From a virus (Duplodnaviria; Caudoviricetes): a DNA stretch of 64,000 nucleotides. The notes below the pieces were generated by a model that saw nothing but the letters and a program-made list of their open reading frames with translations, ran no database searches and was not told where the DNA came from. Within the stretch, counting starts at the first letter, position 1. The number at the start of each line of letters is the position of its first letter. This document shows positions 1-64,000 of the stretch, piece after piece. A program made the position numbers and the translations under genes. The DNA lies in the IMG/VR virus record IMGVR_UViG_3300021963_000003, positions 17-64,016 of that record; one strand, written 5' to 3'.

Positions 1-111
1 TAATTCACAACGAATTTACTTCTTTCCGCCCCTAGCTCTTTTGTCTCCCGCTGTATCTGATTTAGAGCCTCTATTTACGGAGGCTTTTTTCATTACAATA
101 CCTTTGCTAGT
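1..111. repeat. Terminal direct repeat / circular assembly overlap (copy 1)
   Basis: 1-111 is identical to 63890-64000. Confidence 0.95.
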
Positions 112-285
112 ATGTGATGCGTCTTTTCCATCTCCGTTTCCATAAGTTCCTTTATCACGATTAACCTTAACTAACTCAACACGCTTGGCACGTTGCTCAG
201 GTTTCTTATTAAACTCTTTATTATATGCATCTTTCTTAGCCTTAGCCTCTGGATTACTTGCATAATACTTTGCAGATTTCTTCAT
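16..285 (-). CDS. Small basic phage protein with degenerate HNH-like motif
   Basis: 89-aa K/R-rich ORF; GDGKDASH...SVNRG resembles the small phage HNH-like family. Confidence 0.6.
   Translation of the reverse strand: MKKSAKYYASNPEAKAKKDAYNKEFNKKPEQRAKRVELVKVNRDKGTYGNGDGKDASHTSKGIVMKKASVNRGSKSDTAGDKRARGGKK
64..90 (+). terminator. Intrinsic terminator ending the plus-strand arm
   Basis: AGCCTC-tatttacg-GAGGCT followed by a T run, at the point where the two arms converge. Confidence 0.6.
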
Positions 286-296
286 AACACTATCAA

Positions 297-764
297 CTAT
301 TTATGATTCTTGGCTACTAAGTTACACAATTCTATGAAATATTTCTGGGTAAACGTCCACTTCATATAGTTAACATCCTTGTGAAGTAGCTGTATATTTC
401 TTTTGATGTAGCCCTTGTCGTTGTTAATCCTATCAATGCTTACTATGCCATTGTCCGTGTCTGTATCAAAGTCTAATGGTAGTCCTGATAACGCACACTT
501 CCTGTCCTGCTTAATATAAATAGTCCAGAGATATTTAATGTCAAAACCAAATTCCCTCCCCTTCTCTAGGGCTTTCTTTCTTTTGATTTCAAACCAAGTA
601 ATAGGTATTTCTTTGTACTTCCCCTTGTTGTTCTTGCCTGATTTGTTATGGCAACTTATGCAGACGGTGTTATTTTTGGTCGCCCTAATAAGCTCATACT
701 TAGCTGAGTAATATTGTTTGTTCCCGCAGGACTGACAAAACTTAAACCACTCAGTTAATTTCAT
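297..764 (-). CDS. HNH-type homing endonuclease with zinc finger
   Basis: CxxC..CxxC N-terminus; CALSG and SIDRINNDKGY..NIQL..VN motifs. Confidence 0.75.
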   Translation of the reverse strand: MKLTEWFKFCQSCGNKQYYSAKYELIRATKNNTVCISCHNKSGKNNKGKYKEIPITWFEIKRKKALEKGREFGFDIKYLWTIYIKQDRKCALSGLPLDFDTDTDNGIVSIDRINNDKGYIKRNIQLLHKDVNYMKWTFTQKYFIELCNLVAKNHK

Positions 765-1051
765 TTACTTTTTTTATGAGCATTCGCAAATTTTCTTGCT
801 GACTCAACACTTCCAAATCCCCAAGCCTTTAGAGCAAGTGCTTTTCTTGTAGGCTCTCCGTTAGGTTTCTTCATTGGTCCAGCCATCCCCGCAAACCTTG
901 CGGCAAACGAAACACGTCTAGGATTAGTCCCTGCTTTAACGGGAGCTTTTAGATTGCCCCCAGTTTGAGCATTATAAGAAGCCCTGCCCCTAGAATTCAA
1001 GCCGCCCGCCTTGTTTTGTCCTTCTTTTCTTGTCCAAGCAGGTGTAGCCAT
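761..1051 (-). CDS. Small basic conserved phage protein (DUF6321-like)
   Basis: AWTRKEG.N..GGLN..GR.SY...LKAPV..RR.SF.AR pattern. Confidence 0.65.
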   Translation of the reverse strand: MATPAWTRKEGQNKAGGLNSRGRASYNAQTGGNLKAPVKAGTNPRRVSFAARFAGMAGPMKKPNGEPTRKALALKAWGFGSVESARKFANAHKKSK

Positions 1052-1055
1052 ATTA

Positions 1056-2426
1056 TTATGCGTTAGAAGTTTTATTGCTCATAGATTGGCTATTCATTGC
1101 AATTGTATTATTTAATTGAATAACATTATCTACTCCATATCTAAAAAGGAATCTTTTAAATACTGGGTCATCATTTACTTTCTTATCTTTTAAAGCCTTA
1201 TCTAGTTTTTCTTTATTAAGCTCTTCTCCAAAAGATTTTGTTATGCCAGACTTATAAAGCAAATTGCGAACACCCATAAGGTCTCCATATTGCTCACCAG
1301 AAAATTGTCTTATATTTGAGTTTTTATCATAATGAATATCACCCTTAAGTTCAATTTCGCTGTCTGTTGGTTTGGCTAATTCGACAAACTTTTTCATTTC
1401 ATTTATGTTTAATCCAGCACTTATTGGCGTTTTATTCTTTTTGGAAGTAACTGAATCCCAAAATTTAGCATTAATCCTGTCTGATTCGGGCAATAAAGGG
1501 TAGCCCATTTCATCGAATCCGAAAAAATCACCTTTTTTTACTTTACTGTTCTTTGCACTCGAATGAGTTAATTCGTGTGCAGCAACAGACGGTAGCCCAT
1601 CTTTTGATAAAACAACTTTGTTTTCTTCAGGAGAAAAATAATTTTGAATAGAAGAATCGCCACCAATTAAAACTGGTACGGTATTTAAATTATCTACCCT
1701 TTGTGTTCTTTTCTCTTTTGCAATCGCGGTCTCATATTTATTTTTTTGATATTTATTAGCTGCCCCTCCTATATATTGCTCAGGAAAATTAGCCTGCCTT
1801 TGTTCATACGCAGGAGAATTAATATATTTCCCCATATCTTTTTTCATTAAATCAACCATTGATTTATTGACCCCTCCTTTATTTAGTAAAATATTATAAG
1901 CCAAATATTTATTAACCTCTTCATCTGTTTGAACATTACCCAAAAGTTGTGCCATATCTTCTTGCCTTTTCTTATTTTTAATTTCTGTTTCTGCTAAATC
2001 TCCTTTTTCTTTTGGTATTTTAGTTGAATTATTAGATTCACTAGGCTTACTATTTTTATTTTCTTTATTATAAGCGTCAATTTCAGCCTGTTCTTTAGCA
2101 AATTTTTCAGACATTTTCTTGTCTTCTTGGTCAAATGAGTCTATCTCAGACGGTTCAGCTTTCTTAGATTTTACTTTTACTTTCTCGTCACTCCTAAATT
2201 GGGGAGGAAGGAACTTGGTAGTTGTTTTTTGCTTAGGGGCTTCCTCTTGCGTAGTATTTACAACATATTGCCGTGCCTCAACTAACCCACTTGGCTCTTT
2301 ACCAGAAAATAATGCATCTTGAATGTCTTTTGCATTAGGCGTCAAATTGAACGAATAGCCAACCATAACTTTCTGTAAAGGAGAATTCCCAAACCCCGCT
2401 ATGTCAGCTAAAGATTTCATTGCCAT
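1056..2426 (-). CDS. Putative virion/cargo protein with HEXXH zincin-like motif
   Basis: 456 aa; AAHELTH motif; located next to the ejection proteins. Confidence 0.55.
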   Translation of the reverse strand: MAMKSLADIAGFGNSPLQKVMVGYSFNLTPNAKDIQDALFSGKEPSGLVEARQYVVNTTQEEAPKQKTTTKFLPPQFRSDEKVKVKSKKAEPSEIDSFDQEDKKMSEKFAKEQAEIDAYNKENKNSKPSESNNSTKIPKEKGDLAETEIKNKKRQEDMAQLLGNVQTDEEVNKYLAYNILLNKGGVNKSMVDLMKKDMGKYINSPAYEQRQANFPEQYIGGAANKYQKNKYETAIAKEKRTQRVDNLNTVPVLIGGDSSIQNYFSPEENKVVLSKDGLPSVAAHELTHSSAKNSKVKKGDFFGFDEMGYPLLPESDRINAKFWDSVTSKKNKTPISAGLNINEMKKFVELAKPTDSEIELKGDIHYDKNSNIRQFSGEQYGDLMGVRNLLYKSGITKSFGEELNKEKLDKALKDKKVNDDPVFKRFLFRYGVDNVIQLNNTIAMNSQSMSNKTSNA

Positions 2427-2427
2427 A

Positions 2428-2916
2428 TTATTTCTTTAATAAATTAAGTCCCTTTAACTTTGCAATTATCTTATTAGCTTCTTCTTCGGCTTTACCTATT
2501 GCCTCCTCTTCTTTGTCCTTTATATTCCAATTGCTCAACAATATACTCATATGCATTGTTTCGTGCATCACAGCAGTTGCTTGTTCGCTAGGAGAATACT
2601 TTTTGAATGTACCCATATTTAAGAACAAGAAGGGCTTATAAGGGGCTTTGGCTATTAGCTTCTTGTCAGCAGGGTCATAATTTGTAAGCCCATAGATGTA
2701 CACTCCGTTACCCACTGTCTTATCAACCTCTTCTGCTTGAGCATCTTTTAGATTAAGCCCGTGCATCTCTTTGACATTGTAATATTTAAAGATATCGGTA
2801 GCGTCTTTGCCTACAATAAGGACATACTTGCCCATATCATAATGTTTCACTTTATTAGCTATACTAATTAGGCTATTGCCTTTCTTTAATTTCTGTATAT
2901 CTATTAAGTTCGCCAT
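2428..2916 (-). CDS. Putative HEXXH metallopeptidase-like protein
   Basis: VMHETMH motif followed by EEEA. Confidence 0.55.
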   Translation of the reverse strand: MANLIDIQKLKKGNSLISIANKVKHYDMGKYVLIVGKDATDIFKYYNVKEMHGLNLKDAQAEEVDKTVGNGVYIYGLTNYDPADKKLIAKAPYKPFLFLNMGTFKKYSPSEQATAVMHETMHMSILLSNWNIKDKEEEAIGKAEEEANKIIAKLKGLNLLKK

Positions 2917-3062
2917 TACTTCTTCTTTGCAGTCTTAGCTGCTTGCTTAAATTGCTTTGCAGTAGGTGCTCCTTTAGAGCCTACCTTTCTCATTGTTTCG
3001 CCTGAGCCAGCTTCGATTCTTTTACGCTTTGCGTTGATGTTTGCGTATAGTCCGTTCTTCAT
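2916..3062 (-). CDS. 48-aa lysine-rich phage protein (below ORF-track cutoff)
   Basis: MKNGLYANINAKRKRIEAGSGETMRKVGSKGAPTAKQFKQAAKTAKKK; stop overlaps the next ATG. Confidence 0.75.
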   Translation of the reverse strand: MKNGLYANINAKRKRIEAGSGETMRKVGSKGAPTAKQFKQAAKTAKKK

Positions 3063-3069
3063 TCTAGTA

Positions 3070-3537
3070 TTATTTAAAAGTTAAACGATATATAGTTTGG
3101 TCTACTAGACCATTAATTTCATCTAAGATGTTTGTTAACGCAGGATTGCCGATTACTAACATTCTTGCTCCACCTGATATGTAAGACTTAAATTCCTCTA
3201 AGAAAGTCACAGGAGCATCTAATGTATAAGGCTTAACTTCCATATCACAGCCCATCATAATACGTCCATAGCATCCTTGATATGACTCAATGAACCTGTC
3301 CATCAAATTATTAAATCCTTCGTAGAATTCACCTAAAGCTTCGTGCTCGGAAAAACTTGACGTTTGCCAATGGAATACCTTTGCTTGTGCCGATGCTTCT
3401 AACATCTCACATAACAACTCCTCTTGTGGGTCTTCTGTTTCTCCAGACTCTGAAGAGTTTTGTGAGTAGTCATTCATTAAAGTTCCAAAGGCTGATGCTC
3501 TCTTGGCTCTTTGTTGCATTTCTATTATACTTGCCAT
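3070..3537 (-). CDS. Dps/ferritin-like four-helix protein (DUF5856-like)
   Basis: HWQT.S..EH.ALG.FY...D.F.E.YQG..G and L.NILDEI......Y.L motifs. Confidence 0.75.
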   Translation of the reverse strand: MASIIEMQQRAKRASAFGTLMNDYSQNSSESGETEDPQEELLCEMLEASAQAKVFHWQTSSFSEHEALGEFYEGFNNLMDRFIESYQGCYGRIMMGCDMEVKPYTLDAPVTFLEEFKSYISGGARMLVIGNPALTNILDEINGLVDQTIYRLTFK

Positions 3538-3594
3538 AAGTTTAACTTGTTAAACGGTGATGAGCGTTAGCGACTCATTAGCTTATTATTTTTT

Positions 3595-3602
3595 CAAAGT
3601 TA
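3595..3602 (-). promoter_or_regulatory. Bacteroidota sigmaA -7 element (TAACTTTG)
   Basis: TAnnTTTG about 60 nt upstream of the Dps-like gene. Confidence 0.55.
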
Positions 3603-3606
3603 ATAC

Positions 3607-3753
3607 TTATTTTTTCTTTTTAGATGCTAAGTATTTAAAATAGTTCACCTGCTTTTCTCTCTTAGCAATTCCTTCTTTAGTCTTAGCAGTACCTAAGTTG
3701 CGTCCTGTGGTTTTGGAGACTAACTTGTAGCCTCCCTTGATTTTCTTTATCAT
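3607..3753 (-). CDS. 48-aa lysine-rich phage protein (below ORF-track cutoff)
   Basis: MIKKIKGGYKLVSKTTGRNLGTAKTKEGIAKREKQVNYFKYLASKKKK; ATGA overlap with the stop of the 3003-aa gene. Confidence 0.7.
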   Translation of the reverse strand: MIKKIKGGYKLVSKTTGRNLGTAKTKEGIAKREKQVNYFKYLASKKKK

Positions 3754-6700
3754 TTCTTTTTTATTAATTCGTTGTATATATCTTCTGTCTCGTAAGCTTC
3801 TTTAGACGATGTTCCGTAGTCAATAAGTCCGTCAATTACTTGTCTTGCTTTTGCCGCGTCATTATCGTACATATACTTAATTAATTTAGCTTTCCCTTCT
3901 GCTCCTTTTGTGTAATGCAATATCTTAACTTCATTGGCTATATCAGATTTAATATATGACCTGTCTATAGCGTTGTTATCTATAAGATTAGCTTTTCTGT
4001 CGATACGTTCCATTAATTGGTCACTGTCCCAATATCCAGATTCCTTAGCCATCTTGTCAACATTAGTAAAGAAATTCTTAGAGTCAGCTTTATACATATT
4101 TTTTAATATAGTATCAATAGATTTATCAACATCATTATATTTCATTGACTCCTCTTTGCTCATCTTATATAATTCCTCATTGCGCCTAAATTCTGCTTTT
4201 TCTGCATCTGTAAACGTAGCAAATCTTTTGGTGACTGTCTTCAATAATTTACTACCAGAAAGACCACTCTCCCCAAATTCTCCTTCGCTTTTAGCAGGTA
4301 TAATTTTATTTGCAATTTCAGATAATACACCATATCCCAATCCTATTAATATGTTGGTAGACGGAGCCGTAATAAATGTTTCAGCTACTGCCTGCATTTT
4401 CTTGGGAGATACTTGATTTTGAGATGTATTATTAGACATAGAGCGAGCCATAGCCTTATAAAAATAAGGAATGTTAGGGTCATCCTGTCCTCTCATATAC
4501 GGAGACAATTCTTGGTCTCTATCGCTTTCTATCTGCTTATCTCTAAATGAATCATAATTCATTGCTCCCTTGATAACAGCATTTGCAAGCACGTGCTTAG
4601 AAATTATTTTAGGTATCGCATTCTTAATTCCTTCAATAGAAGTAACATTAGGAATAGGAATAGGTGATGCTACATTTAATAAATCAAAGAACCTGTCTGC
4701 TGCGGGAATATCTTTTTGCTCTTTACCCTGAAGTTGCCTCATTGTCATTTCTGCAAACGTTCTTGTAACGCCTAAAAATGGAACTAACGTTGGGTTATTT
4801 TTAACGTCAGCAGTAACAAAAATAGGATTTCCATTAGCATCTTTAACCTTGGTATCAAATGCAAACAAGAATGAATATAAATCTTTTCTGTATTCATCTA
4901 GTTCATCATATGCATCGCCCATAAGAGCCATAATAGCCATTGTGCCTAAGAACTTTCCAACAACAAGTTGCGATAACTTGGCTGCTGTTTGCCCCTTATT
5001 ATCAGCAATATATTCTACTGCTGCGCCCGCCGCCTGAATACTAGAGTTTAGGTAAGCTATATTTAAATTAGGTAAGCTAGTTCCTCTCTGAGCAAAGTCC
5101 GTATAAGCCCTTGATTGAGCAGCTGCAATTTCTTGAATCTTTAAGATATCAGATTCGTTAGGATTAGCCCCTCCATTCTCATCTTGGAACTTCTTAATTA
5201 AGTTTTTCTTAGATTGGTCATACGCCGCTAATCTCATAGCTAATTCAGTCTTCTCGTTCATATAAGATAAAACTGCTTTAGCTTTTGTTTTAAGCCATTG
5301 ACCTTTTTTATTTTCTTCGCCATTTACAAGTGCAATATTAATACTACGTTGGCGTTGCTCTTTCATTGTAGACATCCTGTCCATAGCCCCACCTGCAGAA
5401 ATATATTCTTGCAATGTTTTATCCACAAACTCTTTATTATTTCCAAAGAAATCAGAGAATTTAATTGCTCTTGCTAAAGCTCTGGCTCCTGCTGAGTAAA
5501 CGTTTGATTCTATTATTCCTCCCTGTGTCCATATATCAGAAAAGAATACTTGCTGCTGCAAGTCCATTGAAATATTACCAATCCAGAATACAGGGTTATT
5601 TCTTGTTGCAAATCCCGTAAGTTGCCTATTAGCCCAATCTGTTGTATTGTAGTAAATATTGCTAACTGTGCCAGATAATTCCCCATCTTTCCAAACAATA
5701 TTATTCCCTTCTATTTGATTAAACATTTCTGTTTCCATCTGATAGTAATTGATAACTCCATCTTTTTTATATGGAACATTAACAAATCCTTCGTCAGCAT
5801 TATTAACAGACAATTGTTTTCCGTTAGAACGTATGTTACCTTGGTTATCTCTTAGGTAATTCGCAGGACGCATAAAGGTAATTTGTTGCCCGTTCTTGCC
5901 AATTACAGCAGATTGAATTCCATTCTCATCCGTCTTAATATTCTCATCAAAAATAGCCTCTCTTAACTTATTCTTAGCTATTGCTCTTGCTGTACCTATG
6001 TAGCTTTCTGCTAATAAAAGTCTAGCATCTTGTTCCAAGAAATTCTCAGTACCTTCTTTGGATAATGCCGCCCAACCCTTAACAGATGAAACTCCATTAA
6101 GCATTGTAATAGACATATCTTGCTCCCCATATAACCTGTCTAAGGTTTTTCTATATGAATAAAAATCATCCTTGTAAGTATCTGCAATTTCTTTTGAGAT
6201 TATTCCAGCATCTCTAAGTTTTATTACTTGCTCATTACCAACCTTGCGATACATATCAGCACGTGCTGTTAACATATCATATTCAGATTCGCCTATCTCT
6301 AATCTTAAAGCATCTAAGAAAGCTTCAGCAGTTTGTGACGTTGCGTCTGTTCTACCATCAAGAGTTTTACCGTGTTTCTTTACAGGAACATTAGTTCTAG
6401 CTTGTCTTGTAATTGAAGCCGACTCAATAGACGATGGCATACGACCAATAGTATCAATAAAATTAACCGTCAATTTCTCTATTTCATCTTGGTATTGCCT
6501 CTCAGTATTTTTATCTACCTGAAGTATACGCAAGTTAAATATCATTAAGTTCAATTTCTTTTCTCCTTGTTCTTGTAAGCCATTGCCAAAAATATCATTA
6601 TATATCTGGCTTAATTCTTGTCCTGCTGAATAAGCGATTCCATTAAGGTTTCTTAATCTTGATTGAGCCAAACTTGTTTGAGTGCTAGCTTGAGCCAAAT

Positions 6701-9700
6701 TGCGTCTTCCGTAGAACTTACTATCATACTGTAATGCAATTTCCTTCTTTGTTTTCTCCCAAAGGTTTTCAGCCCTATCTAGCAAAGATTTCTTAGCCTT
6801 ATCGTATCCTTCATTATATGCATCTACAACAGAGCTTTTCTCATTTACTTTAGCTCCTTCAGGAATAGATGTATCAGGATTATCTTGAGGTAACGATGGA
6901 GTTAATGGGTCTGCAGAAGCTTTATCTACTATTCTTTGTGCGTCCTCTCTACTCATAGCAAAGGCTTCCATTAAGCCTTCAGTAAGCTCTGATTTAGAAT
7001 AATTGTTTAGATTGTTTCTAACAAATTGGATACGCTTATCGTCACGATTTATATCAGAGAATTGAATAGTTTCACCTAGCTTGTTTTTCATAGAGAAATT
7101 ATCTATAAATGCTTGGCTACCAAATGGAGCTTTAACGACATTCTTTGCTAACACTAATGCTCCAACCTGAATAACTTCGTCTGCAGAAACAACAGCAGTA
7201 CCGTCATTTTTATCATAAAAGAAACTATGGCGGAATGGATTCATCCCAACCTGTGTCCACGCAGGGTCATTCATTAACTCAGTAGCTCTTTTGTGAACTG
7301 CCTCAGGACTTTCATTTACCCAGTCTCCGTGTATACGCGCAATCGTTGCTTTAGTTTTATCTATTGCAATGTTTATTGCACCTTGCGGCTTTGTTCTAAA
7401 TTCTACATTCTTTAATACCGCCGTCTGACCATATGCTTTAATTTTATCATCAGATGACCCGTGAACAGAAACAACCCAAGTATCATAAGCATTGTATGCT
7501 GGAATATCCAATCTACTTGCTACTCGTTCTCCATCCTTGAATGTTTTATTTAATCCAACTATACCTGCCTTAGATAATGCTCCATCACTAAGAGCACCTA
7601 CAATTTCTTTAAAAGAAGGTATCTTAGGAACTTCTGGCATTAACTTTATTGGCATATTAGTCCTTACAACAGCAACGTATTCATCTAATGTAGCCAAACC
7701 ATTATTAAGAGCTTCTACTGTTTTTTGAACTATAGGGTTCCGCTCTTGTCTTTGACTTACTTGATTTTTATCTTTCCAAGCTTGCCTCTCAGCCACTGTC
7801 ATTCCCGCATCCGCAACAGTACTTTCCATTGTGTAGTTGCGGTCAAGGTCAGAATACTGTGCCTCAATATTTACGTCGCCTTTATTTGCATCTATTCCAT
7901 TCTTGAAGTCTTCATCATCAATAAGATATTGGTCCCCCATTGCACCTTCTTCAATAACTCCGTCAAGTTTCATATCAGCAAGCTTTGCTGTACCATTAAT
8001 AACACTTTCTAAAGACACGTTTCCATTATTAATAGATGTAACAATTCTATTTGCGGCAGCAGAGTACGTAGAATCTTCTCGTTGCTTAACTCCAAGATAT
8101 CCAAAAAGATTCTTTTCAAATATCCACAGGATAGCCTGAATATCAGAAATATCTAATTTCTCTCCTGTTGTTTCTAGTATATTATCTTGTACTTTCTCAA
8201 AAGTCTCTTTAGTAAAAGTTCTAAAATCTTTAGCAAACTTTGTTTTATTCTTTATATCATCCGTTAATCCATCTTTAATGTCATTAACTACGTCGGCAGA
8301 TTTTGAATAAATACTCTTTCCTTGTCTATATTTAGACATCTCAGCATTTCGTTGTTCCTTTGTTAAGGATGCATAAACGCCTCTACCACCAAGTAGTCTG
8401 TCAAATAATTTAGCGTGTGATTCTGCTAATGCTAATACATTCCCTTTAGATTGCCCCTCTAAATTATTTGCTTTTATAAATTTATCAAAGTCTACGCTAA
8501 GAACTTTTGCCCTCATATCTCCGCGATATCTAAACATTGTCCTTATACACCATCTATCTATAGTAGGAGTGCCTCCTAGACCAGATAGGTTAGAATAAAA
8601 TGCTCCAATTTTAGGACCAAAAATAATAATAGATGTAGGCAAGACTTGTGCATCATCCCAATCTGGATTTGTTGCATAGTCAGACGATAAAACTTTTGCA
8701 TATGACGAAACGCCTAAGTGTTCTACTATAGCCTTTTTTGATTCAGATATTGGTCTAACTGTCTGTAAAAATTCTTTTAATTTTACAGGGTTATTGTCAA
8801 AAGTTTCTAAAAGCCTATTGTATCTATTTATTGTAGTAGCAATAGCAGACAAAGCTTTACCTGTTCCAATGTCAGAAGGTATTTTACCCGTTTTCTGATA
8901 TGTTTCTAGTCCATATATAACTCTCATTAAATTGGTAGATACATCTGTAGAATTTGATGCAATCGAAATAATGATTGTCGCAATCTCTCTAACATCTTCT
9001 TTTTCTTTAATAGCTGGATATATTTCTGATATCCTATCTACCGCAGCAGCAAAATCTTCTGTATACCAACCTTTCCCAGATTTATCCCCAAATTTCTGCA
9101 TAGCAAAAACAGTTTCATCTGTAGCGTAATCTGATACTATTTTTAATGCATTGTCTCCAAAATCATCAATAGCCAATGCGTTGAATTTTTTGTTATAATA
9201 TTTATTTAATGCACTTGCTACACCATAGTTAGTTATTCCTTTTTTAGATTCTTTTGCCGCCGATATCCCAAGTTGTTCTAAGATTCCGTCAAATACTTCA
9301 TTTACCCTAAACTGCGTGCTTTCATTTGCAAATTTGCTAACGTTTTCAACGCCAACTATCTCTGATATATCTCGTCCTTCTTTTAATACATTTGAGATTT
9401 GGGTAGCTAATCTATTTAGAGCTGATTGGTCTGTATCGTTTAATACAGGATTAAATCCTAATACCTTAGCTATTTTATTAATAAAATCTACAATCGCTTG
9501 TTTTAATGAAGGCTTAACGTCATTAAGATTTAACTTTCCACTAGCAACGCGAGCAATTATTTCGACAACTAATTCGTCGTTACGAGTAAATTCATCGCCA
9601 TATGATGGGCTATTCTTAATCTGTTGTAATATTTTATTTACTTCAGGATTAGTCTTAGCTTCCTCTTTAGCGGCTGATACTAATTGATTATAAAGCTTAG

Positions 9701-12700
9701 GCTCGGTATTGCGAATAATGTTAATAATAGGGTGAGTTCCTTCGTGGAATATAACTGTCTTACCCCATTCCGATGGTAACATACTTTCATTAATAACAAC
9801 AACTCCGTCATTACTAAGAAACATACCTTGTTCAACATTTTGCTTACCATACTTAGTTCTAATACCCTCAGTATCAAGTACTTCTACTTTTATTCCTGAG
9901 CTAAATAATGATGAAGATAAACTAGCAATAGCCTGCTTATTTTCTGTCATTTCTTGGCTTTCTTCTTGAACTAGCTTTGCGGCAATTTCTCTGATGAGCT
10001 GGGCTCTTTCTTGTTCAGCAATTGAAGGTGCTTGTTCAGTAGGTTTACCCTCTGCTGTAGTGGCAGTTTCTGTAGATTGTCTTGCAGTCTCTGCAGTTGC
10101 TGTTGCTTGTCTTGCGGCATCGTCTGCTGCTGCGGCAAGTTGGTCTCTAGTGGATTCATCAAAAAGTTGTTTTATTTTATATTTGGCATCAATAAGCATT
10201 GCCCTTGTACCCTTAATCACTCTTGTCTTTCCGCTCTGATTATCTAATTTAATAGATACAGCATTCCCGTCTGCATCATACGTAATTGCTTTAAATGGAT
10301 TCTGGCTTTTGTTAGTAAACTTATTTCCATCAATGGTCACAGAGAAATCATCCCCTATTTCCATTTCTTGAGGAATGATATCAAACTCATCAATTGACCT
10401 GTCGCCAATATCTCTTATATTACCAAACTCATAAACTCTATTAGGGCTTTCAAATACAACAACCCCATTACCTTGCTTATAAATCTCACCTGTTTCTCCT
10501 CTATAAGTAAACGGAATTAATTCGTCAATAGCATCACGCATTGTTCTGCCTGTTGTTATTTGTTGCTCTTCTGCTAATGGGATAACTTCAGGCTTTGGCT
10601 GCTCTACAATAGGTTGTTCTGCAACAGCTTGACCCTCTTCAGGTTGTGGTTGAACAGCTTGTTCTGTTACCGAATCCTCTAGTCTAAGGTCGTTGTCGCT
10701 AGCAGATATTTGTTCTTGAACTCCTGATAATTTAAGCTTCTGCCCGTCATTACTAATATCTAAAATCTTTGTAGATTTATTATTAAAGAATACAGAGTCT
10801 CCAACATTATACTTATATAAGTTCTCTATTTTCTGCTGAAAACTTTCTGGTGTTATTGCTGTATTGTTTGTCTCAATATCTTTAGCTACAGATTTTAATA
10901 AATTAATTCTTCTAGCTCTTCTTTGAAACTCTTTCTCATTCTTTTGAAATGCATATTCAAATGCTAACTGATTCTTAGAATCTTTAAATATAGGTGAGCC
11001 TTGCTGTCCTAATCTTTTAATATCATCCACACTTACAATTCTTTCATTATCAGTTAATGACGCTAGTGCAGTAGAAGCCTCTTGAGCAATCCCTTGTATT
11101 TGACTAGTGTTATTTTGATTAGCTTGAATTAAAGAGTTTGGTATCATTCCCTTGAATACAGTCTGTCCATTCTCTTGCACAGGAGTTTTATCAATAAATT
11201 GAGCAAATCCTTCAGGGGCATTAGAAATCATATCAGGAACCGCAAACTCTGTAGTATTACCTGATTCTATATCATTGTTAATTGCATCTGCTGTAGGGGT
11301 CTCAATTGGAGCAACTGCTTTAGCAAATTGTAGTGCCATTTGATTTACCTCTTCAGGTACAACATTATTTTTAATATTAAATAACTGATACCTTGTGTAA
11401 GCTGGAATCTCAGAACCTTGATTAAAAGAAGTAATATTCTGCTCCATCAAATCAATATTTCTCATTGCATTGTCGTGTCCTGCTTGGTCTATTTTACCAT
11501 TAGCTAACGCTTTGCCAACTCCTTTTATTAAGTCTTCTTTAGATTCAGTTAATCCTTTTTTACCTGTTGACTCGTATGAGTTTTGTAATGTAGAGTATAT
11601 AGTAGGATTAAAAGAACGAGAGTTAATAAATGTCGCTCCCGCCTGACCCATTATACCACCGTATATAGCAGCATTTAATCCACCTACAAGAGTTTGTTTA
11701 CTCCACATTTCAACAGGAACATCGTTTCCATTCTCGTCTTGTGTTTTATATAAATTTGATTTTGCATTGGGGTCATCCTCATTACGTTTAGTTTCGTAAT
11801 AGTTGAATAGTTGTTGTGCCCCATTGTCGGCAACTGTCTGAACAAATTCTTCTGCTGCTTCAGGAACAAATCCTTTTGCAAACCCTACTGCTAAATTTAT
11901 TGGGTTAAGTATTCCTACTGCTTTCTTAGCAGTTTCATCAAATGCTTTTTTAGTTAAAACACTTTCTGTTATTTGCTTAATAGCTTCCTTAGAACCTTGC
12001 TTTGCTATACCCTTAGAGATAAGGTTTTCAAGACCAAATTTCTTTTCAATATAAGTCTCTATTCCACCTCTTACGGCGGATTCTCCTAAAGCCCTATCTG
12101 CGGGGATACCTTGTTTTCTAGCTTCTTGATAATTATTCTCAAAGTTAGCGGCAAAATTTACCATAAGTCCAACGCCGCCCGTAAACATATTTAATCCTAA
12201 CTGTGTAAGATTGTCTCCAATTGCTTCGCCAAATGCTTCTGCGTCAGGAGCTGTGAATTTAACATCAATTCCATCTTTTAAATCGATATCAATTAGCTGA
12301 GAACTACCTTTTGCTTTTTCGAACTTATATTTTTCTAAGTCCTTGTTTGCACCCTCCGCCATCTTCATTCTCTGGTCAAAGGATAGTTTATACTTCTCCC
12401 CTCCCGCAAATCCAGTTGGCATATTCTCGTATGGGTTCTGTAATGAAGAACCAAGTGTCATTATTCCTTGTGCACCTGTAACTAAACGACGTTCCGCCCC
12501 TTTCCCTAAACCAATAGTAGCGTCTGCAATATTAGAAGCGTATCCCTTTAATTTGTCGAACCACCCATCCTCTTCCTGACTCCCATCCATAGAAGGTTTC
12601 GCCACAGATAAGTCCATATCGGATTGGATTGGATTTTTTTTTTGAGCCGACAAGAACTTTGCTGCTAAATCTTCTGACGGCAATTGTATCTTAGAAGAAT

Positions 12701-12761
12701 TTGATTCTAAAAATTTTGCCGCTAAATCTTCTGAAGGTAATTGAATTCTCTGCTTACTCAT
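3750..12761 (-). CDS. Large polyvalent virion (ejection/cargo) protein
   Basis: 3003 aa; hydrophobic G/A-rich N-terminal region; FHEGTH zincin motif; GWY..GPKIGAFYSNL..TIDRW glycosylase-like domain; LPD38-like C-terminus (DFAQRG..IAYLNSSIQ). Confidence 0.75.
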   Translation of the reverse strand: MSKQRIQLPSEDLAAKFLESNSSKIQLPSEDLAAKFLSAQKKNPIQSDMDLSVAKPSMDGSQEEDGWFDKLKGYASNIADATIGLGKGAERRLVTGAQGIMTLGSSLQNPYENMPTGFAGGEKYKLSFDQRMKMAEGANKDLEKYKFEKAKGSSQLIDIDLKDGIDVKFTAPDAEAFGEAIGDNLTQLGLNMFTGGVGLMVNFAANFENNYQEARKQGIPADRALGESAVRGGIETYIEKKFGLENLISKGIAKQGSKEAIKQITESVLTKKAFDETAKKAVGILNPINLAVGFAKGFVPEAAEEFVQTVADNGAQQLFNYYETKRNEDDPNAKSNLYKTQDENGNDVPVEMWSKQTLVGGLNAAIYGGIMGQAGATFINSRSFNPTIYSTLQNSYESTGKKGLTESKEDLIKGVGKALANGKIDQAGHDNAMRNIDLMEQNITSFNQGSEIPAYTRYQLFNIKNNVVPEEVNQMALQFAKAVAPIETPTADAINNDIESGNTTEFAVPDMISNAPEGFAQFIDKTPVQENGQTVFKGMIPNSLIQANQNNTSQIQGIAQEASTALASLTDNERIVSVDDIKRLGQQGSPIFKDSKNQLAFEYAFQKNEKEFQRRARRINLLKSVAKDIETNNTAITPESFQQKIENLYKYNVGDSVFFNNKSTKILDISNDGQKLKLSGVQEQISASDNDLRLEDSVTEQAVQPQPEEGQAVAEQPIVEQPKPEVIPLAEEQQITTGRTMRDAIDELIPFTYRGETGEIYKQGNGVVVFESPNRVYEFGNIRDIGDRSIDEFDIIPQEMEIGDDFSVTIDGNKFTNKSQNPFKAITYDADGNAVSIKLDNQSGKTRVIKGTRAMLIDAKYKIKQLFDESTRDQLAAAADDAARQATATAETARQSTETATTAEGKPTEQAPSIAEQERAQLIREIAAKLVQEESQEMTENKQAIASLSSSLFSSGIKVEVLDTEGIRTKYGKQNVEQGMFLSNDGVVVINESMLPSEWGKTVIFHEGTHPIINIIRNTEPKLYNQLVSAAKEEAKTNPEVNKILQQIKNSPSYGDEFTRNDELVVEIIARVASGKLNLNDVKPSLKQAIVDFINKIAKVLGFNPVLNDTDQSALNRLATQISNVLKEGRDISEIVGVENVSKFANESTQFRVNEVFDGILEQLGISAAKESKKGITNYGVASALNKYYNKKFNALAIDDFGDNALKIVSDYATDETVFAMQKFGDKSGKGWYTEDFAAAVDRISEIYPAIKEKEDVREIATIIISIASNSTDVSTNLMRVIYGLETYQKTGKIPSDIGTGKALSAIATTINRYNRLLETFDNNPVKLKEFLQTVRPISESKKAIVEHLGVSSYAKVLSSDYATNPDWDDAQVLPTSIIIFGPKIGAFYSNLSGLGGTPTIDRWCIRTMFRYRGDMRAKVLSVDFDKFIKANNLEGQSKGNVLALAESHAKLFDRLLGGRGVYASLTKEQRNAEMSKYRQGKSIYSKSADVVNDIKDGLTDDIKNKTKFAKDFRTFTKETFEKVQDNILETTGEKLDISDIQAILWIFEKNLFGYLGVKQREDSTYSAAANRIVTSINNGNVSLESVINGTAKLADMKLDGVIEEGAMGDQYLIDDEDFKNGIDANKGDVNIEAQYSDLDRNYTMESTVADAGMTVAERQAWKDKNQVSQRQERNPIVQKTVEALNNGLATLDEYVAVVRTNMPIKLMPEVPKIPSFKEIVGALSDGALSKAGIVGLNKTFKDGERVASRLDIPAYNAYDTWVVSVHGSSDDKIKAYGQTAVLKNVEFRTKPQGAINIAIDKTKATIARIHGDWVNESPEAVHKRATELMNDPAWTQVGMNPFRHSFFYDKNDGTAVVSADEVIQVGALVLAKNVVKAPFGSQAFIDNFSMKNKLGETIQFSDINRDDKRIQFVRNNLNNYSKSELTEGLMEAFAMSREDAQRIVDKASADPLTPSLPQDNPDTSIPEGAKVNEKSSVVDAYNEGYDKAKKSLLDRAENLWEKTKKEIALQYDSKFYGRRNLAQASTQTSLAQSRLRNLNGIAYSAGQELSQIYNDIFGNGLQEQGEKKLNLMIFNLRILQVDKNTERQYQDEIEKLTVNFIDTIGRMPSSIESASITRQARTNVPVKKHGKTLDGRTDATSQTAEAFLDALRLEIGESEYDMLTARADMYRKVGNEQVIKLRDAGIISKEIADTYKDDFYSYRKTLDRLYGEQDMSITMLNGVSSVKGWAALSKEGTENFLEQDARLLLAESYIGTARAIAKNKLREAIFDENIKTDENGIQSAVIGKNGQQITFMRPANYLRDNQGNIRSNGKQLSVNNADEGFVNVPYKKDGVINYYQMETEMFNQIEGNNIVWKDGELSGTVSNIYYNTTDWANRQLTGFATRNNPVFWIGNISMDLQQQVFFSDIWTQGGIIESNVYSAGARALARAIKFSDFFGNNKEFVDKTLQEYISAGGAMDRMSTMKEQRQRSINIALVNGEENKKGQWLKTKAKAVLSYMNEKTELAMRLAAYDQSKKNLIKKFQDENGGANPNESDILKIQEIAAAQSRAYTDFAQRGTSLPNLNIAYLNSSIQAAGAAVEYIADNKGQTAAKLSQLVVGKFLGTMAIMALMGDAYDELDEYRKDLYSFLFAFDTKVKDANGNPIFVTADVKNNPTLVPFLGVTRTFAEMTMRQLQGKEQKDIPAADRFFDLLNVASPIPIPNVTSIEGIKNAIPKIISKHVLANAVIKGAMNYDSFRDKQIESDRDQELSPYMRGQDDPNIPYFYKAMARSMSNNTSQNQVSPKKMQAVAETFITAPSTNILIGLGYGVLSEIANKIIPAKSEGEFGESGLSGSKLLKTVTKRFATFTDAEKAEFRRNEELYKMSKEESMKYNDVDKSIDTILKNMYKADSKNFFTNVDKMAKESGYWDSDQLMERIDRKANLIDNNAIDRSYIKSDIANEVKILHYTKGAEGKAKLIKYMYDNDAAKARQVIDGLIDYGTSSKEAYETEDIYNELIKKK

Positions 12762-12787
12762 TAATTATTTGTTTATAAATTAATATA

Positions 12788-14374
12788 CTATTGAGATTTT
12801 AAAAAAGCAAGGTATGTAGCATCGCTCATTTTTGCATAAATGCCTGTATTTCTTCCTGGGTCAGATAGTAATTCTGAATCCGTATATTTGCTATAAGTAT
12901 TTTTAGCAACTCGTCCTGAAGCAGGAGTAGGCTTTGGCATTGTAGGCTTTTCTGTAGGATTACTATTTGTTGGCAAACTATAAAGAGTTCCAATAGCTTT
13001 TCTTACCATAGCTTTTTGCTTAGATGGGATACCTGAGCCAACATTTATTTCTTGAGAAAGTTCTGTATTAAATTCATCAAAGTTAGAAACTTTCTTCCAT
13101 TTAAATCCAGCTCCCCTTTCACTCTTATCCATTTTTGCGGATATTTTATTTCCACGATTATGCCAAGCTTCTACCCACACTCCTCCGTTTTCATCTCTAG
13201 CAACAGATTTTATAATTCCTTGTTGTCCATTTATGTTAAGACTTATGTCTTTTCCAATAGGATACTTTGTTAGATTAACTTGATTTCCCGTTGAGCTTCC
13301 TTTAAATGATACTTTGGTAAAATCCTTATATGGGTCGTACATCATATCAACTTCCTCTTGGTCAGCTTTTTTATTATAATAATTAGCTGAAGCCCAAGAC
13401 GATGCTGCACTAGCCGCCTTAGCATTTAAATCAGATTTTAATATTAATCCTTGATTTTCAGTTGCAAATCTAGCTGATTCTGCTTTATATTGTTCTGTTT
13501 CAGTTTCTGCTTTAGACTTAACTTGAGTAGATTGAACAGTCATTGGAATCTTATCAATAGATGCCTTAACTATTTCTTTATCACTTAAATTCTGACCTTC
13601 AAACCCTGCCTGCTTTCTCATTAACACTAATTGCTCAGGACTAGTAGCTTGTATTCTAGCTAACTCTTGGTCAGCGTAATCCATTGTAACTTGCTGCCCA
13701 TTAACAATCATAGTCTTTGGTTCAGGAGGTATTATGTTACCCTGTGCTCCAAAACTCCATCCTGCAGGCAACTCAGCTTGCACTCTCATTAAAGCCCCTG
13801 TCTTAGGGTCTACAATATCACGAGCGGTTTTTTTATATGGATTAGATGACAAGTAAGACTTGCCAAACATCTTAAACGAATCTAAGTTGTTAGTATAAGT
13901 GTCCGCTAAAGCCTTCTGTAAGTCTTGTGGATTCTTAACTAAGTTCTCGTCTCCCATCTTAGCAGACAAGTCCTTGTAGAACTTTTCAAAGCTAACTAAG
14001 TTGTCCTTATTAGCAACTCCTAGCTGCAACATCCTCTCATATTCCTTAGCCCCCACGTCATAACCTTGCTTAAGGTCTCCTATCTCGGACACTTGCTGAC
14101 GTATATCCCCTAATGCAGAATAGTCTAGTTTACCGTTCTTCATTATTGCAGAACTTGTCTTACCTAACAAATCATTTGCCTTAGAGGTAATAGACTTCTG
14201 ACCAAATATATTTAAGTTCTTTTTAAGAGCCTCAATGTTTTGGAAAGCGTTCTCAGCTAAGTTGTAGTCCCTTTGTTGTTGTGCAATAACTTGTGTAAAT
14301 ATATTACCAACTCCAGAAGCTGCTTGCTGGAATCCTTGTTGAATGTTTTGCGACGGGTCGTATGTGTATGCCAT
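12788..14374 (-). CDS. Putative ejection/internal virion protein
   Basis: 528 aa, helical N-terminus; lies between the pilot-like protein and the giant protein. Confidence 0.55.
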   Translation of the reverse strand: MAYTYDPSQNIQQGFQQAASGVGNIFTQVIAQQQRDYNLAENAFQNIEALKKNLNIFGQKSITSKANDLLGKTSSAIMKNGKLDYSALGDIRQQVSEIGDLKQGYDVGAKEYERMLQLGVANKDNLVSFEKFYKDLSAKMGDENLVKNPQDLQKALADTYTNNLDSFKMFGKSYLSSNPYKKTARDIVDPKTGALMRVQAELPAGWSFGAQGNIIPPEPKTMIVNGQQVTMDYADQELARIQATSPEQLVLMRKQAGFEGQNLSDKEIVKASIDKIPMTVQSTQVKSKAETETEQYKAESARFATENQGLILKSDLNAKAASAASSWASANYYNKKADQEEVDMMYDPYKDFTKVSFKGSSTGNQVNLTKYPIGKDISLNINGQQGIIKSVARDENGGVWVEAWHNRGNKISAKMDKSERGAGFKWKKVSNFDEFNTELSQEINVGSGIPSKQKAMVRKAIGTLYSLPTNSNPTEKPTMPKPTPASGRVAKNTYSKYTDSELLSDPGRNTGIYAKMSDATYLAFLKSQ

Positions 14375-14376
14375 TT

Positions 14377-15309
14377 TTAATAAGGAGCTTCTTGATTAAA
14401 TTCTTTATTATAAGGATTGTAATTCTGAAAGGGATTATTAACTTTAACAAGATTAGTTTGAAATCCTTGTCCCGCAAATAAAGGATTTATCATATTTTGC
14501 CCCGTAGGTCCTAATAATAAATTTCCTGTAAGTTCATTTGTTTTCTTCCCACCTCCATATATCTGACCTAGCATGGCTAAGTTGTCTTTTTGATTCTTCA
14601 TCTGAGTTAAACCTCCACCTATAGTAGAAGCAACCCCTCCAATACCAGACCATATAGCAGACCTAGCATTTTGTACCGCAGCAGCCGATGCTTGCTGTTG
14701 TTCAAATAATGATTGGTCTAACGCCATCCCACCTTGAAATTGTTGCTGAGACAACCCTAATAATTGTTGTTGTTTCCCAGCTTCAGATTCAAACTGAAGT
14801 CCTGCTTGTTGTGCTTGTGCTGCAGCAGTCTGACCTAAAGATTGTAGGTAGTTCTGTTGAGCTTGTTGCCCCATCTGTTGACGTTGTTGTTGAGATGTGA
14901 TGTCGATGTTTTGCATCTGAGCACCTTCTTGTTGTTGCCCCATCAAAGCGGCTGTTAGCAAGTCAGAGGATGAACCTCCTGCACGTTGCGATGCGGCTAA
15001 TGTATTAGCTGTAGACTGCCTAACTTGCTCTCTCATTATATCCTCTCCTGCTACGCGACCACCGCCTGCCATACGCTTACCTAACTCAGCCGCTTGCTCT
15101 GCCTTAACAAACTTGCTTATATCTCCTTGATATGTTTTAAGCCCTTGGGCTTGATTAATTAAGTCTCCGTATCCTTTTGTAAAGGCAGACTTCTGTTGCT
15201 TACCAAATTCGGTTTGGCGGTCAAATTGTCTTTTAGCTTCCGCCTTCTGACCAACTGCCCCAATTACACTTCCTACAGCACCTAATCCTTGTAATATAGC
15301 ACCTATCAT
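14377..15309 (-). CDS. Putative DNA pilot/ejection protein
   Basis: G/A/Q-rich with hydrophobic G-rich termini; follows the muzzle gene as in podoviruses. Confidence 0.65.
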   Translation of the reverse strand: MIGAILQGLGAVGSVIGAVGQKAEAKRQFDRQTEFGKQQKSAFTKGYGDLINQAQGLKTYQGDISKFVKAEQAAELGKRMAGGGRVAGEDIMREQVRQSTANTLAASQRAGGSSSDLLTAALMGQQQEGAQMQNIDITSQQQRQQMGQQAQQNYLQSLGQTAAAQAQQAGLQFESEAGKQQQLLGLSQQQFQGGMALDQSLFEQQQASAAAVQNARSAIWSGIGGVASTIGGGLTQMKNQKDNLAMLGQIYGGGKKTNELTGNLLLGPTGQNMINPLFAGQGFQTNLVKVNNPFQNYNPYNKEFNQEAPY

Positions 15310-15321
15310 TTTGTTAATATT

Positions 15322-18300
15322 TTATGAGTGTCCTGTTATTGGGCTTACTTCTATGTCTATTGAATTAACACGCATATTCTGTGTTTTATCTTTCAAAGTT
15401 AATAAGAAATTATTTAAATAACCCACAATATAATTACCTTCTATTATCCCACCTGTAGAACTACTATCTCTCATTACGTGGGCATATATTCTATTGTCTT
15501 CTAAAAGCCAATTAGTTTCGTTTATTGCACTTGTTTGACCGTTGTCGTTTGTGATATCTATCGTCAACAAAGAGCTTTTAATGTAGTTAGGTTGGTTGTA
15601 GTCTATCACGTTCATGTCGTGGAGCACAGCCACATTTAATGGCATCACAGGCAGTTGGCTATTGACAACAAACTTAATGTTACCATTAGAAGCCGTAGCC
15701 CCTAAGAACGCATTATAATCATTCTTACTGCCACTCTCTAGTGACCTATAAAGAACACCGCTCTTAAACAACAACATCCTGTCTCCATAGCTCTCTGCAA
15801 AGTTTGGAACAAAGTCATACGCTGCAATCCAACGCTTTAAGTTATCTGAATACCCTAAAGACTGAGTCTCGCTACCTACTGCAATAAAGCACATATTATG
15901 GAACGGGTCGTAAGAGAACGTTGCTATACCGCTCTTGCTTCTAAATGTAGAACGCATATAAGTATCACTTGGTAGCTCTAGTCCATCTGGGGTGTACTTA
16001 ACTACCTTCTTGTTAAAGTCGTCCCACCACCATATAACTCCCTTGTAGTTCATCACAGACCTCTTATCTATCATACCTAGGTTATTGCCAAAGTTTCTGA
16101 TAGTACCAATCATATTGGCTGTTAACGAACGAATAGAGGCGTTGTTTCCTTGAGATAGTTCTTGCTCTCCTAGCATTATATAGGCGGACTCACGCTTACA
16201 TAACACAATCATCATACTACCGTTTCCTTGTAGCCTAGATGCTCTCTGTAGTCCTGTGATTTCTCCGTTCTCAATAGCTACATCGTTGCTATCTAAGGAG
16301 AAGAATGAGCTTATATTATTAATCTTAGTCCCTTGCACATAATTGCCCCCGTACCTAATTGTATTAGTCCTTGGAGTTGTCACAATGTTTTGTGCTGAAA
16401 GTAATGGCTTACCTGAAGAAGTGTTCCACTGAGGATTAGTTATTGCGTTTGATATAGAGCGGAACAAGTACTTAGTCTTAGTTGCCGATACCTCTGCATT
16501 ATAATTATAAGATGTAATACTATTAACAGGAGTTCTGTCTCCGTTTAAGGTAATAACAACACTGTTAGCAGACGCTGACCTTCTAGCAACTGTAATGCTA
16601 GCTGTATTTATTGCCCCTTGAAATTCTACGGTTAATGTAAATCTAACTTCAAACCTATCATTTGGATTAATGTCCTTCTTTAACTTATTTAATTCAATAG
16701 TATGAGTTCCAACATAATCCATAGTTGGGGTACTCGGAGGCAAATTAACGCTATCCGCAGTAATATAAACTTCGTCTCCAAATGTTTCAGAGCCTAAGTC
16801 ATATTTATTTGTTGTGTTATTATAAGGAACTTTATATACTTGCATTTTTAATGCCCAATCAAACTTGCCCTCTACTTCAGTTCCTGTAGGAGTATTCTGC
16901 GACAAAGCCTTAGTTACCTGTAAGTTATACGCAACCGTCATCTTGTTTACTCCAGCATCTTGCTCACCAACAATATAATATCCAGTTGTCTTAAACGAGG
17001 TTCCTGTAGAGTTTGCTACGTTACTTGAGTTTAATATTACATCTGAATACGAACTTGAAATAGAGGTAAATACAGGACTTTCTAGCTTTACGACAGTACC
17101 AATTGATGAGAAAGACGCAGTTAAATCAGAAAAGTTATGCGTTGAGTTAACGGTAGTAACTACGTCCTCTACTACAGGACTTCCCTTAGAAACGTCTGTT
17201 ATGAATGGGGATGTCACATAAGTAGGCATATCTATTGTAGAGAACACCATATCCCCTAATAGCTTGCTTCCTGATGCAGGACCATTTAGTGGACCCCCCG
17301 CCGTAACGGCAATAGATGTTGTGGGAGTTGGTCCTGTTGTTACTATAGGAATTAAGTTTCCGTATTCATAAAACACCAAAGACTCATCCTCTTGTTGTTG
17401 CTTAGGGGTATATATCTCAAAGGCTAAAGTAGATGGGTCTACCGTAGTAGTATTTGTCATTACGTCGCCTGAATACGCACAATAGATTAAGTTATCATTC
17501 TGCCCTATAATCTTTAAATCAAGAACTCCATTAGGAGTCTTAACAGATACATAGTCTCCTTGCTGCCAAGTATATATTCTTCCCGCACGAATCATTCCCA
17601 TCATATCAATAACAAACGCATTAATTTCTTTTAGGTCATCCTTAGTTACAGACTGAACAAAACTTAATAACGTCGTTACCTCCTTAGTCTTCTCGTCTAC
17701 AGTAGTCTTCTTTAATTCAAAGAATATACTACTAGCATACCCTTCAAAGATATACGACTTAGATATATTCTTAGTATATACGAATTGGGCAAACTTAACC
17801 CAAGTTGGAATGTTTGCTACGGTTGCCGTTATATTAGGGACAAGAGGCACAGTACTTGTGATGTCACCCCCGAATTTACCTGTATTAAACTTAATGTATT
17901 TTTCTACACCCCTAGTCTTCATTGCCTTGTCATAGTAGGCAAGACCTATTGCATAAGTTGAATTATTTGCAAATGGCTTAACGTACGCAGAAGCTCCTGT
18001 CTCACTACTTGCTACCACAGCAGAATCGCCTAAGTAGGATTTATGTGTAGAACCAGCAGGCAAGGTATACCCTAAAGAAGCTGTTGGGTCAGAAAATGTT
18101 ATAGTTCCAACGTTTGCATCGTAGTCGTCTTGAATATTAGCTAGGAATATTCTATTCTTAGCTATCTCTATATTCTTTGTCCATACAGGTACTGCATCAA
18201 ATGGCTTTCCTGTAGTAATAATATCTAAACTTTCAAATATCTGCCCTGTCCAAATAAACGTAAGAGCATCTCCTGTACTATCTGTTTTATTAGAATCAAT

Positions 18301-19050
18301 CCTTCTCCACGTGCCATTATTTCCTATTCGTACGTATACTTCTAGATATAATGCATAGTCAGGTTTATTTGCGTGAGTATATGTAAATGTATATTTTTCT
18401 GTATTCTTTTCTCCCTTATACATTTGAGTGTAGTTCCCTAATGCAGAGTACTCGTAGTTATCATACTGATACCTATAAGCAAACTGAAAATCGGCAGACT
18501 CTAAGAATTCTACTCCTTTGTTCGTAGAAGATAATGACTTAACAATAGTTGCTACATTATTAGGAGTAGTCTTTTGTAATGTTAAGTTTTCTATCGTTAC
18601 AGTCTTAGGGTCAGTTAATTGCCTCTTTGCCCAAAAAGATAAAGGAGTTCCACTGCCCGCATAATTCCAAACCAAACTCTCGCCAATAATTCTTAGGTCA
18701 GGAATTAATCCTTCTGCAGCTCCGTGAGTGTAGTTAAGTACAAGTGCGGGATTTACTAATGCACCTGTTGAAGAGTTAACTGCTATTTTATAAATAGAAG
18801 CTACAGTAGATACAACAGCTAGTACATAAATAGAACCGTCCGTGTCTTGTGCTGTAGCTACAATTGTGCCTGAGATAGCTGTAAGTCCTGTAGTCTTGAT
18901 AGAGTCCAACATCCTAATAGCTCCTGCTCCTCCGTCTTTACCAGAATCAAATATAATGTTATTGGCTGAAAGGTAGTCTCCCTCAGGTAGGTTATTAGGG
19001 TCAATGTCTTGGTTTAAACCACCAGTCGCTCTTAGACTTATCTTAGCCAT
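15322..19050 (-). CDS. Tail muzzle/stabilization protein (P22 gp10-like, crAss-type)
   Basis: 1242 aa; N-terminal GGLNQD.DP..LPEGDY..A.N; YQFAYRY-like motif and NRIFLAN; beta-propeller-like C-terminus. Confidence 0.75.
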   Translation of the reverse strand: MAKISLRATGGLNQDIDPNNLPEGDYLSANNIIFDSGKDGGAGAIRMLDSIKTTGLTAISGTIVATAQDTDGSIYVLAVVSTVASIYKIAVNSSTGALVNPALVLNYTHGAAEGLIPDLRIIGESLVWNYAGSGTPLSFWAKRQLTDPKTVTIENLTLQKTTPNNVATIVKSLSSTNKGVEFLESADFQFAYRYQYDNYEYSALGNYTQMYKGEKNTEKYTFTYTHANKPDYALYLEVYVRIGNNGTWRRIDSNKTDSTGDALTFIWTGQIFESLDIITTGKPFDAVPVWTKNIEIAKNRIFLANIQDDYDANVGTITFSDPTASLGYTLPAGSTHKSYLGDSAVVASSETGASAYVKPFANNSTYAIGLAYYDKAMKTRGVEKYIKFNTGKFGGDITSTVPLVPNITATVANIPTWVKFAQFVYTKNISKSYIFEGYASSIFFELKKTTVDEKTKEVTTLLSFVQSVTKDDLKEINAFVIDMMGMIRAGRIYTWQQGDYVSVKTPNGVLDLKIIGQNDNLIYCAYSGDVMTNTTTVDPSTLAFEIYTPKQQQEDESLVFYEYGNLIPIVTTGPTPTTSIAVTAGGPLNGPASGSKLLGDMVFSTIDMPTYVTSPFITDVSKGSPVVEDVVTTVNSTHNFSDLTASFSSIGTVVKLESPVFTSISSSYSDVILNSSNVANSTGTSFKTTGYYIVGEQDAGVNKMTVAYNLQVTKALSQNTPTGTEVEGKFDWALKMQVYKVPYNNTTNKYDLGSETFGDEVYITADSVNLPPSTPTMDYVGTHTIELNKLKKDINPNDRFEVRFTLTVEFQGAINTASITVARRSASANSVVITLNGDRTPVNSITSYNYNAEVSATKTKYLFRSISNAITNPQWNTSSGKPLLSAQNIVTTPRTNTIRYGGNYVQGTKINNISSFFSLDSNDVAIENGEITGLQRASRLQGNGSMMIVLCKRESAYIMLGEQELSQGNNASIRSLTANMIGTIRNFGNNLGMIDKRSVMNYKGVIWWWDDFNKKVVKYTPDGLELPSDTYMRSTFRSKSGIATFSYDPFHNMCFIAVGSETQSLGYSDNLKRWIAAYDFVPNFAESYGDRMLLFKSGVLYRSLESGSKNDYNAFLGATASNGNIKFVVNSQLPVMPLNVAVLHDMNVIDYNQPNYIKSSLLTIDITNDNGQTSAINETNWLLEDNRIYAHVMRDSSSTGGIIEGNYIVGYLNNFLLTLKDKTQNMRVNSIDIEVSPITGHS

Positions 19051-19067
19051 TTGTTAAATATTAAGTG

Positions 19068-19826
19068 TTAGTTTTTAAGACTACCAACAATTCCGTTTCT
19101 TATTGAACCAAGTACTTCTGCAAAGTCTGTAGCATTCATCCTAGACCTAAATATTCTACGAGCATTGTCGTATTCTTGTTTAGCTAGTTGATACTTACCT
19201 AGTGTACTTCCCTCTGCCTTAACTGCCATCATTTGTATGTACTTTGTAATTACATCTGTAGCATAAGGAGTTACTACATTAGCTGTAGAGCGGGACACTG
19301 CCGAGGTCATATATGTTAACGTAACCTTAGTTAGTATCATTCCGTTACTAAACACAATCTCTTGGTTAGTCTCGTCTATGTCATACGTTAACTTGGGAAA
19401 CCTTGCCCTACCGTAGTACCTTCCTACAAGCTCGCCCCTAGTGTTCATATTATTAGAACCTGAGATTAAGTTGTAGTTTATTTCTGCGTCGTAGTTTATG
19501 CTAGTAGATGACTCGTAAGGAATCTTATTACCTGCTGAATCGTAGTTGTATCTTTTATTTAAAGTACGTTCTCTTTCCATTGGAAGTACCCTCTCTCCGT
19601 GCTTAGCTGATATATCTATAAAGTCAATAAAGTCAGCAGGTAAGATAGCTCTTTGGTAAGACGTTACATCTAACTCAACCACCTTTACGTTGCCTAAGTT
19701 AAAGTCCATAGACAACTCGTCCGCGATTCTTAATGCGTGGTGTAAGTACCTAGTGTAGTAATGTAATGGAAGCCCGTTGTCTAACAACGCATCTCTAACA
19801 ATTATATTTATAGACTTAGTTTTCAT
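19068..19826 (-). CDS. Tail ring/adaptor protein (crAss-type)
   Basis: LPADFIDFIDI motif; size and position. Confidence 0.65.
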   Translation of the reverse strand: MKTKSINIIVRDALLDNGLPLHYYTRYLHHALRIADELSMDFNLGNVKVVELDVTSYQRAILPADFIDFIDISAKHGERVLPMERERTLNKRYNYDSAGNKIPYESSTSINYDAEINYNLISGSNNMNTRGELVGRYYGRARFPKLTYDIDETNQEIVFSNGMILTKVTLTYMTSAVSRSTANVVTPYATDVITKYIQMMAVKAEGSTLGKYQLAKQEYDNARRIFRSRMNATDFAEVLGSIRNGIVGSLKN

Positions 19827-19828
19827 AT

Positions 19829-20473
19829 CTATTGAGCTTGTTGTTGACTAGCTAGTTCTGCTTGTGAAACCCTACCTCCGCTAATTATATTTAATACCTC
19901 TGTAATTACAGCAGACTCTACCTCAGGAGATATAGGTAACATATCATTGTCCGCAAACTGAGAAAAGTCAGATGCTAGTATGTTAATTATAACAGAACTT
20001 ATTGAACCGTTTCCTGCTAATGTAAGGTCTTTAGTAAAGAAAACCTTCTTGCCTTGAACGTAGTATCCAATTTGACCTTCTAAGTAACTTAGGTTAGCTC
20101 CTTGAAATACCAACACATCTTGTGAAGGAATAGGGATATACGGAGTCAGTGCAGCACCTGATGCAGCTATATTCCATATACCCATATCTAAGGGTAATGT
20201 TAATGGAATAACAGGTAATGTTATAAAAGAACGGTTGTTAGGTGCGTCAGCAGTTACCGATGCAGTATATTGAATAAGACTACACTTAGGTATATCTACT
20301 AATCCTGCCTTAAATGACTCAGCTACTTCAAGCTTTAATATCTTGTTGATAGCTTGGCTCACAAGAAGCATAACCTCCCTAATATCTATTGTATCTGACT
20401 CATTTCCGCGGTCCAAGAATCGAGTATAGATTCGCTGCACTTGCTCCGATAAAATTGCTTTTGTAACTGCCAT
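19829..20473 (-). CDS. Tail ring/adaptor protein
   Basis: Size, position, helical N- and C-termini. Confidence 0.55.
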   Translation of the reverse strand: MAVTKAILSEQVQRIYTRFLDRGNESDTIDIREVMLLVSQAINKILKLEVAESFKAGLVDIPKCSLIQYTASVTADAPNNRSFITLPVIPLTLPLDMGIWNIAASGAALTPYIPIPSQDVLVFQGANLSYLEGQIGYYVQGKKVFFTKDLTLAGNGSISSVIINILASDFSQFADNDMLPISPEVESAVITEVLNIISGGRVSQAELASQQQAQ

Positions 20474-21288
20474 TATGCGTATCTTAAATATGTGTTGTTC
20501 TTACATTTTCCATAAAGCTTTAATTTCAACATACTGTAACTTATATTGTATGAATCCGAAGCTTGTTTTATAGAATCGTATATTACTCCATTTTCTGTAT
20601 TATAAATATATATTTTATTCTTTCTATTTTGAGACATCTTTAGCTTAACCTGTTCTGAATTTCTTTTTCCATAGTTAGCATTTTTGTTGCCAATTCTATC
20701 TTCAGACATTTTTGCTTTTGTTTCTATAGTATGAGTCTTCCCTTTTATGGTTTGCCTCATTTTCTCTTTTGATTCTTCTGAATGATTTTTACCAAACATA
20801 GGATTATTTTCTCCTCCAAATGCAATGCTATGCTTCTTCAATCTCTCTGGAGACATTTTTTTGCCAAGTAATTTTTCTGAAATTTTTGCCTTACATTCTG
20901 CTGTACGAGTTTTTCCAAATTGAGGATGCCTTTCTTTTGCTAATTTACCTTTCATTGAATCACTCATCTTGTCTAATCTTTCTTGAGTAAAAACTACACC
21001 AAGAACCCCTTCGCCTCCATCAGTAAAATTACACAATATTCCATTATTTAAATTAATCCTTCCATATAATGAAATAAGCTCTTTTTCTTTTTCGCAAGCA
21101 CTTTCCCAAGAAATATCATCCATTACAATATCTATTTTATAACCATACTTTTCAGAAATTCTATTCCAAAGTTCATTTCTTCCATATTTATAATTAGCCC
21201 TATAATAATCTCCATTATCATCGCTTCCAATTCCAATATAGAACGGCTCGTTTTTGTCTAATCTTATATGTCTATAAACGTATGCCAT
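20473..21288 (-). CDS. GIY-YIG-like homing endonuclease with NUMOD3 repeats
   Basis: YVYRH...FYIGIG, N.TDGGEG and repeated H(S/T)EE.K.KM motifs; lower GC; inserted between ring genes. Confidence 0.85.
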   Translation of the reverse strand: MAYVYRHIRLDKNEPFYIGIGSDDNGDYYRANYKYGRNELWNRISEKYGYKIDIVMDDISWESACEKEKELISLYGRINLNNGILCNFTDGGEGVLGVVFTQERLDKMSDSMKGKLAKERHPQFGKTRTAECKAKISEKLLGKKMSPERLKKHSIAFGGENNPMFGKNHSEESKEKMRQTIKGKTHTIETKAKMSEDRIGNKNANYGKRNSEQVKLKMSQNRKNKIYIYNTENGVIYDSIKQASDSYNISYSMLKLKLYGKCKNNTYLRYA

Positions 21289-21962
21289 TATCGTTCGTCA
21301 TTTGACTGGTTAGCGTCCTTAATTTGTTCTGTCTGAAGAAGTATAGGACTGTCCAAAGTTACTCCCAAGTACATTAATGTTCTTGCGTAGATGTCTCCTA
21401 AGAATCTATCTGAGATATCTAAATCTACAGAACCTCCTCCAGCATATGTTATATTACCATTAGGTGCAGTAAAATTAAAAACTGCCGTAGTAGGCTTCTT
21501 TACATACACAAGTGTGTAATCCAAAGTTCCCGAAACGGGAACAGGGGCAAACTGAATCTTAGCAGTATTTGCACTATCCATAAAAATAGTTGCCGCAGGA
21601 TATGAAGTAGATGGGGTTAATATCTTTGAGTTTGTTATCTCTAGGAACTCATCCCAATTGTACAATGTCCCTTCAACTAGGTTACCGCTAACCGTTAAAT
21701 AAACAGTCAATCCTTCTAAGTAGTCAGCAGGCAAGTTTTGTGTCCCATTTCCTGAAGTTACTGAAAAAGAAGTTCTCTTAGTTAGCAAGTGGTCGTAGTC
21801 AAATTTCTTTGTCTTCTTATACTTAAAAACAATAGCCGAAATCCAATCGGAAACAGCTCTGTTTAGATACAAGTCTATATCTGACGGAGACACGAATCCA
21901 GCCCTATTCTTTTTTAGAATGCTTCTAATAAACTTATGTGCCTCTTCAATTGAAACTGCCAT
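21288..21962 (-). CDS. Head-tail adaptor/ring protein (P22 gp4-like, crAss-type)
   Basis: K...G.VSP.DIDLYLNRA, LPADYL and Y.KKP motifs. Confidence 0.7.
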   Translation of the reverse strand: MAVSIEEAHKFIRSILKKNRAGFVSPSDIDLYLNRAVSDWISAIVFKYKKTKKFDYDHLLTKRTSFSVTSGNGTQNLPADYLEGLTVYLTVSGNLVEGTLYNWDEFLEITNSKILTPSTSYPAATIFMDSANTAKIQFAPVPVSGTLDYTLVYVKKPTTAVFNFTAPNGNITYAGGGSVDLDISDRFLGDIYARTLMYLGVTLDSPILLQTEQIKDANQSNDER

Positions 21963-21985
21963 ATTATTATTCTTTTAATTTAGAC

Positions 21986-22017
21986 CAAAGTTAATGATTT
22001 TTTGTTATATACGACAA
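21986..22017 (-). promoter_or_regulatory. Bacteroidota sigmaA promoter for the tail operon
   Basis: TTG-N21-TAACTTTG on the minus strand. Confidence 0.6.
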
Positions 22018-22072
22018 TCCCTCAACTCATAGAATCAAGGGATTGCTAAAATATTAATGAAAAAACTATTTA

Positions 22073-22210
22073 CTATTTGCCCTGACCTGCGTAAGGCTTT
22101 CTGTAGTTCTTGCTACCCTTTGACGAGGATGTCTTTGTCTTTGCGTGAATACCCTTGTTATTCTTCTTGGGCTTACTCTTAAATATTGTTACGTTTAGTG
22201 CCTTTGCCAT
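22073..22210 (-). CDS. 45-aa lysine-rich protein (below ORF-track cutoff)
   Basis: MAKALNVTIFKSKPKKNNKGIHAKTKTSSSKGSKNYRKPYAGQGK. Confidence 0.7.
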   Translation of the reverse strand: MAKALNVTIFKSKPKKNNKGIHAKTKTSSSKGSKNYRKPYAGQGK

Positions 22211-22219
22211 AAGTTTAAA

Positions 22220-22696
22220 TTATCTCCCAAATATATACTTAAAGTATAAGAATCCAATGATTAATAAACTCTCTAATATAAATGCAGTAACTAGCCACGA
22301 TGGGTAGGTTACTTTTGTAATAATTTTTGCAGAATTGGTGACGTTAGAAGTTTCCATATAACGATACTTTTTCTCATATACACTTCTAATAGAGTCGATG
22401 TTTACGGTGGCTTGAATCTTGCCTCTGTAAGACCTTATAATTATCTTTCCTTGTGGTAGTGTTATCTTGCTATAGAAAGTCGTTAAGATGCCAGCAGAAT
22501 CGCAAGGATTGTCTATAGTTAGCGTGTCGTGGATAGCGTTAAATTTAACGATTGTTCTTTCGTTTATAATCGTATCAATGCGTATCTTTTCGGATACAAC
22601 TGTTACTACCTTAGATGGCTTGCAAGAACCAAGAAATATGATAAATAATAGTAAGTAAATCGGTAAACTTCCGAATTTGGCTAGTTTATTTTCCAT
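22220..22696 (-). CDS. Putative unimolecular spanin-like lipoprotein
   Basis: Signal peptide with LGSC lipobox, beta-rich middle, C-terminal TM helix; follows the endolysin. Confidence 0.65.
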   Translation of the reverse strand: MENKLAKFGSLPIYLLLFIIFLGSCKPSKVVTVVSEKIRIDTIINERTIVKFNAIHDTLTIDNPCDSAGILTTFYSKITLPQGKIIIRSYRGKIQATVNIDSIRSVYEKKYRYMETSNVTNSAKIITKVTYPSWLVTAFILESLLIIGFLYFKYIFGR

Positions 22697-22726
22697 AATT
22701 TGTCAAATTTTGATAATTATTTTCCA

Positions 22727-23146
22727 TTATATTTTTGATAGTTGAAAGTGCATACCATCTTTTCTTTTCCATATTCCGCCCCAATCAAATCCTGAGCTTG
22801 TAAAGCATTCTACAAACTCTTTAGATAATTTAGGCATTTGATTAAGTCCGTTTTCAAAAGCGTTTACGTCCACAGCCAAACCCCACGAGTGTAAGCTCAT
22901 AGAACTCAAGCCTCGCTTCTTTCTAATATTAAAGCATCCATCCCACGTCTTTAATTCATTGACACAATTAGTGTCTATGAGTTTTTTAAATGCGTTAGAT
23001 AATGGAACAACCATATCCTTATTACAATAAATACGCTTAGGAATTACTCCTATCTCTAGTTCGCTTGGTACGTCCCACAGGACCATATTCGGGTTGCTCG
23101 CACTCGGCATCCCATACTTCTTCATTGCTTGTTGGCTCGTAATCAT
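22727..23146 (-). CDS. Endolysin, M15-family peptidase
   Basis: GCFNIR, SLHSWGLAVDVN, WGG.W...DGMHFQ motifs; start placed at MITSQQ. Confidence 0.9.
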   Translation of the reverse strand: MITSQQAMKKYGMPSASNPNMVLWDVPSELEIGVIPKRIYCNKDMVVPLSNAFKKLIDTNCVNELKTWDGCFNIRKKRGLSSMSLHSWGLAVDVNAFENGLNQMPKLSKEFVECFTSSGFDWGGIWKRKDGMHFQLSKI

Positions 23147-23333
23147 TTTGTTTTGAAAATTTAGATGCGGTAGCATTAATTAACGATGCTGATATAATAA
23201 TTGCCATTAGGTTCTGTAAACCACTATTGTCAGGATAATATATAAAAGCCCCGAAAATAACAAAAGACCCAATTATAGAAATGAGCCTTGTGTGAGAATA
23301 TACTTTTTTATGTTTAAAGAAATCAGTCAACAT
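23037..23333 (-). CDS. Putative holin/antiholin (2 TM) overlapping the endolysin
   Basis: MLTDFF..S.TRL start, two hydrophobic segments; C-terminal tail overlaps the endolysin gene by 110 nt. Confidence 0.5.
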   Translation of the reverse strand: MLTDFFKHKKVYSHTRLISIIGSFVIFGAFIYYPDNSGLQNLMAIIISASLINATASKFSKQNDYEPTSNEEVWDAECEQPEYGPVGRTKRTRDRSNS

Positions 23334-23520
23334 CTTTCTTAGTCTTGAGAACTTCTTCTGTTTTATGATAATAGTATCTAATAGCAAACGAACCTGATAT
23401 AATTGCAACTACTCCCGCTATAATTCCTACAAAACTTTGAATACTTGCTAGGGAAACTGCGGCACTAATTAAACTAAGAGCTACGTTTACTATTCCTGTT
23501 TCTGGACTACTATTATTCAT
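23323..23520 (-). CDS. Putative holin
   Basis: 65 aa, two TM segments, charged C-terminus. Confidence 0.6.
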   Translation of the reverse strand: MNNSSPETGIVNVALSLISAAVSLASIQSFVGIIAGVVAIISGSFAIRYYYHKTEEVLKTKKDVD

Positions 23521-23540
23521 TTATCTTGTAAGTTATGATA

Positions 23541-23571
23541 CAAAGATAAACCACTTTAATCCTATCTCAAA
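23541..23571 (-). promoter_or_regulatory. Bacteroidota sigmaA promoter for the lysis cassette
   Basis: TTTG-N19-TATCTTTG on the minus strand. Confidence 0.7.
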
Positions 23572-23696
23572 ATCTTTTTATAGGTAATCTCCCAATCTTT
23601 TTGGAATCTCCAAATATTATACACTAGGAAGGCGATAAAACTTACGCATACCGCCCCCCAAAATATAGCAAACCAAATTAGTTGGTTATCAGTCAT
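23562..23696 (-). CDS. 44-aa single-TM protein (below ORF-track cutoff)
   Basis: MTDNQLIWFAIFWGAVCVSFIAFLVYNIWRFQKDWEITYKKILR. Confidence 0.5.
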   Translation of the reverse strand: MTDNQLIWFAIFWGAVCVSFIAFLVYNIWRFQKDWEITYKKILR

Positions 23697-24138
23697 TATC
23701 TTTAGCCAAGTATTCCTTAACTAATTTGAATACTAAGTTGTAATTCCCTTCAGAATCAATCTTCTCTAAGTCGCTTACAGTCAAAGGATTGTATTCAACC
23801 TCTTCTTCTTCAGATAACAACTTAGCCCACTCGTCTTGGAATTCAATAAACTTAGGGTTAACCTTTGTTTTCTCTTCGTCTAAGAATGTTTCGATTCCGA
23901 TACTCCCATCCTTCTCTTCGCCAAACTTCTTGATAAGTTCGTCACGCAAAGTTTCGATAGTTTTCTTCTTAGCAGTTAACTTATCAGATAACTTTGTTAG
24001 CCAATACTTAGTAGCTAAGTTCAATTTCTCTTTAAGAAATCCTGATAAAATTTGTTCTCCTGATTGAGGATTTACATAGCCATTTAACTCGGCTTCTAAT
24101 GTTAGCAATTCTGCTAATGACAATTTAATCTTTTCCAT
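23689..24138 (-). CDS. Conserved phage hypothetical protein (helical, acidic)
   Basis: 149-aa ORF with a TATATTTG element upstream at 24160-24167. Confidence 0.6.
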   Translation of the reverse strand: MEKIKLSLAELLTLEAELNGYVNPQSGEQILSGFLKEKLNLATKYWLTKLSDKLTAKKKTIETLRDELIKKFGEEKDGSIGIETFLDEEKTKVNPKFIEFQDEWAKLLSEEEEVEYNPLTVSDLEKIDSEGNYNLVFKLVKEYLAKDND

Positions 24139-24170
24139 TCTGTTTGATTTAAAATTTTACAAATATAATA

Positions 24171-24434
24171 TTAATTCTCCCATTTTTCTAACGGGCACTT
24201 TTGTTCTTTTGGACTATCTACGGGTGTATATATCTTACCTTGCAAGGGGCATCCACAGCTACCACATAAGAAGTAGTTATTAACTAGTCCTCCTGTCATA
24301 TTCTTTACGTCAACCTCCTGTAGTGATGGGCAAGTAGAACAAACCGCAGAACGCTTGTCAGCTAATTCTTTCTGTTCGTCTGTATGAAAAACGGCTATAC
24401 CCCAAGCCTTTGCAATCATTAGAAATTTATTCAT
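24171..24434 (-). CDS. Small Cys-rich (Zn-binding) phage protein
   Basis: R...CxxC, CxxCGCPL, CP..KW motifs; two TAnnTTTG elements upstream (24455, 24478). Confidence 0.65.
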   Translation of the reverse strand: MNKFLMIAKAWGIAVFHTDEQKELADKRSAVCSTCPSLQEVDVKNMTGGLVNNYFLCGSCGCPLQGKIYTPVDSPKEQKCPLEKWEN

Positions 24435-24503
24435 CTCTCTTTTGTTTGGTTGTGCAAATGTAATCTGTTTTGTTGTGCAAATATAAGAATAAAAACAATA
24501 ATA

Positions 24504-27344
24504 TTAACAAGTGTATGCTTCTTGTACACTAGCTCCGTTACCGTAGTTGCTTATGGATACCGAATACTCATTTACGCAAGGAGTCTGTCCAATAACTCCC
24601 GAAGAGTTAGCGTAGAAACTAAAGTACCCTAGACCACCATTACAGTAAGTAAAAGAACCATCAACGTAGTATCCCTCGTCATAAGCAATGATGTCATATA
24701 CCTTACATACCTGAATAGCTGTACAAGAACCTACTGCATTAGCATTGTTCTGCCCGTCGTTAGGGAAGTTAGCGTCAGCCGTTGCGTTAGCTCCTGCTTG
24801 ATTAAGTATTCCTGTGTACGAGTAAGTGTTTGAGTAATTAACTACCCCTCCAACATATCCCGCCCCGCAGTTATTTCTTGTAAAGTTTTGACTTTTGTAA
24901 GCATAGAATGTACAAGGGTCTCCTCCGAATTCATTAGATGTGAATTGTACCTCGTCTGCTCCATTTCTATATTGGTATTGGTCTCCGCCTCCACATCCAT
25001 TTGTATCTTCGTATACGTTGTAATTTGTTCCATTAAAGCATCTAACTCCTCTAGATATACCATAACTACTATTTGTGTTGCAACCTCCTCTTGATGGCTC
25101 TGTCGTTCCTACGCTAGCTCCATTAACAATGTATCGCCCACCTGTTCCAGAACATCTATTTCCGTCATAATATACTGTAAATGTTGTGCAGTTTACGCAA
25201 GTATCATAACCTGTAGGAGAAAGTTCTTGTGAGCCTGCGTCGCAACCACAGTTGATTCTATTTGTAGCCCCTGTAGCAACTCCATTACAATTATATTTCT
25301 GTACAAACACCTTGTCTCTATTGTCGCAAACAAAATCTGTATAGTATGTACCTTGACAATTTTGATTACAACCGCAAGAATTGTATTCTGTTGGTGTTGT
25401 ATTTCTATAAGAACCATCGCAGGTATTTCTTTCTCTGTTGCCTAAGTAATTACATCCATCGCAAACAGGGTCTGCAACAAAACAACAACAAGTTCCGTTA
25501 GCGTTAGCAAAGTTCTGCCCGTTAGCGTTTACGTTTGCTACTGCCATATTATAAGCAGCCGATGCTGCAGAAGCTACCGCTGCTTCGCAAGATGTTGTAG
25601 ACACAGCAGAAGCATACTGAGTAGGAGATGGGTAATTTACAGTTCCATTACCATAGCAGTTAGCTCCACAGTTATTCCTAGTAAAGTTAGCATCATAGTT
25701 GCCCGTTATATTAGATGCAGTCCAAGTACAGAATCCTTCTGCATTAAACTTTGCTTGCAAGCCTGCTTCATAAGCAGCGTTTGATATATTTTGTGCTTGA
25801 GTATTTGCGTCTGTTTGAGAAATAGTTGATGTGTATGTCCCCGTTGTTGTATAAGAAGGATATCCTGCCTGATTTAAATAAACAGTACTTCCTGCTACAC
25901 TTGTCTGAGGATAGCAATTATTAGTACAATTTAACTTAGTTCCTACTGATGGCAGAGTTGTAGTAGCATTTCCTACAAAAGTACAAGCTCCGTTAGAAGG
26001 TGGGGTGGTTCCTACACTTACATTATTTACATAATAATGGTCTATAGTAGTAGAGTTAACATTTGTATCCCTAAAAACCTCATACGTTACTCCAGAAGAA
26101 CAAGTGTAAGACCCTTGTGGTGTTAATGTAGGAGTTCTCTTAAAGTCAATGTAGTTAGTCTTAGTGGCACTTGTAGCAAAAGAGTTGGTTCCAGATACAC
26201 TTGCAGTATTACTAATATTAGTATTTTCTGATGTAGCCCTTACTTTTATTTTAATAGGATAGCTGCCTTGATAAACAACGCTGTTAGCATTTGCATTTAC
26301 AGTAACAGTTTGCCCTGATACAGTTGCAGTCCATCCTGGGGGTATTTCAGCAATAGAGACAAATGTTACTCCTGATGGTAAAACGTCGGTAAACACTACC
26401 CCCGTTGCAGCAACTGTACTAGAGTTAGAAATTACTATTGAGTAGTCAAACTCTTGATTAAATGTTATTGTTGTTGGATATGGGTTTGTCTTTGTTATTG
26501 TTAAAGACGCATAATTCAAACTAATATAAAAGTCGGAGCTTAGTGGCTTATTAATAGCATACGGAGTTGTTGATACCGTTGGTAAATAAACTATAGCAGG
26601 CGGAGGTGCTCCATTGTCCCAACCTGAATTCAAATAAGAAGTCATCAATACGCTTATATGATAAGCGGTAGGATTGTTTACTATATCGTACCCAAATACT
26701 TGTGCTGTAATAGTAATGGTTAAAGTGTTACCAACCAATGTAGCAGCTGTACTTGGTGTCATAACACTACCATTTTTAAGATGAAGCACTATAGGCTGCC
26801 CTCCTGACAAAACACAAGACAATCCGTTTGGAATTGTTAATGTAAACACAACGTTGCCTTGTGTGACTAATGGACCTGTATTTAAAAAATGGAATGCGTA
26901 ATAGAATTGTTGTCCAATTGTATAGTTAGATGCCTGACTTCCTAATGAACCAGAAGAGGTTTGAGATACCCTATATCCTGTGCTATTAAAGTTAGCTTTA
27001 TTGTTATTACTTAAAATATTATACGCAGCTGGCAATATAGTCCTTGCCTCGTAACCGATGTTGGGTCTAAAGGATACTATATCTCTTCTTGCAATTAATT
27101 GTTTAGCTGTCTTTGCGTAAAAATAAGGAGCGGTACTTGTGCTATCAAGATAAACTACTCCCGCTATCCTTTCCTTAGTTAAAGTTTTTTTAGCATTACC
27201 TGTTGCAACCCAAGTTCCGCCCGTATATGTTGCAATATTTGATATATTGACATTTGGAACTAGTTTTTCATCATTAACTGCGTCGATAACATTCTCGTCA
27301 GTAATGATTTTTAACGCAGGAATGGTATCCCAATTAGTTGGCAT
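24504..27344 (-). CDS. Cys-rich adhesin/tail-associated protein with DUF11 Ig-like and DUF5977-like repeats
   Basis: LTITKT..ATGVVFTDVLPSGVTFVS; repeated FTRNNCG...GQN.ANA.G.C. Confidence 0.7.
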   Translation of the reverse strand: MPTNWDTIPALKIITDENVIDAVNDEKLVPNVNISNIATYTGGTWVATGNAKKTLTKERIAGVVYLDSTSTAPYFYAKTAKQLIARRDIVSFRPNIGYEARTILPAAYNILSNNNKANFNSTGYRVSQTSSGSLGSQASNYTIGQQFYYAFHFLNTGPLVTQGNVVFTLTIPNGLSCVLSGGQPIVLHLKNGSVMTPSTAATLVGNTLTITITAQVFGYDIVNNPTAYHISVLMTSYLNSGWDNGAPPPAIVYLPTVSTTPYAINKPLSSDFYISLNYASLTITKTNPYPTTITFNQEFDYSIVISNSSTVAATGVVFTDVLPSGVTFVSIAEIPPGWTATVSGQTVTVNANANSVVYQGSYPIKIKVRATSENTNISNTASVSGTNSFATSATKTNYIDFKRTPTLTPQGSYTCSSGVTYEVFRDTNVNSTTIDHYYVNNVSVGTTPPSNGACTFVGNATTTLPSVGTKLNCTNNCYPQTSVAGSTVYLNQAGYPSYTTTGTYTSTISQTDANTQAQNISNAAYEAGLQAKFNAEGFCTWTASNITGNYDANFTRNNCGANCYGNGTVNYPSPTQYASAVSTTSCEAAVASAASAAYNMAVANVNANGQNFANANGTCCCFVADPVCDGCNYLGNRERNTCDGSYRNTTPTEYNSCGCNQNCQGTYYTDFVCDNRDKVFVQKYNCNGVATGATNRINCGCDAGSQELSPTGYDTCVNCTTFTVYYDGNRCSGTGGRYIVNGASVGTTEPSRGGCNTNSSYGISRGVRCFNGTNYNVYEDTNGCGGGDQYQYRNGADEVQFTSNEFGGDPCTFYAYKSQNFTRNNCGAGYVGGVVNYSNTYSYTGILNQAGANATADANFPNDGQNNANAVGSCTAIQVCKVYDIIAYDEGYYVDGSFTYCNGGLGYFSFYANSSGVIGQTPCVNEYSVSISNYGNGASVQEAYTC

Positions 27345-29577
27345 TTAATTTTCTTTCTAGTTCTGCAATACGCTTCTGTAAAGATAATATAAGTAGTGTA
27401 TGTGTGTCTGTATAGTTAACAGATAAATATCCTTCGGCATCTGTGTTAACTAACTCAGGACATAAATCGTGTACCTCTTGAGCTGAGTATCCGTAACGAA
27501 TCTTATCTTTATCGTGGGTAGTTCTTAGATACTTAATTACATCTAATTTAGACAAATCTACGTTAGGATTTTCTCCTAGTACCGTCTTTAGTCGAATGTC
27601 AGAAGATTCAAAGAATGCATTTGCTGTGATAACAAATCCTGTAGCGTTTGAACCTATCGCACAAACTTGTGCTAATGAAGGAACTGCCCCTGCTGTAGAG
27701 TTTATTGTTACTACTCCCGAACTATTACTAATTGTTATTCCTGTCCCTTCTACAATAGAGGTAACTACATTTGCATAATAAGGAATACTTAATGCTCCTG
27801 TGGCGGAGTTAAATGTTGCTTGTACGCTTCCTGATGTAATTAAGGGGGTAGTTAATGTAATAGTTGCTTGCTTACCATTAAAGGTAGTCCAATCAGTTGA
27901 AGATAAGTACCCATTTGTTGAAGTAGTTGCCTGAGTAATTGATATTGCATTAGTAGTTCTAACTAACGGAGCAGTAAATGTTAATACACTTTCTTTTCCA
28001 TTAAATGTATTCCAATCGGTACTTGAAAGATAGCCATTAGAAGACGTTGTGGCTTGCGATATACTATATAATCCATTTGAATAAGATAATGGAGCAGTCG
28101 CACTAAATAGCTCCTTAATCGAAGTGCTCGTTCCGTTATAAGGAGTATAACCTAAAGCATTAGTAACGTCAGACGATACTAACGAAACATCCCCTGTTCT
28201 ACCAAATACACTTGTAACCGTATCTGTAAACGAGGCAGTTAACGTAGTTCCGTTCTGCTTAGTTAATGTTATTGTCTTTGTTGTTGTACCGCCTACAGCT
28301 AACGTTATAGCAGACCTGTCATACGCTGTATTCCAATTAGAGATGTTAGTATTAGTAATACCAAACGAAGGGGATGCTGTAAAGATTGGGTCTGTCTCAG
28401 CGTTAGAAATTTGCTGATAAGTAATATTAGTTGTCCCAATAGTTATAGCAGTTAGGTTTGTATTTCCGTACCTAACGTTAATAAAAGTACCTGCTGTAAT
28501 TAAGTACTGATAGCCTCTAAGTTCTGCGTCAGTATCTGAATCTGTAGACCTTGTCCAACCTCCCGACGCTGCGTCATAGACACCGTTCTCAGTAGCATTT
28601 GTTTGCCCTATAACAAGGATTCTATCTCCCGCTATAGGAGTATATCCATTGACAGCAGAAAGTCCGCTAAGACCAACGTTTGAGGTTGCTACGGTCTTGA
28701 TAGAAGCTCCAAGTCTTAATCCTGTTAAGACGGTGTCGTCAACGTACTGCTTAGAGGCTGCGTGGGTTGCATCTACAGGTGTTACAGGAACATTTACGTT
28801 TGAGGTATATGTCCAAGTGTTGTTAGCTGTAATGCCCGCTGCGTTGCCAATAACAGGAGTAATTAAACTTGTTGAAGCTCTTACTGTACCGTTAACATCT
28901 AATGTGTAAGCGGGAGTATTTGTTAGAATACCTAACCTATTGTTGGTATCATTCCAAAAGAAATGGGCAGGGTCTGAGGCTAAGGTAGTTCCGTCTGAGA
29001 ACAGTACTGAGCCAGTCACAGGCATTGTAAAGGTTGTAACTAAGCCCGTATCGCCAATACCAAGTATCCTTGTCTTTGTAGTGGGTGTAACAGGAATTAA
29101 CCCCGCAATGATAAGCGAGAATAAGTTAATAATATTAAGCTTAGTAGCGTCTCCTAAGTAGATAGTCTTTAGAGTAGAACTTGCGGAGGCTACTAGTAGG
29201 CTATTTATCCTGTACCCGTTAGGTAAGCTAGATGAGCCTATGTTAATTGAGTCTCCCTTTACGTCTAATAGGTAAGAAGGTGACTTTGTATTTAACCCGA
29301 TTTTGTTAGCGTTCTGATATGCAACAGAATTGATTAAGTTATCTTGGGAGGCGTTAGCCATCGTAAGATAATTAGGGTCTGCCTCTATAGCTACGCTTGT
29401 CTCAATGGTAGTGTTAATAACTTCCGCTTTAGGTTGCTTTCCTGAAGGGATTACAACGGGGGCAGAGACTACAGTAGTGGTGGTTGCTGATATAAAGTCA
29501 GATACGGGAACAGATACTACTGCCCCCGCATTGTCAACCATCATAATTGAAACTATATTATCGGGTATTTTTGCCAT
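27334..29577 (-). CDS. Tail fibre with C-terminal S74 intramolecular chaperone
   Basis: T/S/G-rich; AASKQYVD, GDRILV..Q...ENGVY, SDIRLK..GYSAQEV..PELV..SVNY. Confidence 0.85.
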   Translation of the reverse strand: MAKIPDNIVSIMMVDNAGAVVSVPVSDFISATTTTVVSAPVVIPSGKQPKAEVINTTIETSVAIEADPNYLTMANASQDNLINSVAYQNANKIGLNTKSPSYLLDVKGDSINIGSSSLPNGYRINSLLVASASSTLKTIYLGDATKLNIINLFSLIIAGLIPVTPTTKTRILGIGDTGLVTTFTMPVTGSVLFSDGTTLASDPAHFFWNDTNNRLGILTNTPAYTLDVNGTVRASTSLITPVIGNAAGITANNTWTYTSNVNVPVTPVDATHAASKQYVDDTVLTGLRLGASIKTVATSNVGLSGLSAVNGYTPIAGDRILVIGQTNATENGVYDAASGGWTRSTDSDTDAELRGYQYLITAGTFINVRYGNTNLTAITIGTTNITYQQISNAETDPIFTASPSFGITNTNISNWNTAYDRSAITLAVGGTTTKTITLTKQNGTTLTASFTDTVTSVFGRTGDVSLVSSDVTNALGYTPYNGTSTSIKELFSATAPLSYSNGLYSISQATTSSNGYLSSTDWNTFNGKESVLTFTAPLVRTTNAISITQATTSTNGYLSSTDWTTFNGKQATITLTTPLITSGSVQATFNSATGALSIPYYANVVTSIVEGTGITISNSSGVVTINSTAGAVPSLAQVCAIGSNATGFVITANAFFESSDIRLKTVLGENPNVDLSKLDVIKYLRTTHDKDKIRYGYSAQEVHDLCPELVNTDAEGYLSVNYTDTHTLLILSLQKRIAELERKLNAN

Positions 29578-29948
29578 TATACTGTAGGTGTTGGTTCTAC
29601 AATTGGTTCTTCAACGATAGGAGCTTCTACTACAGGAACCCAAGGCAAGTGTTTAACCACCACAGGCGGATTGATTTGATTATCAATATCCTGCTGTAGT
29701 CCTGCATCAATAGATGCTGTATCGAGCCCATTTTCCAACCAGCCACATACTTGCTCAAATGTCAAGTCAGGATAGGCAGTAAAGTCTGTCTCAGAAGGAG
29801 TGGCACACCCCATTGTTCCATAAGAATACGCTGTGTATTCTCCTTCTACTGCTGTTCTACCATAGTGAACTGTGATAACCACATCAGTAAGTCCGTCGAG
29901 AGTCGGAGCTGTATCAAGTTGATATACGCTCCAAAAAAAGTTTGTCAT
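29577..29948 (-). CDS. Tail-fibre-associated protein (DUF7936-like)
   Basis: F..Y.DLT.EQV.GW...I..QINPP....LPW pattern. Confidence 0.65.
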   Translation of the reverse strand: MTNFFWSVYQLDTAPTLDGLTDVVITVHYGRTAVEGEYTAYSYGTMGCATPSETDFTAYPDLTFEQVCGWLENGLDTASIDAGLQQDIDNQINPPVVVKHLPWVPVVEAPIVEEPIVEPTPTV

Positions 29949-29949
29949 A

Positions 29950-32900
29950 TTATTTGTTTTTTAATAAGTTAATTTCTGTAGATAATTCTTGGATAGCTTT
30001 AACAAGTACAGGTACTATTTTGGAATAGTCAACGCCTTGCATTCTTTCTTCATCTTTTTGTCCTGTTACTGCATAAGATAATATTTCAGCAAATTCGTGT
30101 GCTACAACTCCATACATTCTTGTTTTATCAGACTTCCATTTGTAATCGTATGTTTTTATTCTGTTTATTAAATCAATGCCTACAAAGTCTTTTAAATCTT
30201 CTTTTAATCTGTAGTCAGATGCTGTAGCATAGTTAGTTGTTGAACCATTAGTGCTAATCCCTCCGACATAAGTGCCATTTACAAAATGAGCAGTAAAATC
30301 ACCACTTGTATAACCTGAAGCCTTTGACCAATAATGATTTGAGTTGTTATTAACTTGTGATGAAGTTACACCCCCACCAATTGTTACACCTACGTTTACA
30401 GATGAACCTGTACCATTTCCTGTGGCATTTGTAGTTCCAAATAATACTGAACCCCCACTTAAAATTCGCATACGTTCACTTCCATTTGTATAAAATGCTA
30501 AAGGAATATTTGCCTCTACATTCCATCTTACTTGAGTATCGCTCCAATCTATATATCCAAGTCTTGTAACTTTATTTGTATTATAAAATAATATATCGGA
30601 ATATCCACTTGCTCCACTACCTATAAATTCCATATTATCGCCAGTTGCCCCTCTTTGAATAGATAATAAGGATGCAGGCGAACTCGTTCCAATTCCTACG
30701 TTGCCAGCAGAAGTAATTGTCATTCTTGCAGTTTGGTTAGTACCAAATTGTAAAGCAGTATTTGAAACTGATTGCAAAAGTGTAGCATAAGCTAAACTTC
30801 CAATCATTAAATCTGAGCCTACATTATTTTCTATCCCAAAGGACGCAATTCCCGATGTATTAGAGGCTCTATAAGCATTAACTGAACCAGTTGTTGCACC
30901 ATTACTATTAAAATTTGCAGACGAACTACCCAAACTACTTGTAACACTACTCGAAAACGTAGCTGCGCCTGTGGAGGCAATAGTTAATCTTGTCGTACCA
31001 GCATTTTTAATTAATAAAGCTCCTGAATTTTGAATAGAAAATATTTCATTAGTAGCATTATCTTCTATGATAAAAGCATAATTTGTAGATGTTGAACTTG
31101 TTGCTCTTAATAATAAAGTTGTACTAGCGTATGTTGCTCCACTTGTTGCTAACCCTAAATTTGTACCATTATCAAATATTAAACTATTACCAATTGTAGT
31201 ACTTGAAGTAAATTTAGCGTGATAATTAGTCGTTCCACTTAATGTAGCAGCCTTAGCATTTAATTGAGTTTGGATAGCACTTGTAACTCCCTTTACATAA
31301 GATAGTTCTGTAAGTGAAGGATATGTTGCAACCGCTAAACTTGCTATTGAAGTTGTACTATTAAAATAAGCCAACTCATTTATTGTACCCGTTCCCGTTA
31401 CGGGATTGGTAATAATTGTTTGGTAAGTACTTGATGCACTTGCGGTAGTTAAATAAGTGCTATTGTCGTAAGATATAGTTGTACCACTTATTTTAACAAA
31501 TCCCGTACCATTTAAAGCAGGTTGCCCACCTAAACCAACTAACGTATAAGTTGGAATATTCAGTACGTTAGAAACTAATGTAGCCGCACCACTTGAACCT
31601 GTAACTGTTAACGAAGTAATTCTGTTAGTATAAGCCGTATCCCAAGTTGCAATAGATGCAGTTGTTGGTATCTCGTAACCAGCAGTTAGACTAAATACTC
31701 CTGTTGTATTGGTATATGTAAGTCCTGTAGCAGAAGAAGATAGCCCCGTTAATGTTATATAATTAGAACCGTTTGTTAGTTGGCTATTATTAGTAGGAAT
31801 TGTTATTACTCCTGTTGTAGAATTATATCCTCCACTTCCTGCTACAAAACTTAATGACGCTAATGTTATGTAATTAGAACCGTTTGTTAAATGAGTGTTG
31901 TTTGTAGGAATTGTTATAACCCCTGTAGTGTTATTATATGCTCCACTTCCCGCTACAAAACTTAATGCAGTTAAAGCAATATAATTATTTGGGTTAGTTG
32001 CATTATAAGGTGTAAAACCTAACGTTGTCGCAATAGACTTCTTTTCCCATAAACTATTAGATGTATTATATGCTATAATATCATTATTAGCAGGAGATTG
32101 AGCCGATACATTATGAATCTCATCTAGTTCATATCCGTTCTGAATCTTAACTTCTATCTGTCCTAATGAAACGTGGCTTCTTGTAACAATACCTATGTAA
32201 ACTAAGTGGATAGGGGCATATTGTTTTGTAGCAGTATATGTTCCTGCAACGGTTCCTGACAAGTAAAGTTGTTGCCCTTCAGTAAATGCAGAAGTATCTA
32301 ATCCAACTAAGTCTCCTGTTATTACAACGTAGCCTTCCGCATTATTAGCAATGTTTGCTTGACATAATCCAAAGGTCTGTGCTGACGTAGAATCTCCTGT
32401 AGCTAATGCCTTGCTTACAATAGGATTGTTTCCCGTAGCACCACTTATGTAGACAACCGTTCCCTTAGTTAAGGTAGCACCTGTCTGATTTCTTACAAGT
32501 CTAACTAAAGAACCTGACTGCCCAGCCACAGGGAAAGTAATTAAACTTCCATCTCCCGCCACATATTGAGCAGTTGTTCCCGTAGGGTTTGGATAGTAAG
32601 TAGCGGTATCATAAGAAATTGTACCTGCAATAGATTTAACAAAACCTGTACCCGATAAACTCGCTTGCTTGGCGTTTAATGCGGTCTGTAAGTCAGTTTG
32701 ATTAGATAATGTTCCTGTGATACCACCCCATATAGTTCCAACCGTAGGGGAAACCTCAATGTAAGTAGCCCCGCTCCAGCGATATATCTTGTTAGTATCT
32801 AATGCAACGTATATCTTACCCGTCTCTCCTGTAGCAGGTAGTGCCGCTAAGTTAGCAAACTCCAACACATCGTCTACATAAGAAGGCAACTGAGTAGAAG

Positions 32901-35139
32901 GAACTAATCCTCCTCCATCTAAGGAAGCGTAGCCATTAGCAATACCTTTATTCGCTGCGTTCTCAGGTGTAAACCCTAGGGCAGTAGTTACGTTACCACT
33001 TGTGATACCCGTTATGTATCCAGCCCCATTTGTAATTTGATTGTTATTAGTAGGGATAGTTATAACACCTGTAGTATTATTGTACGCTCCACTTCCTGCT
33101 GCAAAACTTAAAGAAGTCAAGGCAATATAAGCGGACGGATTTGTTGCGTTGTAGGGGGTATACGTTAACGCAGTTGTAACATCAGAACTTGTTAAGGTGA
33201 TTGCACCAGTTCGTGTATTAAAGCTCGTTACACCGCCTTGATAAGCGGGAATATTTAGGACTCCTGTAGTATTATTATAGGTAGCACTTCCGCTTGTTCC
33301 TGTAGTAGTAAGACTTATGGCAGCTCGTGCTCTAGCGTCTGTGTAATAAAGGTTAGTTACCTCCGTAACCAACGCTGTAGTATAGTCTCCCGCTGTAGGA
33401 GTGATAGCACCTGTCCTAGAATTAAACGAGGTAACACCACTAGCTATAGTCCAACTCCTATCAGCAGACAAGTCAAAGCTAACTCCATTAATGGTTAGAT
33501 TTCTATTGGTAGGAACTGGCGTATAAGTTAATGCTGTTGTGACATCTGCACTAGACAAAACTATCGCACCAGTCCTAGTATTAAAGGAGGTTACACCCCC
33601 AATATAAGAAGGGATATTTAATACCCCTGTTGTATTATCGTAAGTAGCTGCTCCTGTAGTGCCTGTAGTAGTTAAGCTTATAGAAGTCCTAGCTCTTGCA
33701 CTAGTAAAGTATAGGTTAGTGTTTTCAGGTACGTTTGCAGTATTTAATGTAGCCAAAGCCCCTGCTCCCGTAATATATTGAGCTGAATTACCCGTTGCAG
33801 CTATAGCAAGCGTACCTGCAGTAGTTATAGGAGAACCCGTAATACTAAATGCCGCAGGAACAGTTAAAGCTACACTTGTAACAGTACCTACGTTAGCAGT
33901 AGCACCTGAAGCAATCCCATCTAACTTAGTCTTATCAGACGCACTCATCGCTCCCGCACTACCTGTAGTAGCAGCAGCTAACGAAAGAGCCTGAGTAGAG
34001 ATGCTTAGTCCATTAGCAGTACCAATGGTAACAGGGTTATGAAACCTTGAGTCGTTACCTTGAGCAAATGTATTTATTAGTGTGCCAAAGGTAGGGGAGT
34101 AGGTAATATTATTATTTGTAACTATAGGCACTAGTGCCGCATTCCCCGAAACAAATGTTAAAGTACTTCCTAGTGGAACAGCGTCTGTATTTGTGCCGTC
34201 AGATATATTGAATGAGTTAGCCCCCGAAACAGCTAACGAAAATGTTAGCATCTTAGTTGACTGGTAGGTATATGTTCCTGAATAAGGCTCAAGTATTGAC
34301 AACAACTCTCTTAGGATAGGCTCAGAACCATCTTGTGTGGTGGTCTGGTGCATAGCAATCAAGTGAGAATATAACGCAATAACTAAGTCATACTGCTCAC
34401 TTAATAAATTAAATTGCGTGTCATTAGTCTCCTTATATGCATCTATAATTACCCTATAAGCATTAATCTTTTGAACTAACTCTAGTTGATTAGGACATTT
34501 CCTAATATCAAACGTCTTAGAGAAAGTTCTTGTATATAAGATTGTTAGCCAAGCGTTAGAAGTATGGGTATAGGCTACAGATACAGCACTTGTAGGAGTA
34601 TAAACCCCCTCATAATAGTTTGCTCCAGAAACAACCGTAACTGTATTTGTTGACGTAGATGTTACAGGAGAGCTAGCTGACACCTCAGAAGTGCTAGGGA
34701 ATGAACCAGTAATAGTTCTTGTAAGAGCCCCCGTAAAACTACCAATAGGAGAATAAGAAGTAAGGTCTTTAAATACTACTTCGGGAGTAATAACATCTGA
34801 GAAGTTAGTAAGTCCATTACTTGGTTCAACCCAATTAAAATCAAATGTTCTTACTAATGGGGTCTGCCCAGCAGAAAGATTATTTATAACCGCATAAGAT
34901 ATAATATAAGTACCTGTAACTACGTTGCCACTTGCATCTACTTCGCAAGGAACATCTATAAAATTTCCAGCAGTAGATATATCAGGAGTACTAAAGTCAG
35001 GTAAGTTTCTAACAACTCCGTTAGGAAACTCTACTTTAAAGCATCCTTTGCCGTATGTAAAGCCTGTTGAGGTGTCTGTTAAGCGAATAACTTTTGTCGC
35101 AACGCTTATTCTAAACTGTATATTGAATGTTACTGCCAT
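29950..35139 (-). CDS. Long tail fibre with internal repeats and S74 chaperone
   Basis: 1729 aa; GVTSFN.RTGAI repeats; GNVGIGT; SDYRLKE..G..AHE..VDYSK..LVKAIQEL. Confidence 0.85.
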   Translation of the reverse strand: MAVTFNIQFRISVATKVIRLTDTSTGFTYGKGCFKVEFPNGVVRNLPDFSTPDISTAGNFIDVPCEVDASGNVVTGTYIISYAVINNLSAGQTPLVRTFDFNWVEPSNGLTNFSDVITPEVVFKDLTSYSPIGSFTGALTRTITGSFPSTSEVSASSPVTSTSTNTVTVVSGANYYEGVYTPTSAVSVAYTHTSNAWLTILYTRTFSKTFDIRKCPNQLELVQKINAYRVIIDAYKETNDTQFNLLSEQYDLVIALYSHLIAMHQTTTQDGSEPILRELLSILEPYSGTYTYQSTKMLTFSLAVSGANSFNISDGTNTDAVPLGSTLTFVSGNAALVPIVTNNNITYSPTFGTLINTFAQGNDSRFHNPVTIGTANGLSISTQALSLAAATTGSAGAMSASDKTKLDGIASGATANVGTVTSVALTVPAAFSITGSPITTAGTLAIAATGNSAQYITGAGALATLNTANVPENTNLYFTSARARTSISLTTTGTTGAATYDNTTGVLNIPSYIGGVTSFNTRTGAIVLSSADVTTALTYTPVPTNRNLTINGVSFDLSADRSWTIASGVTSFNSRTGAITPTAGDYTTALVTEVTNLYYTDARARAAISLTTTGTSGSATYNNTTGVLNIPAYQGGVTSFNTRTGAITLTSSDVTTALTYTPYNATNPSAYIALTSLSFAAGSGAYNNTTGVITIPTNNNQITNGAGYITGITSGNVTTALGFTPENAANKGIANGYASLDGGGLVPSTQLPSYVDDVLEFANLAALPATGETGKIYVALDTNKIYRWSGATYIEVSPTVGTIWGGITGTLSNQTDLQTALNAKQASLSGTGFVKSIAGTISYDTATYYPNPTGTTAQYVAGDGSLITFPVAGQSGSLVRLVRNQTGATLTKGTVVYISGATGNNPIVSKALATGDSTSAQTFGLCQANIANNAEGYVVITGDLVGLDTSAFTEGQQLYLSGTVAGTYTATKQYAPIHLVYIGIVTRSHVSLGQIEVKIQNGYELDEIHNVSAQSPANNDIIAYNTSNSLWEKKSIATTLGFTPYNATNPNNYIALTALSFVAGSGAYNNTTGVITIPTNNTHLTNGSNYITLASLSFVAGSGGYNSTTGVITIPTNNSQLTNGSNYITLTGLSSSATGLTYTNTTGVFSLTAGYEIPTTASIATWDTAYTNRITSLTVTGSSGAATLVSNVLNIPTYTLVGLGGQPALNGTGFVKISGTTISYDNSTYLTTASASSTYQTIITNPVTGTGTINELAYFNSTTSIASLAVATYPSLTELSYVKGVTSAIQTQLNAKAATLSGTTNYHAKFTSSTTIGNSLIFDNGTNLGLATSGATYASTTLLLRATSSTSTNYAFIIEDNATNEIFSIQNSGALLIKNAGTTRLTIASTGAATFSSSVTSSLGSSSANFNSNGATTGSVNAYRASNTSGIASFGIENNVGSDLMIGSLAYATLLQSVSNTALQFGTNQTARMTITSAGNVGIGTSSPASLLSIQRGATGDNMEFIGSGASGYSDILFYNTNKVTRLGYIDWSDTQVRWNVEANIPLAFYTNGSERMRILSGGSVLFGTTNATGNGTGSSVNVGVTIGGGVTSSQVNNNSNHYWSKASGYTSGDFTAHFVNGTYVGGISTNGSTTNYATASDYRLKEDLKDFVGIDLINRIKTYDYKWKSDKTRMYGVVAHEFAEILSYAVTGQKDEERMQGVDYSKIVPVLVKAIQELSTEINLLKNK

Positions 35140-35187
35140 ATCAGAGCCAAGTATAATTTGTGTAAATATACTATAATTTATTAACCT

Positions 35188-35223
35188 ATAAAAAAAGAAA
35201 GAGACTACAATATGTAGCCTCTT
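35188..35223 (-). terminator. Intrinsic terminator
   Basis: Minus strand GAGGCTAC-ATATT-GTAGTCTC followed by a T run. Confidence 0.65.
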
Positions 35224-35269
35224 CTAATTAACCTAAACCAAACAAAAAAATGCCAATCCTGTGACGGAT

Positions 35270-36085
35270 TTAACCTAATCGGTTCTTGATAGCTTCTAGC
35301 TCATCTGGGGCATTCTCTTCTAGGTAGTCGGCTAAGTCCTTAATGTAATTCTTATTCGGAGCTTTCTTGTACTTCATTAACTCCTTTCCTGTCTCAGACC
35401 AAGAAAATACTTGGGCGTTAACGTCGTTCTTAATTACACCTTTCTTGATAGCTTCTTTAATCATTGTCTCTAAGCTAAGTGAAGCCCTCTCAACAATATC
35501 CATAAACTCTTCAGGATTCTCCTCTGAGAAGTCCTCTAATTGGTTCCGAATCTCTTCAATTGTCTCCGCATCAATTCCTAATGCCATTGCCACTTCCTTC
35601 GCTCTCTTGTCGTCTAATTCTAAAGCCGTGTTAACTGCCTTAACAATTAACTTACGTAAACTTCTTTCCTCTATAGCTTCTTTCTTGTTGTCTACCCTAT
35701 AAAAGATAGCCTCATTTTCATCGTTTTTATCCTTGTTAGAAGAATTAAAGTTACATAACTCTACAAACTGATAAATCTTTTGGTGAGTAGGATTACTTCC
35801 ATTTAAGAACAAGTAGCCTAAGTTAGATGCCGTAAAAACAATGTTTAAAAATACTGGATTACCATCATTGTCTATTCTTTCAATAGCTGCAATAGTAACA
35901 AATTCACCTTTAGCCTTGTCGTACACTACATCTGTAGATGGTATCTGATAGGCTGCAGGCATTAAAAACTTGCCAAAATTATCTGGGTCAGGTCTTACAT
36001 TAAGTACCCTGTAGCTAGCCCTTTCGTCTGGTTTTAATTTTTTCTGCATACTAGCAGAAAACTGATTGTATTCTGATGCTTTCAT
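35270..36085 (-). CDS. Conserved protein downstream of the major capsid protein (crAss-type assembly protein)
   Basis: 271 aa; position; AI..GVI motif. Confidence 0.6.
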   Translation of the reverse strand: MKASEYNQFSASMQKKLKPDERASYRVLNVRPDPDNFGKFLMPAAYQIPSTDVVYDKAKGEFVTIAAIERIDNDGNPVFLNIVFTASNLGYLFLNGSNPTHQKIYQFVELCNFNSSNKDKNDENEAIFYRVDNKKEAIEERSLRKLIVKAVNTALELDDKRAKEVAMALGIDAETIEEIRNQLEDFSEENPEEFMDIVERASLSLETMIKEAIKKGVIKNDVNAQVFSWSETGKELMKYKKAPNKNYIKDLADYLEENAPDELEAIKNRLG

Positions 36086-36117
36086 CTTTATTATTGTTTG
36101 GTTTTAAAATTATTTTT

Positions 36118-36149
36118 TAAAAAGAGGAGAGAATTTCTTCTCCCCCCTT
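36118..36149 (-). terminator. Intrinsic terminator after the major capsid gene
   Basis: Minus strand AGGGGGGAGAA-GAAA-TTCTCTCCTCT-TTTT. Confidence 0.6.
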
Positions 36150-36172
36150 CCTAATTAATTGCACTAGGTAAA

Positions 36173-37504
36173 CTAAATGTTATACTTAATGAAGTGCTCA
36201 TTGCCTACCGACTCAAATCCTTCGATAGAGCTGTACACGATATCAAGTGTATCAGTATCAGAAGTAGGAGTTGGGGCTAACCCTCCAAGCATCTTTTCTC
36301 TAAAACGAGAATTAACGCCATCAGCCATCTCTAGGTAACGAATCATCATACGGTCTACTTGACCACCGCCTTGCTCAACCTTAATCTTTCCTGCAGGAAC
36401 TAAGTAAGCTTCTTTAGCGTAGTTTACGTTAGTTGCAGTAGAAGTAACTTGAGGATGAGATAAAGCATTTAAACGCTTCTTGTGGAAAGTACGTCCGAAA
36501 GCAGCAAGAGACTGAACGCCTAATGCGATAGCTACATCTTTCTTACCACCGAATGCTCCGTAGTTAATAGCTCCGTTAATGAATTGAGTAGCACCAGTAA
36601 TTGATGTATCAAAAGCATTATCAAAGTCAGCACCAGCCCATAATTGATACTCAGAAGGGCAACGGTTAGCGTCCATCAAACGAGACAAAGCAGACAAGTC
36701 AGACAAAGCAACTGTACCAGCAGATGCAACGTTAGAAGTAATACCTCCAGCGTTGATGATAGTATCACGCAATCCACGAGTTGTGTTGATTGCATTACCA
36801 GCAGCATCAGTTAAGCCAGCAGACTCACGACCAAACAAGATAGAATAAAGGATATCCATTCTATGCTTCAAATAAGCATCGTGTTGTTGCTTTAAGAAGT
36901 AGTAAGGCTTTCCTTTAAATTCAACCTCAATCTTAGAACCGTAAGCGATATCTGTAACAGATGTCTTAGTCTTGAAGATTTGAAGTTTGTTAGAACGCTT
37001 AATCAAATCTGATTTACGCATTTGGTTAGAACCAGTTCCTTCAGCATATGCATTAGAGAAGAAAGATAATTTCGCTCCAGTTGCAGCCGCAGGAATTGCG
37101 TCAGCAGAGTTAACAGGCTTGATAGTAAGAACAGAATCAGTAGCTGAAGAAGCTGCAGAAACATAACCTACAACACCGTTAGCGAACAAAATTAATTCTC
37201 CTACTACAGGCTTAACAGAAGTTGAACCAACAATAGTGATGTCTACAGAAGCACCAGCAGCACCCGCAGAAGTCCCTGGAGTTTTAACTGTAGCCATTGC
37301 ATACAAGAAGTTGTTTTGTACTGTGAAGTACTCAGTTTGAGCAGTAGCCTTAGCCTTACCTGTCCAATCCATAATATCAAGCATAGACGCTTCCTCATCA
37401 TAGATGTCAAGAACGTCCTTTAAAATTTCACGCTGCTCTAGCGTGTTTGTGAAAGAAACCGTAGATAAAAAACTACGGTCAATATTACCTGCTCCAATAG
37501 CCAT
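36173..37504 (-). CDS. Major capsid protein
   Basis: 443 aa; N.LQIFK, ILFG, TTRGL motifs; strong codon bias; follows scaffold and portal. Confidence 0.85.
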   Translation of the reverse strand: MAIGAGNIDRSFLSTVSFTNTLEQREILKDVLDIYDEEASMLDIMDWTGKAKATAQTEYFTVQNNFLYAMATVKTPGTSAGAAGASVDITIVGSTSVKPVVGELILFANGVVGYVSAASSATDSVLTIKPVNSADAIPAAATGAKLSFFSNAYAEGTGSNQMRKSDLIKRSNKLQIFKTKTSVTDIAYGSKIEVEFKGKPYYFLKQQHDAYLKHRMDILYSILFGRESAGLTDAAGNAINTTRGLRDTIINAGGITSNVASAGTVALSDLSALSRLMDANRCPSEYQLWAGADFDNAFDTSITGATQFINGAINYGAFGGKKDVAIALGVQSLAAFGRTFHKKRLNALSHPQVTSTATNVNYAKEAYLVPAGKIKVEQGGGQVDRMMIRYLEMADGVNSRFREKMLGGLAPTPTSDTDTLDIVYSSIEGFESVGNEHFIKYNI

Positions 37505-37531
37505 TTTAGTAATAATTTAAATGTGAATAAC

Positions 37532-38623
37532 TTATTTTCTTACAGTCATTCCTCTTAAAAAGTCTACAGGGTTATCGAAAGGGTTTGTATTTTCGTTACT
37601 TTCAATAACTTCCTTAGAGTTTGTCGGTGGAGTGACATTTTTCAATTCAGCCTCCATCATTTTTCTGCCAAGTGATTTACCGTGTTTAATTAGTTCACTT
37701 ATAAATTGTGTTGGATTCTCAGCGAATGCAACAACCTTAGTCCATTTATCCCAATCAACTTGTCCGTCCTTAGCAAAAGTAGATAAAAACTTACTTGAGT
37801 CTAACGCGTAATCTACAACTTTAGTAGTGTCGCCAATTTGGTAGTTAATACCTTCCCCATTAGCTTCAACTTTAATTAAGTTGTTTTTAACAACTCCCGA
37901 TATTCCACTTTGAATAATCTTTCTGCTCTCAGCTTGCTGCGCTTCTAATTCTTCTGGTGACGGTTGTTGTTCTTGTTGTCCTTGTCCCTGTGGCTGTATT
38001 GACTGAATGAATTGCTGTTGCTCTTCTTTCAAGGCTTTACGTAACTTACCTGCATCTCGCTTTAGTAGTGCGTTACCAACCTCTGTGTCATCCTCGTCGT
38101 AGGATTCAAGATTATATTTATCAAGTTCTTTTTCAAAAAGCCTATTTCTTGCCTTTTCACTTAGGTCTGAGTTCTCTTTGTCAAAGTTGGCTTTTAATAA
38201 ATCAACATCTGACATAGCGTCGTAGTCCTTGCTAGTGGCTTCTAGGAACGGTGTTAGATTTCCATACGTATCGTAGTAGTCTACCGCTTTCTTAATGAAG
38301 TCGTCCTTAAATTTATACTCAGCAGTTGGTTGTGGTTCTACAGATTCTTCTGTCGTAGTAGATTCCTCTTCAATGGTATCCATTGCTTGGTTTCCTATTT
38401 CTACGGCATCCTCTATAGGCTCTTCCTCCTGCGTGGTACTCTCGTCTAATTGATTCTGCTCGTTCGTAGAATCATCTTCAATAGTATCACCACTTCCTTG
38501 CTCTTCGCTAGTAGCATCTTCAGCAGAAACCTGCTCGGATGCGGGGGTGATATCTCTTGGTTTCTTTTCTTCAACGGTATTACTAGGTAATAATTCGTCT
38601 AAATTTATAGTATTCTCTTCCAT
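37532..38623 (-). CDS. Scaffolding protein
   Basis: Acidic disordered N-terminus, coiled coils, between portal and capsid; TAGTTTTG upstream. Confidence 0.7.
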   Translation of the reverse strand: MEENTINLDELLPSNTVEEKKPRDITPASEQVSAEDATSEEQGSGDTIEDDSTNEQNQLDESTTQEEEPIEDAVEIGNQAMDTIEEESTTTEESVEPQPTAEYKFKDDFIKKAVDYYDTYGNLTPFLEATSKDYDAMSDVDLLKANFDKENSDLSEKARNRLFEKELDKYNLESYDEDDTEVGNALLKRDAGKLRKALKEEQQQFIQSIQPQGQGQQEQQPSPEELEAQQAESRKIIQSGISGVVKNNLIKVEANGEGINYQIGDTTKVVDYALDSSKFLSTFAKDGQVDWDKWTKVVAFAENPTQFISELIKHGKSLGRKMMEAELKNVTPPTNSKEVIESNENTNPFDNPVDFLRGMTVRK

Positions 38624-38662
38624 TGTTTACTCTATTTTCTGTTTGGTGGTACAAAACTAAAA

Positions 38663-40954
38663 CTATTTTTTCAATTCCGACATCTTTTGATTTTTTATTT
38701 GTTGGACAAATTCGCGGCTGTCTGATTCTATTTTGGATACATTTATTTTCCCTTCTATTCTACCTTGTTCCATTAATGCTTCTCCTTGTTGTTTTTGTGC
38801 AAGCAATTGAGACTCAAGTTGTTTCTCCATCTGGATTACCTGCATCTTAATTTGAGCTTCCATCTGAAGTGTTTGTTGCTTAGCTTGTTCTGCTGCCATT
38901 GCTGACTGCTGTTGAATCTGCCCGTTCATTTGTTGTGCTTCCATTGCCCTTTGTTGAGTCTCCTCTTGGTTCTTTTTAATTCTATATCCAAGAAGCACCT
39001 CAGCGTACTTAAGGTTCTCTAGGTTTTCAATCATCATAGCGTCAGCTAAGGTAATCTGGTTTGATTGGATAGCCTGCTCAATTCTTCTTGATAGTTTTTC
39101 TTTCTCAAACTCAGTTGGCTTCTGGCGTATCTTTAGTCCGCACTCGTATGCTGAAACCTCGGGGTCTAACTTAAAGAACTGAACGCTCTCGCTTCCTAGT
39201 GCTCTGATATAACCTGATATTGTGCCGTTTATTGCACTATCTTGTATCCTAAGTGTTAAATCATAACATAATCTTTCCAACAAGTCTCTTTCGGCTCTCT
39301 TGATAAAGTCTAATGAGTTGTTAGTAGACTCACTTGCGTACTTAGCCACCCCGTTTAATGTGCGTGGGTCAGGAGTAGAGCCGTCTGTAATCTCGTTAAA
39401 TCCTAGAATGTCCCTAAGTAAATCAATATTCTGTTTAATAATATTAAAGTACTGTACAGCCTCGTTTCCAATACCGTTATCAAGTTCTTCAATAGGCTTG
39501 TAATTACTTGCTTGCCCTTCGTCATTTAATCTTCTATAAACTAAGTTACCTGTCTGATTGTATAAGTCTAAAATCTCCATTGGCTTTAATGCACGTCCTG
39601 CCTTTCCTAATGGAACGCCTTCGAGTGCACCAAGCTCAATCATAATACCTCTAGGTCTAGCCCTTAGCATTACGTTCTGTAGCTTGTACCACGCTAACTG
39701 TATTTGGTCAGCTAAACTCTTCATCTGGTCTCCTAGTGAGTAGGTAGCCATCTGGTACATATTAGGTGCTGCAATATGATAAGAAAGAGATGTGTCTGTT
39801 AACGACGACTTTGCTCTTTTCATATTTGTAGCAAGACCGCAGTCAAAAAATACATCTGAGCCTAGGACCCACTTTCCCTTGTAGACAACCTTGTAGTCTG
39901 TCTTAGAATACTTCTTATCTGAACGGTTAGCCTTTGCTTTCGCCGCCCTTCCTACGACTGTGTTGCCTTTGGAGTTTACTCTCTCTTCTAGCACCATTGA
40001 GTTATAAGAAAAGAACTCTAAGTCCATAACCTTAATTCTAAACCCGTCGTATATCCCGTCGTTGTTGTTATTGAGGTCTCGCATTGCAGAACTTGTATTA
40101 TACTTGTTCGCATACTTTTCTGAAATCATTTGGTAGTCCTCGTCACTTATCTTGTCTCCTGCCATCTGCTTCAAGTCCGCAATTGTCATCTCGGTTACTT
40201 CGCCTACGTACTGAATGTCCTTGAAGTTAGGGTCAGTAGTGTAGCTCATTACCAAGTTCATTGGATTAATTCGCTTAATCTTAATGTTACCTTGTGCGTC
40301 AAAGTATTCCTTGTATCCCCCTATGCCCCAGTCGTGTAAGTCTTCTACAACCTTAACCCTTTCGTTATCAAACTTATTTAGACTCATTATAAGTTCAAGC
40401 CCCTGCTCCATCTCAATTGCCATCCTGTGCTTGTATGAGTAGTTCATATACATATCAAGCTCCTGCATACTAGATGCATCCATCTCTGGGTCGGGTACTA
40501 TCTCTGGGTCTACCCCTTGTTTTTCAAATTCTTTTTTTAAGATTATCTTAGCAGCGTTGTCGGCATAAAATTTCTGCTTGTCGTCCTGTGCTACGGGGTC
40601 AACCGCGTCTACAGAAATAGAAAAGTCGGTTTTAAGCAAGGTAGCTAAGGCTATCCTCCTAAACTTAGGGATGATAGGGAGTATGTCCCAGTTAATGTTA
40701 ATCCAAGACTGGTCCTCGTTGGCGACTTCCCTCGGCTGTAGCAACTTCTTGTATCTACTAACCGACTGTTTACCATACATATACAACTTAATCTCGTGGT
40801 ACTTGTCCCTTCCGTTGTACATCTGGTTAGGGTAGTAGGTTGAAAAGTCTGACCACGCAGCCTTAATGTATTGAGCAACCCAATTCTTATCTTTTAGATT
40901 TGAGTCAATGGTGTGGCTAGGAAAGCCGTTGATAACTGGACTTGTTTCGTTCAT
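38663..40954 (-). CDS. Portal protein (crAss-like)
   Basis: 763 aa; Y..G.QS..RYK, N.NW..LPIIPKF, LY.QTG...R, G.NE..DGSTP motifs; Q-rich barrel. Confidence 0.9.
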   Translation of the reverse strand: MNETSPVINGFPSHTIDSNLKDKNWVAQYIKAAWSDFSTYYPNQMYNGRDKYHEIKLYMYGKQSVSRYKKLLQPREVANEDQSWININWDILPIIPKFRRIALATLLKTDFSISVDAVDPVAQDDKQKFYADNAAKIILKKEFEKQGVDPEIVPDPEMDASSMQELDMYMNYSYKHRMAIEMEQGLELIMSLNKFDNERVKVVEDLHDWGIGGYKEYFDAQGNIKIKRINPMNLVMSYTTDPNFKDIQYVGEVTEMTIADLKQMAGDKISDEDYQMISEKYANKYNTSSAMRDLNNNNDGIYDGFRIKVMDLEFFSYNSMVLEERVNSKGNTVVGRAAKAKANRSDKKYSKTDYKVVYKGKWVLGSDVFFDCGLATNMKRAKSSLTDTSLSYHIAAPNMYQMATYSLGDQMKSLADQIQLAWYKLQNVMLRARPRGIMIELGALEGVPLGKAGRALKPMEILDLYNQTGNLVYRRLNDEGQASNYKPIEELDNGIGNEAVQYFNIIKQNIDLLRDILGFNEITDGSTPDPRTLNGVAKYASESTNNSLDFIKRAERDLLERLCYDLTLRIQDSAINGTISGYIRALGSESVQFFKLDPEVSAYECGLKIRQKPTEFEKEKLSRRIEQAIQSNQITLADAMMIENLENLKYAEVLLGYRIKKNQEETQQRAMEAQQMNGQIQQQSAMAAEQAKQQTLQMEAQIKMQVIQMEKQLESQLLAQKQQGEALMEQGRIEGKINVSKIESDSREFVQQIKNQKMSELKK

Positions 40955-40958
40955 AATT

Positions 40959-42965
40959 TTATAGGAATATCTCCCTTACGTCATATAACTTTACTTTCTG
41001 TTCTGCCTTCTGAGCAAACTTTGACTTACTAGCCGCAATTAACGTATAACCTGCAGCCATCGCCGCATCAAATTTAGTTGTTTTATTTATATTAAAGTGC
41101 AACCAGTCGTCTAATAATTCTGTAAAAATAACTTTCTTTAGGTTGTCTGTTATATAGGACTCCGTCTCTTCTGCTATCTGCTGGTGTGTCTTTACAGTTG
41201 CGGAAATACCGTACTTACTAGCATTAGGCATCTTTGTAAGAAATCTTTCATAACCCCTATATTCAAAATATTTAATCAATCCAACCTTGTTGTCCTCAGA
41301 CAGGACCTCGCATCCAAAAAAATGGGCGAGCTTAATCATGTCCTCGTAAAATATTTCTGCTTTGTCTGGTCGGTTAATGTACTGAACTAAAAACGTTTCA
41401 CTCAGCTCGTCTATAGCGTCATACCTCCTATATGCGTAGCCTGCTCCATCTGAACGCTCATTACTTGTGGTGATGGAATGGTCAAAGGGGTCAACTGCAA
41501 TGGCGTACTTCTTTGTTTCCTTGGGTACTTTTTTAGTGCCGTAGTCCTCAACTTGGTTATAAAAGTTGTAGTCGTGGACATTGGCTTTGGAGTGGACCTT
41601 GAATTTACCGTTTGCTTTTTCAACAAACAGAACCCTTGTGTCCCTCTCTCCCTTTTCCCAAACAAAGTCCCCTTGCAAATATAGTTCTTTTTTATCAATC
41701 CAAGTGATACTTTCTTTTTGTCTATTTAACGCAAGTGCGTCGTAGATACAACTCTCTGCTTCAGAAAAGAAAGCCTCCTCAATAGTAAAGGGATTCTTGC
41801 GTATAAAGGAAGCTAAAGCCCTGTTGTCGTCCATCAAGGCGTTACGCTCTCCCATATAAAACTCCTTAGCTTTTTCTTCGTCAGGGATGCCGTACTTGTC
41901 GTAGAACAAGGTCTTATAGGCGGGCATAAAGTACTGATATAGACCCGACTTGGTTCTACCGTTAGTGTTCTTCTTTCTTTGGTCAGATGCCTGCCATAGA
42001 GCCTTGAAGGATTCCCCTCCGTCTTCCATCTCCTCAACAGTTGTCGTATATAAAGCCTTGCCGATAATAGTCTCCTCTTGTTGCAAACAGAACTGAACAA
42101 CTTGGTGACGCTCATACACGTCAACGTTCTTTGTCTTACCCGCCTCGTCAGCTAGGTAGCGATGTAATTTCATTCCGTCGTAAGCAAACTTGTCAGAGGA
42201 CTTGAATGTTATCATTGACTCTAGCTCTACCTTCTCGGTAAAGATGTCGTCGTTAGCCCCGCGTTTGTTTGTCTTAAAAAACCTAAGCTCCCCTTTGGGG
42301 GTCATGCCCTTTTCGGTGTCGTAGATGGGTATAAAGAAGTCGGGTAGGTATTTAAATGGCATAATCACTCCCTTAGCAAACACGTTGTCCTTGGCGTCGT
42401 CAAATGTCTTGCTTTGGATACCTGCGTTCTTGTTCTTGCTTCTAGAGGTCAACTCAAATAAGAAAGCTCCTGCTCTCATCGTCTTTCCCTGACGACGCTT
42501 GGTGACCTCAATCATCCCCATACAATTCGGGTCTTGGATGCAGTACTCTAAAAAATAAAAGAAATGCAAGTCGGTAATCCTAAACTCGGGGTATCCAACG
42601 TCTAGCTTCCAATGGGTCAAGTAGAAGTAATGGAGCCCTGTTAGATATGTTCCCCTTCCGTTGTTGTAAAACCACAAGCCATTAAGCCTTCGGTCCCATT
42701 CTTGGTTACGATAGTTCTGAAGCTCAGGGTTGTAGTACTCAGGATTATTCTTTTGAACTAATATCTCCTTCTTTCTCTTAGTCTCGTAGTCAGCAGGTGG
42801 CTGAGGTCTTTCCCAATACTGATAGGCAGGCTTAGCAGAACGGCTAAGTATATCCCTCTCCTCCCACTTGTTTGTCATTATGTTAAAGACAACCCCGTTA
42901 GGGGGGATATTAATTTTTATCCCGTTTAATTCTATCTCTCTATTCCTCTTGTGTTTACGATACAT
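40959..42965 (-). CDS. terL: Terminase large subunit (crAss-like)
   Basis: TG.HYFYL, KRRQGKT Walker A, LADEAGK Walker B, RNase H-like AVDP..D and FDAAMA. Confidence 0.92.
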   Translation of the reverse strand: MYRKHKRNREIELNGIKINIPPNGVVFNIMTNKWEERDILSRSAKPAYQYWERPQPPADYETKRKKEILVQKNNPEYYNPELQNYRNQEWDRRLNGLWFYNNGRGTYLTGLHYFYLTHWKLDVGYPEFRITDLHFFYFLEYCIQDPNCMGMIEVTKRRQGKTMRAGAFLFELTSRSKNKNAGIQSKTFDDAKDNVFAKGVIMPFKYLPDFFIPIYDTEKGMTPKGELRFFKTNKRGANDDIFTEKVELESMITFKSSDKFAYDGMKLHRYLADEAGKTKNVDVYERHQVVQFCLQQEETIIGKALYTTTVEEMEDGGESFKALWQASDQRKKNTNGRTKSGLYQYFMPAYKTLFYDKYGIPDEEKAKEFYMGERNALMDDNRALASFIRKNPFTIEEAFFSEAESCIYDALALNRQKESITWIDKKELYLQGDFVWEKGERDTRVLFVEKANGKFKVHSKANVHDYNFYNQVEDYGTKKVPKETKKYAIAVDPFDHSITTSNERSDGAGYAYRRYDAIDELSETFLVQYINRPDKAEIFYEDMIKLAHFFGCEVLSEDNKVGLIKYFEYRGYERFLTKMPNASKYGISATVKTHQQIAEETESYITDNLKKVIFTELLDDWLHFNINKTTKFDAAMAAGYTLIAASKSKFAQKAEQKVKLYDVREIFL

Positions 42966-42966
42966 C

Positions 42967-43527
42967 TTATATGTTGGCTATTGACTCTGGGGTGTAGTTG
43001 ATAATCTTGTCCTTCTCCTGCTTGTTGTCCCCAAAGATTTTGTCCTCGTAGGACTCAATCCTTTTTATGATTGCGTCGCACTCTGCCATTAACTTACTTT
43101 TAATTTCAAGGGCTTGCAACTTGTCCTTGTCATTCTTGAAATTTACGATAGGAGTCAAAAGTTCTTGTTGGTATTGCCACAGTACTTCCTCGTTGGCTGC
43201 GAGAATAGCCCATACCTTCGACGATTGGTAGCGGAGGTATACGTTGATATACCCAAGCAATTTATCGTTGCTTAAATCAAAGATTTCGAGCTTGCCGTCT
43301 TTTATGTTAGCCATCTCAGCACACTCCTCTTTTCTTTCTACGATGTCAGGTATCTTTAATCGCAGTGGAGACTTGATATCATAAAGCAATGCAATGTACC
43401 TAAGCATCGGAATGTCGTCGGCTGAGACCTTGCCAAATATCTGGTTAACAAGTGGGTTCTTGTGAAGGTCCTTGTCGTTCACGGGTAGTAGGATGCTGTT
43501 GTATTCTGAATCTGTAAATATTGCCAT
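42967..43527 (-). CDS. Putative terminase small subunit
   Basis: Immediately upstream of terL; helical; YD.KSP motif. Confidence 0.45.
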   Translation of the reverse strand: MAIFTDSEYNSILLPVNDKDLHKNPLVNQIFGKVSADDIPMLRYIALLYDIKSPLRLKIPDIVERKEECAEMANIKDGKLEIFDLSNDKLLGYINVYLRYQSSKVWAILAANEEVLWQYQQELLTPIVNFKNDKDKLQALEIKSKLMAECDAIIKRIESYEDKIFGDNKQEKDKIINYTPESIANI

Positions 43528-43671
43528 AAGATTAATAAATTAATTACTGTTTTGTCGGAGCTCGCCGAACCGCGCCGCCGCCCGCCAGTTCCTCTTTGCT
43601 TTGCTAACTAGATTTGGTGTTTAGTAAGACTGCGTCTTCCTTTTCAAACTCAAAAAAAAATCGCAACTCTA

Positions 43672-43788
43672 TTGTTCTTTTTTACTATTATTCTTTATTA
43701 CTATTATTCTTTATTACTAAGGGGTGCGATTTTCGAACGTTCGATTTTCGAAGGTTCGATTTTCGAACGTTCGATTTTCGTACTATGG
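43672..43788 (-). repeat. Gene-less iteron array plus AT-rich repeats (second origin-like element)
   Basis: About 3.6 copies of 15-bp CGATTTTCGAACGTT (43727-43780) and 3 copies of 16-bp TAGTAATAAAGAATAA (minus strand); inverted homolog of 51581-51680. Confidence 0.85.
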
Positions 43789-43817
43789 TATTTTGTTTAC
43801 ATTGATACATTTTATAC

Positions 43818-44480
43818 CTATACGCTTTCTAACTCCATCTTTTTACCAAATATATCAGATTGCCTAACTGTAAAATATTCTACATCTTCAATCTTATTTA
43901 TAAAATTTGAGTTCTTAGCAAGTACTACCGTATCACCCTGCTTTACGTCCAATTCTTTTTGATTCAACAAGGGCTTGCCAATATAAGAAAGCTTCGCAAA
44001 CTTGACAGACTTCTTCTTTTGAATTGAAGTGACAAGACCCGCGCCGCTTAGTGTCGCCTGTATCGTGCGACCCCCGACCTCCACGCTCTCAAACTCTTCC
44101 TCCTCTTCAACAATCTGACTACATAAAGTCCACCCTCCAACAGGTAATATATTGCCGTCCCTAACAACACAAAAAATCCAATAGTAAGGTACTTTATAAC
44201 TATTGCCGTATACACAATTTGTTTCATCTGACGTAGTTAAATAATGAAAATAAACTTTGTCTCCAACTCTCACCTCCTGCTCTATCTCAAAGCCTTCCTC
44301 GTTGTAGCACTTGCCTTGCGGGATAGCCTCGACTATACCATAAATTCTTGCGTGATGTGTTGGGTTAAAAAGAGGGTCAATAAACACCTCTAAACTTCCG
44401 TGTTTGTAGGTCGAGTCTAATGCCTCCTCAACGCGTACGATGACAGCATTTACTGCTGATTGCTTGATGTTGTAGTTCAT
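43818..44480 (-). CDS. GroES/Cpn10-like co-chaperonin with two domains
   Basis: EVRVGDKVYFHY and DVKQGDTVVL...I...EY...RQSDI motifs; start placed at MNYNIK. Confidence 0.65.
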   Translation of the reverse strand: MNYNIKQSAVNAVIVRVEEALDSTYKHGSLEVFIDPLFNPTHHARIYGIVEAIPQGKCYNEEGFEIEQEVRVGDKVYFHYLTTSDETNCVYGNSYKVPYYWIFCVVRDGNILPVGGWTLCSQIVEEEEEFESVEVGGRTIQATLSGAGLVTSIQKKKSVKFAKLSYIGKPLLNQKELDVKQGDTVVLAKNSNFINKIEDVEYFTVRQSDIFGKKMELESV

Positions 44481-45272
44481 CTTATTAATTATTGTCTGGT
44501 TTGTAAATTCAAAGTTATATAATATTTCCCAATATATCCACCATACTTTGCGTCTAAGCAACTTAAATAGTTTAGACAATAGATTGCCTTAAGTTTGTTT
44601 TTTAGTAGCGTAGGGTTGTCGAAAAAGGGTTATATATATTATCCGACACCAACCAAATGAAAACGACAAACGACATTTATTTACCGAGTGGGGTCAACTT
44701 CCTTAATCCAAATTCCAAAATTCCTAGGACATTTAGATAGTTGTCTAATTAACTAATTCTATACTTAGCCATTTTGCTAATTAGTTGTTTAGCTAACTAT
44801 ATATTTAGTCAATCATCTAACCAAAAGAAAAACTATGTTACCATATATTAGAAAGGAAATCTATATTTCTATTGTATCATTGTGATACATTATATATTAG
44901 TAGGGAAATGTGGCTCTATGTCGTTTAAAGGGGGATAATCCCCTTCCACATACCCTTTATATAACAAAACCCGCATTAACTGTATTATGTAGGTGTTTAT
45001 CCTACATCCATTTTAAGCCACCATATCTTTGATTTAAGAGACTTTACCCCTCTAAATGTCCAATCATAAGGGCTATGTCAAGATAATTGTTTACACGCAA
45101 TTTCAGTACTTTATTACCGATTATTTCCCTTATACATATAGTATATAAAGGGGAGTTTCTTGATAAAGTACTATTTCGCTATAAATCTGTTGTACTATTC
45201 TAATAAAATGGGTATTTCGTCGACACATTCCTGTATTTCGTCGCTATTCTATGATATTATTATTGCTATGTA

Positions 45273-45302
45273 TTGTATAAATAAAAAGGTTTAGTACATT
45301 TG
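45273..45302 (+). promoter_or_regulatory. Major early promoter (Bacteroidota sigmaA)
   Basis: TTG-N19-TACATTTG. Confidence 0.75.
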
Positions 45303-45304
45303 TA

Positions 45305-45720
45305 ATGTCGAACGAGACATATGGTTGCCACTACTTGAGTGGTGCAAAGGATAAGGGGGCTGAGGTGTAAATTAAGCGGGTTTCGTACCTAGCTGAGGAA
45401 CGCTGATAAAGTAGGGTGTAAGTACTCGAAAAAGTCACACAGGTTTAGAGCCAACGCCCCCCGATAGTATGCTTAAAGCGTTCTTTGATTTATTGACTTA
45501 TAAGTTATAAGCGTCACAGCCACGAAACGGCTGACTCCACAGGTAGATAGGGGACACCCCGCACCTGTACGCACTGAACTCCTGTGTTGTCGAGAGGTAG
45601 TCTAGCTTACTAGACGGACAAAGCCAAACCGCAACACTAACCGCAAGGTAGTTGACCCGAAAGCGTAGCAACGAATAGATTGGATGCAGGGCGGTTCGAT
45701 TCCGTCCCTATTCGCTACAC
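45305..45720 (+). ncRNA. Structured leader RNA/ncRNA with boxA-like sequence and T-loop
   Basis: ORF-free and GC-richer than its flanks; multiple stems; GTTCTTTGA; GNRA loops; GGTTCGATTCC. Confidence 0.6.
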
Positions 45721-45772
45721 AACAATGTGTAAATATATCGATTCGGTCTAGGTTAACCGATACATTAAAGCT

Positions 45773-46726
45773 ATGGCAACATACACAAAAACAGAAAAAT
45801 TAACTCAGTCGCAAATCATTGACAGCATCAACGACAGGGTAATCGCAGGACTACAGGACAAGGGACTTAGTTGGTTCAAACCATTTAAGGACGGCGTAAC
45901 AGGTAGCTTTCAAGCTCTCTCCGCATATGGCAGGGCTTACAAGGGTTGGAATCAATTTATCCTTTCGTCTATTGCTTTAGAGCGCGGCTGGGTCAACAAG
46001 TGGTACACCTTTGCACATATCCAAAAATGCGAGGGCTACATTAATAAAGGCGAGTCAGGTACTAACATCTTTATGTGGCAAATAAGCTACGCAGTTGAGC
46101 GTAACGGAAAGACCACGTTTTACCCTGTGTTAGCGAGCGTACCTGACGCCGACAAGAAAGACGCTAAGAAAGTATTCTACCTTAAGCAGTGGAAAGTATG
46201 GTCTATATCACAGACTAACATACCACACAGCACACCTAACCTGCCTGTGACAGAGGAAGAGACGGAGCTTGACTCCCACGCAGACGCTGAGGCTATCCTG
46301 CAGGGTTGGGGCAAGGTTGTCCCTACCAAGCACACGAATCAAGGGCGGGCTTATTACTCCCCGTCTGCTGACTTTATCCATATGCCTGAAAAGACATCTA
46401 AGATGTGGCAGTCAAGCGGTGACTATTACAAGGTATTCTTTCACGAGGCTATCCACAGCACAGGTCACAAGTCTAGACTTAACCGCCTTGAGGAGACCGC
46501 GCGATTTGGTAACGAGGAGTACAGCAAAGAGGAACTAGTGGCGGAACTTGGAGCGTTGTACCTAGAGACTATCACAGGAATCGATTGCCTAGTGGACGAC
46601 TTCAAGAACAGCCAAGCATACATCAACGGATGGATTAAGGCAATCGCTAACGACAAGAACCTTATAATGCAGGCATCTAAGAAATCACAAGAGGCTGTAG
46701 CTTTAATATTATCTAACGTAAACTAA
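45773..46726 (+). CDS. ardC: Antirestriction protein ArdC (ssDNA-binding domain plus zincin-like domain)
   Basis: W.KP, Y.G.N, W.TF, KGE.G; AYYSP..D.I.MP, HEAIHSTGH.SRL.R, YS.EELVAELGA, YI.GW. Confidence 0.9.
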   Translation: MATYTKTEKLTQSQIIDSINDRVIAGLQDKGLSWFKPFKDGVTGSFQALSAYGRAYKGWNQFILSSIALERGWVNKWYTFAHIQKCEGYINKGESGTNIFMWQISYAVERNGKTTFYPVLASVPDADKKDAKKVFYLKQWKVWSISQTNIPHSTPNLPVTEEETELDSHADAEAILQGWGKVVPTKHTNQGRAYYSPSADFIHMPEKTSKMWQSSGDYYKVFFHEAIHSTGHKSRLNRLEETARFGNEEYSKEELVAELGALYLETITGIDCLVDDFKNSQAYINGWIKAIANDKNLIMQASKKSQEAVALILSNVN

Positions 46727-46768
46727 TCTAAAACCTTGCGGAGTACAGGTCAACCGCTAACTAAAATC

Positions 46769-46957
46769 ATGACTAAAATTATCTTATCAATCGTAGCGGT
46801 AGCGTTTACTTTACTTTACATCTTTTGTGCATTTGTATCTTGGGACTTAGGTGTCCTAGCCCACACCACAGAGGGCTGTCGCATAGGCTTTGTTTTATCA
46901 GGTCTATTCCTGTCAAGCATTGGAACTATTATATACTCAGAAACTCAAGAATCATAA
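46769..46957 (+). CDS. Small 2-TM early protein
   Basis: Hydrophobic ORF; ATG just after motif copy 1. Confidence 0.55.
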   Translation: MTKIILSIVAVAFTLLYIFCAFVSWDLGVLAHTTEGCRIGFVLSGLFLSSIGTIIYSETQES

Positions 46958-47088
46958 TGAGAAAGCTATTTAATCTAATCAAAGAAATCTACCAAACAGA
47001 TAAACAAGGCTTATATTTTATGGTAGCGTGGGCGGTAATGTTCTACGTATTGTATTGGCTTATCTTACCTATAATTAGGGGCGTGTAG
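46957..47088 (+). CDS. Small single-TM early protein
   Basis: MRKLFNL...; TAATG coupling. Confidence 0.5.
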   Translation: MRKLFNLIKEIYQTDKQGLYFMVAWAVMFYVLYWLILPIIRGV

Positions 47089-47147
47089 GTTCACGTTCCA
47101 CTATCATCTTTAACCTCACGATGTATAGGCAATCGTTATATTATATT

Positions 47148-47360
47148 ATGGAATATTGGAAAGTTATTGAAGGAAATCACAACACCCACACCGATGGGCT
47201 AAGTTTTGCAGAGGCAAGCAATCTTGCAATGGAATTAAATGATGATTTCCCAAACAAATTTTATTGTCCGTTTCCCGACCCCGACTACAGAGAACCACAA
47301 CAACTGCGTTTCGTTCCAAGAGGTACGATGGATGGATGGGAAGACCAATTTGATTATTAA
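47148..47360 (+). CDS. Hypothetical early protein
   Basis: ORF after motif copy 2. Confidence 0.55.
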   Translation: MEYWKVIEGNHNTHTDGLSFAEASNLAMELNDDFPNKFYCPFPDPDYREPQQLRFVPRGTMDGWEDQFDY

Positions 47361-47378
47361 ACTTAAACAAAATACATT

Positions 47379-47654
47379 ATGAAAACACCATTTGAACAAG
47401 CAGTTGAACAAGTTAGACAAGGTCGAATACAAGCACCCAAAGTATTAATGGGGAAAATGGATATGGATTACTTTGCCTATCAGCTAGTAGTCCATAAATA
47501 TAATCTAGGAATTATGGCTATGGGGATGACGTGTACAGGCGTCAAGTTTACAGACATCAAGAAGTACTACGGACTCAAGGGTCGGTCAGCTAAGGCTTGT
47601 AAGCCTGAGATTGAAGAGTTATTTAATAAGTACAAATCAAGTTTAAATCAATAA
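47379..47654 (+). CDS. Hypothetical early protein
   Basis: 91-aa ORF with A-rich start context. Confidence 0.6.
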   Translation: MKTPFEQAVEQVRQGRIQAPKVLMGKMDMDYFAYQLVVHKYNLGIMAMGMTCTGVKFTDIKKYYGLKGRSAKACKPEIEELFNKYKSSLNQ

Positions 47655-47699
47655 ACCTTTAACCTCACGATGTATAGGCTAATCGTTGTATTATCTAAT

Positions 47700-48206
47700 A
47701 TGAGAACAATTGAAATTAACCTTTACAAGTTCGACGAACTTAATGAGCAGGCTCAAGCTAAAGCAATTAAAGCCCATCAAGAAAATACCAATTATGATTG
47801 GTGGGATTCTATCGAGATTAATGCAGAAGAAAGCGGTGTTATTATAGAATCCTTTGACACAGACAAGGAAGACATAAGCGTATCATTCAAGTGGGAGGCT
47901 CACGATGTAGCTAACGCTTTGGTTAAGTTTTGGGGAGCAGATAGCGACATAGGTAAGATATGTCAAACGTTCCTTGATAAAAGAAATGTATTATATAAAA
48001 AGTATGCGGGAGATGAGGCTAGTACATACAATGAGAAGTTGTATGAATCGGAAGATGAATTGGTGGATGATTTCCATGCCGACGTGTCCCATTACTTTCT
48101 TAAGCAATTAAAGAATGAGTTAGAATGGATTGAATCCGACGATTACGCAAGGGGATACCTAAGCGATATGGACTACGACTTTATGGAAGACGGAACTGAA
48201 TATTAA
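47700..48206 (+). CDS. Acidic early protein
   Basis: LYKFDEL...AQ.KAI N-terminus and Y.F.EDG C-terminus; strongly acidic. Confidence 0.65.
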   Translation: MRTIEINLYKFDELNEQAQAKAIKAHQENTNYDWWDSIEINAEESGVIIESFDTDKEDISVSFKWEAHDVANALVKFWGADSDIGKICQTFLDKRNVLYKKYAGDEASTYNEKLYESEDELVDDFHADVSHYFLKQLKNELEWIESDDYARGYLSDMDYDFMEDGTEY

Positions 48207-48249
48207 ACCTTTAACCTCACGATGTATAGGTCAATCGTTGTATTATATT

Positions 48250-48657
48250 ATGACTAGAGAAGAAGATATTTGGGCTTGCACTGACTGCGGGCAATTGTAC
48301 GGGCGTCACGATATGTGGTTTGAGGGCGAAATATGCGAGAAATGTTACGCAGAGATTAACTACGCTGTAGTAGACTACGACAAGATGCAGTTGACTCTAT
48401 GGTTTAAAAAAGAAGAGTTTGTCTTTGACTTAACCAATGGCGACATCGGGGACTTTTGGGACGGGTTCGAGACATCAGACGAGGAGGTCTATGACGTTAA
48501 CTACCTTAAAGAAAAAGGATTCGATGACGGCGTCGAAGTATTCGGAACTTTCTTAGACGAAGACGGGTGTTTTAATATAGACACATCTAACTCATACTTT
48601 ATTAATATCAAAGAAAGAATAGGAGACGAAAATAATTATCTAAACTACAGAAAATGA
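48250..48657 (+). CDS. Acidic Zn-finger-containing early protein
   Basis: CxxC..CxxC; D/E-rich. Confidence 0.55.
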   Translation: MTREEDIWACTDCGQLYGRHDMWFEGEICEKCYAEINYAVVDYDKMQLTLWFKKEEFVFDLTNGDIGDFWDGFETSDEEVYDVNYLKEKGFDDGVEVFGTFLDEDGCFNIDTSNSYFINIKERIGDENNYLNYRK

Positions 48658-48896
48658 AAGAGCAAATAAAGAACTTAAAGTCAATGATTGACGCCTGCTA
48701 CGCCTACGAGGGAGCAGAGCGGGACTCGTACAACTACCATACATACATCAAACAATTTGAAGGCATATTAGGTAGCGTATTATTTGAGAAGGTCTATACA
48801 GAATACCTTCAGCACCTTAAGGATAATTTTAAAATAGTTGAGTCAATATACAAAGACTCCGACGGACTAACATACAACTCACTACAAGCAATATGA
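48654..48896 (+). CDS. Hypothetical protein
   Basis: ORF coupled to neighbours. Confidence 0.55.
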   Translation: MKEQIKNLKSMIDACYAYEGAERDSYNYHTYIKQFEGILGSVLFEKVYTEYLQHLKDNFKIVESIYKDSDGLTYNSLQAI

Positions 48897-49147
48897 ACAA
48901 GCAAATATTTAAGATAGGCAGGGCGGACGTAATCAAGTACTACGCCACCTCTCCAAGCGGTAAGCTAATCACACGCTACCAAGAGGACGACGGCTTTACG
49001 TCACATCGTTCAGTAATATCTAAGGTCGTGGAGGCTCTACCCGATTGGTACGACGAGGGGATGGTATACGTCCACATCGTATGCGAGGACAAGGGTATAG
49101 CTAAGGACATCGGCGTCAGACTACCTAAGTTCACGTACAACAATTAA
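48893..49147 (+). CDS. Hypothetical protein
   Basis: ATGA-coupled ORF. Confidence 0.55.
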   Translation: MNKQIFKIGRADVIKYYATSPSGKLITRYQEDDGFTSHRSVISKVVEALPDWYDEGMVYVHIVCEDKGIAKDIGVRLPKFTYNN

Positions 49148-49196
49148 TCCCACTAGCAACAATAACCTCTCGATGTATAGGCAATCGTATACTAAA

Positions 49197-49463
49197 ATGA
49201 ATGTAAGAGAAATGTTTGAGGGCAACGACGCCCAAATAAAGAACAGCTACGCCTACATAATCGGCAGGTTTGCGTATCGTCGGATGTACACCAAGAACGA
49301 GACTCCAGAAGACCACGCAATTAAAAAGATTTGCGACATCTACTTTTATGCTCCTGAGATGATATCAGTCAAGCAGTTAGATTGGGTCATTAGGTACGCC
49401 ACTAAGTTTAGGATTGAATATCCTATTACGTCGGCACAATCAGTGGTTTCGTCTACAAATTAG
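49197..49463 (+). CDS. Hypothetical protein
   Basis: ORF after motif copy 5. Confidence 0.55.
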   Translation: MNVREMFEGNDAQIKNSYAYIIGRFAYRRMYTKNETPEDHAIKKICDIYFYAPEMISVKQLDWVIRYATKFRIEYPITSAQSVVSSTN

Positions 49464-49514
49464 GTAATATATTAAAACAAGTACGTAAATTTAAATTCAA
49501 CTAAACCAACAAAA

Positions 49515-49745
49515 ATGACAAATCAGAGAACAAAGATTATCGACTGCATCATGGAATGCACTCTACCCGAGACACAAGCACACTCAATTGATTCAATAGC
49601 TAGGATGTACACCGACGACCTAGTGGATGTACTTATCACTGAGTATTATCTTTTGCGTGAGCAATACGACAATTTAATAATCAAATCAAACGAGGACTCT
49701 CAGAAACTTTTAGATAAGATAGAGCAACTCAATTCAAGGCTATGA
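49515..49745 (+). CDS. Hypothetical protein
   Basis: ORF with A-rich start context. Confidence 0.55.
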   Translation: MTNQRTKIIDCIMECTLPETQAHSIDSIARMYTDDLVDVLITEYYLLREQYDNLIIKSNEDSQKLLDKIEQLNSRL

Positions 49746-50080
49746 TGCACACACTAGACGGGATGTTTGAGAATCCAATGGATGACTTGAACAAGATTTT
49801 AAAGGATTTAAATATTAAAAAAACAAGAGGAGTAATGACAAAATTAGTATTATATATTAATCCATTTATTTGTACGATAGCTATATCGGCTAGGATTAAT
49901 AAGGTAGAGGAGCGTTCGGTTACCGACTACAATCCATTTGACTACCCAAGCGTGTCTTATTTCTCTTTGGCAGACAGGACATTTAAGTTAACAGTGGATT
50001 ATAACGACTCCTTTGAGGTACTTGTAGAAGACCACGACGATGGAACGGCTCAACCTATGACAATCAAGTACGTAAAATGA
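49742..50080 (+). CDS. Hypothetical protein
   Basis: ATGA-coupled ORF. Confidence 0.5.
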   Translation: MMHTLDGMFENPMDDLNKILKDLNIKKTRGVMTKLVLYINPFICTIAISARINKVEERSVTDYNPFDYPSVSYFSLADRTFKLTVDYNDSFEVLVEDHDDGTAQPMTIKYVK

Positions 50081-50359
50081 AGAAAGATAACACCTATTCA
50101 GAACTAATAGAATGTGTCGTGGCTATATTCTTTGTGGCACTTGCATACTATGTAATTGTACTACTATAAACTAATCTAAACTTATGAAAACATTACTAAT
50201 AACGTCGGGGTTCACGTTCCTCGCATCACTTGTCGGTTGTTCTATTACAGAAGACCAAGCATTTAAGAATGACCTATGTGTCTTTGGGTTGATGTGTCTA
50301 TTCTCGTTTATGTATGCGTCACACCTAGTCGGAACTAATAAACAAAATAGGAAATAATT

Positions 50360-50644
50360 ATGAAAGAAAACAAAAGACTTATCATTGAGGCTATCGCCTT
50401 TGCAATATTGCTTGTGTCGGCTCTAATTATATGGGTCAATACGATTCTAAAGGAACCCGAAAGAACCTTCAAGCAAGAGCCATTAACGGCGTCACAAGTG
50501 GACGTTAAGATGTTAGAGTACGACGGCTACGAGAATGTATACAAAGAGATGGGAACTCTACAATCTGAGGACATATATCCAGAATCCATTGACAATAGAT
50601 TATATACTACAAAAGGAAGATTAAAAAACAATTTAAATAAATGA
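50360..50644 (+). CDS. Membrane-anchored hypothetical protein
   Basis: N-terminal TM helix. Confidence 0.55.
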   Translation: MKENKRLIIEAIAFAILLVSALIIWVNTILKEPERTFKQEPLTASQVDVKMLEYDGYENVYKEMGTLQSEDIYPESIDNRLYTTKGRLKNNLNK

Positions 50645-50647
50645 ACA

Positions 50648-51022
50648 ATGTTTAACACGAACAGAAAGATTGAGTACACCTATATGGGAGGCACTAAGAA
50701 ACTAGTAAGTAAGATTATTGACGGGGTTAGAATGGACACGTGGGTTACGAGCAGTGACCACAGAGAGATGTGCATCTACAAGATTCAAGACCATAACGTA
50801 AACCTAAGGGAACTTAGACAGGACGGAGACTCGTTTAGGAAGACCAAGTATAGGGTCAAGTATCTTTTGCTCCATAAAATTGAGATGGAAAACATTGGAG
50901 AGTTTATCCACGCGTCTGAGGACTACAGGACTATGTGGTTCACCAATCCGTCACACCCCGAGGGCAAGAAGATAGGCATACCTATTATGAACATTGTCTC
51001 CTGCGAAAAGGTAAGGGACTAG
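50648..51022 (+). CDS. Hypothetical protein
   Basis: 124-aa ORF. Confidence 0.55.
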   Translation: MFNTNRKIEYTYMGGTKKLVSKIIDGVRMDTWVTSSDHREMCIYKIQDHNVNLRELRQDGDSFRKTKYRVKYLLLHKIEMENIGEFIHASEDYRTMWFTNPSHPEGKKIGIPIMNIVSCEKVRD

Positions 51023-51267
51023 TGGCTCTGTCTGAAGACGACATCGCCTACTACAATGAATTTGTAGGGGCGTCTGCGTTGCATCAGCAATGTGACAGGG
51101 CGGTAATGCAGTTGCATAAACTGCACAGAGAGAGGGAGCTAGATGAATGGGCAAGAGTCCTAAGCTACGCAACACCTGATATGCCAGCGTTTGAGATTAT
51201 CCTTAATAAAGTAGAGGACTTAGTGGACTCTATTGACAAGGCTAATGCAATACTAAAATTGATATAA
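50935..51267 (+). CDS. Hypothetical protein (true start uncertain)
   Basis: Fills the gap before the initiator gene; helical C-terminus. Confidence 0.45.
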   Translation: MVHQSVTPRGQEDRHTYYEHCLLRKGKGLVALSEDDIAYYNEFVGASALHQQCDRAVMQLHKLHRERELDEWARVLSYATPDMPAFEIILNKVEDLVDSIDKANAILKLI

Positions 51268-51304
51268 ATCTTATGAGAAAGACACCGATTAATAAATTAA
51301 TCTT

Positions 51305-51994
51305 ATGAGCAAGACTAAAATAAGCGGACACTTTGGGCAGGCACCTAACGAACTACTAAACGACCCTGCTATAAGTTTAAAGGCTAAGGGGCTTTATGTT
51401 TATATGCAATCTAAGCCCGACGATTGGGTGTTTTCTCTTGACAGGATTTGTTCACAAAATAAAGACGGCAAGGCGTCGGTTCGCAACAGCATTAATGAGC
51501 TATGCGACGCGGGGTTCTTGTCTAAAGAAAGGCTGAATAAAGAAGAGGGAGGGACTATTTATTTATATAGACTAACAGACCCATCGTTCGAAAATCGAAC
51601 GTTCGAAAATGCGACGATGGGAAAATCGAACGTTCGAAAATCGAACGACTTAGTAATAAAGAATAACAGCAAGAAAGAAATAATAGAAACAAAGATAGTA
51701 GATGACCGATTCGAAAAGTTTTGGATTCTATACAACAAGGAGATTCAAAAGGACAAGTGCTATAGCGAATGGAAGTTTATAAACACAATAGACAAGGACA
51801 AGATTCTTAAGACCCTACCGCTATACATCGAGTCAACTCCAGATGTACAATTTAGAAAGCACCCATTGACCTACCTAAGAAACAAGGCTTGGTTAGACAA
51901 AGTCTTTATTCCTAAAAGCCAAAACCAAGACGCGAAAGCAACTCCAAGACCCGCCGAGCCCGCCGACAGAATTATTGTACCTGATAACTATTAA
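51305..51994 (+). CDS. Replication initiator (HTH N-terminus, lambda O-like organisation)
   Basis: PNELLND..IS.KAKGLY.Y..S.PDDW.F...EL...G; internal iteron linker; FE.FW..Y...HP.TYL...W.D C-terminus; upstream of dnaB. Confidence 0.85.
   Translation: MSKTKISGHFGQAPNELLNDPAISLKAKGLYVYMQSKPDDWVFSLDRICSQNKDGKASVRNSINELCDAGFLSKERLNKEEGGTIYLYRLTDPSFENRTFENATMGKSNVRKSNDLVIKNNSKKEIIETKIVDDRFEKFWILYNKEIQKDKCYSEWKFINTIDKDKILKTLPLYIESTPDVQFRKHPLTYLRNKAWLDKVFIPKSQNQDAKATPRPAEPADRIIVPDNY
51581..51690 (+). promoter_or_regulatory. Putative replication origin (iterons plus AT-rich region) inside the initiator gene
   Basis: Four GAAAAT-centred units of about 15 bp containing TCGAACGTTCGA palindromes, followed by an A-rich tract. 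Confidence 0.75.
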
Positions 51995-52006
51995 TCCAAA
52001 AAGAGA

Positions 52007-53434
52007 ATGAAGAACACACTTGTTGACACAATGCTAGAGGACGACGTTATTAGCTACCTACTAGAACAAACACACTACATTAAAGAAGCTAATAAAATAA
52101 TAGATGCCGACTCGTTTACTAGCACACTAGCTAGGGCGTCATACGTTGCGATGGTTGAATTATCTCAGGTCAGCAATACGTTCACACGTTTCGATGTATT
52201 TCGTGTGCTTAAATCAAAAGAATCGGAGTTAGGCGTTGACACCTCTGCGGTACTAAAGATGATGAGCAAGAGAATATTTGACTTGACGGACGTATGCTTT
52301 CAGTTGAAGGAGCTTGAGGTCAAGCGTAACATTGCGGGCATCATATCTAGGGTAAACTCTCAGATACTTAACGGCGAGGACTCGGCTATGATTCAGTCTA
52401 CTTTGTTTAGTGGAGTTGATTCGTTGCAGGCAGAGAAGACCAACGAGGAGGTTACGTCTATCAAGGACATATACGACAACGTAATCAAGGACTTGGGCGA
52501 CAACGCGGGAAAGAACAAGTTCTCAGGCATCGACACAGGAAGCAGGCTACTTAACTACACGTTAGGTGGATGGCAGAGCGGTATGATAGTAATCGCGGCT
52601 CGACCTTCGATGGGTAAGACTATTGTAGGCTTGGAACACGCTAAGGCAGGGGCTAAGTCTGGGGCTAATGTATTGTTTCTTTCATTAGAGATGCCAAAGG
52701 AGTCCTTGTTGTATCGAGTTATCTCGTCTGAGGCAACTGACTATAAGTACTCAGACTTGGGGGCATACAGGATAAGCAAGGAAGACATCGATATAATTTC
52801 TAAGTCAGACGCTAGGGGTCTAAGGGACTTGCCCATATTCTTTTATGATTCAGATAACAGGGATATGAACTATCTTTCCACTATCATCACCGCTGAGTGC
52901 AGGAAGAACAAGATAGACCTAGTCATCATAGACTATATGCAACTAATCAGGGACAATCAGATTAAAGACCAGAGCGACTTTGCTCAGGTGTCATCTGTAT
53001 CAAGTAAGATTCAAAAGCTAACACGTAAGCTCAACATCCCTATCATTGCATTGTCTCAGCTATCACGTTCAATAGAGTCTAGGACTGACAAGCGACCAAG
53101 TTTATCTGACCTGCGTTCAAGTGGCAACATCGAGCAGGACGCGTCTATTGTCATAGGGCTATACCGCCCTGACTACTACGCAATGTCAGAGGCAAGAGCT
53201 CAGAACCTACCTGACCCCGAGTTTACCCACGAGCTAGACTATGTGATACTCAAGAACAGGAACGGACGCACAGGTTCAGCTATTAGGTATTGTGACGTGA
53301 TGACCAACAGAGTAAGCGACGACAAGGAGACCTTGTTTAGGTTCACCCAACCTGATATATTATTTAGGGACTCGGTGATTAATACGATTGACAACGGATT
53401 TGATAATAACACCATAGTAGAAACCCCATTTTAA
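52007..53434 (+). CDS. dnaB: Replicative DnaB-like helicase
   Basis: AARPSMGKT, SLEM, IIDYMQL, LSQLSR, DLRSSGNIEQDA, KNRNG. Confidence 0.95.
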   Translation: MKNTLVDTMLEDDVISYLLEQTHYIKEANKIIDADSFTSTLARASYVAMVELSQVSNTFTRFDVFRVLKSKESELGVDTSAVLKMMSKRIFDLTDVCFQLKELEVKRNIAGIISRVNSQILNGEDSAMIQSTLFSGVDSLQAEKTNEEVTSIKDIYDNVIKDLGDNAGKNKFSGIDTGSRLLNYTLGGWQSGMIVIAARPSMGKTIVGLEHAKAGAKSGANVLFLSLEMPKESLLYRVISSEATDYKYSDLGAYRISKEDIDIISKSDARGLRDLPIFFYDSDNRDMNYLSTIITAECRKNKIDLVIIDYMQLIRDNQIKDQSDFAQVSSVSSKIQKLTRKLNIPIIALSQLSRSIESRTDKRPSLSDLRSSGNIEQDASIVIGLYRPDYYAMSEARAQNLPDPEFTHELDYVILKNRNGRTGSAIRYCDVMTNRVSDDKETLFRFTQPDILFRDSVINTIDNGFDNNTIVETPF

Positions 53435-53435
53435 A

Positions 53436-53609
53436 ATGACACCAAAAGAAAAAGCAGAAGAAATGTATAGGACATATATTGACTATACTCATGGACATTT
53501 TAATTGTAAACAATGTGCATTAATTGCAGTAGATGAGATGATAGAATTATGCGAGTCTTATGTAGCACCTTATTATTATGAAGTTAAAAAAGAAATAGAG
53601 AAACTATGA
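53436..53609 (+). CDS. MTPKEKA-family paralog 1 (57 aa, below ORF-track cutoff)
   Basis: MTPKEKAEEMYRTYIDYTHGHFNCKQCALIAVDEMIELCESYVAPYYYEVKKEIEKL. Confidence 0.75.
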   Translation: MTPKEKAEEMYRTYIDYTHGHFNCKQCALIAVDEMIELCESYVAPYYYEVKKEIEKL

Positions 53610-53797
53610 CACCAAAAGAAAAAGCAAAAGAACTTGTAGATAAGTTCACTGTTGTAGGATTACAACAAAGAGCAGAAGGCTATCAATGTGCATTAATTGC
53701 AGTAGACGAGATACTAAAAGTAGTATTAATTTATAATGATACGCAAGCAGAAGTTACTTATTGGCAAGAAGTTAAACAAGAAATAGAAAAGCTATGA
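53606..53797 (+). CDS. MTPKEKA-family paralog 2
   Basis: Same MTPKEKA / CALIAVDE / EVK.EIEKL blocks. Confidence 0.75.
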   Translation: MTPKEKAKELVDKFTVVGLQQRAEGYQCALIAVDEILKVVLIYNDTQAEVTYWQEVKQEIEKL

Positions 53798-54042
53798 CAC
53801 CAAAAGAAAAAGCAGAACAATTAGTTGTTGAATTTTATAGAAATATTCCAAACGATGAAATAGGAGAAGATAAAGAATCAGCTAAAAAATGTGCATTAAT
53901 TGCAGTTGACGAAATAATTAAATCAAATCCTACCTACCCATGGGCTAAAGATGTTGGAGCAAAAGCACAAGGCTTATATGAAAATGTAATATTCCCAACA
54001 AATTACTGGAGAGATGTAAAATCAGAAATATTACAACTATGA
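53794..54042 (+). CDS. MTPKEKA-family paralog 3
   Basis: Same three blocks. Confidence 0.75.
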   Translation: MTPKEKAEQLVVEFYRNIPNDEIGEDKESAKKCALIAVDEIIKSNPTYPWAKDVGAKAQGLYENVIFPTNYWRDVKSEILQL

Positions 54043-54177
54043 GCATACTAAAGAAAATGAAAAAGAAATGGTATGCTTTAAACTCGCATCGAATAGATGA
54101 GATAAAAGACCGAAAGGCAGGAGAAGCATTAATAAGAATTGTTAATGAATTAGATAACATTATAAACAACAAGACAA

Positions 54178-54435
54178 ATGGAAACTAAGCAAATGACATT
54201 TAAGGAAGCATTAAAGATTCTTAACATTGAAGAATATGAAGAAAGAATATTTAAAAGCAATTCCCACGGAGAATTATATCACCTACAAGATTATATTGGT
54301 CTAGCTAATTTCTTCAAAGATTATCCAACAGCAGTTCCTGTATTCAAAAAGTACTTTGAGGAAGCAGTAAAAGATGCATACCAAAATTGGGAAAGACCAC
54401 AGTCTGTATTTCAGCATATAAGAGAATTTTTTTAA
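54178..54435 (+). CDS. Hypothetical protein flanked by 18-bp direct repeats
   Basis: ORF with TAAACAACAAGACAAATG on both sides. Confidence 0.6.
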   Translation: METKQMTFKEALKILNIEEYEERIFKSNSHGELYHLQDYIGLANFFKDYPTAVPVFKKYFEEAVKDAYQNWERPQSVFQHIREFF

Positions 54436-54447
54436 ACAACAAGACAA

Positions 54448-54750
54448 ATGAGATTATACACAGAAGAACAAGTAAACGAACTGATGGCTCAACTACAAAA
54501 AGCTACTTTGCCTGAGAATAGAGAATGCGATGGGGCATTCTGTATGGGATGCTGGAAGGATGTCGTAAGAGAAACTCTTAAAAGTATGACTAATCTAACC
54601 CCCATCGAACTACCAAGTGACGATGATATTTGCGATGAAGCAGAAAGCATTGCTCATAACTATTTTGTAATGCAACGCAATCATTACCAAGGCTTAGAAG
54701 AAGGGGCTAAGCGGATGGCATACTGGTTAATGAAACACTTTAAAAAATAA
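54448..54750 (+). CDS. Hypothetical protein
   Basis: LYTEEQV...LTPIELPSD pattern. Confidence 0.6.
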   Translation: MRLYTEEQVNELMAQLQKATLPENRECDGAFCMGCWKDVVRETLKSMTNLTPIELPSDDDICDEAESIAHNYFVMQRNHYQGLEEGAKRMAYWLMKHFKK

Positions 54751-54755
54751 GACAA

Positions 54756-54798
54756 ATGCTCACCTTCGGTTCACACCGATTAATAAATTAATCTTATG
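54756..54798 (+). repeat. Hairpin plus translation-start repeat family (representative copy)
   Basis: ATGCTCACCTTCGGTTCACACCGATTAATAAATTAATCTTATG; related copies at 51282, 58237 and 61808, and on the minus strand before 3537 and 43527. Confidence 0.8.
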
Positions 54799-55116
54799 AC
54801 AATAGAAACTAAATTTAACATAGGCGACTACATTTACTTTGGAAACGAGGAATCATGTAATCAGGGATATGTGAAAGATATTAACATTACCTTTTTTGGA
54901 GGCAATCACATAATAAGATATACAGTTGACACAATGTTTAATATTCTACCAAGATTAATTACCAACGAAAAAGATAGGTATAGAGACTTTGATGAGTCAG
55001 TGCTTCATTCATCTCCTAATGAATTATTGCAAAGGCAAATCAAAAGATATGAGGTTAAGATAAAGAATATGAATGACAAGATAGAAGAAATCAAAAAACA
55101 AATTAAACCTCTATAA
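54796..55116 (+). CDS. Hypothetical protein (SH3/KOW-like N-terminus)
   Basis: IETKFNIGD.IY motif. Confidence 0.6.
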   Translation: MTIETKFNIGDYIYFGNEESCNQGYVKDINITFFGGNHIIRYTVDTMFNILPRLITNEKDRYRDFDESVLHSSPNELLQRQIKRYEVKIKNMNDKIEEIKKQIKPL

Positions 55117-55118
55117 GA

Positions 55119-55892
55119 ATGAATGTATTTAAAGAGTTAGCAAAGTTTAATATCATTAAGTACCACGACGCACCCCATAAGTATTTTATCGGAGAGCAGG
55201 AACTTATATCAGGTACTGCATTTATTGAGCAGTTCAAAGTAAAGTTCGACAAGCAGGGCACTGCAACCAAGTCAGCCAAGAAGAAGAATATTCCTGTCGA
55301 CGAGGTGCTATCTGATTGGGCATACAAGGGAGACTTTGCTCGCACAAAAGGAACGCTCCTGCATAACTACGCTGAGAACTATTGGCAGAACAAGGTGTAT
55401 CCGTACGACGACACTATCTACACAGAAAGATTCGGCGAGGGGGCAATGGCTGAGAGATTAGATGCGTGCAAGGCACACTTCCATAACTTCTATTTGAAGG
55501 CTAAGAAGAACCTAATACCTGTAGCAATGGAGCTAGTTATTGGGGATGCCGAGATAGGGATTGGTGGGATGGTTGACTGTTTGTTTTGGAACGACAAGTA
55601 CAATGAATATCAAATCTGGGACTACAAGACTAACAAGGAAATCAACGAGTTCTCTAAGTTCAGGACACGACTCAAAGCACCCCTAAATTTCTTGCACGAG
55701 TGCGAGCTTGAGACCTACTCAATACAACTAAACTTGTACAAGTATATCATCCAAAAGAATACCGACATCAAGATAGGGAAGTGCTTTCTGGTGCACCTGC
55801 ACGAAGAACAGGAGGACTACAACATCATTGAATGCAAGGAGTACCAAGAAATAATACAACTACTTATCAACTACGTAAAGAAAACTAAGTAA
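55119..55892 (+). CDS. PD-(D/E)XK exonuclease (Cas4/RecB-like)
   Basis: H.Y, GT.LH.YAE, E, G.VD, I.DYKT, Y..QL..Y motifs. Confidence 0.85.
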   Translation: MNVFKELAKFNIIKYHDAPHKYFIGEQELISGTAFIEQFKVKFDKQGTATKSAKKKNIPVDEVLSDWAYKGDFARTKGTLLHNYAENYWQNKVYPYDDTIYTERFGEGAMAERLDACKAHFHNFYLKAKKNLIPVAMELVIGDAEIGIGGMVDCLFWNDKYNEYQIWDYKTNKEINEFSKFRTRLKAPLNFLHECELETYSIQLNLYKYIIQKNTDIKIGKCFLVHLHEEQEDYNIIECKEYQEIIQLLINYVKKTK

Positions 55893-55948
55893 ACATTTTG
55901 AATTATAAATAATAATGTTTAATTTCACTCACCAAACAAAAAGAAATA

Positions 55949-56746
55949 ATGAAAATAAGCCATAGAAGCCATCCTATACTAGAAAAGCTACATAATGGTA
56001 GCTTAGGAACAATACCTACGTTAGCAATAGACAATCTATTTGTTCATACAAGTTTTCCTGATTTCAATAAACATTGGAATTTGTATTATAAAGATTTTTC
56101 GTCAGAAATAAATATAATAACAGAACCATTTGCAGAGGCTGCCCAAAAAGCACAAAAAAAACTGATAGAATTGGCTGCAGATATTTTTAGAGATGATAAG
56201 TTTGATTTTTCTATTAAAGGATGTTATGTATACGACGGATTTACTTATATGGTTAGGCAAATCGTAAGCCAAGGAAGCCCTCATGCTGAGCTAGCATTTT
56301 ATATGTTTAGTAATGACGGGATTCCAATAGCTTATTATATTAATAATTCGGAATTAGATTATCAATCTGGATGGATAAGCCAATTTATAAATTTAGAAAA
56401 AGAAAATGAGACACTTGAGTCTTGGATTTATAGACAATATGGTAAGATATTAGCACTTGCTATGTTTAAATCTTACGCACAAGTCGAGACTAAGATTCTG
56501 TTGCCGAATTCTAAGACCAAGGGAATCTTATGTAAGTACGTTAATCAAACAAAACTTAAACTAACGTACCTAGATAGCAAGTGGTTTACCAATCTAGTTA
56601 AGTCAGACGGGTTCAATGTTAGAGGGCACTTCAGGCTACAGCCTATGAAGAAGGACGGGGAATGGACCAAGGAACTTATTTGGATAGCAGAATTTGAGAA
56701 AACAGGATACACCGCACCTGCAAGAAAGATTGCGGCTTACGCTTAA
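55949..56746 (+). CDS. Conserved phage protein of unknown function
   Basis: C-terminal VRGHFRLQP...IWI..F.K.G motif; AT-rich. Confidence 0.6.
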   Translation: MKISHRSHPILEKLHNGSLGTIPTLAIDNLFVHTSFPDFNKHWNLYYKDFSSEINIITEPFAEAAQKAQKKLIELAADIFRDDKFDFSIKGCYVYDGFTYMVRQIVSQGSPHAELAFYMFSNDGIPIAYYINNSELDYQSGWISQFINLEKENETLESWIYRQYGKILALAMFKSYAQVETKILLPNSKTKGILCKYVNQTKLKLTYLDSKWFTNLVKSDGFNVRGHFRLQPMKKDGEWTKELIWIAEFEKTGYTAPARKIAAYA

Positions 56747-56776
56747 TGTTAGATAATCAAACAAACAATTAATCTT

Positions 56777-57073
56777 ATGGAAAAGCAATTAGAGGTCGTA
56801 GAAGACCTAGTTCAAGAGGCAGAGATTTGTATCAGAGACGCCTACTATCGTGGGTACGAGGAAGGGGCTAAGATAAATAACCTGTCCTTCATTACTAAGG
56901 GAGAACTTCTAAAGAAATTCGACTCTTATGCAAACAAATACATAAGGCTCACAGGAGATGAAGAGGGAGCGGTATTTGTACCTAGACAACCTGATGGTAT
57001 GCGACTAGGAATTACTTTAGACACATTGATTAAGAACTTTTTACTAAGCTACGACGATGAGGGGACAAATTAA
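56777..57073 (+). CDS. Hypothetical protein
   Basis: ORF with TTAATCTTATG start context. Confidence 0.55.
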   Translation: MEKQLEVVEDLVQEAEICIRDAYYRGYEEGAKINNLSFITKGELLKKFDSYANKYIRLTGDEEGAVFVPRQPDGMRLGITLDTLIKNFLLSYDDEGTN

Positions 57074-57317
57074 GGCAAGCAAGGAGATACAGAAGTACCT
57101 AGACTTACACGGCATCCCATATCTTAAATTAGATGGAACAATAAACCTACTAGTAATGAGAGCCAATAGCAGTTCGCACTACGCAGTCATTGAATTCTTT
57201 GAGATGAGCGACGATTACTATCGTTCTGATAAAATGAAACCCTTCACGTTCAGCAGATTGTGGGGGACAACAAAAGAGACAATAGTAACAAGATTGAATA
57301 ACTATTTAAATAATTAA
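57057..57317 (+). CDS. Hypothetical protein
   Basis: ORF overlapping the previous stop. Confidence 0.5.
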   Translation: MRGQIKASKEIQKYLDLHGIPYLKLDGTINLLVMRANSSSHYAVIEFFEMSDDYYRSDKMKPFTFSRLWGTTKETIVTRLNNYLNN

Positions 57318-57413
57318 ATAAAGCAGTAATTCGGAAATACCGAATAACCACCTTAAATCAACGAGAGTAAGAATTACTTTTATATCTTAAACGAGAGTAA
57401 AACATAAAAGAAA

Positions 57414-57638
57414 ATGATAGAAAAGAAAACAAAATTAAGTTTGTCGGCAAACGGCACAACAATGTCAATCGAATTTGACAACTGGGATATTGATTTAGAC
57501 CAATACTTTCAAGCGTTTAAGACCTTATTAGTTGGGGTAACCTTTACTGAGGAGCAAATAAACGATTGGATTATAGACGAAGGCGAAGTATTGGTTTCAG
57601 ATAAAGAAATTGATAAAGCTAATAGTAATTTATTTTAA
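57414..57638 (+). CDS. Hypothetical protein
   Basis: ORF with A-rich start context. Confidence 0.55.
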   Translation: MIEKKTKLSLSANGTTMSIEFDNWDIDLDQYFQAFKTLLVGVTFTEEQINDWIIDEGEVLVSDKEIDKANSNLF

Positions 57639-57656
57639 CAATAAACAATAAATAAA

Positions 57657-57872
57657 ATGATAAAAACAAGAGTAGGTAAACTTGTCGTGGTTAAGAATCA
57701 GGGCAAAAAAGCAGGAGCAAATGAAACTTATCAGGCGGTCATATTAAACAGCAACGGGCAATACAACCCATATCTTTTTACAGATATTGAGATTGCTGTA
57801 GCGTACGAAAGGGCTAGAAAGAATATTGAAGACCAAGTGACTCGGAGTATAGTTTCGGCGATGCTTGATTGA
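57657..57872 (+). CDS. Hypothetical protein
   Basis: ORF with A-rich start context. Confidence 0.6.
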   Translation: MIKTRVGKLVVVKNQGKKAGANETYQAVILNSNGQYNPYLFTDIEIAVAYERARKNIEDQVTRSIVSAMLD

Positions 57873-58236
57873 TTACATTTTATAAATGTACGCCATATTG
57901 TAAAACATATTTAATGTTATGATGATGGAAAATTCCAACAGTAATTGGGGTCTTGCCATATAATGAGGGGAAAATCCAACATCTGGTGTAACAAAGTTAG
58001 GGTAGATTTGTGACAGAACTTCGTAACATATATAGGCGTATATTTGTGACAGATTTTGGTAGTAATACTACTGAGATTATATGCAATCGGGTATAGACAT
58101 TTAATATTTTGAATAATTATACGCTTTAAGGTATAATTAACACACAACATTATTTTATAATTAACCCACAAAAAAAGCAAAGGTATAGCTTAACAAAATC
58201 ACAAAAAAGTAAAGGTGTAGCTTAAAAAAACAAAAA
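57873..58236. other. Non-coding array of paired short palindromes and duplications
   Basis: Several distinct inverted repeats, most present as two diverged tandem copies. Confidence 0.65.
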
Positions 58237-58307
58237 AATGCTCACCTATCGGCTCACAACGTTTAATAAATTAATCTTATGAATACAACGTTTAATAAAT
58301 TAATCTT

Positions 58308-58532
58308 ATGACAAAGAAAATTAAATTAATGCATTACCGACTAGACGACGAGGTCTGTGTCGTGGACTACAACGACTTAAAGGTTTCTTACTACGGAAAG
58401 AACGGGCATCACTACAACTTATTAGGGGCAGTGAGCGACAGAATTGAAGCTTTTTTAATGAGAAGAGGTTGGATTAAGACTACAGCAGCTACCTTTGCTA
58501 AACTAAAAGAGGAACTATATGAGGTGGCTTAA
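58308..58532 (+). CDS. Hypothetical protein
   Basis: ORF after the duplicated start repeat. Confidence 0.6.
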   Translation: MTKKIKLMHYRLDDEVCVVDYNDLKVSYYGKNGHHYNLLGAVSDRIEAFLMRRGWIKTTAATFAKLKEELYEVA

Positions 58533-58703
58533 TCCTAAAACAATTATCTGGTACAAGTCCAAGGATACCTTCTGTGTGAGAGTATTTGGTTGGGGGATAT
58601 ATGGAATTAATACTAAAGCCAATTGGGTTCCGTTCTCAATCAGGGCTGGCTTCAAAAAGCTACCAATTATCAAGGGACACTTTATCGAATTTATGATACC
58701 GTT

Positions 58704-58952
58704 ATGGCTGCAGAAAATGAAAAATACCATCAGATGGCGATTGCTTGGGGCGAAAAGTACCTCGCTTCCAAAGAAACCTCAGAGGTCTTCAATCATAAAA
58801 AAGGGGAAACAATCTTAGACGACCGCCATTTTGTGGCAGTTCAGGTAGAAAGAATTAAGCACTGCAAGGGAGCTGAACTTCACGGAGCCTATAATAGACT
58901 AAGGGTATTTAAACACTTCTACGAGACCTTAATTAAAAAAGAAGATGAGTAA
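58704..58952 (+). CDS. Hypothetical protein
   Basis: MAAENEK start; coupled to the next gene. Confidence 0.45.
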   Translation: MAAENEKYHQMAIAWGEKYLASKETSEVFNHKKGETILDDRHFVAVQVERIKHCKGAELHGAYNRLRVFKHFYETLIKKEDE

Positions 58953-59139
58953 GGAACATATAGTTAAATGTCAGAACACCGAATGCCCGTCGTCAGATAG
59001 TTGCCATAGGGTTATAGCTGTACCGTCCACATTTAAACAGGTGTACCTAGAGTTTACCCCTGAAAAGGGAGCAGACAGGTGTATATATTTTATCCAAACA
59101 AGAGATGAGGAAGGACAACCTACACTGCCCCTACTGTAA
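58945..59139 (+). CDS. Small Cys-rich protein
   Basis: C....CP....C.R...Q.Y..F......C.YF. Confidence 0.55.
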   Translation: MSKEHIVKCQNTECPSSDSCHRVIAVPSTFKQVYLEFTPEKGADRCIYFIQTRDEEGQPTLPLL

Positions 59140-59554
59140 GCTCCTATACGACGAGGAGTTCATTGAACCCTTGATATGTAGGTCGTTTATCTGCAAGGAA
59201 TGTCAGGGCAAGATAAGGGTCAAGTTAAAGACAGGAGGTTGGATTGTGATGCACAAAAGACAGGATAGGATGTACCACGTGACTAAGATAAGAAACCAAG
59301 AAGAGGACTTCAAGTACCTACATAAAGTAAGAAAGAAGTATATGCTTAGGGTCAAACGCAGGCACAACGACGCACTAGTAGACGAGTTCTTTAAGTACGG
59401 CAAACGTACTTGGATTATCAAGGCAAGGTCAATGTTTATTCAGGAGGTTACAATGCTTGGAATTCCGTACACCACTATCATCGAATTTTTTAAACAGAAC
59501 GGAGGGACAATAAATTTTAGAACAATTAAAGTATATATCAATAGTTATGACTAA
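59105..59554 (+). CDS. Zn-ribbon basic protein (possible transcription regulator)
   Basis: CPYC..CKEC; basic helical C-terminus. Confidence 0.5.
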   Translation: MRKDNLHCPYCKLLYDEEFIEPLICRSFICKECQGKIRVKLKTGGWIVMHKRQDRMYHVTKIRNQEEDFKYLHKVRKKYMLRVKRRHNDALVDEFFKYGKRTWIIKARSMFIQEVTMLGIPYTTIIEFFKQNGGTINFRTIKVYINSYD

Positions 59555-59906
59555 CAAGGAAAGTAAAGAAATCCAGAATATGGTAACGTACTTCACATTA
59601 TGTTCGCACCTGCGGGACTACATAGAAGAGAATGTAAGCTCCTCTAAGTTTAATTTTAACAAGGTTAAGATGATAACAAACCAGCTAGCAAGGGAGCTAG
59701 AGAAAAGCATTGACATTGTGTTTGACGCAAAGGAGTTCTCAGAAGAAGACAAGGCGGATATGTTAGATAACTTTGTTAATAGCACTCGCTTTATGGAGTA
59801 CTACTTTAGAAAAGGATTACAACTACAACACATCGAACCAACATTAGTATCAGAACTATCAGACAAAATAAACGAAATCTTTAAAGATTATGGAATCAAC
59901 GAGTAA
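59547..59906 (+). CDS. Hypothetical protein
   Basis: Coupled ORF. Confidence 0.55.
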   Translation: MTNKESKEIQNMVTYFTLCSHLRDYIEENVSSSKFNFNKVKMITNQLARELEKSIDIVFDAKEFSEEDKADMLDNFVNSTRFMEYYFRKGLQLQHIEPTLVSELSDKINEIFKDYGINE

Positions 59907-60294
59907 CGAGAACGTAACAACGTTTACAGACAGTATTGTATTTGATGTCATTAAGGACATTGCATCTAGAGCAGAGCTAGGTCTAGCCAAGTACAACAAA
60001 ACAATGGACAGAGAAGACTTAATAGCTTCCGATTGGGTACAACACGCATACGAGGAGTGCTTAGATATGGCACTATATCTTAAGAGATTAAGAAAAGATA
60101 TGTTGGCTATGGAAGAGGAGCTTCGGGCATTTAAAACTCAGTCTATGATTAAGGAGCAATGGAAAGAAATAGAAGTGGAGGATAAAAATAGAAGGCTAAA
60201 ATATAAGTATGGCATAGGAGTTGCAGATAGCGATGTACCTGAACCAAACGAAGAAAAACCGCCAATTAATATTAAATATACTTGGCACAGATAA
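59890..60294 (+). CDS. All-alpha NTP pyrophosphohydrolase-like (MazG-fold) phage protein
   Basis: R...G..KY..T.DR.DL...W..HA.EE..D..LY motif. Confidence 0.55.
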   Translation: MESTSNENVTTFTDSIVFDVIKDIASRAELGLAKYNKTMDREDLIASDWVQHAYEECLDMALYLKRLRKDMLAMEEELRAFKTQSMIKEQWKEIEVEDKNRRLKYKYGIGVADSDVPEPNEEKPPINIKYTWHR

Positions 60295-60321
60295 TAAGGG
60301 TTAAAATGGTTTAATTGTCAG

Positions 60322-60354
60322 AAAGGCATCCTGTTCTACGGGGTGTCTTTTTTT
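60322..60354 (+). terminator. Intrinsic terminator
   Basis: AAAGGCATCC-loop-GGGTGTCTTT followed by a T run. Confidence 0.7.
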
Positions 60355-60383
60355 GTACCTTGAAAAATAATTTATGTAAATGT

Positions 60384-60413
60384 TTTGAATTATAAATAAA
60401 ATAGTTAACTTTG
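60384..60413 (+). promoter_or_regulatory. Bacteroidota sigmaA promoter
   Basis: TTTG-N18-TAACTTTG; a near-duplicate region lies at about 55897-55940. Confidence 0.7.
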
Positions 60414-60430
60414 TAACACCAAACAAGAAA

Positions 60431-60610
60431 ATGAAAAAACAAACATACAGCGATGTGCTCTGCAAGGCAGAGGCTATCGTATCTAATCCAAAGAATCGTT
60501 TATCAAACGGAAACCTTAAAGCACCTGTACAAAGAAGAGTAGAGAAGCTAACGTTTAAAGTAGCGTACCTATCTCAATTTGCTACACCAGAAAGTAACTA
60601 TCAATATTAA
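60431..60610 (+). CDS. 59-aa hypothetical protein (below ORF-track cutoff)
   Basis: MKKQTYSDVLCKAEAIV...; directly after the promoter. Confidence 0.5.
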   Translation: MKKQTYSDVLCKAEAIVSNPKNRLSNGNLKAPVQRRVEKLTFKVAYLSQFATPESNYQY

Positions 60611-60632
60611 TTTAAACTAAACAAAACAAATT

Positions 60633-61334
60633 ATGTCAAGAGCAGACGCTTATCGCACAACAGTTGAGTCACCAGTTAAGAAGTACTTATCTTGGTCGTC
60701 CAACGACAAATGTTTTACCTTCTACGACAAGGAAACAAAGGAGAACAAGAAGTTAACTCTACCGTTAACATTAATTCACTTAGACGAGATGTCTACAGTT
60801 AAGGGATGGCACGACTCATCTTCCTCAGGAATCTATTCTAACGAGGTGCGTTCTACTAAGAACGAAGAACTAAACGTAAGAGCATTTAAAGGAGGGGACT
60901 TGGCTAAAGGTATCTACCAAGACATTAAGTTAAAAATCCAGTCATTAGGTGGTCACTACTGTGTTAGCATCTACGCATTTGTTGACAACGAGATTGTTAA
61001 TATCTCTTTAAAGGGTTCAGCTTTGATGACTTGGTCTGACTTTACTAAGGACAATCGCAAGGCTTTCTTAGGCAACGTAATCGAAGTTAAGTCAGCATCT
61101 GAAGGAAAGAAGGGAGCAGTTAAGTACACAACTCCTACATTCACATTAGGTGGTGCTATTGGTCTAGATGTAAGCGAGAAAGCTGAGGCGGCTTATGATT
61201 TGCTGAAAGCATACCTAGACTCACGCAAGGCTTCACAAGAAGTATCTCACGAGGAGGTTCCTCAGGCTGAAACGTTTCAACCAATATTTGCAGAGCCTGT
61301 ATTAGAGAAAGAAATTGATACTCTTCCCTTCTGA
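60633..61334 (+). CDS. Putative single-stranded DNA-binding protein
   Basis: Beta-rich core, acidic tail ending DTLPF, strong codon bias. Confidence 0.6.
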   Translation: MSRADAYRTTVESPVKKYLSWSSNDKCFTFYDKETKENKKLTLPLTLIHLDEMSTVKGWHDSSSSGIYSNEVRSTKNEELNVRAFKGGDLAKGIYQDIKLKIQSLGGHYCVSIYAFVDNEIVNISLKGSALMTWSDFTKDNRKAFLGNVIEVKSASEGKKGAVKYTTPTFTLGGAIGLDVSEKAEAAYDLLKAYLDSRKASQEVSHEEVPQAETFQPIFAEPVLEKEIDTLPF

Positions 61335-61806
61335 TATGAACGAACTAGCATTACTTAAAACAAACCCAATTGTCTCGGCGGACAAGGAAGGATTATCCTC
61401 GATGGTTAGCTCCTATATTCAGGAGTTAGCCTTCAACGGGGGAGAGCCTTTGAACGACTTAGCTATATGTAGAAAATATATATATGTGCTAGAGGAATTA
61501 GAGAAGGGACTTAAGGACTACGCAATCTCTGAGTTAAGTAACTTTGACAAGCAGGAGGCTGAGATACTAGGTGCATCTTTAAAGGTAATAGAGACAGGAG
61601 TTAAGAATGATTATAGTGCAACTCCATCTTGGTTATCTCAAAAAGAAGTGGTAGACTTGGAGACTAAGAAACTAAAAGAAATCGAGGCTATGGCTAAGAG
61701 TCTTAAAGGTAAACTTGTCGTAGTAGACGAGGAGACAGGAGAGACAAAAGAGTTCTACCCACCTGTTAAAACAAGTTCAACATCAGTTCGTGTAACAATT
61801 AAATAA
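61322..61806 (+). CDS. Conserved phage protein (likely start at MNELALL, about 61336)
   Basis: Coiled coil; DEETGE...PP.K.S....VT.K C-terminus. Confidence 0.5.
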
Positions 61807-61981
61807 TAATGCTCACCTACGGCTCACACCGTTTAACAAGCTAAACTTATGGAAAGAACATTTAATCAGGTGTACCAGCATATCTACAACCAACTAGATT
61901 TACACCACCAAACAAAAATACAGCAAGCTAAGGACAAGTTTGAGAAACAAAAGCAGGCTGAGAAAAACGAAAAATCAAATT

Positions 61982-62209
61982 ATGAATATTATAAAAGATA
62001 TTAGAACAGAGTTAGGGATGACCCAAGCAGCCTTTGCTAAGGTATCTGGATTCAATAAAGTACAGCAGGTATCAGGACTAGAGAACAACGTAAAGGGCTT
62101 AGGGTTCTTCCTACTAAGTAAGATAGTAAGACACCTTGCCTCCAATGGAATTGACGCTTCACTTGATGTGATACTTACAGTCAACCAAAAGAAAATAAGA
62201 ATACATTGA
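61982..62209 (+). CDS. XRE-family HTH regulator
   Basis: IKDIR.ELGMTQAAFAK......VSGLENN. Confidence 0.75.
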   Translation: MNIIKDIRTELGMTQAAFAKVSGFNKVQQVSGLENNVKGLGFFLLSKIVRHLASNGIDASLDVILTVNQKKIRIH

Positions 62210-62406
62210 CAAATCCTAGTAATCTAAAACCAGCTGAAAAGCTAGAAGAGATAATGAGGCTATCCCAAGAGTACGGGGTACGCTACATTATCTCTTATTT
62301 TTTAACCGAGTTAGCAGAAAATGCAAATTATGCAAGTTTTGATGATAAGTGTTATTGGAAAGACGTAGAAGATGAATTTAAATCAAGACTAAAAAATGGC
62401 AGATGA
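62206..62406 (+). CDS. Hypothetical protein
   Basis: Coupled ORF. Confidence 0.45.
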   Translation: MTNPSNLKPAEKLEEIMRLSQEYGVRYIISYFLTELAENANYASFDDKCYWKDVEDEFKSRLKNGR

Positions 62407-62761
62407 AATTGTATTTGAGTGGCACGACATAGACGTGTCATTAAACAAGTTCTTTGCAGGTAAGCATTGGACAATACGTAACAAAATTAAAGACCAATTC
62501 CATTCTCTATTTGGAAAATTGCTAACAGGTAAATACAGAAAGATTAACGAGTACTCTGTTCGGCTTGAGTACAATTCAAGGTTAGACCCTACCAACACCA
62601 TTATATTAATTAAGATTGGCGAGGACTTCCTTAGACATATTGATATTCTTACAGACGACACCAAGAAGTTCTGCAAGAGTGTAACTATTGTTCCTGTACT
62701 CACTATGGGAAAGAAGCATTATAAGATGACATTCTCAATTATATCCTATGCAAATAACTAA
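62396..62761 (+). CDS. RusA-like Holliday junction resolvase
   Basis: SLN....HW..R, R.D..N....K...D.L....L.DD motifs. Confidence 0.7.
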   Translation: MADEIVFEWHDIDVSLNKFFAGKHWTIRNKIKDQFHSLFGKLLTGKYRKINEYSVRLEYNSRLDPTNTIILIKIGEDFLRHIDILTDDTKKFCKSVTIVPVLTMGKKHYKMTFSIISYANN

Positions 62762-63281
62762 AGTAGAGTTAATCCCGCCGACTTTATACCAAGAGTCTTT
62801 ATGTAATGCATTTGCGGATGCCGTATACTTTAGCAATAAGAGTACGTACGACAAACGTAAGCAAACTAATGAGCTCAAGGTAAAGGCAGACATATACATA
62901 GGCAAGATGGCGGAGTTTGCGGTGTATAACTTCTTAGTAGAAAAGGACAGGGTAGTGACTCAGCCTGATATAATGATATACTCAGTTAAGAGGAAGTCGT
63001 TTGATGCTGACCTATTTGTAGACGAGAAGACTCCTATCCACGTCAAGTCCTGTATGAGTGTTAGGGACCAAGAAAACTCTTGGGTGTTCCAACCTACCGA
63101 CAAACTTGTTTGCTTGCCCTCTGCTGACGATATAATTGCCTTGGTGGTAATATCTGACCTTAAGGTGTTTTCGGCTTATCTAGTCAAAGCTATTGATGTT
63201 ATGGGGCTATACAAGCCGCCAAGGATAGAGGGGTTGGACAAGAAAGTATTATATGAAGAAATTTTAAACGAACAAAAATAA
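62748..63281 (+). CDS. PD-(D/E)XK nuclease-like protein
   Basis: G..AEFAV, PD, D.DL, HVKS, SWVF motifs. Confidence 0.6.
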   Translation: MQITKVELIPPTLYQESLCNAFADAVYFSNKSTYDKRKQTNELKVKADIYIGKMAEFAVYNFLVEKDRVVTQPDIMIYSVKRKSFDADLFVDEKTPIHVKSCMSVRDQENSWVFQPTDKLVCLPSADDIIALVVISDLKVFSAYLVKAIDVMGLYKPPRIEGLDKKVLYEEILNEQK

Positions 63282-63286
63282 ACAAA

Positions 63287-63604
63287 ATGAAAGTAAAAGA
63301 TTTAAATGAAGCTCAAATAAAGCAAATATTCTGTTCTGCTATGGGATGGCATAGCCGACTTAATGAACAAGGCGAAGTTGGTTCAAAATTTGACGAATTC
63401 TACGACCAGATTACATACGAATGGGATGAAGATAGGTGGACAATCTGTGGGGATATGGCTCAAATTGAAATTACAGAAAACCTATACTTTAGATGTGGAA
63501 TGAGATACGCACACTATGGAATAGGGGGAACAGCGTTTGATTTAAAATCTGTTTTTGAATGCCTTGTATCATTAGGACTATTGCCTTTAAACGAACAAAA
63601 ATAA
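63287..63604 (+). CDS. Hypothetical protein flanked by 19-bp direct repeats
   Basis: Ends LNEQK, as does the preceding gene. Confidence 0.6.
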   Translation: MKVKDLNEAQIKQIFCSAMGWHSRLNEQGEVGSKFDEFYDQITYEWDEDRWTICGDMAQIEITENLYFRCGMRYAHYGIGGTAFDLKSVFECLVSLGLLPLNEQK

Positions 63605-63924
63605 TGGAACAACAAACAAGATACAGAATATCGGTAGCCCTAAAACGATTTAAAGATTCGTTAAAGCCACACACAGGACAAATACTAGAATACGAATCTA
63701 TCCCATTTACCGTTTATACAAGTAACGACAAGTATATAATATTAGATGCTGTATTTTTAGATTCTAAACAATATTTAAATACTATGCGAGTATTAGAAAA
63801 GACTAAGCCATTTATATGTAAGTCTTGGATTCCCCATAAGAAAGATGGGGTTGAAACATATCCTGAATACAGCGGAATTATTCACGGAATAATTCACAAC
63901 GAATTTACTTCTTTCCGCCCCTAG
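63604..63924 (+). CDS. Hypothetical protein
   Basis: MEQQTRY start; TAATG coupling; last plus-strand gene. Confidence 0.55.
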   Translation: MEQQTRYRISVALKRFKDSLKPHTGQILEYESIPFTVYTSNDKYIILDAVFLDSKQYLNTMRVLEKTKPFICKSWIPHKKDGVETYPEYSGIIHGIIHNEFTSFRP

Positions 63925-64000
63925 CTCTTTTGTCTCCCGCTGTATCTGATTTAGAGCCTCTATTTACGGAGGCTTTTTTCATTACAATACCTTTGCTAGT
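63890..64000. repeat. Terminal direct repeat / circular assembly overlap (copy 2)
   Basis: Identical to 1-111. Confidence 0.95.

Follow-up and report, generated by a model that had tools for sequence, protein, structure and literature searches.

A probable second, inverted origin-type module upstream of the packaging genes in a lineage of uncultured phages

Replicons with one or two initiator-binding arrays

In phage lambda, the origin of replication lies inside gene O, in the segment encoding the linker that joins the DNA-binding and C-terminal domains of the initiator, and is composed of iterons followed by an AT-rich region. Lambda has one origin, and the specificity of its iterons follows the N-terminal domain of the initiator. 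Other replicons carry a second array that is bound by the same initiator and lies kilobases from the origin, as in the pairs ori/crr of P4, incC/incA of P1 and incB/incC of F. The arrays P4 crr, P1 incA and F incC have no unwinding block and act as cis enhancers or in handcuffing control in plasmid-type replicons; the gamma origin of R6K, which works with distant origins, is also a second initiator-binding array of the control or enhancer kind, without an unwinding block. The P4 initiator is a primase-helicase. The plasmid origin oriV of RK2, which has DnaA boxes, shows the order iterons, AT-rich repeats and GC-rich stretch.

The closest precedent for the locus that we describe is Bacillus phage SPP1. 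In the portions available of three papers (PMC6316719, PMC3485210, PMC3561973), the initiator gp38 is described as binding direct repeats at two sites, oriL within gene 38 and the non-coding oriR of the late region; oriL and oriR each carry an AT-rich unwinding element, and theta replication was reconstituted from oriL. According to the same portions, initiator-bound oriR was proposed, but not shown, to stall the fork and thereby to switch replication to concatemer synthesis, in a model that involves the phage exonuclease, recombinase, SSB and resolvase. As far as these portions extend, the role of oriR is described only as that of a proposed fork barrier (PMC6316719, PMC3485210, PMC3561973). 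Our own repeat search of the SPP1 genome (NC_004166) recovered the two copies as a 48-nt direct repeat with 87.5% identity (35972-36018 in gene 38; 4901-4948 between genes 7 and 8, coding strand). A literature search returned no description of such an origin pair in phages other than SPP1. The preliminary description of our locus took as background that lambda O-type initiators carry a single origin inside their own gene, which is right about the gene-internal origin but overlooks oriL and oriR of SPP1, both of which are bound by the initiator.

Two inverted iteron modules in one phage genome

We analyzed a window of 64,000 nucleotides (the whole stretch of DNA under study), which represents nearly all of a viral metagenome record of 64,016 nt that has terminal repeats and is rated complete. 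Transcription in the window is divergent, with leftward genes from approximately 44.6 kb and rightward genes from approximately 45.8 kb. The right arm opens with an ArdC-like gene and small early ORFs, followed by the initiator gene and then by the helicase gene. The features relevant to the analysis are the following:

38663-40954, minus strand: portal protein gene (phrog_6547, E 2e-86)
40959-42965, minus strand: large terminase subunit gene, TerL (phrog_6681, E 2e-82)
42967-43527, minus strand: 186-aa ORF, directly downstream of the spacer and preceding the terminase gene
43528-43817, minus strand: 290-nt spacer with the putative second origin module, between the GroES-like gene and the 186-aa ORF
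43553-43594, no strand assigned: GC-rich patch, just upstream of the 186-aa ORF
43626-43638, no strand assigned: small hairpin AAGAC-TGC-GTCTT, weak in the window itself
43669-43716, minus strand: AT-rich block of three 16-nt repeats, DUE-like, adjoining the iterons
43724-43782, minus strand: intergenic iteron array, four 15-nt units at exact 15-nt spacing
43818-44579, minus strand: GroES-like gene with a C-terminal Cpn10 domain, next to the spacer on its upstream side
51305-51994, plus strand: replication initiator gene, 229 aa (Pfam HTH_36, E 3e-6; phrog_270 and phrog_428, 'replication initiation protein')
51587-51646, plus strand: genic iteron array inside the initiator gene, encoding residues ~93-115
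51650-51702, plus strand: genic AT-rich block, coding for a Lys/Asn/Glu-rich linker
52007-53434, plus strand: DnaB-type replicative helicase gene, downstream of the initiator gene
55119-55892, right arm: PD-(D/E)XK exonuclease gene
62396-62761, right arm: RusA-like resolvase gene

In the sense of the left arm, the spacer is composed of iterons, AT-rich repeats, a small hairpin and a GC-rich patch, in this order. The intergenic iteron unit is T[TA]CGAAAATCG[AC]AC. The preliminary description had extended the array to 43788, and our repeat search detected four copies at 15-nt spacing in 43723-43795. Inside the initiator gene, iterons and AT-rich block together correspond to residues ~93-132, which follow the HTH_36 domain (residues 23-72) and precede the C-terminal part of the protein, and the array consists of three units within two mismatches and a fourth, degenerate one that carries an insertion of 1 nt (51602-51616). 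The AT-block motif GTAATAAAGA is common to the intergenic copy, the genic copy and the origins of other initiators of the same family (family 1).

The two copies are inverted with respect to each other and lie 7.8 kb apart. The reverse complement of 43690-43788 is identical to 51581-51680 at 85 of 99 positions with a single gap of 1 nt, and the two copies share at most 26 consecutive nt. The repeat search returned inverted arms of 91 nt with 77% identity (43659-43749 and 51621-51711) and further inverted arms of 30 nt at 93% and of 24 nt at 100%. When the iteron 14-mer was searched throughout the 64 kb with at most two mismatches, all seven matches fell in the two arrays, four in the intergenic one (minus strand, 43724-43782) and three in the genic one (plus strand, 51587-51646), and none elsewhere in the window. 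One hundred shuffles gave a mean of 0.48 matches and a maximum of 3, and none reached 7. What the preliminary description had reported of the pair was borne out at several points: the almost base-for-base inverted match between the spacer and the block in the initiator gene; the three 16-nt AT-rich repeats, recovered by the repeat search, with an isolated GC-rich patch beside them; the greater regularity of the non-coding copy in the window genome, where four clean units compare with a genic array in which two of four are degenerate; and, from positions and strands, the AT-rich side of each copy facing the direction of transcription of its own arm.

The GC-rich patch is the sole 30-nt stretch with at least 77% GC in the whole window. 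It may represent a cos or pac site or a late control site. The 186-aa ORF that follows has no match in Pfam or PHROG, and an Atlas search gave a weak lead to small-terminase clusters (score 0.78). Several searches of the region returned nothing: no match was found in Rfam for 43300-45900 at E up to 1, no gene was called by ARAGORN in 44500-46000, and the spacer region had no match in a nucleotide search against GenBank phages. The RNA fold of 43528-43680 had a z-score of -0.01.

The window initiator and SPP1 gp38 have matches to two PHROG families in common. Matches of the former include phrog_428 (4e-14) and phrog_186 (1.5e-8), and those of gp38 include the same two (1e-48 and 1e-20, respectively); a direct BLASTP comparison of the two proteins gave E 0.097, which is not significant. 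Membership of the window initiator in the lambda O type (Phage_rep_O) was considered and rejected, as the Pfam scan gives HTH_36 only.

The spacer module in relatives of the phage

The lineage of the window phage is uncultured. Its nearest cultured phages by TerL infect Flavobacterium, Cellulophaga and Tenacibaculum, with at most 32% identity, and their hosts are Flavobacteriia; the host of the window phage is probably a member of the Bacteroidota. The lineage can be described as one of aquatic phages, probably infecting Bacteroidota.

We gathered relatives by searching viral contigs with TerL, which returned 18 loci with 70-81% identity. TerL was used instead of the initiator protein, which retrieved only four short contigs, none of them reaching the spacer. 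Sixteen of the 18 loci reach upstream and have the same order of GroES-like gene, spacer, 186-aa ORF, TerL and portal; a 17th spacer was taken from the opposite end of its circular record, while the 18th locus (L027) begins inside TerL and was left out of the 16-genome counts. All 17 relatives that reach the position hold an origin-like module in the same spacer, which measures 212-331 nt, and all share the layout of repeat array, AT-rich block, hairpin and GC patch. None of these 17 relatives lacks the module. The sequences of the repeats differ completely between genomes, as exemplified by CTCTGGTGT-N4-AACACCA, TGGTAACTGATTACCA, TGCCCCTGTAGGGACA, CGTTCAACGGT and TTGGATTTTCCAAGG. At the place equivalent to the hairpin of the window, the relatives have a hairpin of 7 pairs with compensatory changes in 5 of them. 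The GC-rich patch occupies the same place in all 17 spacers, contains the motif GCCGCGCCGCC in 14 of them, and goes with the packaging-side half of the spacer.

The preliminary description had suggested looking in related genomes for intergenic iterons that change in step with the iterons of each genome's own initiator gene. We did so in the window and 15 relatives, for which the rep region was available either inside the locus (nine genomes) or through the location of DnaB (six genomes). Two loci with a spacer, L012 and L023, are incomplete records without a DnaB/rep region and were left out. The score matrix was composed of all-against-all local alignments between the first 150 nt of each spacer and the 900 nt upstream of each dnaB. 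In all 16 genomes, the spacer read in the sense of TerL aligns with the sense strand of its own rep gene, the collinear score being higher than the opposite-strand score. Because TerL and the rep and dnaB genes are on opposite strands in each of the 16 genomes, the two copies are inverted in every one of them. The own rep region ranked first in 11 genomes, second in four and third in one. Of the five non-first ranks, four reflect near-ties with genomes whose iterons belong to the same class; the remaining one is that of G15, whose spacer scores 112 on the rep region of G11 and 92 on its own. Overall, the scores of the own pairs sum to 1588; permuted pairings average 677 (sd 102, with a maximum of 1182), and none of 20000 permutations reached 1588. 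Weaker own matches were found in G19, G20 and G28 (scores 52-69). The intergenic iterons follow the genome's own rep in 16 of 16 genomes, and this covariation supports the proposal of a second, inverted and gene-less copy of the origin to which the initiator is predicted to bind. Gene conversion, instead of site-by-site selection, could nevertheless contribute to covariation between homologous copies, a point to which we return below.

Three dissimilar initiator families occupy the same locus, each with a gene-internal origin and a matching spacer copy. The HTH_36 type of the window is found also in L009, in G26 and perhaps in G20; the largest family, with initiators of 215 aa, comprises 11 genomes; and the third type is present in G21 and G22. 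In both copies the AT-block motif follows the initiator family, with GTAATAAAGA in family 1, repeats of AAGTAAAG in family 3 and AATAATACTA in G20. The iterons of the 215-aa family are built on a common framework, CCCTMTG...CATACC, and the classes are distinguished by their half-site cores alone. Among 34 units that belong to one iteron class and come from five genomes (19 intergenic and 15 genic), the dyad half-sites are 80-99% conserved and the central 4 nt vary, which is the pattern expected if binding of a protein or dimer constrained the units.

Pairs of close relatives separate the history of the specificity bases from that of their surroundings. A 3.8-kb block that runs across the spacer is 91% identical between G14 and G15, and their 186-aa ORFs are 99% identical, yet their iteron cores are completely different and follow the initiators, which are 47% identical in the DNA-binding region. 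The same is true of G16 and G28 (98% versus 59% identity). These two pairs indicate that the specificity bases have been replaced inside a conserved spacer, in step with the initiator. The 186-aa ORF does not co-vary with the iterons.

Five other viral records, all rated incomplete, encode an initiator of the same family with GGAAAATCC-type iterons and have one iteron cluster each. We therefore consider the second copy a trait of this phage lineage, or backbone, and not of the initiator family. No iteron array was found in the 42 kb examined of one Elemovirus, which belongs to the nearest cultured group.

Proposed role of the second copy and comparison with known systems

The intergenic feature is real and non-random, and it is almost certainly functional. 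The match between this copy and the initiator of each phage makes it very probable that the copy is a working binding site for the initiator, like SPP1 oriR. Our main reading, to which we assign a probability of roughly 0.78, is that the spacer holds a second, functional origin-type module for the phage's own initiator, the counterpart of the gene-internal origin, with SPP1 oriR as the closest precedent. The N-terminal winged-helix domain of the initiator would bind both iteron arrays, and the polarity of each copy, from iterons to AT-rich block, would point along the transcription of its own arm. If the intergenic copy is a true origin, as considered below, the initiator would open its AT-rich block, DnaB would be loaded and the fork would run into the late arm. 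Opening and helicase loading can be argued because the family-specific AT-rich block is retained and because plasmid Rep proteins need DUE repeats: the portion available of one study describes, for iteron plasmids, specific binding of Rep proteins to the repeated elements of the DUE and a requirement for these elements in origin activity (PMC4081077). Binding, unwinding, the direction of the fork and any coupling to packaging are features that we infer from the arrangement of the DNA. GC skew flips sign near 44-46 kb, where transcription also diverges, and because of this coincidence it cannot locate an origin.

As to how the module would work, we favour, at slightly less than even odds, a mechanism in which the non-coding copy acts as a genuine origin and a fork from it enters the late arm. 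Two oppositely oriented origins and a switch coupled to packaging were both among the roles put forward in the preliminary description, and either may apply. By analogy with the proposal made for SPP1 oriR, the bound initiator might instead form a barrier that stalls the fork and converts theta into concatemer-forming replication just before the packaging genes, which we regard as possible but rather unlikely. Looping or control roles account for the remainder and are less likely. We also entertain, as speculation with the odds clearly against it, a more comprehensive scheme in which a pair of inverted, initiator-specific and unidirectional origins brackets the early region, each fork being co-directional with the transcription of its arm. 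In this scheme, the non-coding origin, placed before the packaging genes and a GC-rich site, would be the principal or concatemer-generating one and would hand DNA to the terminase, and the specificity bases would be rewritten in a conserved framework with each new initiator allele or family.

It is doubtful that the array is instead a control or enhancer site, at which the bound initiator would pair with the genic origin by looping or handcuffing and thereby limit initiation, as happens at P1 incA and F incC, or be needed in cis for firing, as at P4 crr and the R6K gamma origin. The same iterons placed 7.8 kb apart in inverted orientation are compatible with looping, and the covariation reported above fits any role that needs initiator binding. 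Also in line with control, the intergenic array is usually one unit longer than the genic one in the largest initiator family (an estimate made by eye, and seen in class B in particular). However, an AT-block motif that follows the initiator family would be needless for pure titration. Moreover, Phage_integrase, ParB_N and Resolvase gave zero matches across the whole of this complete record, so that a plasmid-prophage lifestyle in need of copy control is not indicated. The incA-like titration that had been put forward as one possible role is weakened, because the copy keeps its initiator-family-specific AT-rich block and the genome has neither ParB nor integrase.

A transcription switch appears improbable. 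According to this explanation, the initiator would repress or activate late transcription from the array, and the AT-rich block would be a promoter rather than an unwinding element. The array does separate the last leftward gene of the early side from the packaging genes, with a conserved hairpin and the unique GC patch between it and the first late ORF. A scan of the spacer detected no sigma-70-type promoter, although it did not cover the promoters of Bacteroidota, the probable host. Promoter and terminator signals across the region were not in excess (11 matches versus 8.7 expected from shuffles), and the sole 'terminator' call in the spacer is the iteron palindrome itself. The rep gene, which has no need of a late promoter, contains the same AT-rich block, and a switch does not explain why the whole layout of the origin is copied.

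We consider it very improbable that the copy is a functionless duplicate kept similar by gene conversion or a substrate for inverting the 7.8-kb segment. The two copies are indeed inverted repeats of approximately 100 nt at 85% identity, and the framework CCCTMTG...CATACC conserved in the largest family could support gene conversion. The module is found at the same place in 17 of 17 relatives, however, and in three initiator families without a common sequence framework. In addition, the genic copies of G16, G17 and G24 are mutually identical, yet they differ from the intergenic copies at spacer, non-contact positions, which argues against recent homogenisation. Inversion of the segment, another possibility raised in the preliminary description, finds no support either: all 16 genomes have the segment in one orientation, the genome of the window encodes no serine or tyrosine recombinase, and no inverted-sense joint linking the two iteron sites was present in the contigs assembled from four sequencing runs. 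As a class, an invertible DNA segment was rejected, as inverted repeats are present but orientation is constant in all 16 genomes and there is no Resolvase or Phage_integrase match.

The assembled contigs of the same four runs also bear on the assembly; their depth differs along the window and is no measure of copy number. In two of the runs, which are possibly the source of the record, single contigs cover the spacer (43379-45222 and 42261-44936) and others cover the genic copy (51125-52202 and 51088-52320), all without differences. The two other runs hold contigs of close relatives. In one of them, from lake water, contigs cover 42000-43816 and 51183-52629. In a freshwater run, a contig joins 43527 to 43839 through 236 other letters, and we read it as a relative with a different spacer cassette between conserved flanks. 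That the second copy is an assembly artefact, as might be feared of a metagenome-derived viral contig, is hardly credible, given the spacer-spanning contigs in two runs and the same architecture in 17 other assemblies.

Taken together, the comparative evidence suggests that the second site is selected for initiator binding and is not a leftover. The lineage re-specifies its non-coding copy as the initiator changes, over about ten iteron classes and three initiator families. It thereby offers naturally matched recognition domains and DNA half-sites for the study of initiator specificity, each genome contributing two independent sites. The locus also suggests a rule for annotation, namely to seek a second copy of gene-internal iterons, which could show how common dual origins are in phages.

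When compared to lambda, the iterons and AT-rich block of the window also lie in the linker-coding part of the initiator gene, and in this lineage, too, the specificity of the iterons goes with the N-terminal domain; a second copy is present where lambda has a single origin. The locus shares with P1, F and P4 a second array of repeats, here predicted to bind the same initiator, far from the origin; in contrast to them, the window keeps the AT-rich block, and no plasmid-maintenance or lysogeny genes were found. It differs from P4 also in having a small HTH protein with a separate DnaB. We did not assign the module to the iteron control loci of the P1 incA or F incC type, as its extra array comes with an initiator-family-specific AT-rich block. 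The order of iterons, AT-rich repeats and GC-rich stretch in the intergenic module is that of RK2, but the GC patch belongs to the half of the spacer on the packaging side and may have nothing to do with replication.

The likeness to SPP1 extends further. Both phages have an origin of direct repeats and AT-rich block inside the initiator gene (51587-51702 in the window) and a second, similarly organised non-coding copy in the late region near packaging or head genes (43669-43782 in the window). In both, a DnaB-type helicase gene comes after the initiator gene, exonuclease and Holliday-junction resolvase genes are present, and the polarity from iterons to AT-rich block follows local transcription. 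The differences concern mainly the arrangement. The SPP1 copies are direct repeats approximately 12-13 kb apart in a genome with one-way transcription, whereas those of the window are inverted, 7.8 kb apart and located on divergent arms. Immediately downstream of the non-coding copy of the window comes the ORF that stands before the terminase gene, and the copy adjoins a unique GC patch. The window has no separate helicase-loader gene between rep and dnaB, and the host range differs. Binding to both copies is established for gp38, whereas for the window initiator it is predicted from covariation in 16 of 16 genomes. The dual origin proposed here is a variant of the SPP1 type and not a new kind; its value lies in the comparative evidence for selection and in the natural series of initiator specificities.

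GC-rich patch and hairpin of the spacer

The non-coding spacer that carries the second, inverted copy of the replication origin also holds a patch of exceptional base composition. Genome-wide, only one 30-nt interval reaches 77% GC or more, and it lies in this patch, at 43553-43594. We found a GC-rich patch at the equivalent place in the spacers of all relatives (17 out of 17), 14 of which share the motif GCCGCGCCGCC; the patch of the window resembles the reverse complement of the version found in the relatives. The GC patch is a possible cos or pac site, or else a possible boundary of the origin.

A further element separates the AT block from the GC patch:

43626-43638 in the window; in relatives, for example, 9345-9365 of the related record L014: small hairpin with a CTTG loop

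When 10 genomes were compared, five of the seven predicted pairs of this hairpin showed compensatory changes. Downstream of it there is an A-rich run and no T-run.

A shorter GC-rich motif, similar to CGCCCGCCGAC, was observed at the 3' end of the rep genes that encode family-1 initiators, namely those of the window (51948-51975) and of the viral records L009 and G26.

Start regions, early repeats and other genes of the two arms

The start of the 186-aa ORF of the late arm and that of rep are alike over the approximately 20 nt leading up to and including the start codon (AATTAATCTTATG; 43525-43553 and 51279-51307, respectively). The start region of rep has a second copy 32 nt upstream, with 90% identity (51264-51283 and 51296-51315). 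A search for repeats returned a different motif, TTTAACCTCACGATGTATAGGC..., in four copies:

47098-47136: first copy
47647-47685: second copy
48199-48237: third copy
49150-49188: fourth copy

In the right arm, consecutive early ORFs each have one of these copies directly 5' of them, and the copies are possible early promoters or operators. Other genes of the two arms are the following:

45773-46726, plus strand: first gene of the right arm, coding for an ArdC-like anti-restriction protein that contains a zincin-like metallopeptidase domain
3750-12761, minus strand: very large late-arm ORF, 3003 aa
29950-35139, minus strand: very large late-arm ORF, 1729 aa
15322-19050, minus strand: very large late-arm ORF, 1242 aa

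Of the 18 TerL loci, 9 have conserved the ArdC-like gene, at approximately 60% identity.

A candidate RNA in the divergent region

The gene-poor divergent region contains one GC-richer stretch:

45295-45708, plus strand: non-coding, approximately 415 nt

Its 3' end forms a tRNA-like T-arm/acceptor minihelix (GGGCGGTTCGATTCCGTCCC). The stretch shares 88% identity over 420 nt with the viral record L022 (7288-7707) and 76% over 236 nt with L021, and it is more conserved than TerL among these genomes. A scan of the stretch against Rfam returned no match, ARAGORN detected no tRNA or tmRNA in it, and its fold z-score is -0.37. We consider it a candidate for an unknown phage RNA.

Exchange of the initiator module and iterons in other viruses

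At the rep loci of records L011-L034, whose genomes are otherwise syntenic, one slot upstream of the conserved DnaB gene is occupied by three dissimilar initiator families. Where the gene is whole, DnaB at these loci shares 55-61% identity with that of the window. This replication locus clearly exemplifies module exchange. Iterons of the GGAAAATCC type are also contained in the HTH_36-type initiator genes of unrelated viral contigs (L038-L043), including one GC-rich contig and one classed as provirus, with one iteron cluster per record.

Follow-up and report, generated by a model that had tools for sequence, protein, structure and literature searches.

A start-codon-linked RNA hairpin element repeated among the early genes of a Bacteroidota-type phage and widespread in phages and mobile elements

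Repeat copies in the phage genome

The window, i.e., the whole stretch of 64,000 nucleotides that was analysed, is a complete 64-kb phage genome of Bacteroidota type. Among its small early ORFs lie five sense-strand copies of a repeat with the layout AAA-ACCUY-(5-bp stem)-GUAUAGG-N2-3-(stem) (Table 1), and all five positions given in a preliminary description of this DNA were recovered in place. The stop codon of a co-directional preceding ORF lies 6–24 nt before each copy and an ATG follows 8–13 nt downstream, in keeping with the intergenic placement and near-constant ATG spacing that had been claimed (5/5 copies). The copy at 46733 aligns with the other copies without gaps and differs from them by a change from A-U to G-C at stem pairs 1 and 4.

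The sequence ACCTCWCGATGTATAGG has four exact matches in the window and, with up to three mismatches allowed, five matches (including a chance site at 19920), compared to a mean of 0.26 in shuffled windows, where 0/100 shuffles attained five. A scan of the window with a covariance model returned no sixth copy (next best E=1); the five window copies match this model by construction because all five are part of its seed, and covariance-model alignments are biased towards the model.

Table 1. Repeat copies, related hairpins and host-type promoter candidates in the window
Feature	Class	Position	Core	Strand	Downstream ATG	Spacer	Parts and context
Copy 1	B	46730..46757	46733-46757	+	46769	11 nt from stem end	AAA-ACCUU; stem GCGG(A)/(A)CCGC; loop GUAC-AGG-UCA; begins 6 nt past ardC stop codon (46724-46726)
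Copy 2	A	47110..47136	47113-47136	+	47148	11 nt	ACCUC 47113-47117; stem 47118-47122 with 47132-47136; loop GUAUAGGCA
Copy 3	A	47659..47686	47662-47686	+	47700	13 nt	ACCUC 47662-47666; stem 47667-47671 with 47682-47686
Copy 4	A	48211..48238	48214-48238	+	48250	11 nt	ACCUC 48214-48218; stem 48219-48223 with 48234-48238
Copy 5	A	49162..49188	49165-49188	+	49197	8 nt	ACCUC 49165-49169; stem (U)CGAU/AUCG(U), closing mismatch U.U
Degenerate relative		45743..45760		+	45773 (ardC)	12 nt	TCGGT-CTAGGTTA-ACCGA; as RNA, stem UCGGU/ACCGA and loop CUAGGUUA, without 5' ACCU
Looser hairpin		47082-47095					CGTG-TAGGTT-CACG
Candidate host-type promoter		45273..45302		+			TTG-N19-TACATTTG
Second host-type promoter		60384-60413					

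Distribution and stem classes

Contrary to what had been assumed, the element is not restricted to this phage but is spread over hundreds of phages and mobile elements. Exact-pattern scans located it on over 200 viral contigs and at over 120 bacterial loci (Bacteroidales for the most part), numbers which are to be read as lower bounds; assembling all large site sets via exact patterns also entails ascertainment. Viral carriers comprise cultured Flavobacterium, Riemerella and crAss-like phages as well as gut microviruses, and the element was further found in podoviruses, phages of hosts using Shine–Dalgarno (SD) sequences, chromosomal islands, and microviruses of 6 kb. In plasmids, the scan for class A (see below) gave one match, on a Chryseobacterium plasmid, and the scan for class B gave only matches that were weak or located within coding sequence. 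Chromosomal prevalence by exact pattern was 0/400 sampled genomes, and a covariance model search with strict filters gave 0/150 for other sampled genomes of the phylum.

Two stem classes were distinguished, A (ACGAU/AUCGU) and B (GCGGU/ACCGC), which co-occur within single genomes and follow a fixed order, class B preceding class A, in the window, G001, and G002. The genes upstream and downstream of the element are diverse, with no shared partner gene and no protein common to all carriers.

The repeats might chiefly be DNA-level recombination joints, i.e., module boundaries for swapping early gene cassettes in the manner of the PeSLs of T4-type phages. Consistent with this, small unrelated early ORFs flank the copies, unrelated genes in unrelated phages are preceded by the same element, and a class B copy follows an ArdC-like gene in one Firmicutes-type phage as well as in the window. 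Such joints do not, however, account for the compensatory stem changes, the strand-specific tolerance of G.U pairs or the spacing to the ATG (all described below), and recombination at the copies could be a secondary consequence instead of their function; we regard this explanation as highly improbable.

Covariation and strand specificity of the hairpin

The hairpin (stem 2) is established by covariation, as the preliminary description had claimed: in the 58 distinct sequences compared, double-sided changes were present at 4/5 stem pairs, 96.2% of the cells were paired, and the observed covariation score was attained by 0/500 shuffles. Eight complementary stems were recovered in all, namely ACGAU/AUCGU, GCGAU/AUCGC, CCGAU/AUCGG, UCGAU/AUCGA, GCGGU/ACCGC, UCGGU/ACCGA, GCAAU/AUUGC, and GCAAG/CUUGC. 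By thermodynamic folding, the hairpin is weak (−3.2 to −5.3 kcal/mol) and does not fold better than shuffled sequence (z from −0.96 to +0.56). Within the loop, the GUAU segment varies in divergent copies, where it reads GUAC, GUGU, GUAA, GGAU, or GCCU.

All true copies share the orientation of the gene that follows. In genomes, the closing pair was G.U in 26 cases versus A.C in 3, and among class B stems the ACUG arm, which forms G.U, was found at 7 sites and the ACCA arm, which would form C.A, at none. Tolerance of G.U together with avoidance of A.C suggests sense-strand RNA. The element is cis-acting, strand-specific, and linked to start codons, which supports the preliminary description.

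Putative pseudoknot between ACCU and the loop

The preliminary description had read the repeat as H-type pseudoknot-like. One part of that reading, the second stem, stood with the covariation given above; for the other, the CCU/AGG stem, the sequences are essentially invariant and covariation neither proves nor refutes it. Both CCU and AGG are nearly invariant (with AGG fixed, ACCUC was present in 59/59 true sites), the 58 distinct sequences contained no double change at the CCU/AGG pairs, and the pseudoknot is unproven because the pairing stretch almost never varies. Targeted scans returned 55 cases of CCT/AGG and one CCT/GGG wobble, besides one lineage with compensated TCT/AGA and one with uncompensated ACCTC/AGA, the latter being a single metagenomic lineage with C.A. 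The single viral site with a change of G27 to A also has C12 changed to U, a few U.G wobbles occur at CCU/AGG, and AACUC is combined with AGG in one Prevotella copy. Pairing of ACCU with the loop AGG(U) probably produces a compact H-type pseudoknot, whose loop lengths (L1 of 1 nt over the 5-bp stem 2, L2 of 4 nt, and L3 of 2–3 nt over a stem 1 of 3–4 bp) would be sterically feasible for this fold.

The single linker base follows stem pair 4, being C in 59/59 class A stems and U (69 sites), G (4 sites), or C (1–2 sites) in class B stems. Such a dependence is predicted for loop 1 if its base sits within the stem 2 groove, but the coupling could also reflect descent from two founder sequences.

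A fold of this kind might serve as a ligand- or protein-responsive switch, i.e., a pseudoknot like a mini-riboswitch, with the size and placement of preQ1-I, that opens or closes the start region when a small molecule or a conserved cellular factor is present. The unpaired bases are invariant across microviruses, crAss-like phages, podoviruses, and phages of SD-using hosts, which have no protein in common, the linker base changes together with stem pair 4 like a tertiary contact, and in SD-type copies ACCUY may instead pair with AAGG of the downstream SD sequence. On the other hand, the downstream genes belong to no common pathway, the GUAU of the loop varies among divergent copies, sites without an SD-like sequence show no obvious alternative pairing partner, and no result points to a ligand; a switch thus defined appears distinctly unlikely.

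Position relative to start codons and SD sequences

The end of the stem lies 7–13 nt before an ATG that starts an ORF at 97/121 unique genome sites and 47/78 unique viral sites, whereas the same test on random positions in the same loci gave 133/2420 and 83/1560, respectively (about 5%). Annotated coding sequences follow the motif at a distance of 9 nt in a capybara microvirus, 6 nt in the crAss-like phage cr50_1, and 11 nt in Kolpuevirus. For about 20–40% of the sites, the ATG is farther off or none is nearby, and the tight spacing may merely reflect compact intergenic regions.

An earlier tie of the element to a host without SD sequences proved too narrow, as phages with canonical SD genes also carry it. 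SD-like sequences precede 26/40 genes in G015 and 23/34 in G018 versus 3/69 in the window. In phages of SD-using hosts, the motif stands immediately 5' of the SD sequence, the ATG of such SD-type phages being 14–33 nt from the element, and among class B sites an SD-like sequence was located between motif and ATG at 19/40 sites with a long spacer versus 0/59 with a short spacer. One 16S rRNA from Chryseobacterium showed no convincing complementarity to the motif (just scattered 6–8-mers, none at a plausible site), and its 3' end is without CCUCC, though the genus carries the motif.

The same geometry was considered for a hairpin-dependent pause of RNA polymerase at the start codon, which would let a ribosome load and thereby couple transcription to translation. 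With a 5-bp stem, a loop of 9–10 nt, and a stem end 8–10 nt before the ATG, the U of the AUG falls 10–12 nt from the stem base, as in the his-leader pause hairpin and in the G-10/Y-1/G+1 pause, for which start codons are enriched sites. Pause hairpins, however, require neither a conserved loop nor a conserved 5' flank, and the ATG distance in SD-type phages departs from this geometry; we hold a pause to be very unlikely.

The other end of the intergenic interval was considered with regard to RNA processing or stability, the element marking a cleavage site between cistrons or capping either the downstream message at its 5' end or the upstream message at its 3' end against exonucleases or 5'-end-dependent decay, as RNase III sites of T7 and 5' stabiliser hairpins do. 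The intercistronic position of the window copies just past the upstream stop codon fits this explanation, as do the motif positions 7–14 nt after the stop in 3/3 inspected phages of SD-using hosts and the co-directional ORF end within 40 nt upstream at 29/74 genome sites; moreover, U-runs follow some (only some) copies, and an ACCU tucked into the loop would conceal the 5' end. Against it stand the weak 5-bp stem, the lack of any need of a stabiliser for tight ATG spacing, the absence of a terminator-like site on the + strand of 44400-51400, and the invariance of the sequence over hosts of different phyla, for which we know of no single shared sequence-specific RNase. We judge processing or stabilisation to be unlikely.

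Promoter, polymerase, and terminator searches

In the Bacteroidota sigma-A consensus, about 19 nt separate TTTG (−33) from TAnnTTTG (−7). No −33/−7 or −35/−10 element was present at a constant distance upstream of the motif in any of the four site sets, only ttAAA being conserved there, and a Bacteroidota sigma-A promoter was rejected with no such element within the motif or at a fixed distance from it. The sequence at 45273..45302, which we take to represent the Bacteroidota promoter consensus, could drive the whole early operon bearing the copies; the + strand of 45303-56196 contains no further TAnnTTTG. As an intrinsic terminator, the element was rejected based on its 5-bp stems, the inconstant U-runs, and the terminator search reported above.

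The copies may also be conceived as promoters for a phage-specific or unrecognised polymerase or sigma factor, with transcription starting near TATAGG and the window array acting as early promoters. High conservation, the repeated occurrence before early cassettes in the fixed class order, the resemblance of TATAGG to the start region of T7-group promoters, and two motif-bearing Bacteroidales islands with ORFs matching only sigma-70 region 2 are in line with this. Yet the window yielded no gene recognisable as an RNA polymerase or sigma factor (RNA_pol families against 78 ORFs; PHROGs), the motif is also carried by 6-kb microviruses and chromosomal islands, pairs across the putative start site covary with G.U tolerated on the sense strand, host-consensus promoters are present elsewhere in the phage, and the tight ATG spacing would be left unexplained; such promoters are, in our estimate, very improbable.

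Three specific polymerase systems were rejected individually. T7-group systems combine a T7-like RNA polymerase of the phage with a conserved promoter of 23 bp that has TATAGG at its end, and this candidate was dismissed with no RNA_pol match and with the motif occurring in microviruses and chromosomal islands. Hairpin promoters of the N4 type, which are used by a giant virion RNA polymerase and have a 5–7-bp stem and a 3-nt loop on the template strand, differ from the element in its loop of 9–10 nt and its G.U tolerance on the sense strand; moreover, the 3003-aa virion protein gave matches to LPD38/polyvalent-protein models alone and lacks a DxDxD motif. A promoter for a crAss-type virion polymerase was discarded as this protein is without DxDxD. 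For the phage phi14:2, the available part of the report states that early transcripts have no common motif upstream (10.1101/2020.03.07.982082).

Comparison with described elements

The preliminary description recognised no named RNA family in the repeat, and this was borne out by Rfam 15: the whole window was without a match at the gathering score, the motif without one at E<=10 in 44500-49400, and 10 other carrier loci gave no credible match. The lone overlapping row was a microRNA model at 23.6 bits, compared to a cutoff of 46.5 bits (E=2.9). Literature matches of GATGTATAGG concerned unrelated subjects, among the matches listed, and GAUGUAUAGG gave none. A description of the motif was not found in the accessible portions of the literature, and the candidate-structured-RNA catalogue of Fremin and Bhatt 2023 (PMC10690425) may list the element but not describe it; the element is apparently undescribed so far.

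PreQ1-I is the smallest riboswitch aptamer known, a 25–34-nt H-type pseudoknot whose first stem has 5 bp and which is conserved across phyla, sits directly 5' of the ribosome-binding site, and pairs its loop with a 3' A-rich tail. The element is similar in size, placement, conservation across phyla, and its putative H-type layout; membership was rejected based on the missing Rfam match, the pairing partner located 5' of the hairpin, and the diverse, non-queuosine downstream genes. Small leader pseudoknots near the start codon also control ribosome access in the T4 gene 32 leader and in E. coli rpsO/S15, where each operator is bound by its own regulated protein and serves one specific gene, whereas the element precedes many unrelated genes.

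The PeSLs, reportedly described by Arbiol et al. in 2010, are said to be near-identical cassettes of about 30–50 nt which separate small early ORFs, contain a hairpin, are linked to gene shuffling, and carry a host sigma-70 early promoter together with a terminator-like stem. In both cases, a hairpin recurs between small early ORFs; the element described here differs in having no promoter at a fixed distance, a stem of only 5 bp below a large conserved loop, and a distribution beyond one phage group.

A similar behaviour was seen in the SAS/ESAS repeats of Cluster K mycobacteriophages. According to the available part of the source, SAS is a short, asymmetric repeat of one orientation in the non-structural half of the genome, placed a few nucleotides before start codons of unrelated genes and rare in host genomes, for which the authors proposed a role in translation initiation (PMC3203893). 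In the same part, SAS is given as the 13-bp GGGATAGGAGCCC of one phage cluster, with a working AGGAG SD sequence 3–7 nt from the start, and RNA hairpins of ESAS are described as little supported (PMC3203893). As far as that part goes, the likeness consists of the start-linked, one-orientation behaviour and of ATAGG, which GGGATAGGAGCCC has in common with the motif, whereas the AGG of the element is about 17–21 nt from the ATG, lies in the loop of a covarying hairpin, and occurs in many phage types and hosts; membership was rejected, as sequence and spacing differ and only the behaviour is alike. EGeRS1/2 of pLS20-family plasmids are likewise repeated before early 'establishment' operons including ardC and, in the parts of the sources available, are DNA-level promoter and operator sequences with no likeness in sequence or structure seen to the element (PMC8708921, PMC6294495).

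Interpretation

The sequence comparisons establish a widespread element, its hairpin, its strand, and its position with respect to start codons. As the best explanation, we tentatively suggest that it is an RNA leader through which initiation of translation at the following ORF may be influenced; the pseudoknot, the effect on translation, and a partner of whatever kind (ribosome, ligand, or protein) are what we infer. The element of about 28 nt has a 5' A-run, ACCUY, and a weak 5-bp hairpin around a 9–10-nt loop with invariant G(U)AUAGG, and ACCU with the loop AGG(U) would close it into the compact pseudoknot. Phages and mobile elements place it right 5' of the ribosome-binding region of early and accessory genes, often in polycistronic operons, where a structured landing or insulating module would define the accessible start region or act as a switch.

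A farther-reaching version, which we consider doubtful, is that a 25-nt pseudoknot serves as a cross-phylum start-site selector by docking onto a conserved region of the small ribosomal subunit or binding a universal small molecule, so that translation of early and anti-defence genes would be driven or gated irrespective of the SD usage of the host. If true, the selector would be a prokaryotic module, similar to an IRES or a riboswitch, that has moved between the viruses of Bacteroidota and those of SD-using bacteria.

A leader element acting on translation initiation would bear on how start codons are chosen without SD pairing in Bacteroidota and their phages, given that a compact, sequence-invariant, and covarying RNA module is found near start codons in crAss-like phages, microviruses, Flavobacterium and Riemerella phages, and Bacteroidales islands. 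Should translation or mRNA fate prove to be under its control, the element could be used as a gene-expression tool for Bacteroidota and as a marker of early and accessory gene cassettes, and would merit an entry as a new RNA family in databases. Its role is directly testable, since several cultured phage–host pairs carry it, among them the non-pathogenic pairs of Flavobacterium sp. LMO6/LMO9 with phages snusmum or hattifnatt (NC_048832 has the motif at about 12564) and of Bacteroides cellulosilyticus WH2 with Kolpuevirus 'frurule'.

Internal start codons and looser hairpins

Class A copies have an internal ATG, which shares its frame with the ATG downstream at 22/49 viral and 30/86 genome sites, and class B copies have none; a coding N-terminus (MYR...) starting from the class A ATG was ruled out by these frame statistics. 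Both looser hairpins mentioned in the preliminary description are present in the window (Table 1), and the stem UCGGU/ACCGA of the one before ardC was also found in full members of the element elsewhere (locus L367).

Copies of the element in the phage genome

The window holds a phage genome in full: its first 111 bases recur at its end, and the source record, 64,016 bases long, is that of a virus with direct terminal repeats. The terminase shares about 32% identity with its counterparts in Flavobacterium, Cellulophaga, and crAss-like phages. Pfam and PHROGs revealed no RNA polymerase or sigma factor among the window genes, and a Shine-Dalgarno-like sequence precedes just 3 of 69 genes.

All five copies of the element (ACCUY followed by a 5-bp hairpin, stem 2) were recovered at positions exactly matching those of the preliminary description. 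The four class A copies read ACCTC-N-CGAT-GTATAGG-N2-3-ATCG-N', and the copy at 46733, of class B, reads ACCTT-GCGGA-GTAC-AGG-TCA-ACCGC. Each lies 6–24 nt past the stop codon of the preceding ORF, and the near-constant spacing to the start codon was borne out, with the stem ending 8–13 nt before the next ATG in all five. Chance was excluded by shuffling (mean of 0.26 matches; five reached in 0 of 100 shuffles). A covariance model (R1), whose seed contained the five copies, retrieved no others from the window.

Features of the window and of two bacterial loci
Feature	Position	Strand	Remarks
Late genes	1 to ~44.5 kb	-	Large terminase, portal, SU10-like capsid protein, 3003-aa polyvalent protein
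3003-aa virion-module protein	3750-12761	-	Sole matches LPD38 (polyvalent-protein domain) and a mycobacteriophage L5 gp82-like stretch; HEGTH zincin-like motif present, polymerase motif absent; no DxDxD motif
NUMOD3 homing-endonuclease gene	20473-21288	-	Inserted amid virion genes
Four tandem 15-nt units	43723-43780		GGTTCGATTTTCGAA-like; in gap separating late from early block
Spacer, upstream part	~45048-45319		76% identity in relative G002
Promoter	45273-45302		Candidate, host-type
Non-coding stretch	45303-45735	+	G+C-rich; between promoter and ardC
tRNA-like piece, T-arm	45690-45706		GGCGGTTCGATTCCGTC; near 3' end of non-coding stretch; flanks CGAATAG/CTATTCG
Early and replication genes	from 45.7 kb	+	
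ArdC	45773-46726	+	
Second repeat family, five copies	51282-51324, 54773-54815, 58256-58298, 58285-58327, 61826-61868	+	ACACCGWTTAATAAATTAATCTTATG; each runs into ATG; palindrome TTAAT..ATTAA
Copy related to 15-nt units	51616-51643		Inside replication-initiator gene
DnaB	52007-53434	+	
Three tandem paralogous small ORFs	53436-54042	+	57, 63, 82 aa; each matches phrog_21441
66-nt repeat, two copies	55877-55942, 60364-60429	+	Second copy: full TTTG-N18-TAACTTTG match at 60384-60413
ORF in locus L380	1084-1464		Sigma-70 region 2 as sole match
ORF in locus L381	1457-2230		Sigma-70 region 2 as sole match

Distribution in viruses and bacteria

Every large sample was collected by exact pattern. Scanning IMG/VR with ACCTCNCGATGTATAGG yielded 87 loci, all except six with a matching 3' arm (N1-4-ATCG), and the class B scan yielded at least 121 loci (at least 108 unique sites). 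In phages closely related to that of the window, 14, 9, and 2 copies are present; they fall into two discrete classes, i.e., A (AACCUC-ACGAU...AUCGU) and B (AACCUU-GCGGU...ACCGC); in the window and the relatives G001 and G002, class B copies come first in transcription order, followed by class A. Among the cultured carriers are Flavobacterium columnare phages (FCV-1 and relatives), the Flavobacterium phages hattifnatt and snusmum, Riemerella phages, crAss-like cr50_1, Kolpuevirus 'frurule', and gut microviruses.

The prokaryote scan (one genome for each species) returned at least 127 loci, among the matches listed mostly Bacteroidales MAGs, plus Chryseobacterium, Epilithonimonas, and Flavobacterium. 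Within genomes, these copies are grouped in islands that also contain VapE/BT4734-type primases, HU-HIG proteins, and defence-like genes. The element is nonetheless rare in chromosomes: of 400 further genomes sampled from the phylum, none contained the exact pattern. The sigma-70 region 2 ORFs of the Prevotella and Bacteroidaceae islands (L380, L381), both of which carry the motif, one fused to an NT5C nucleotidase domain, adjoin VapE-type primase and HU-HIG genes.

Rfam 15 families gave no match, in keeping with the initial view that the element belongs to no named family, and among the papers listed as containing the core sequence none was relevant. The nearest described likenesses are start-associated sequences in Cluster K mycobacteriophages and the PeSL cassettes of T4-type phages. 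The element is set apart from both by sequence, by a small covarying hairpin whose loop is invariant, and by its range over phage types and host phyla.

Covariation of the hairpin and the proposed pseudoknot

Compensatory change in the second stem, originally noted in the window, was upheld: in an alignment of 58 distinct sequences, which was fitted to the model and leans towards it, four of five pairs change on both sides, 96.2% of cells are paired, and the covariation score was matched by 0 of 500 shuffles. The free closing pair at the 76 unique sites of the ACCTCNCGATGTATAGG scan was A-U (48), U-A (7), C-G (4), G-C (2), G.U/U.G (4), or other (11); for class B it was G-C (55), U-A (12), A-U (8), or C-G (7) among the matches listed. 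Independent stems include GCAAU/AUUGC and GCAAG/CUUGC. Folding energy gave no signal for the hairpin (z -0.96 to +0.56). On the sense strand of genome sites, G.U closing pairs are tolerated (26) and A.C are not (3), and class B arms read ACUG seven times and ACCA never among the matches listed. Combined with an orientation that is always towards the downstream gene, this tolerance favours an RNA hairpin over a site in double-stranded DNA.

The proposed CCU/AGG pairing (stem 1) is nearly invariant in sequence. With the 5' flank left free, ACCTC was still present at all 59 true sites; a transition-tolerant scan gave CCT/AGG (55), a CCT/GGG wobble (1), a compensated TCT/AGA (1), and two doubtful sites, to which single-pair and metagenome scans added solely one uncompensated ACCTC/AGA lineage. 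Hence, of the interleaved pseudoknot proposed initially, the hairpin stands, and stem 1, since it almost never varies, is neither proven nor refuted by covariation. The single base linking CCU to the hairpin is invariably C in class A (59 of 59 stems) and U (69), G (4), or C (1–2) in class B stems, and both classes occur together in genomes. Such tracking fits a loop-1 base in the groove of stem 2; shared descent could be an alternative source.

Position relative to start codons and possible function

Among the matches listed, the stem ends 7–13 nt 5' of an ORF-starting ATG at 97 of 121 sites in genomes and 47 of 78 in viruses, compared with about 5% of control positions having an ATG at that distance, and deposited annotations agree with this spacing. 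The supposed tie to a host without Shine-Dalgarno (SD) sequences did not hold: a canonical SD lies between motif and ATG in 19 of 40 long-spacer class B sites, and two contigs with such sites have SD-like sequences before most genes. The element is thus also found outside hosts without SD sequences. One of these contigs encodes a portal with distant likeness to Bacillus phage portals, and in it the element follows an ArdC-like gene, an arrangement shared with the window. No contact of the element with 16S rRNA was found; in the motif carrier Chryseobacterium (L392 chromosome), the 16S 3' end reads GGAACATCTCATTT and thus lacks CCUCC, the core usual in anti-Shine-Dalgarno sequences.

No set had a promoter element at a fixed distance upstream of the motif. 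Host-consensus promoters are present elsewhere in the phage, including the one preceding the G+C-rich stretch, which could drive the whole early operon. Between the early cassettes, no terminator-like site was found on the + strand. Genes flanking the element on either side vary widely, and none suggests a protein partner. Taking these observations together with start-codon position and SD placement, we read the element as a putative RNA leader module directly 5' of the ribosome-binding region, most likely acting on translation initiation. RNA processing or stability, a switch responding to a ligand or protein, and a pause hairpin are the main rivals.

Other repeats and non-coding features

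ARAGORN and Rfam found nothing in the G+C-rich stretch (fold z-score -0.98). The second repeat family may represent a further signal tied to start codons, or else an operator of middle genes, and the two 66-nt repeat copies are probably promoters of the host type that serve middle genes. The GGTTCGATTTTCGAA-like units could be iterons or an origin.
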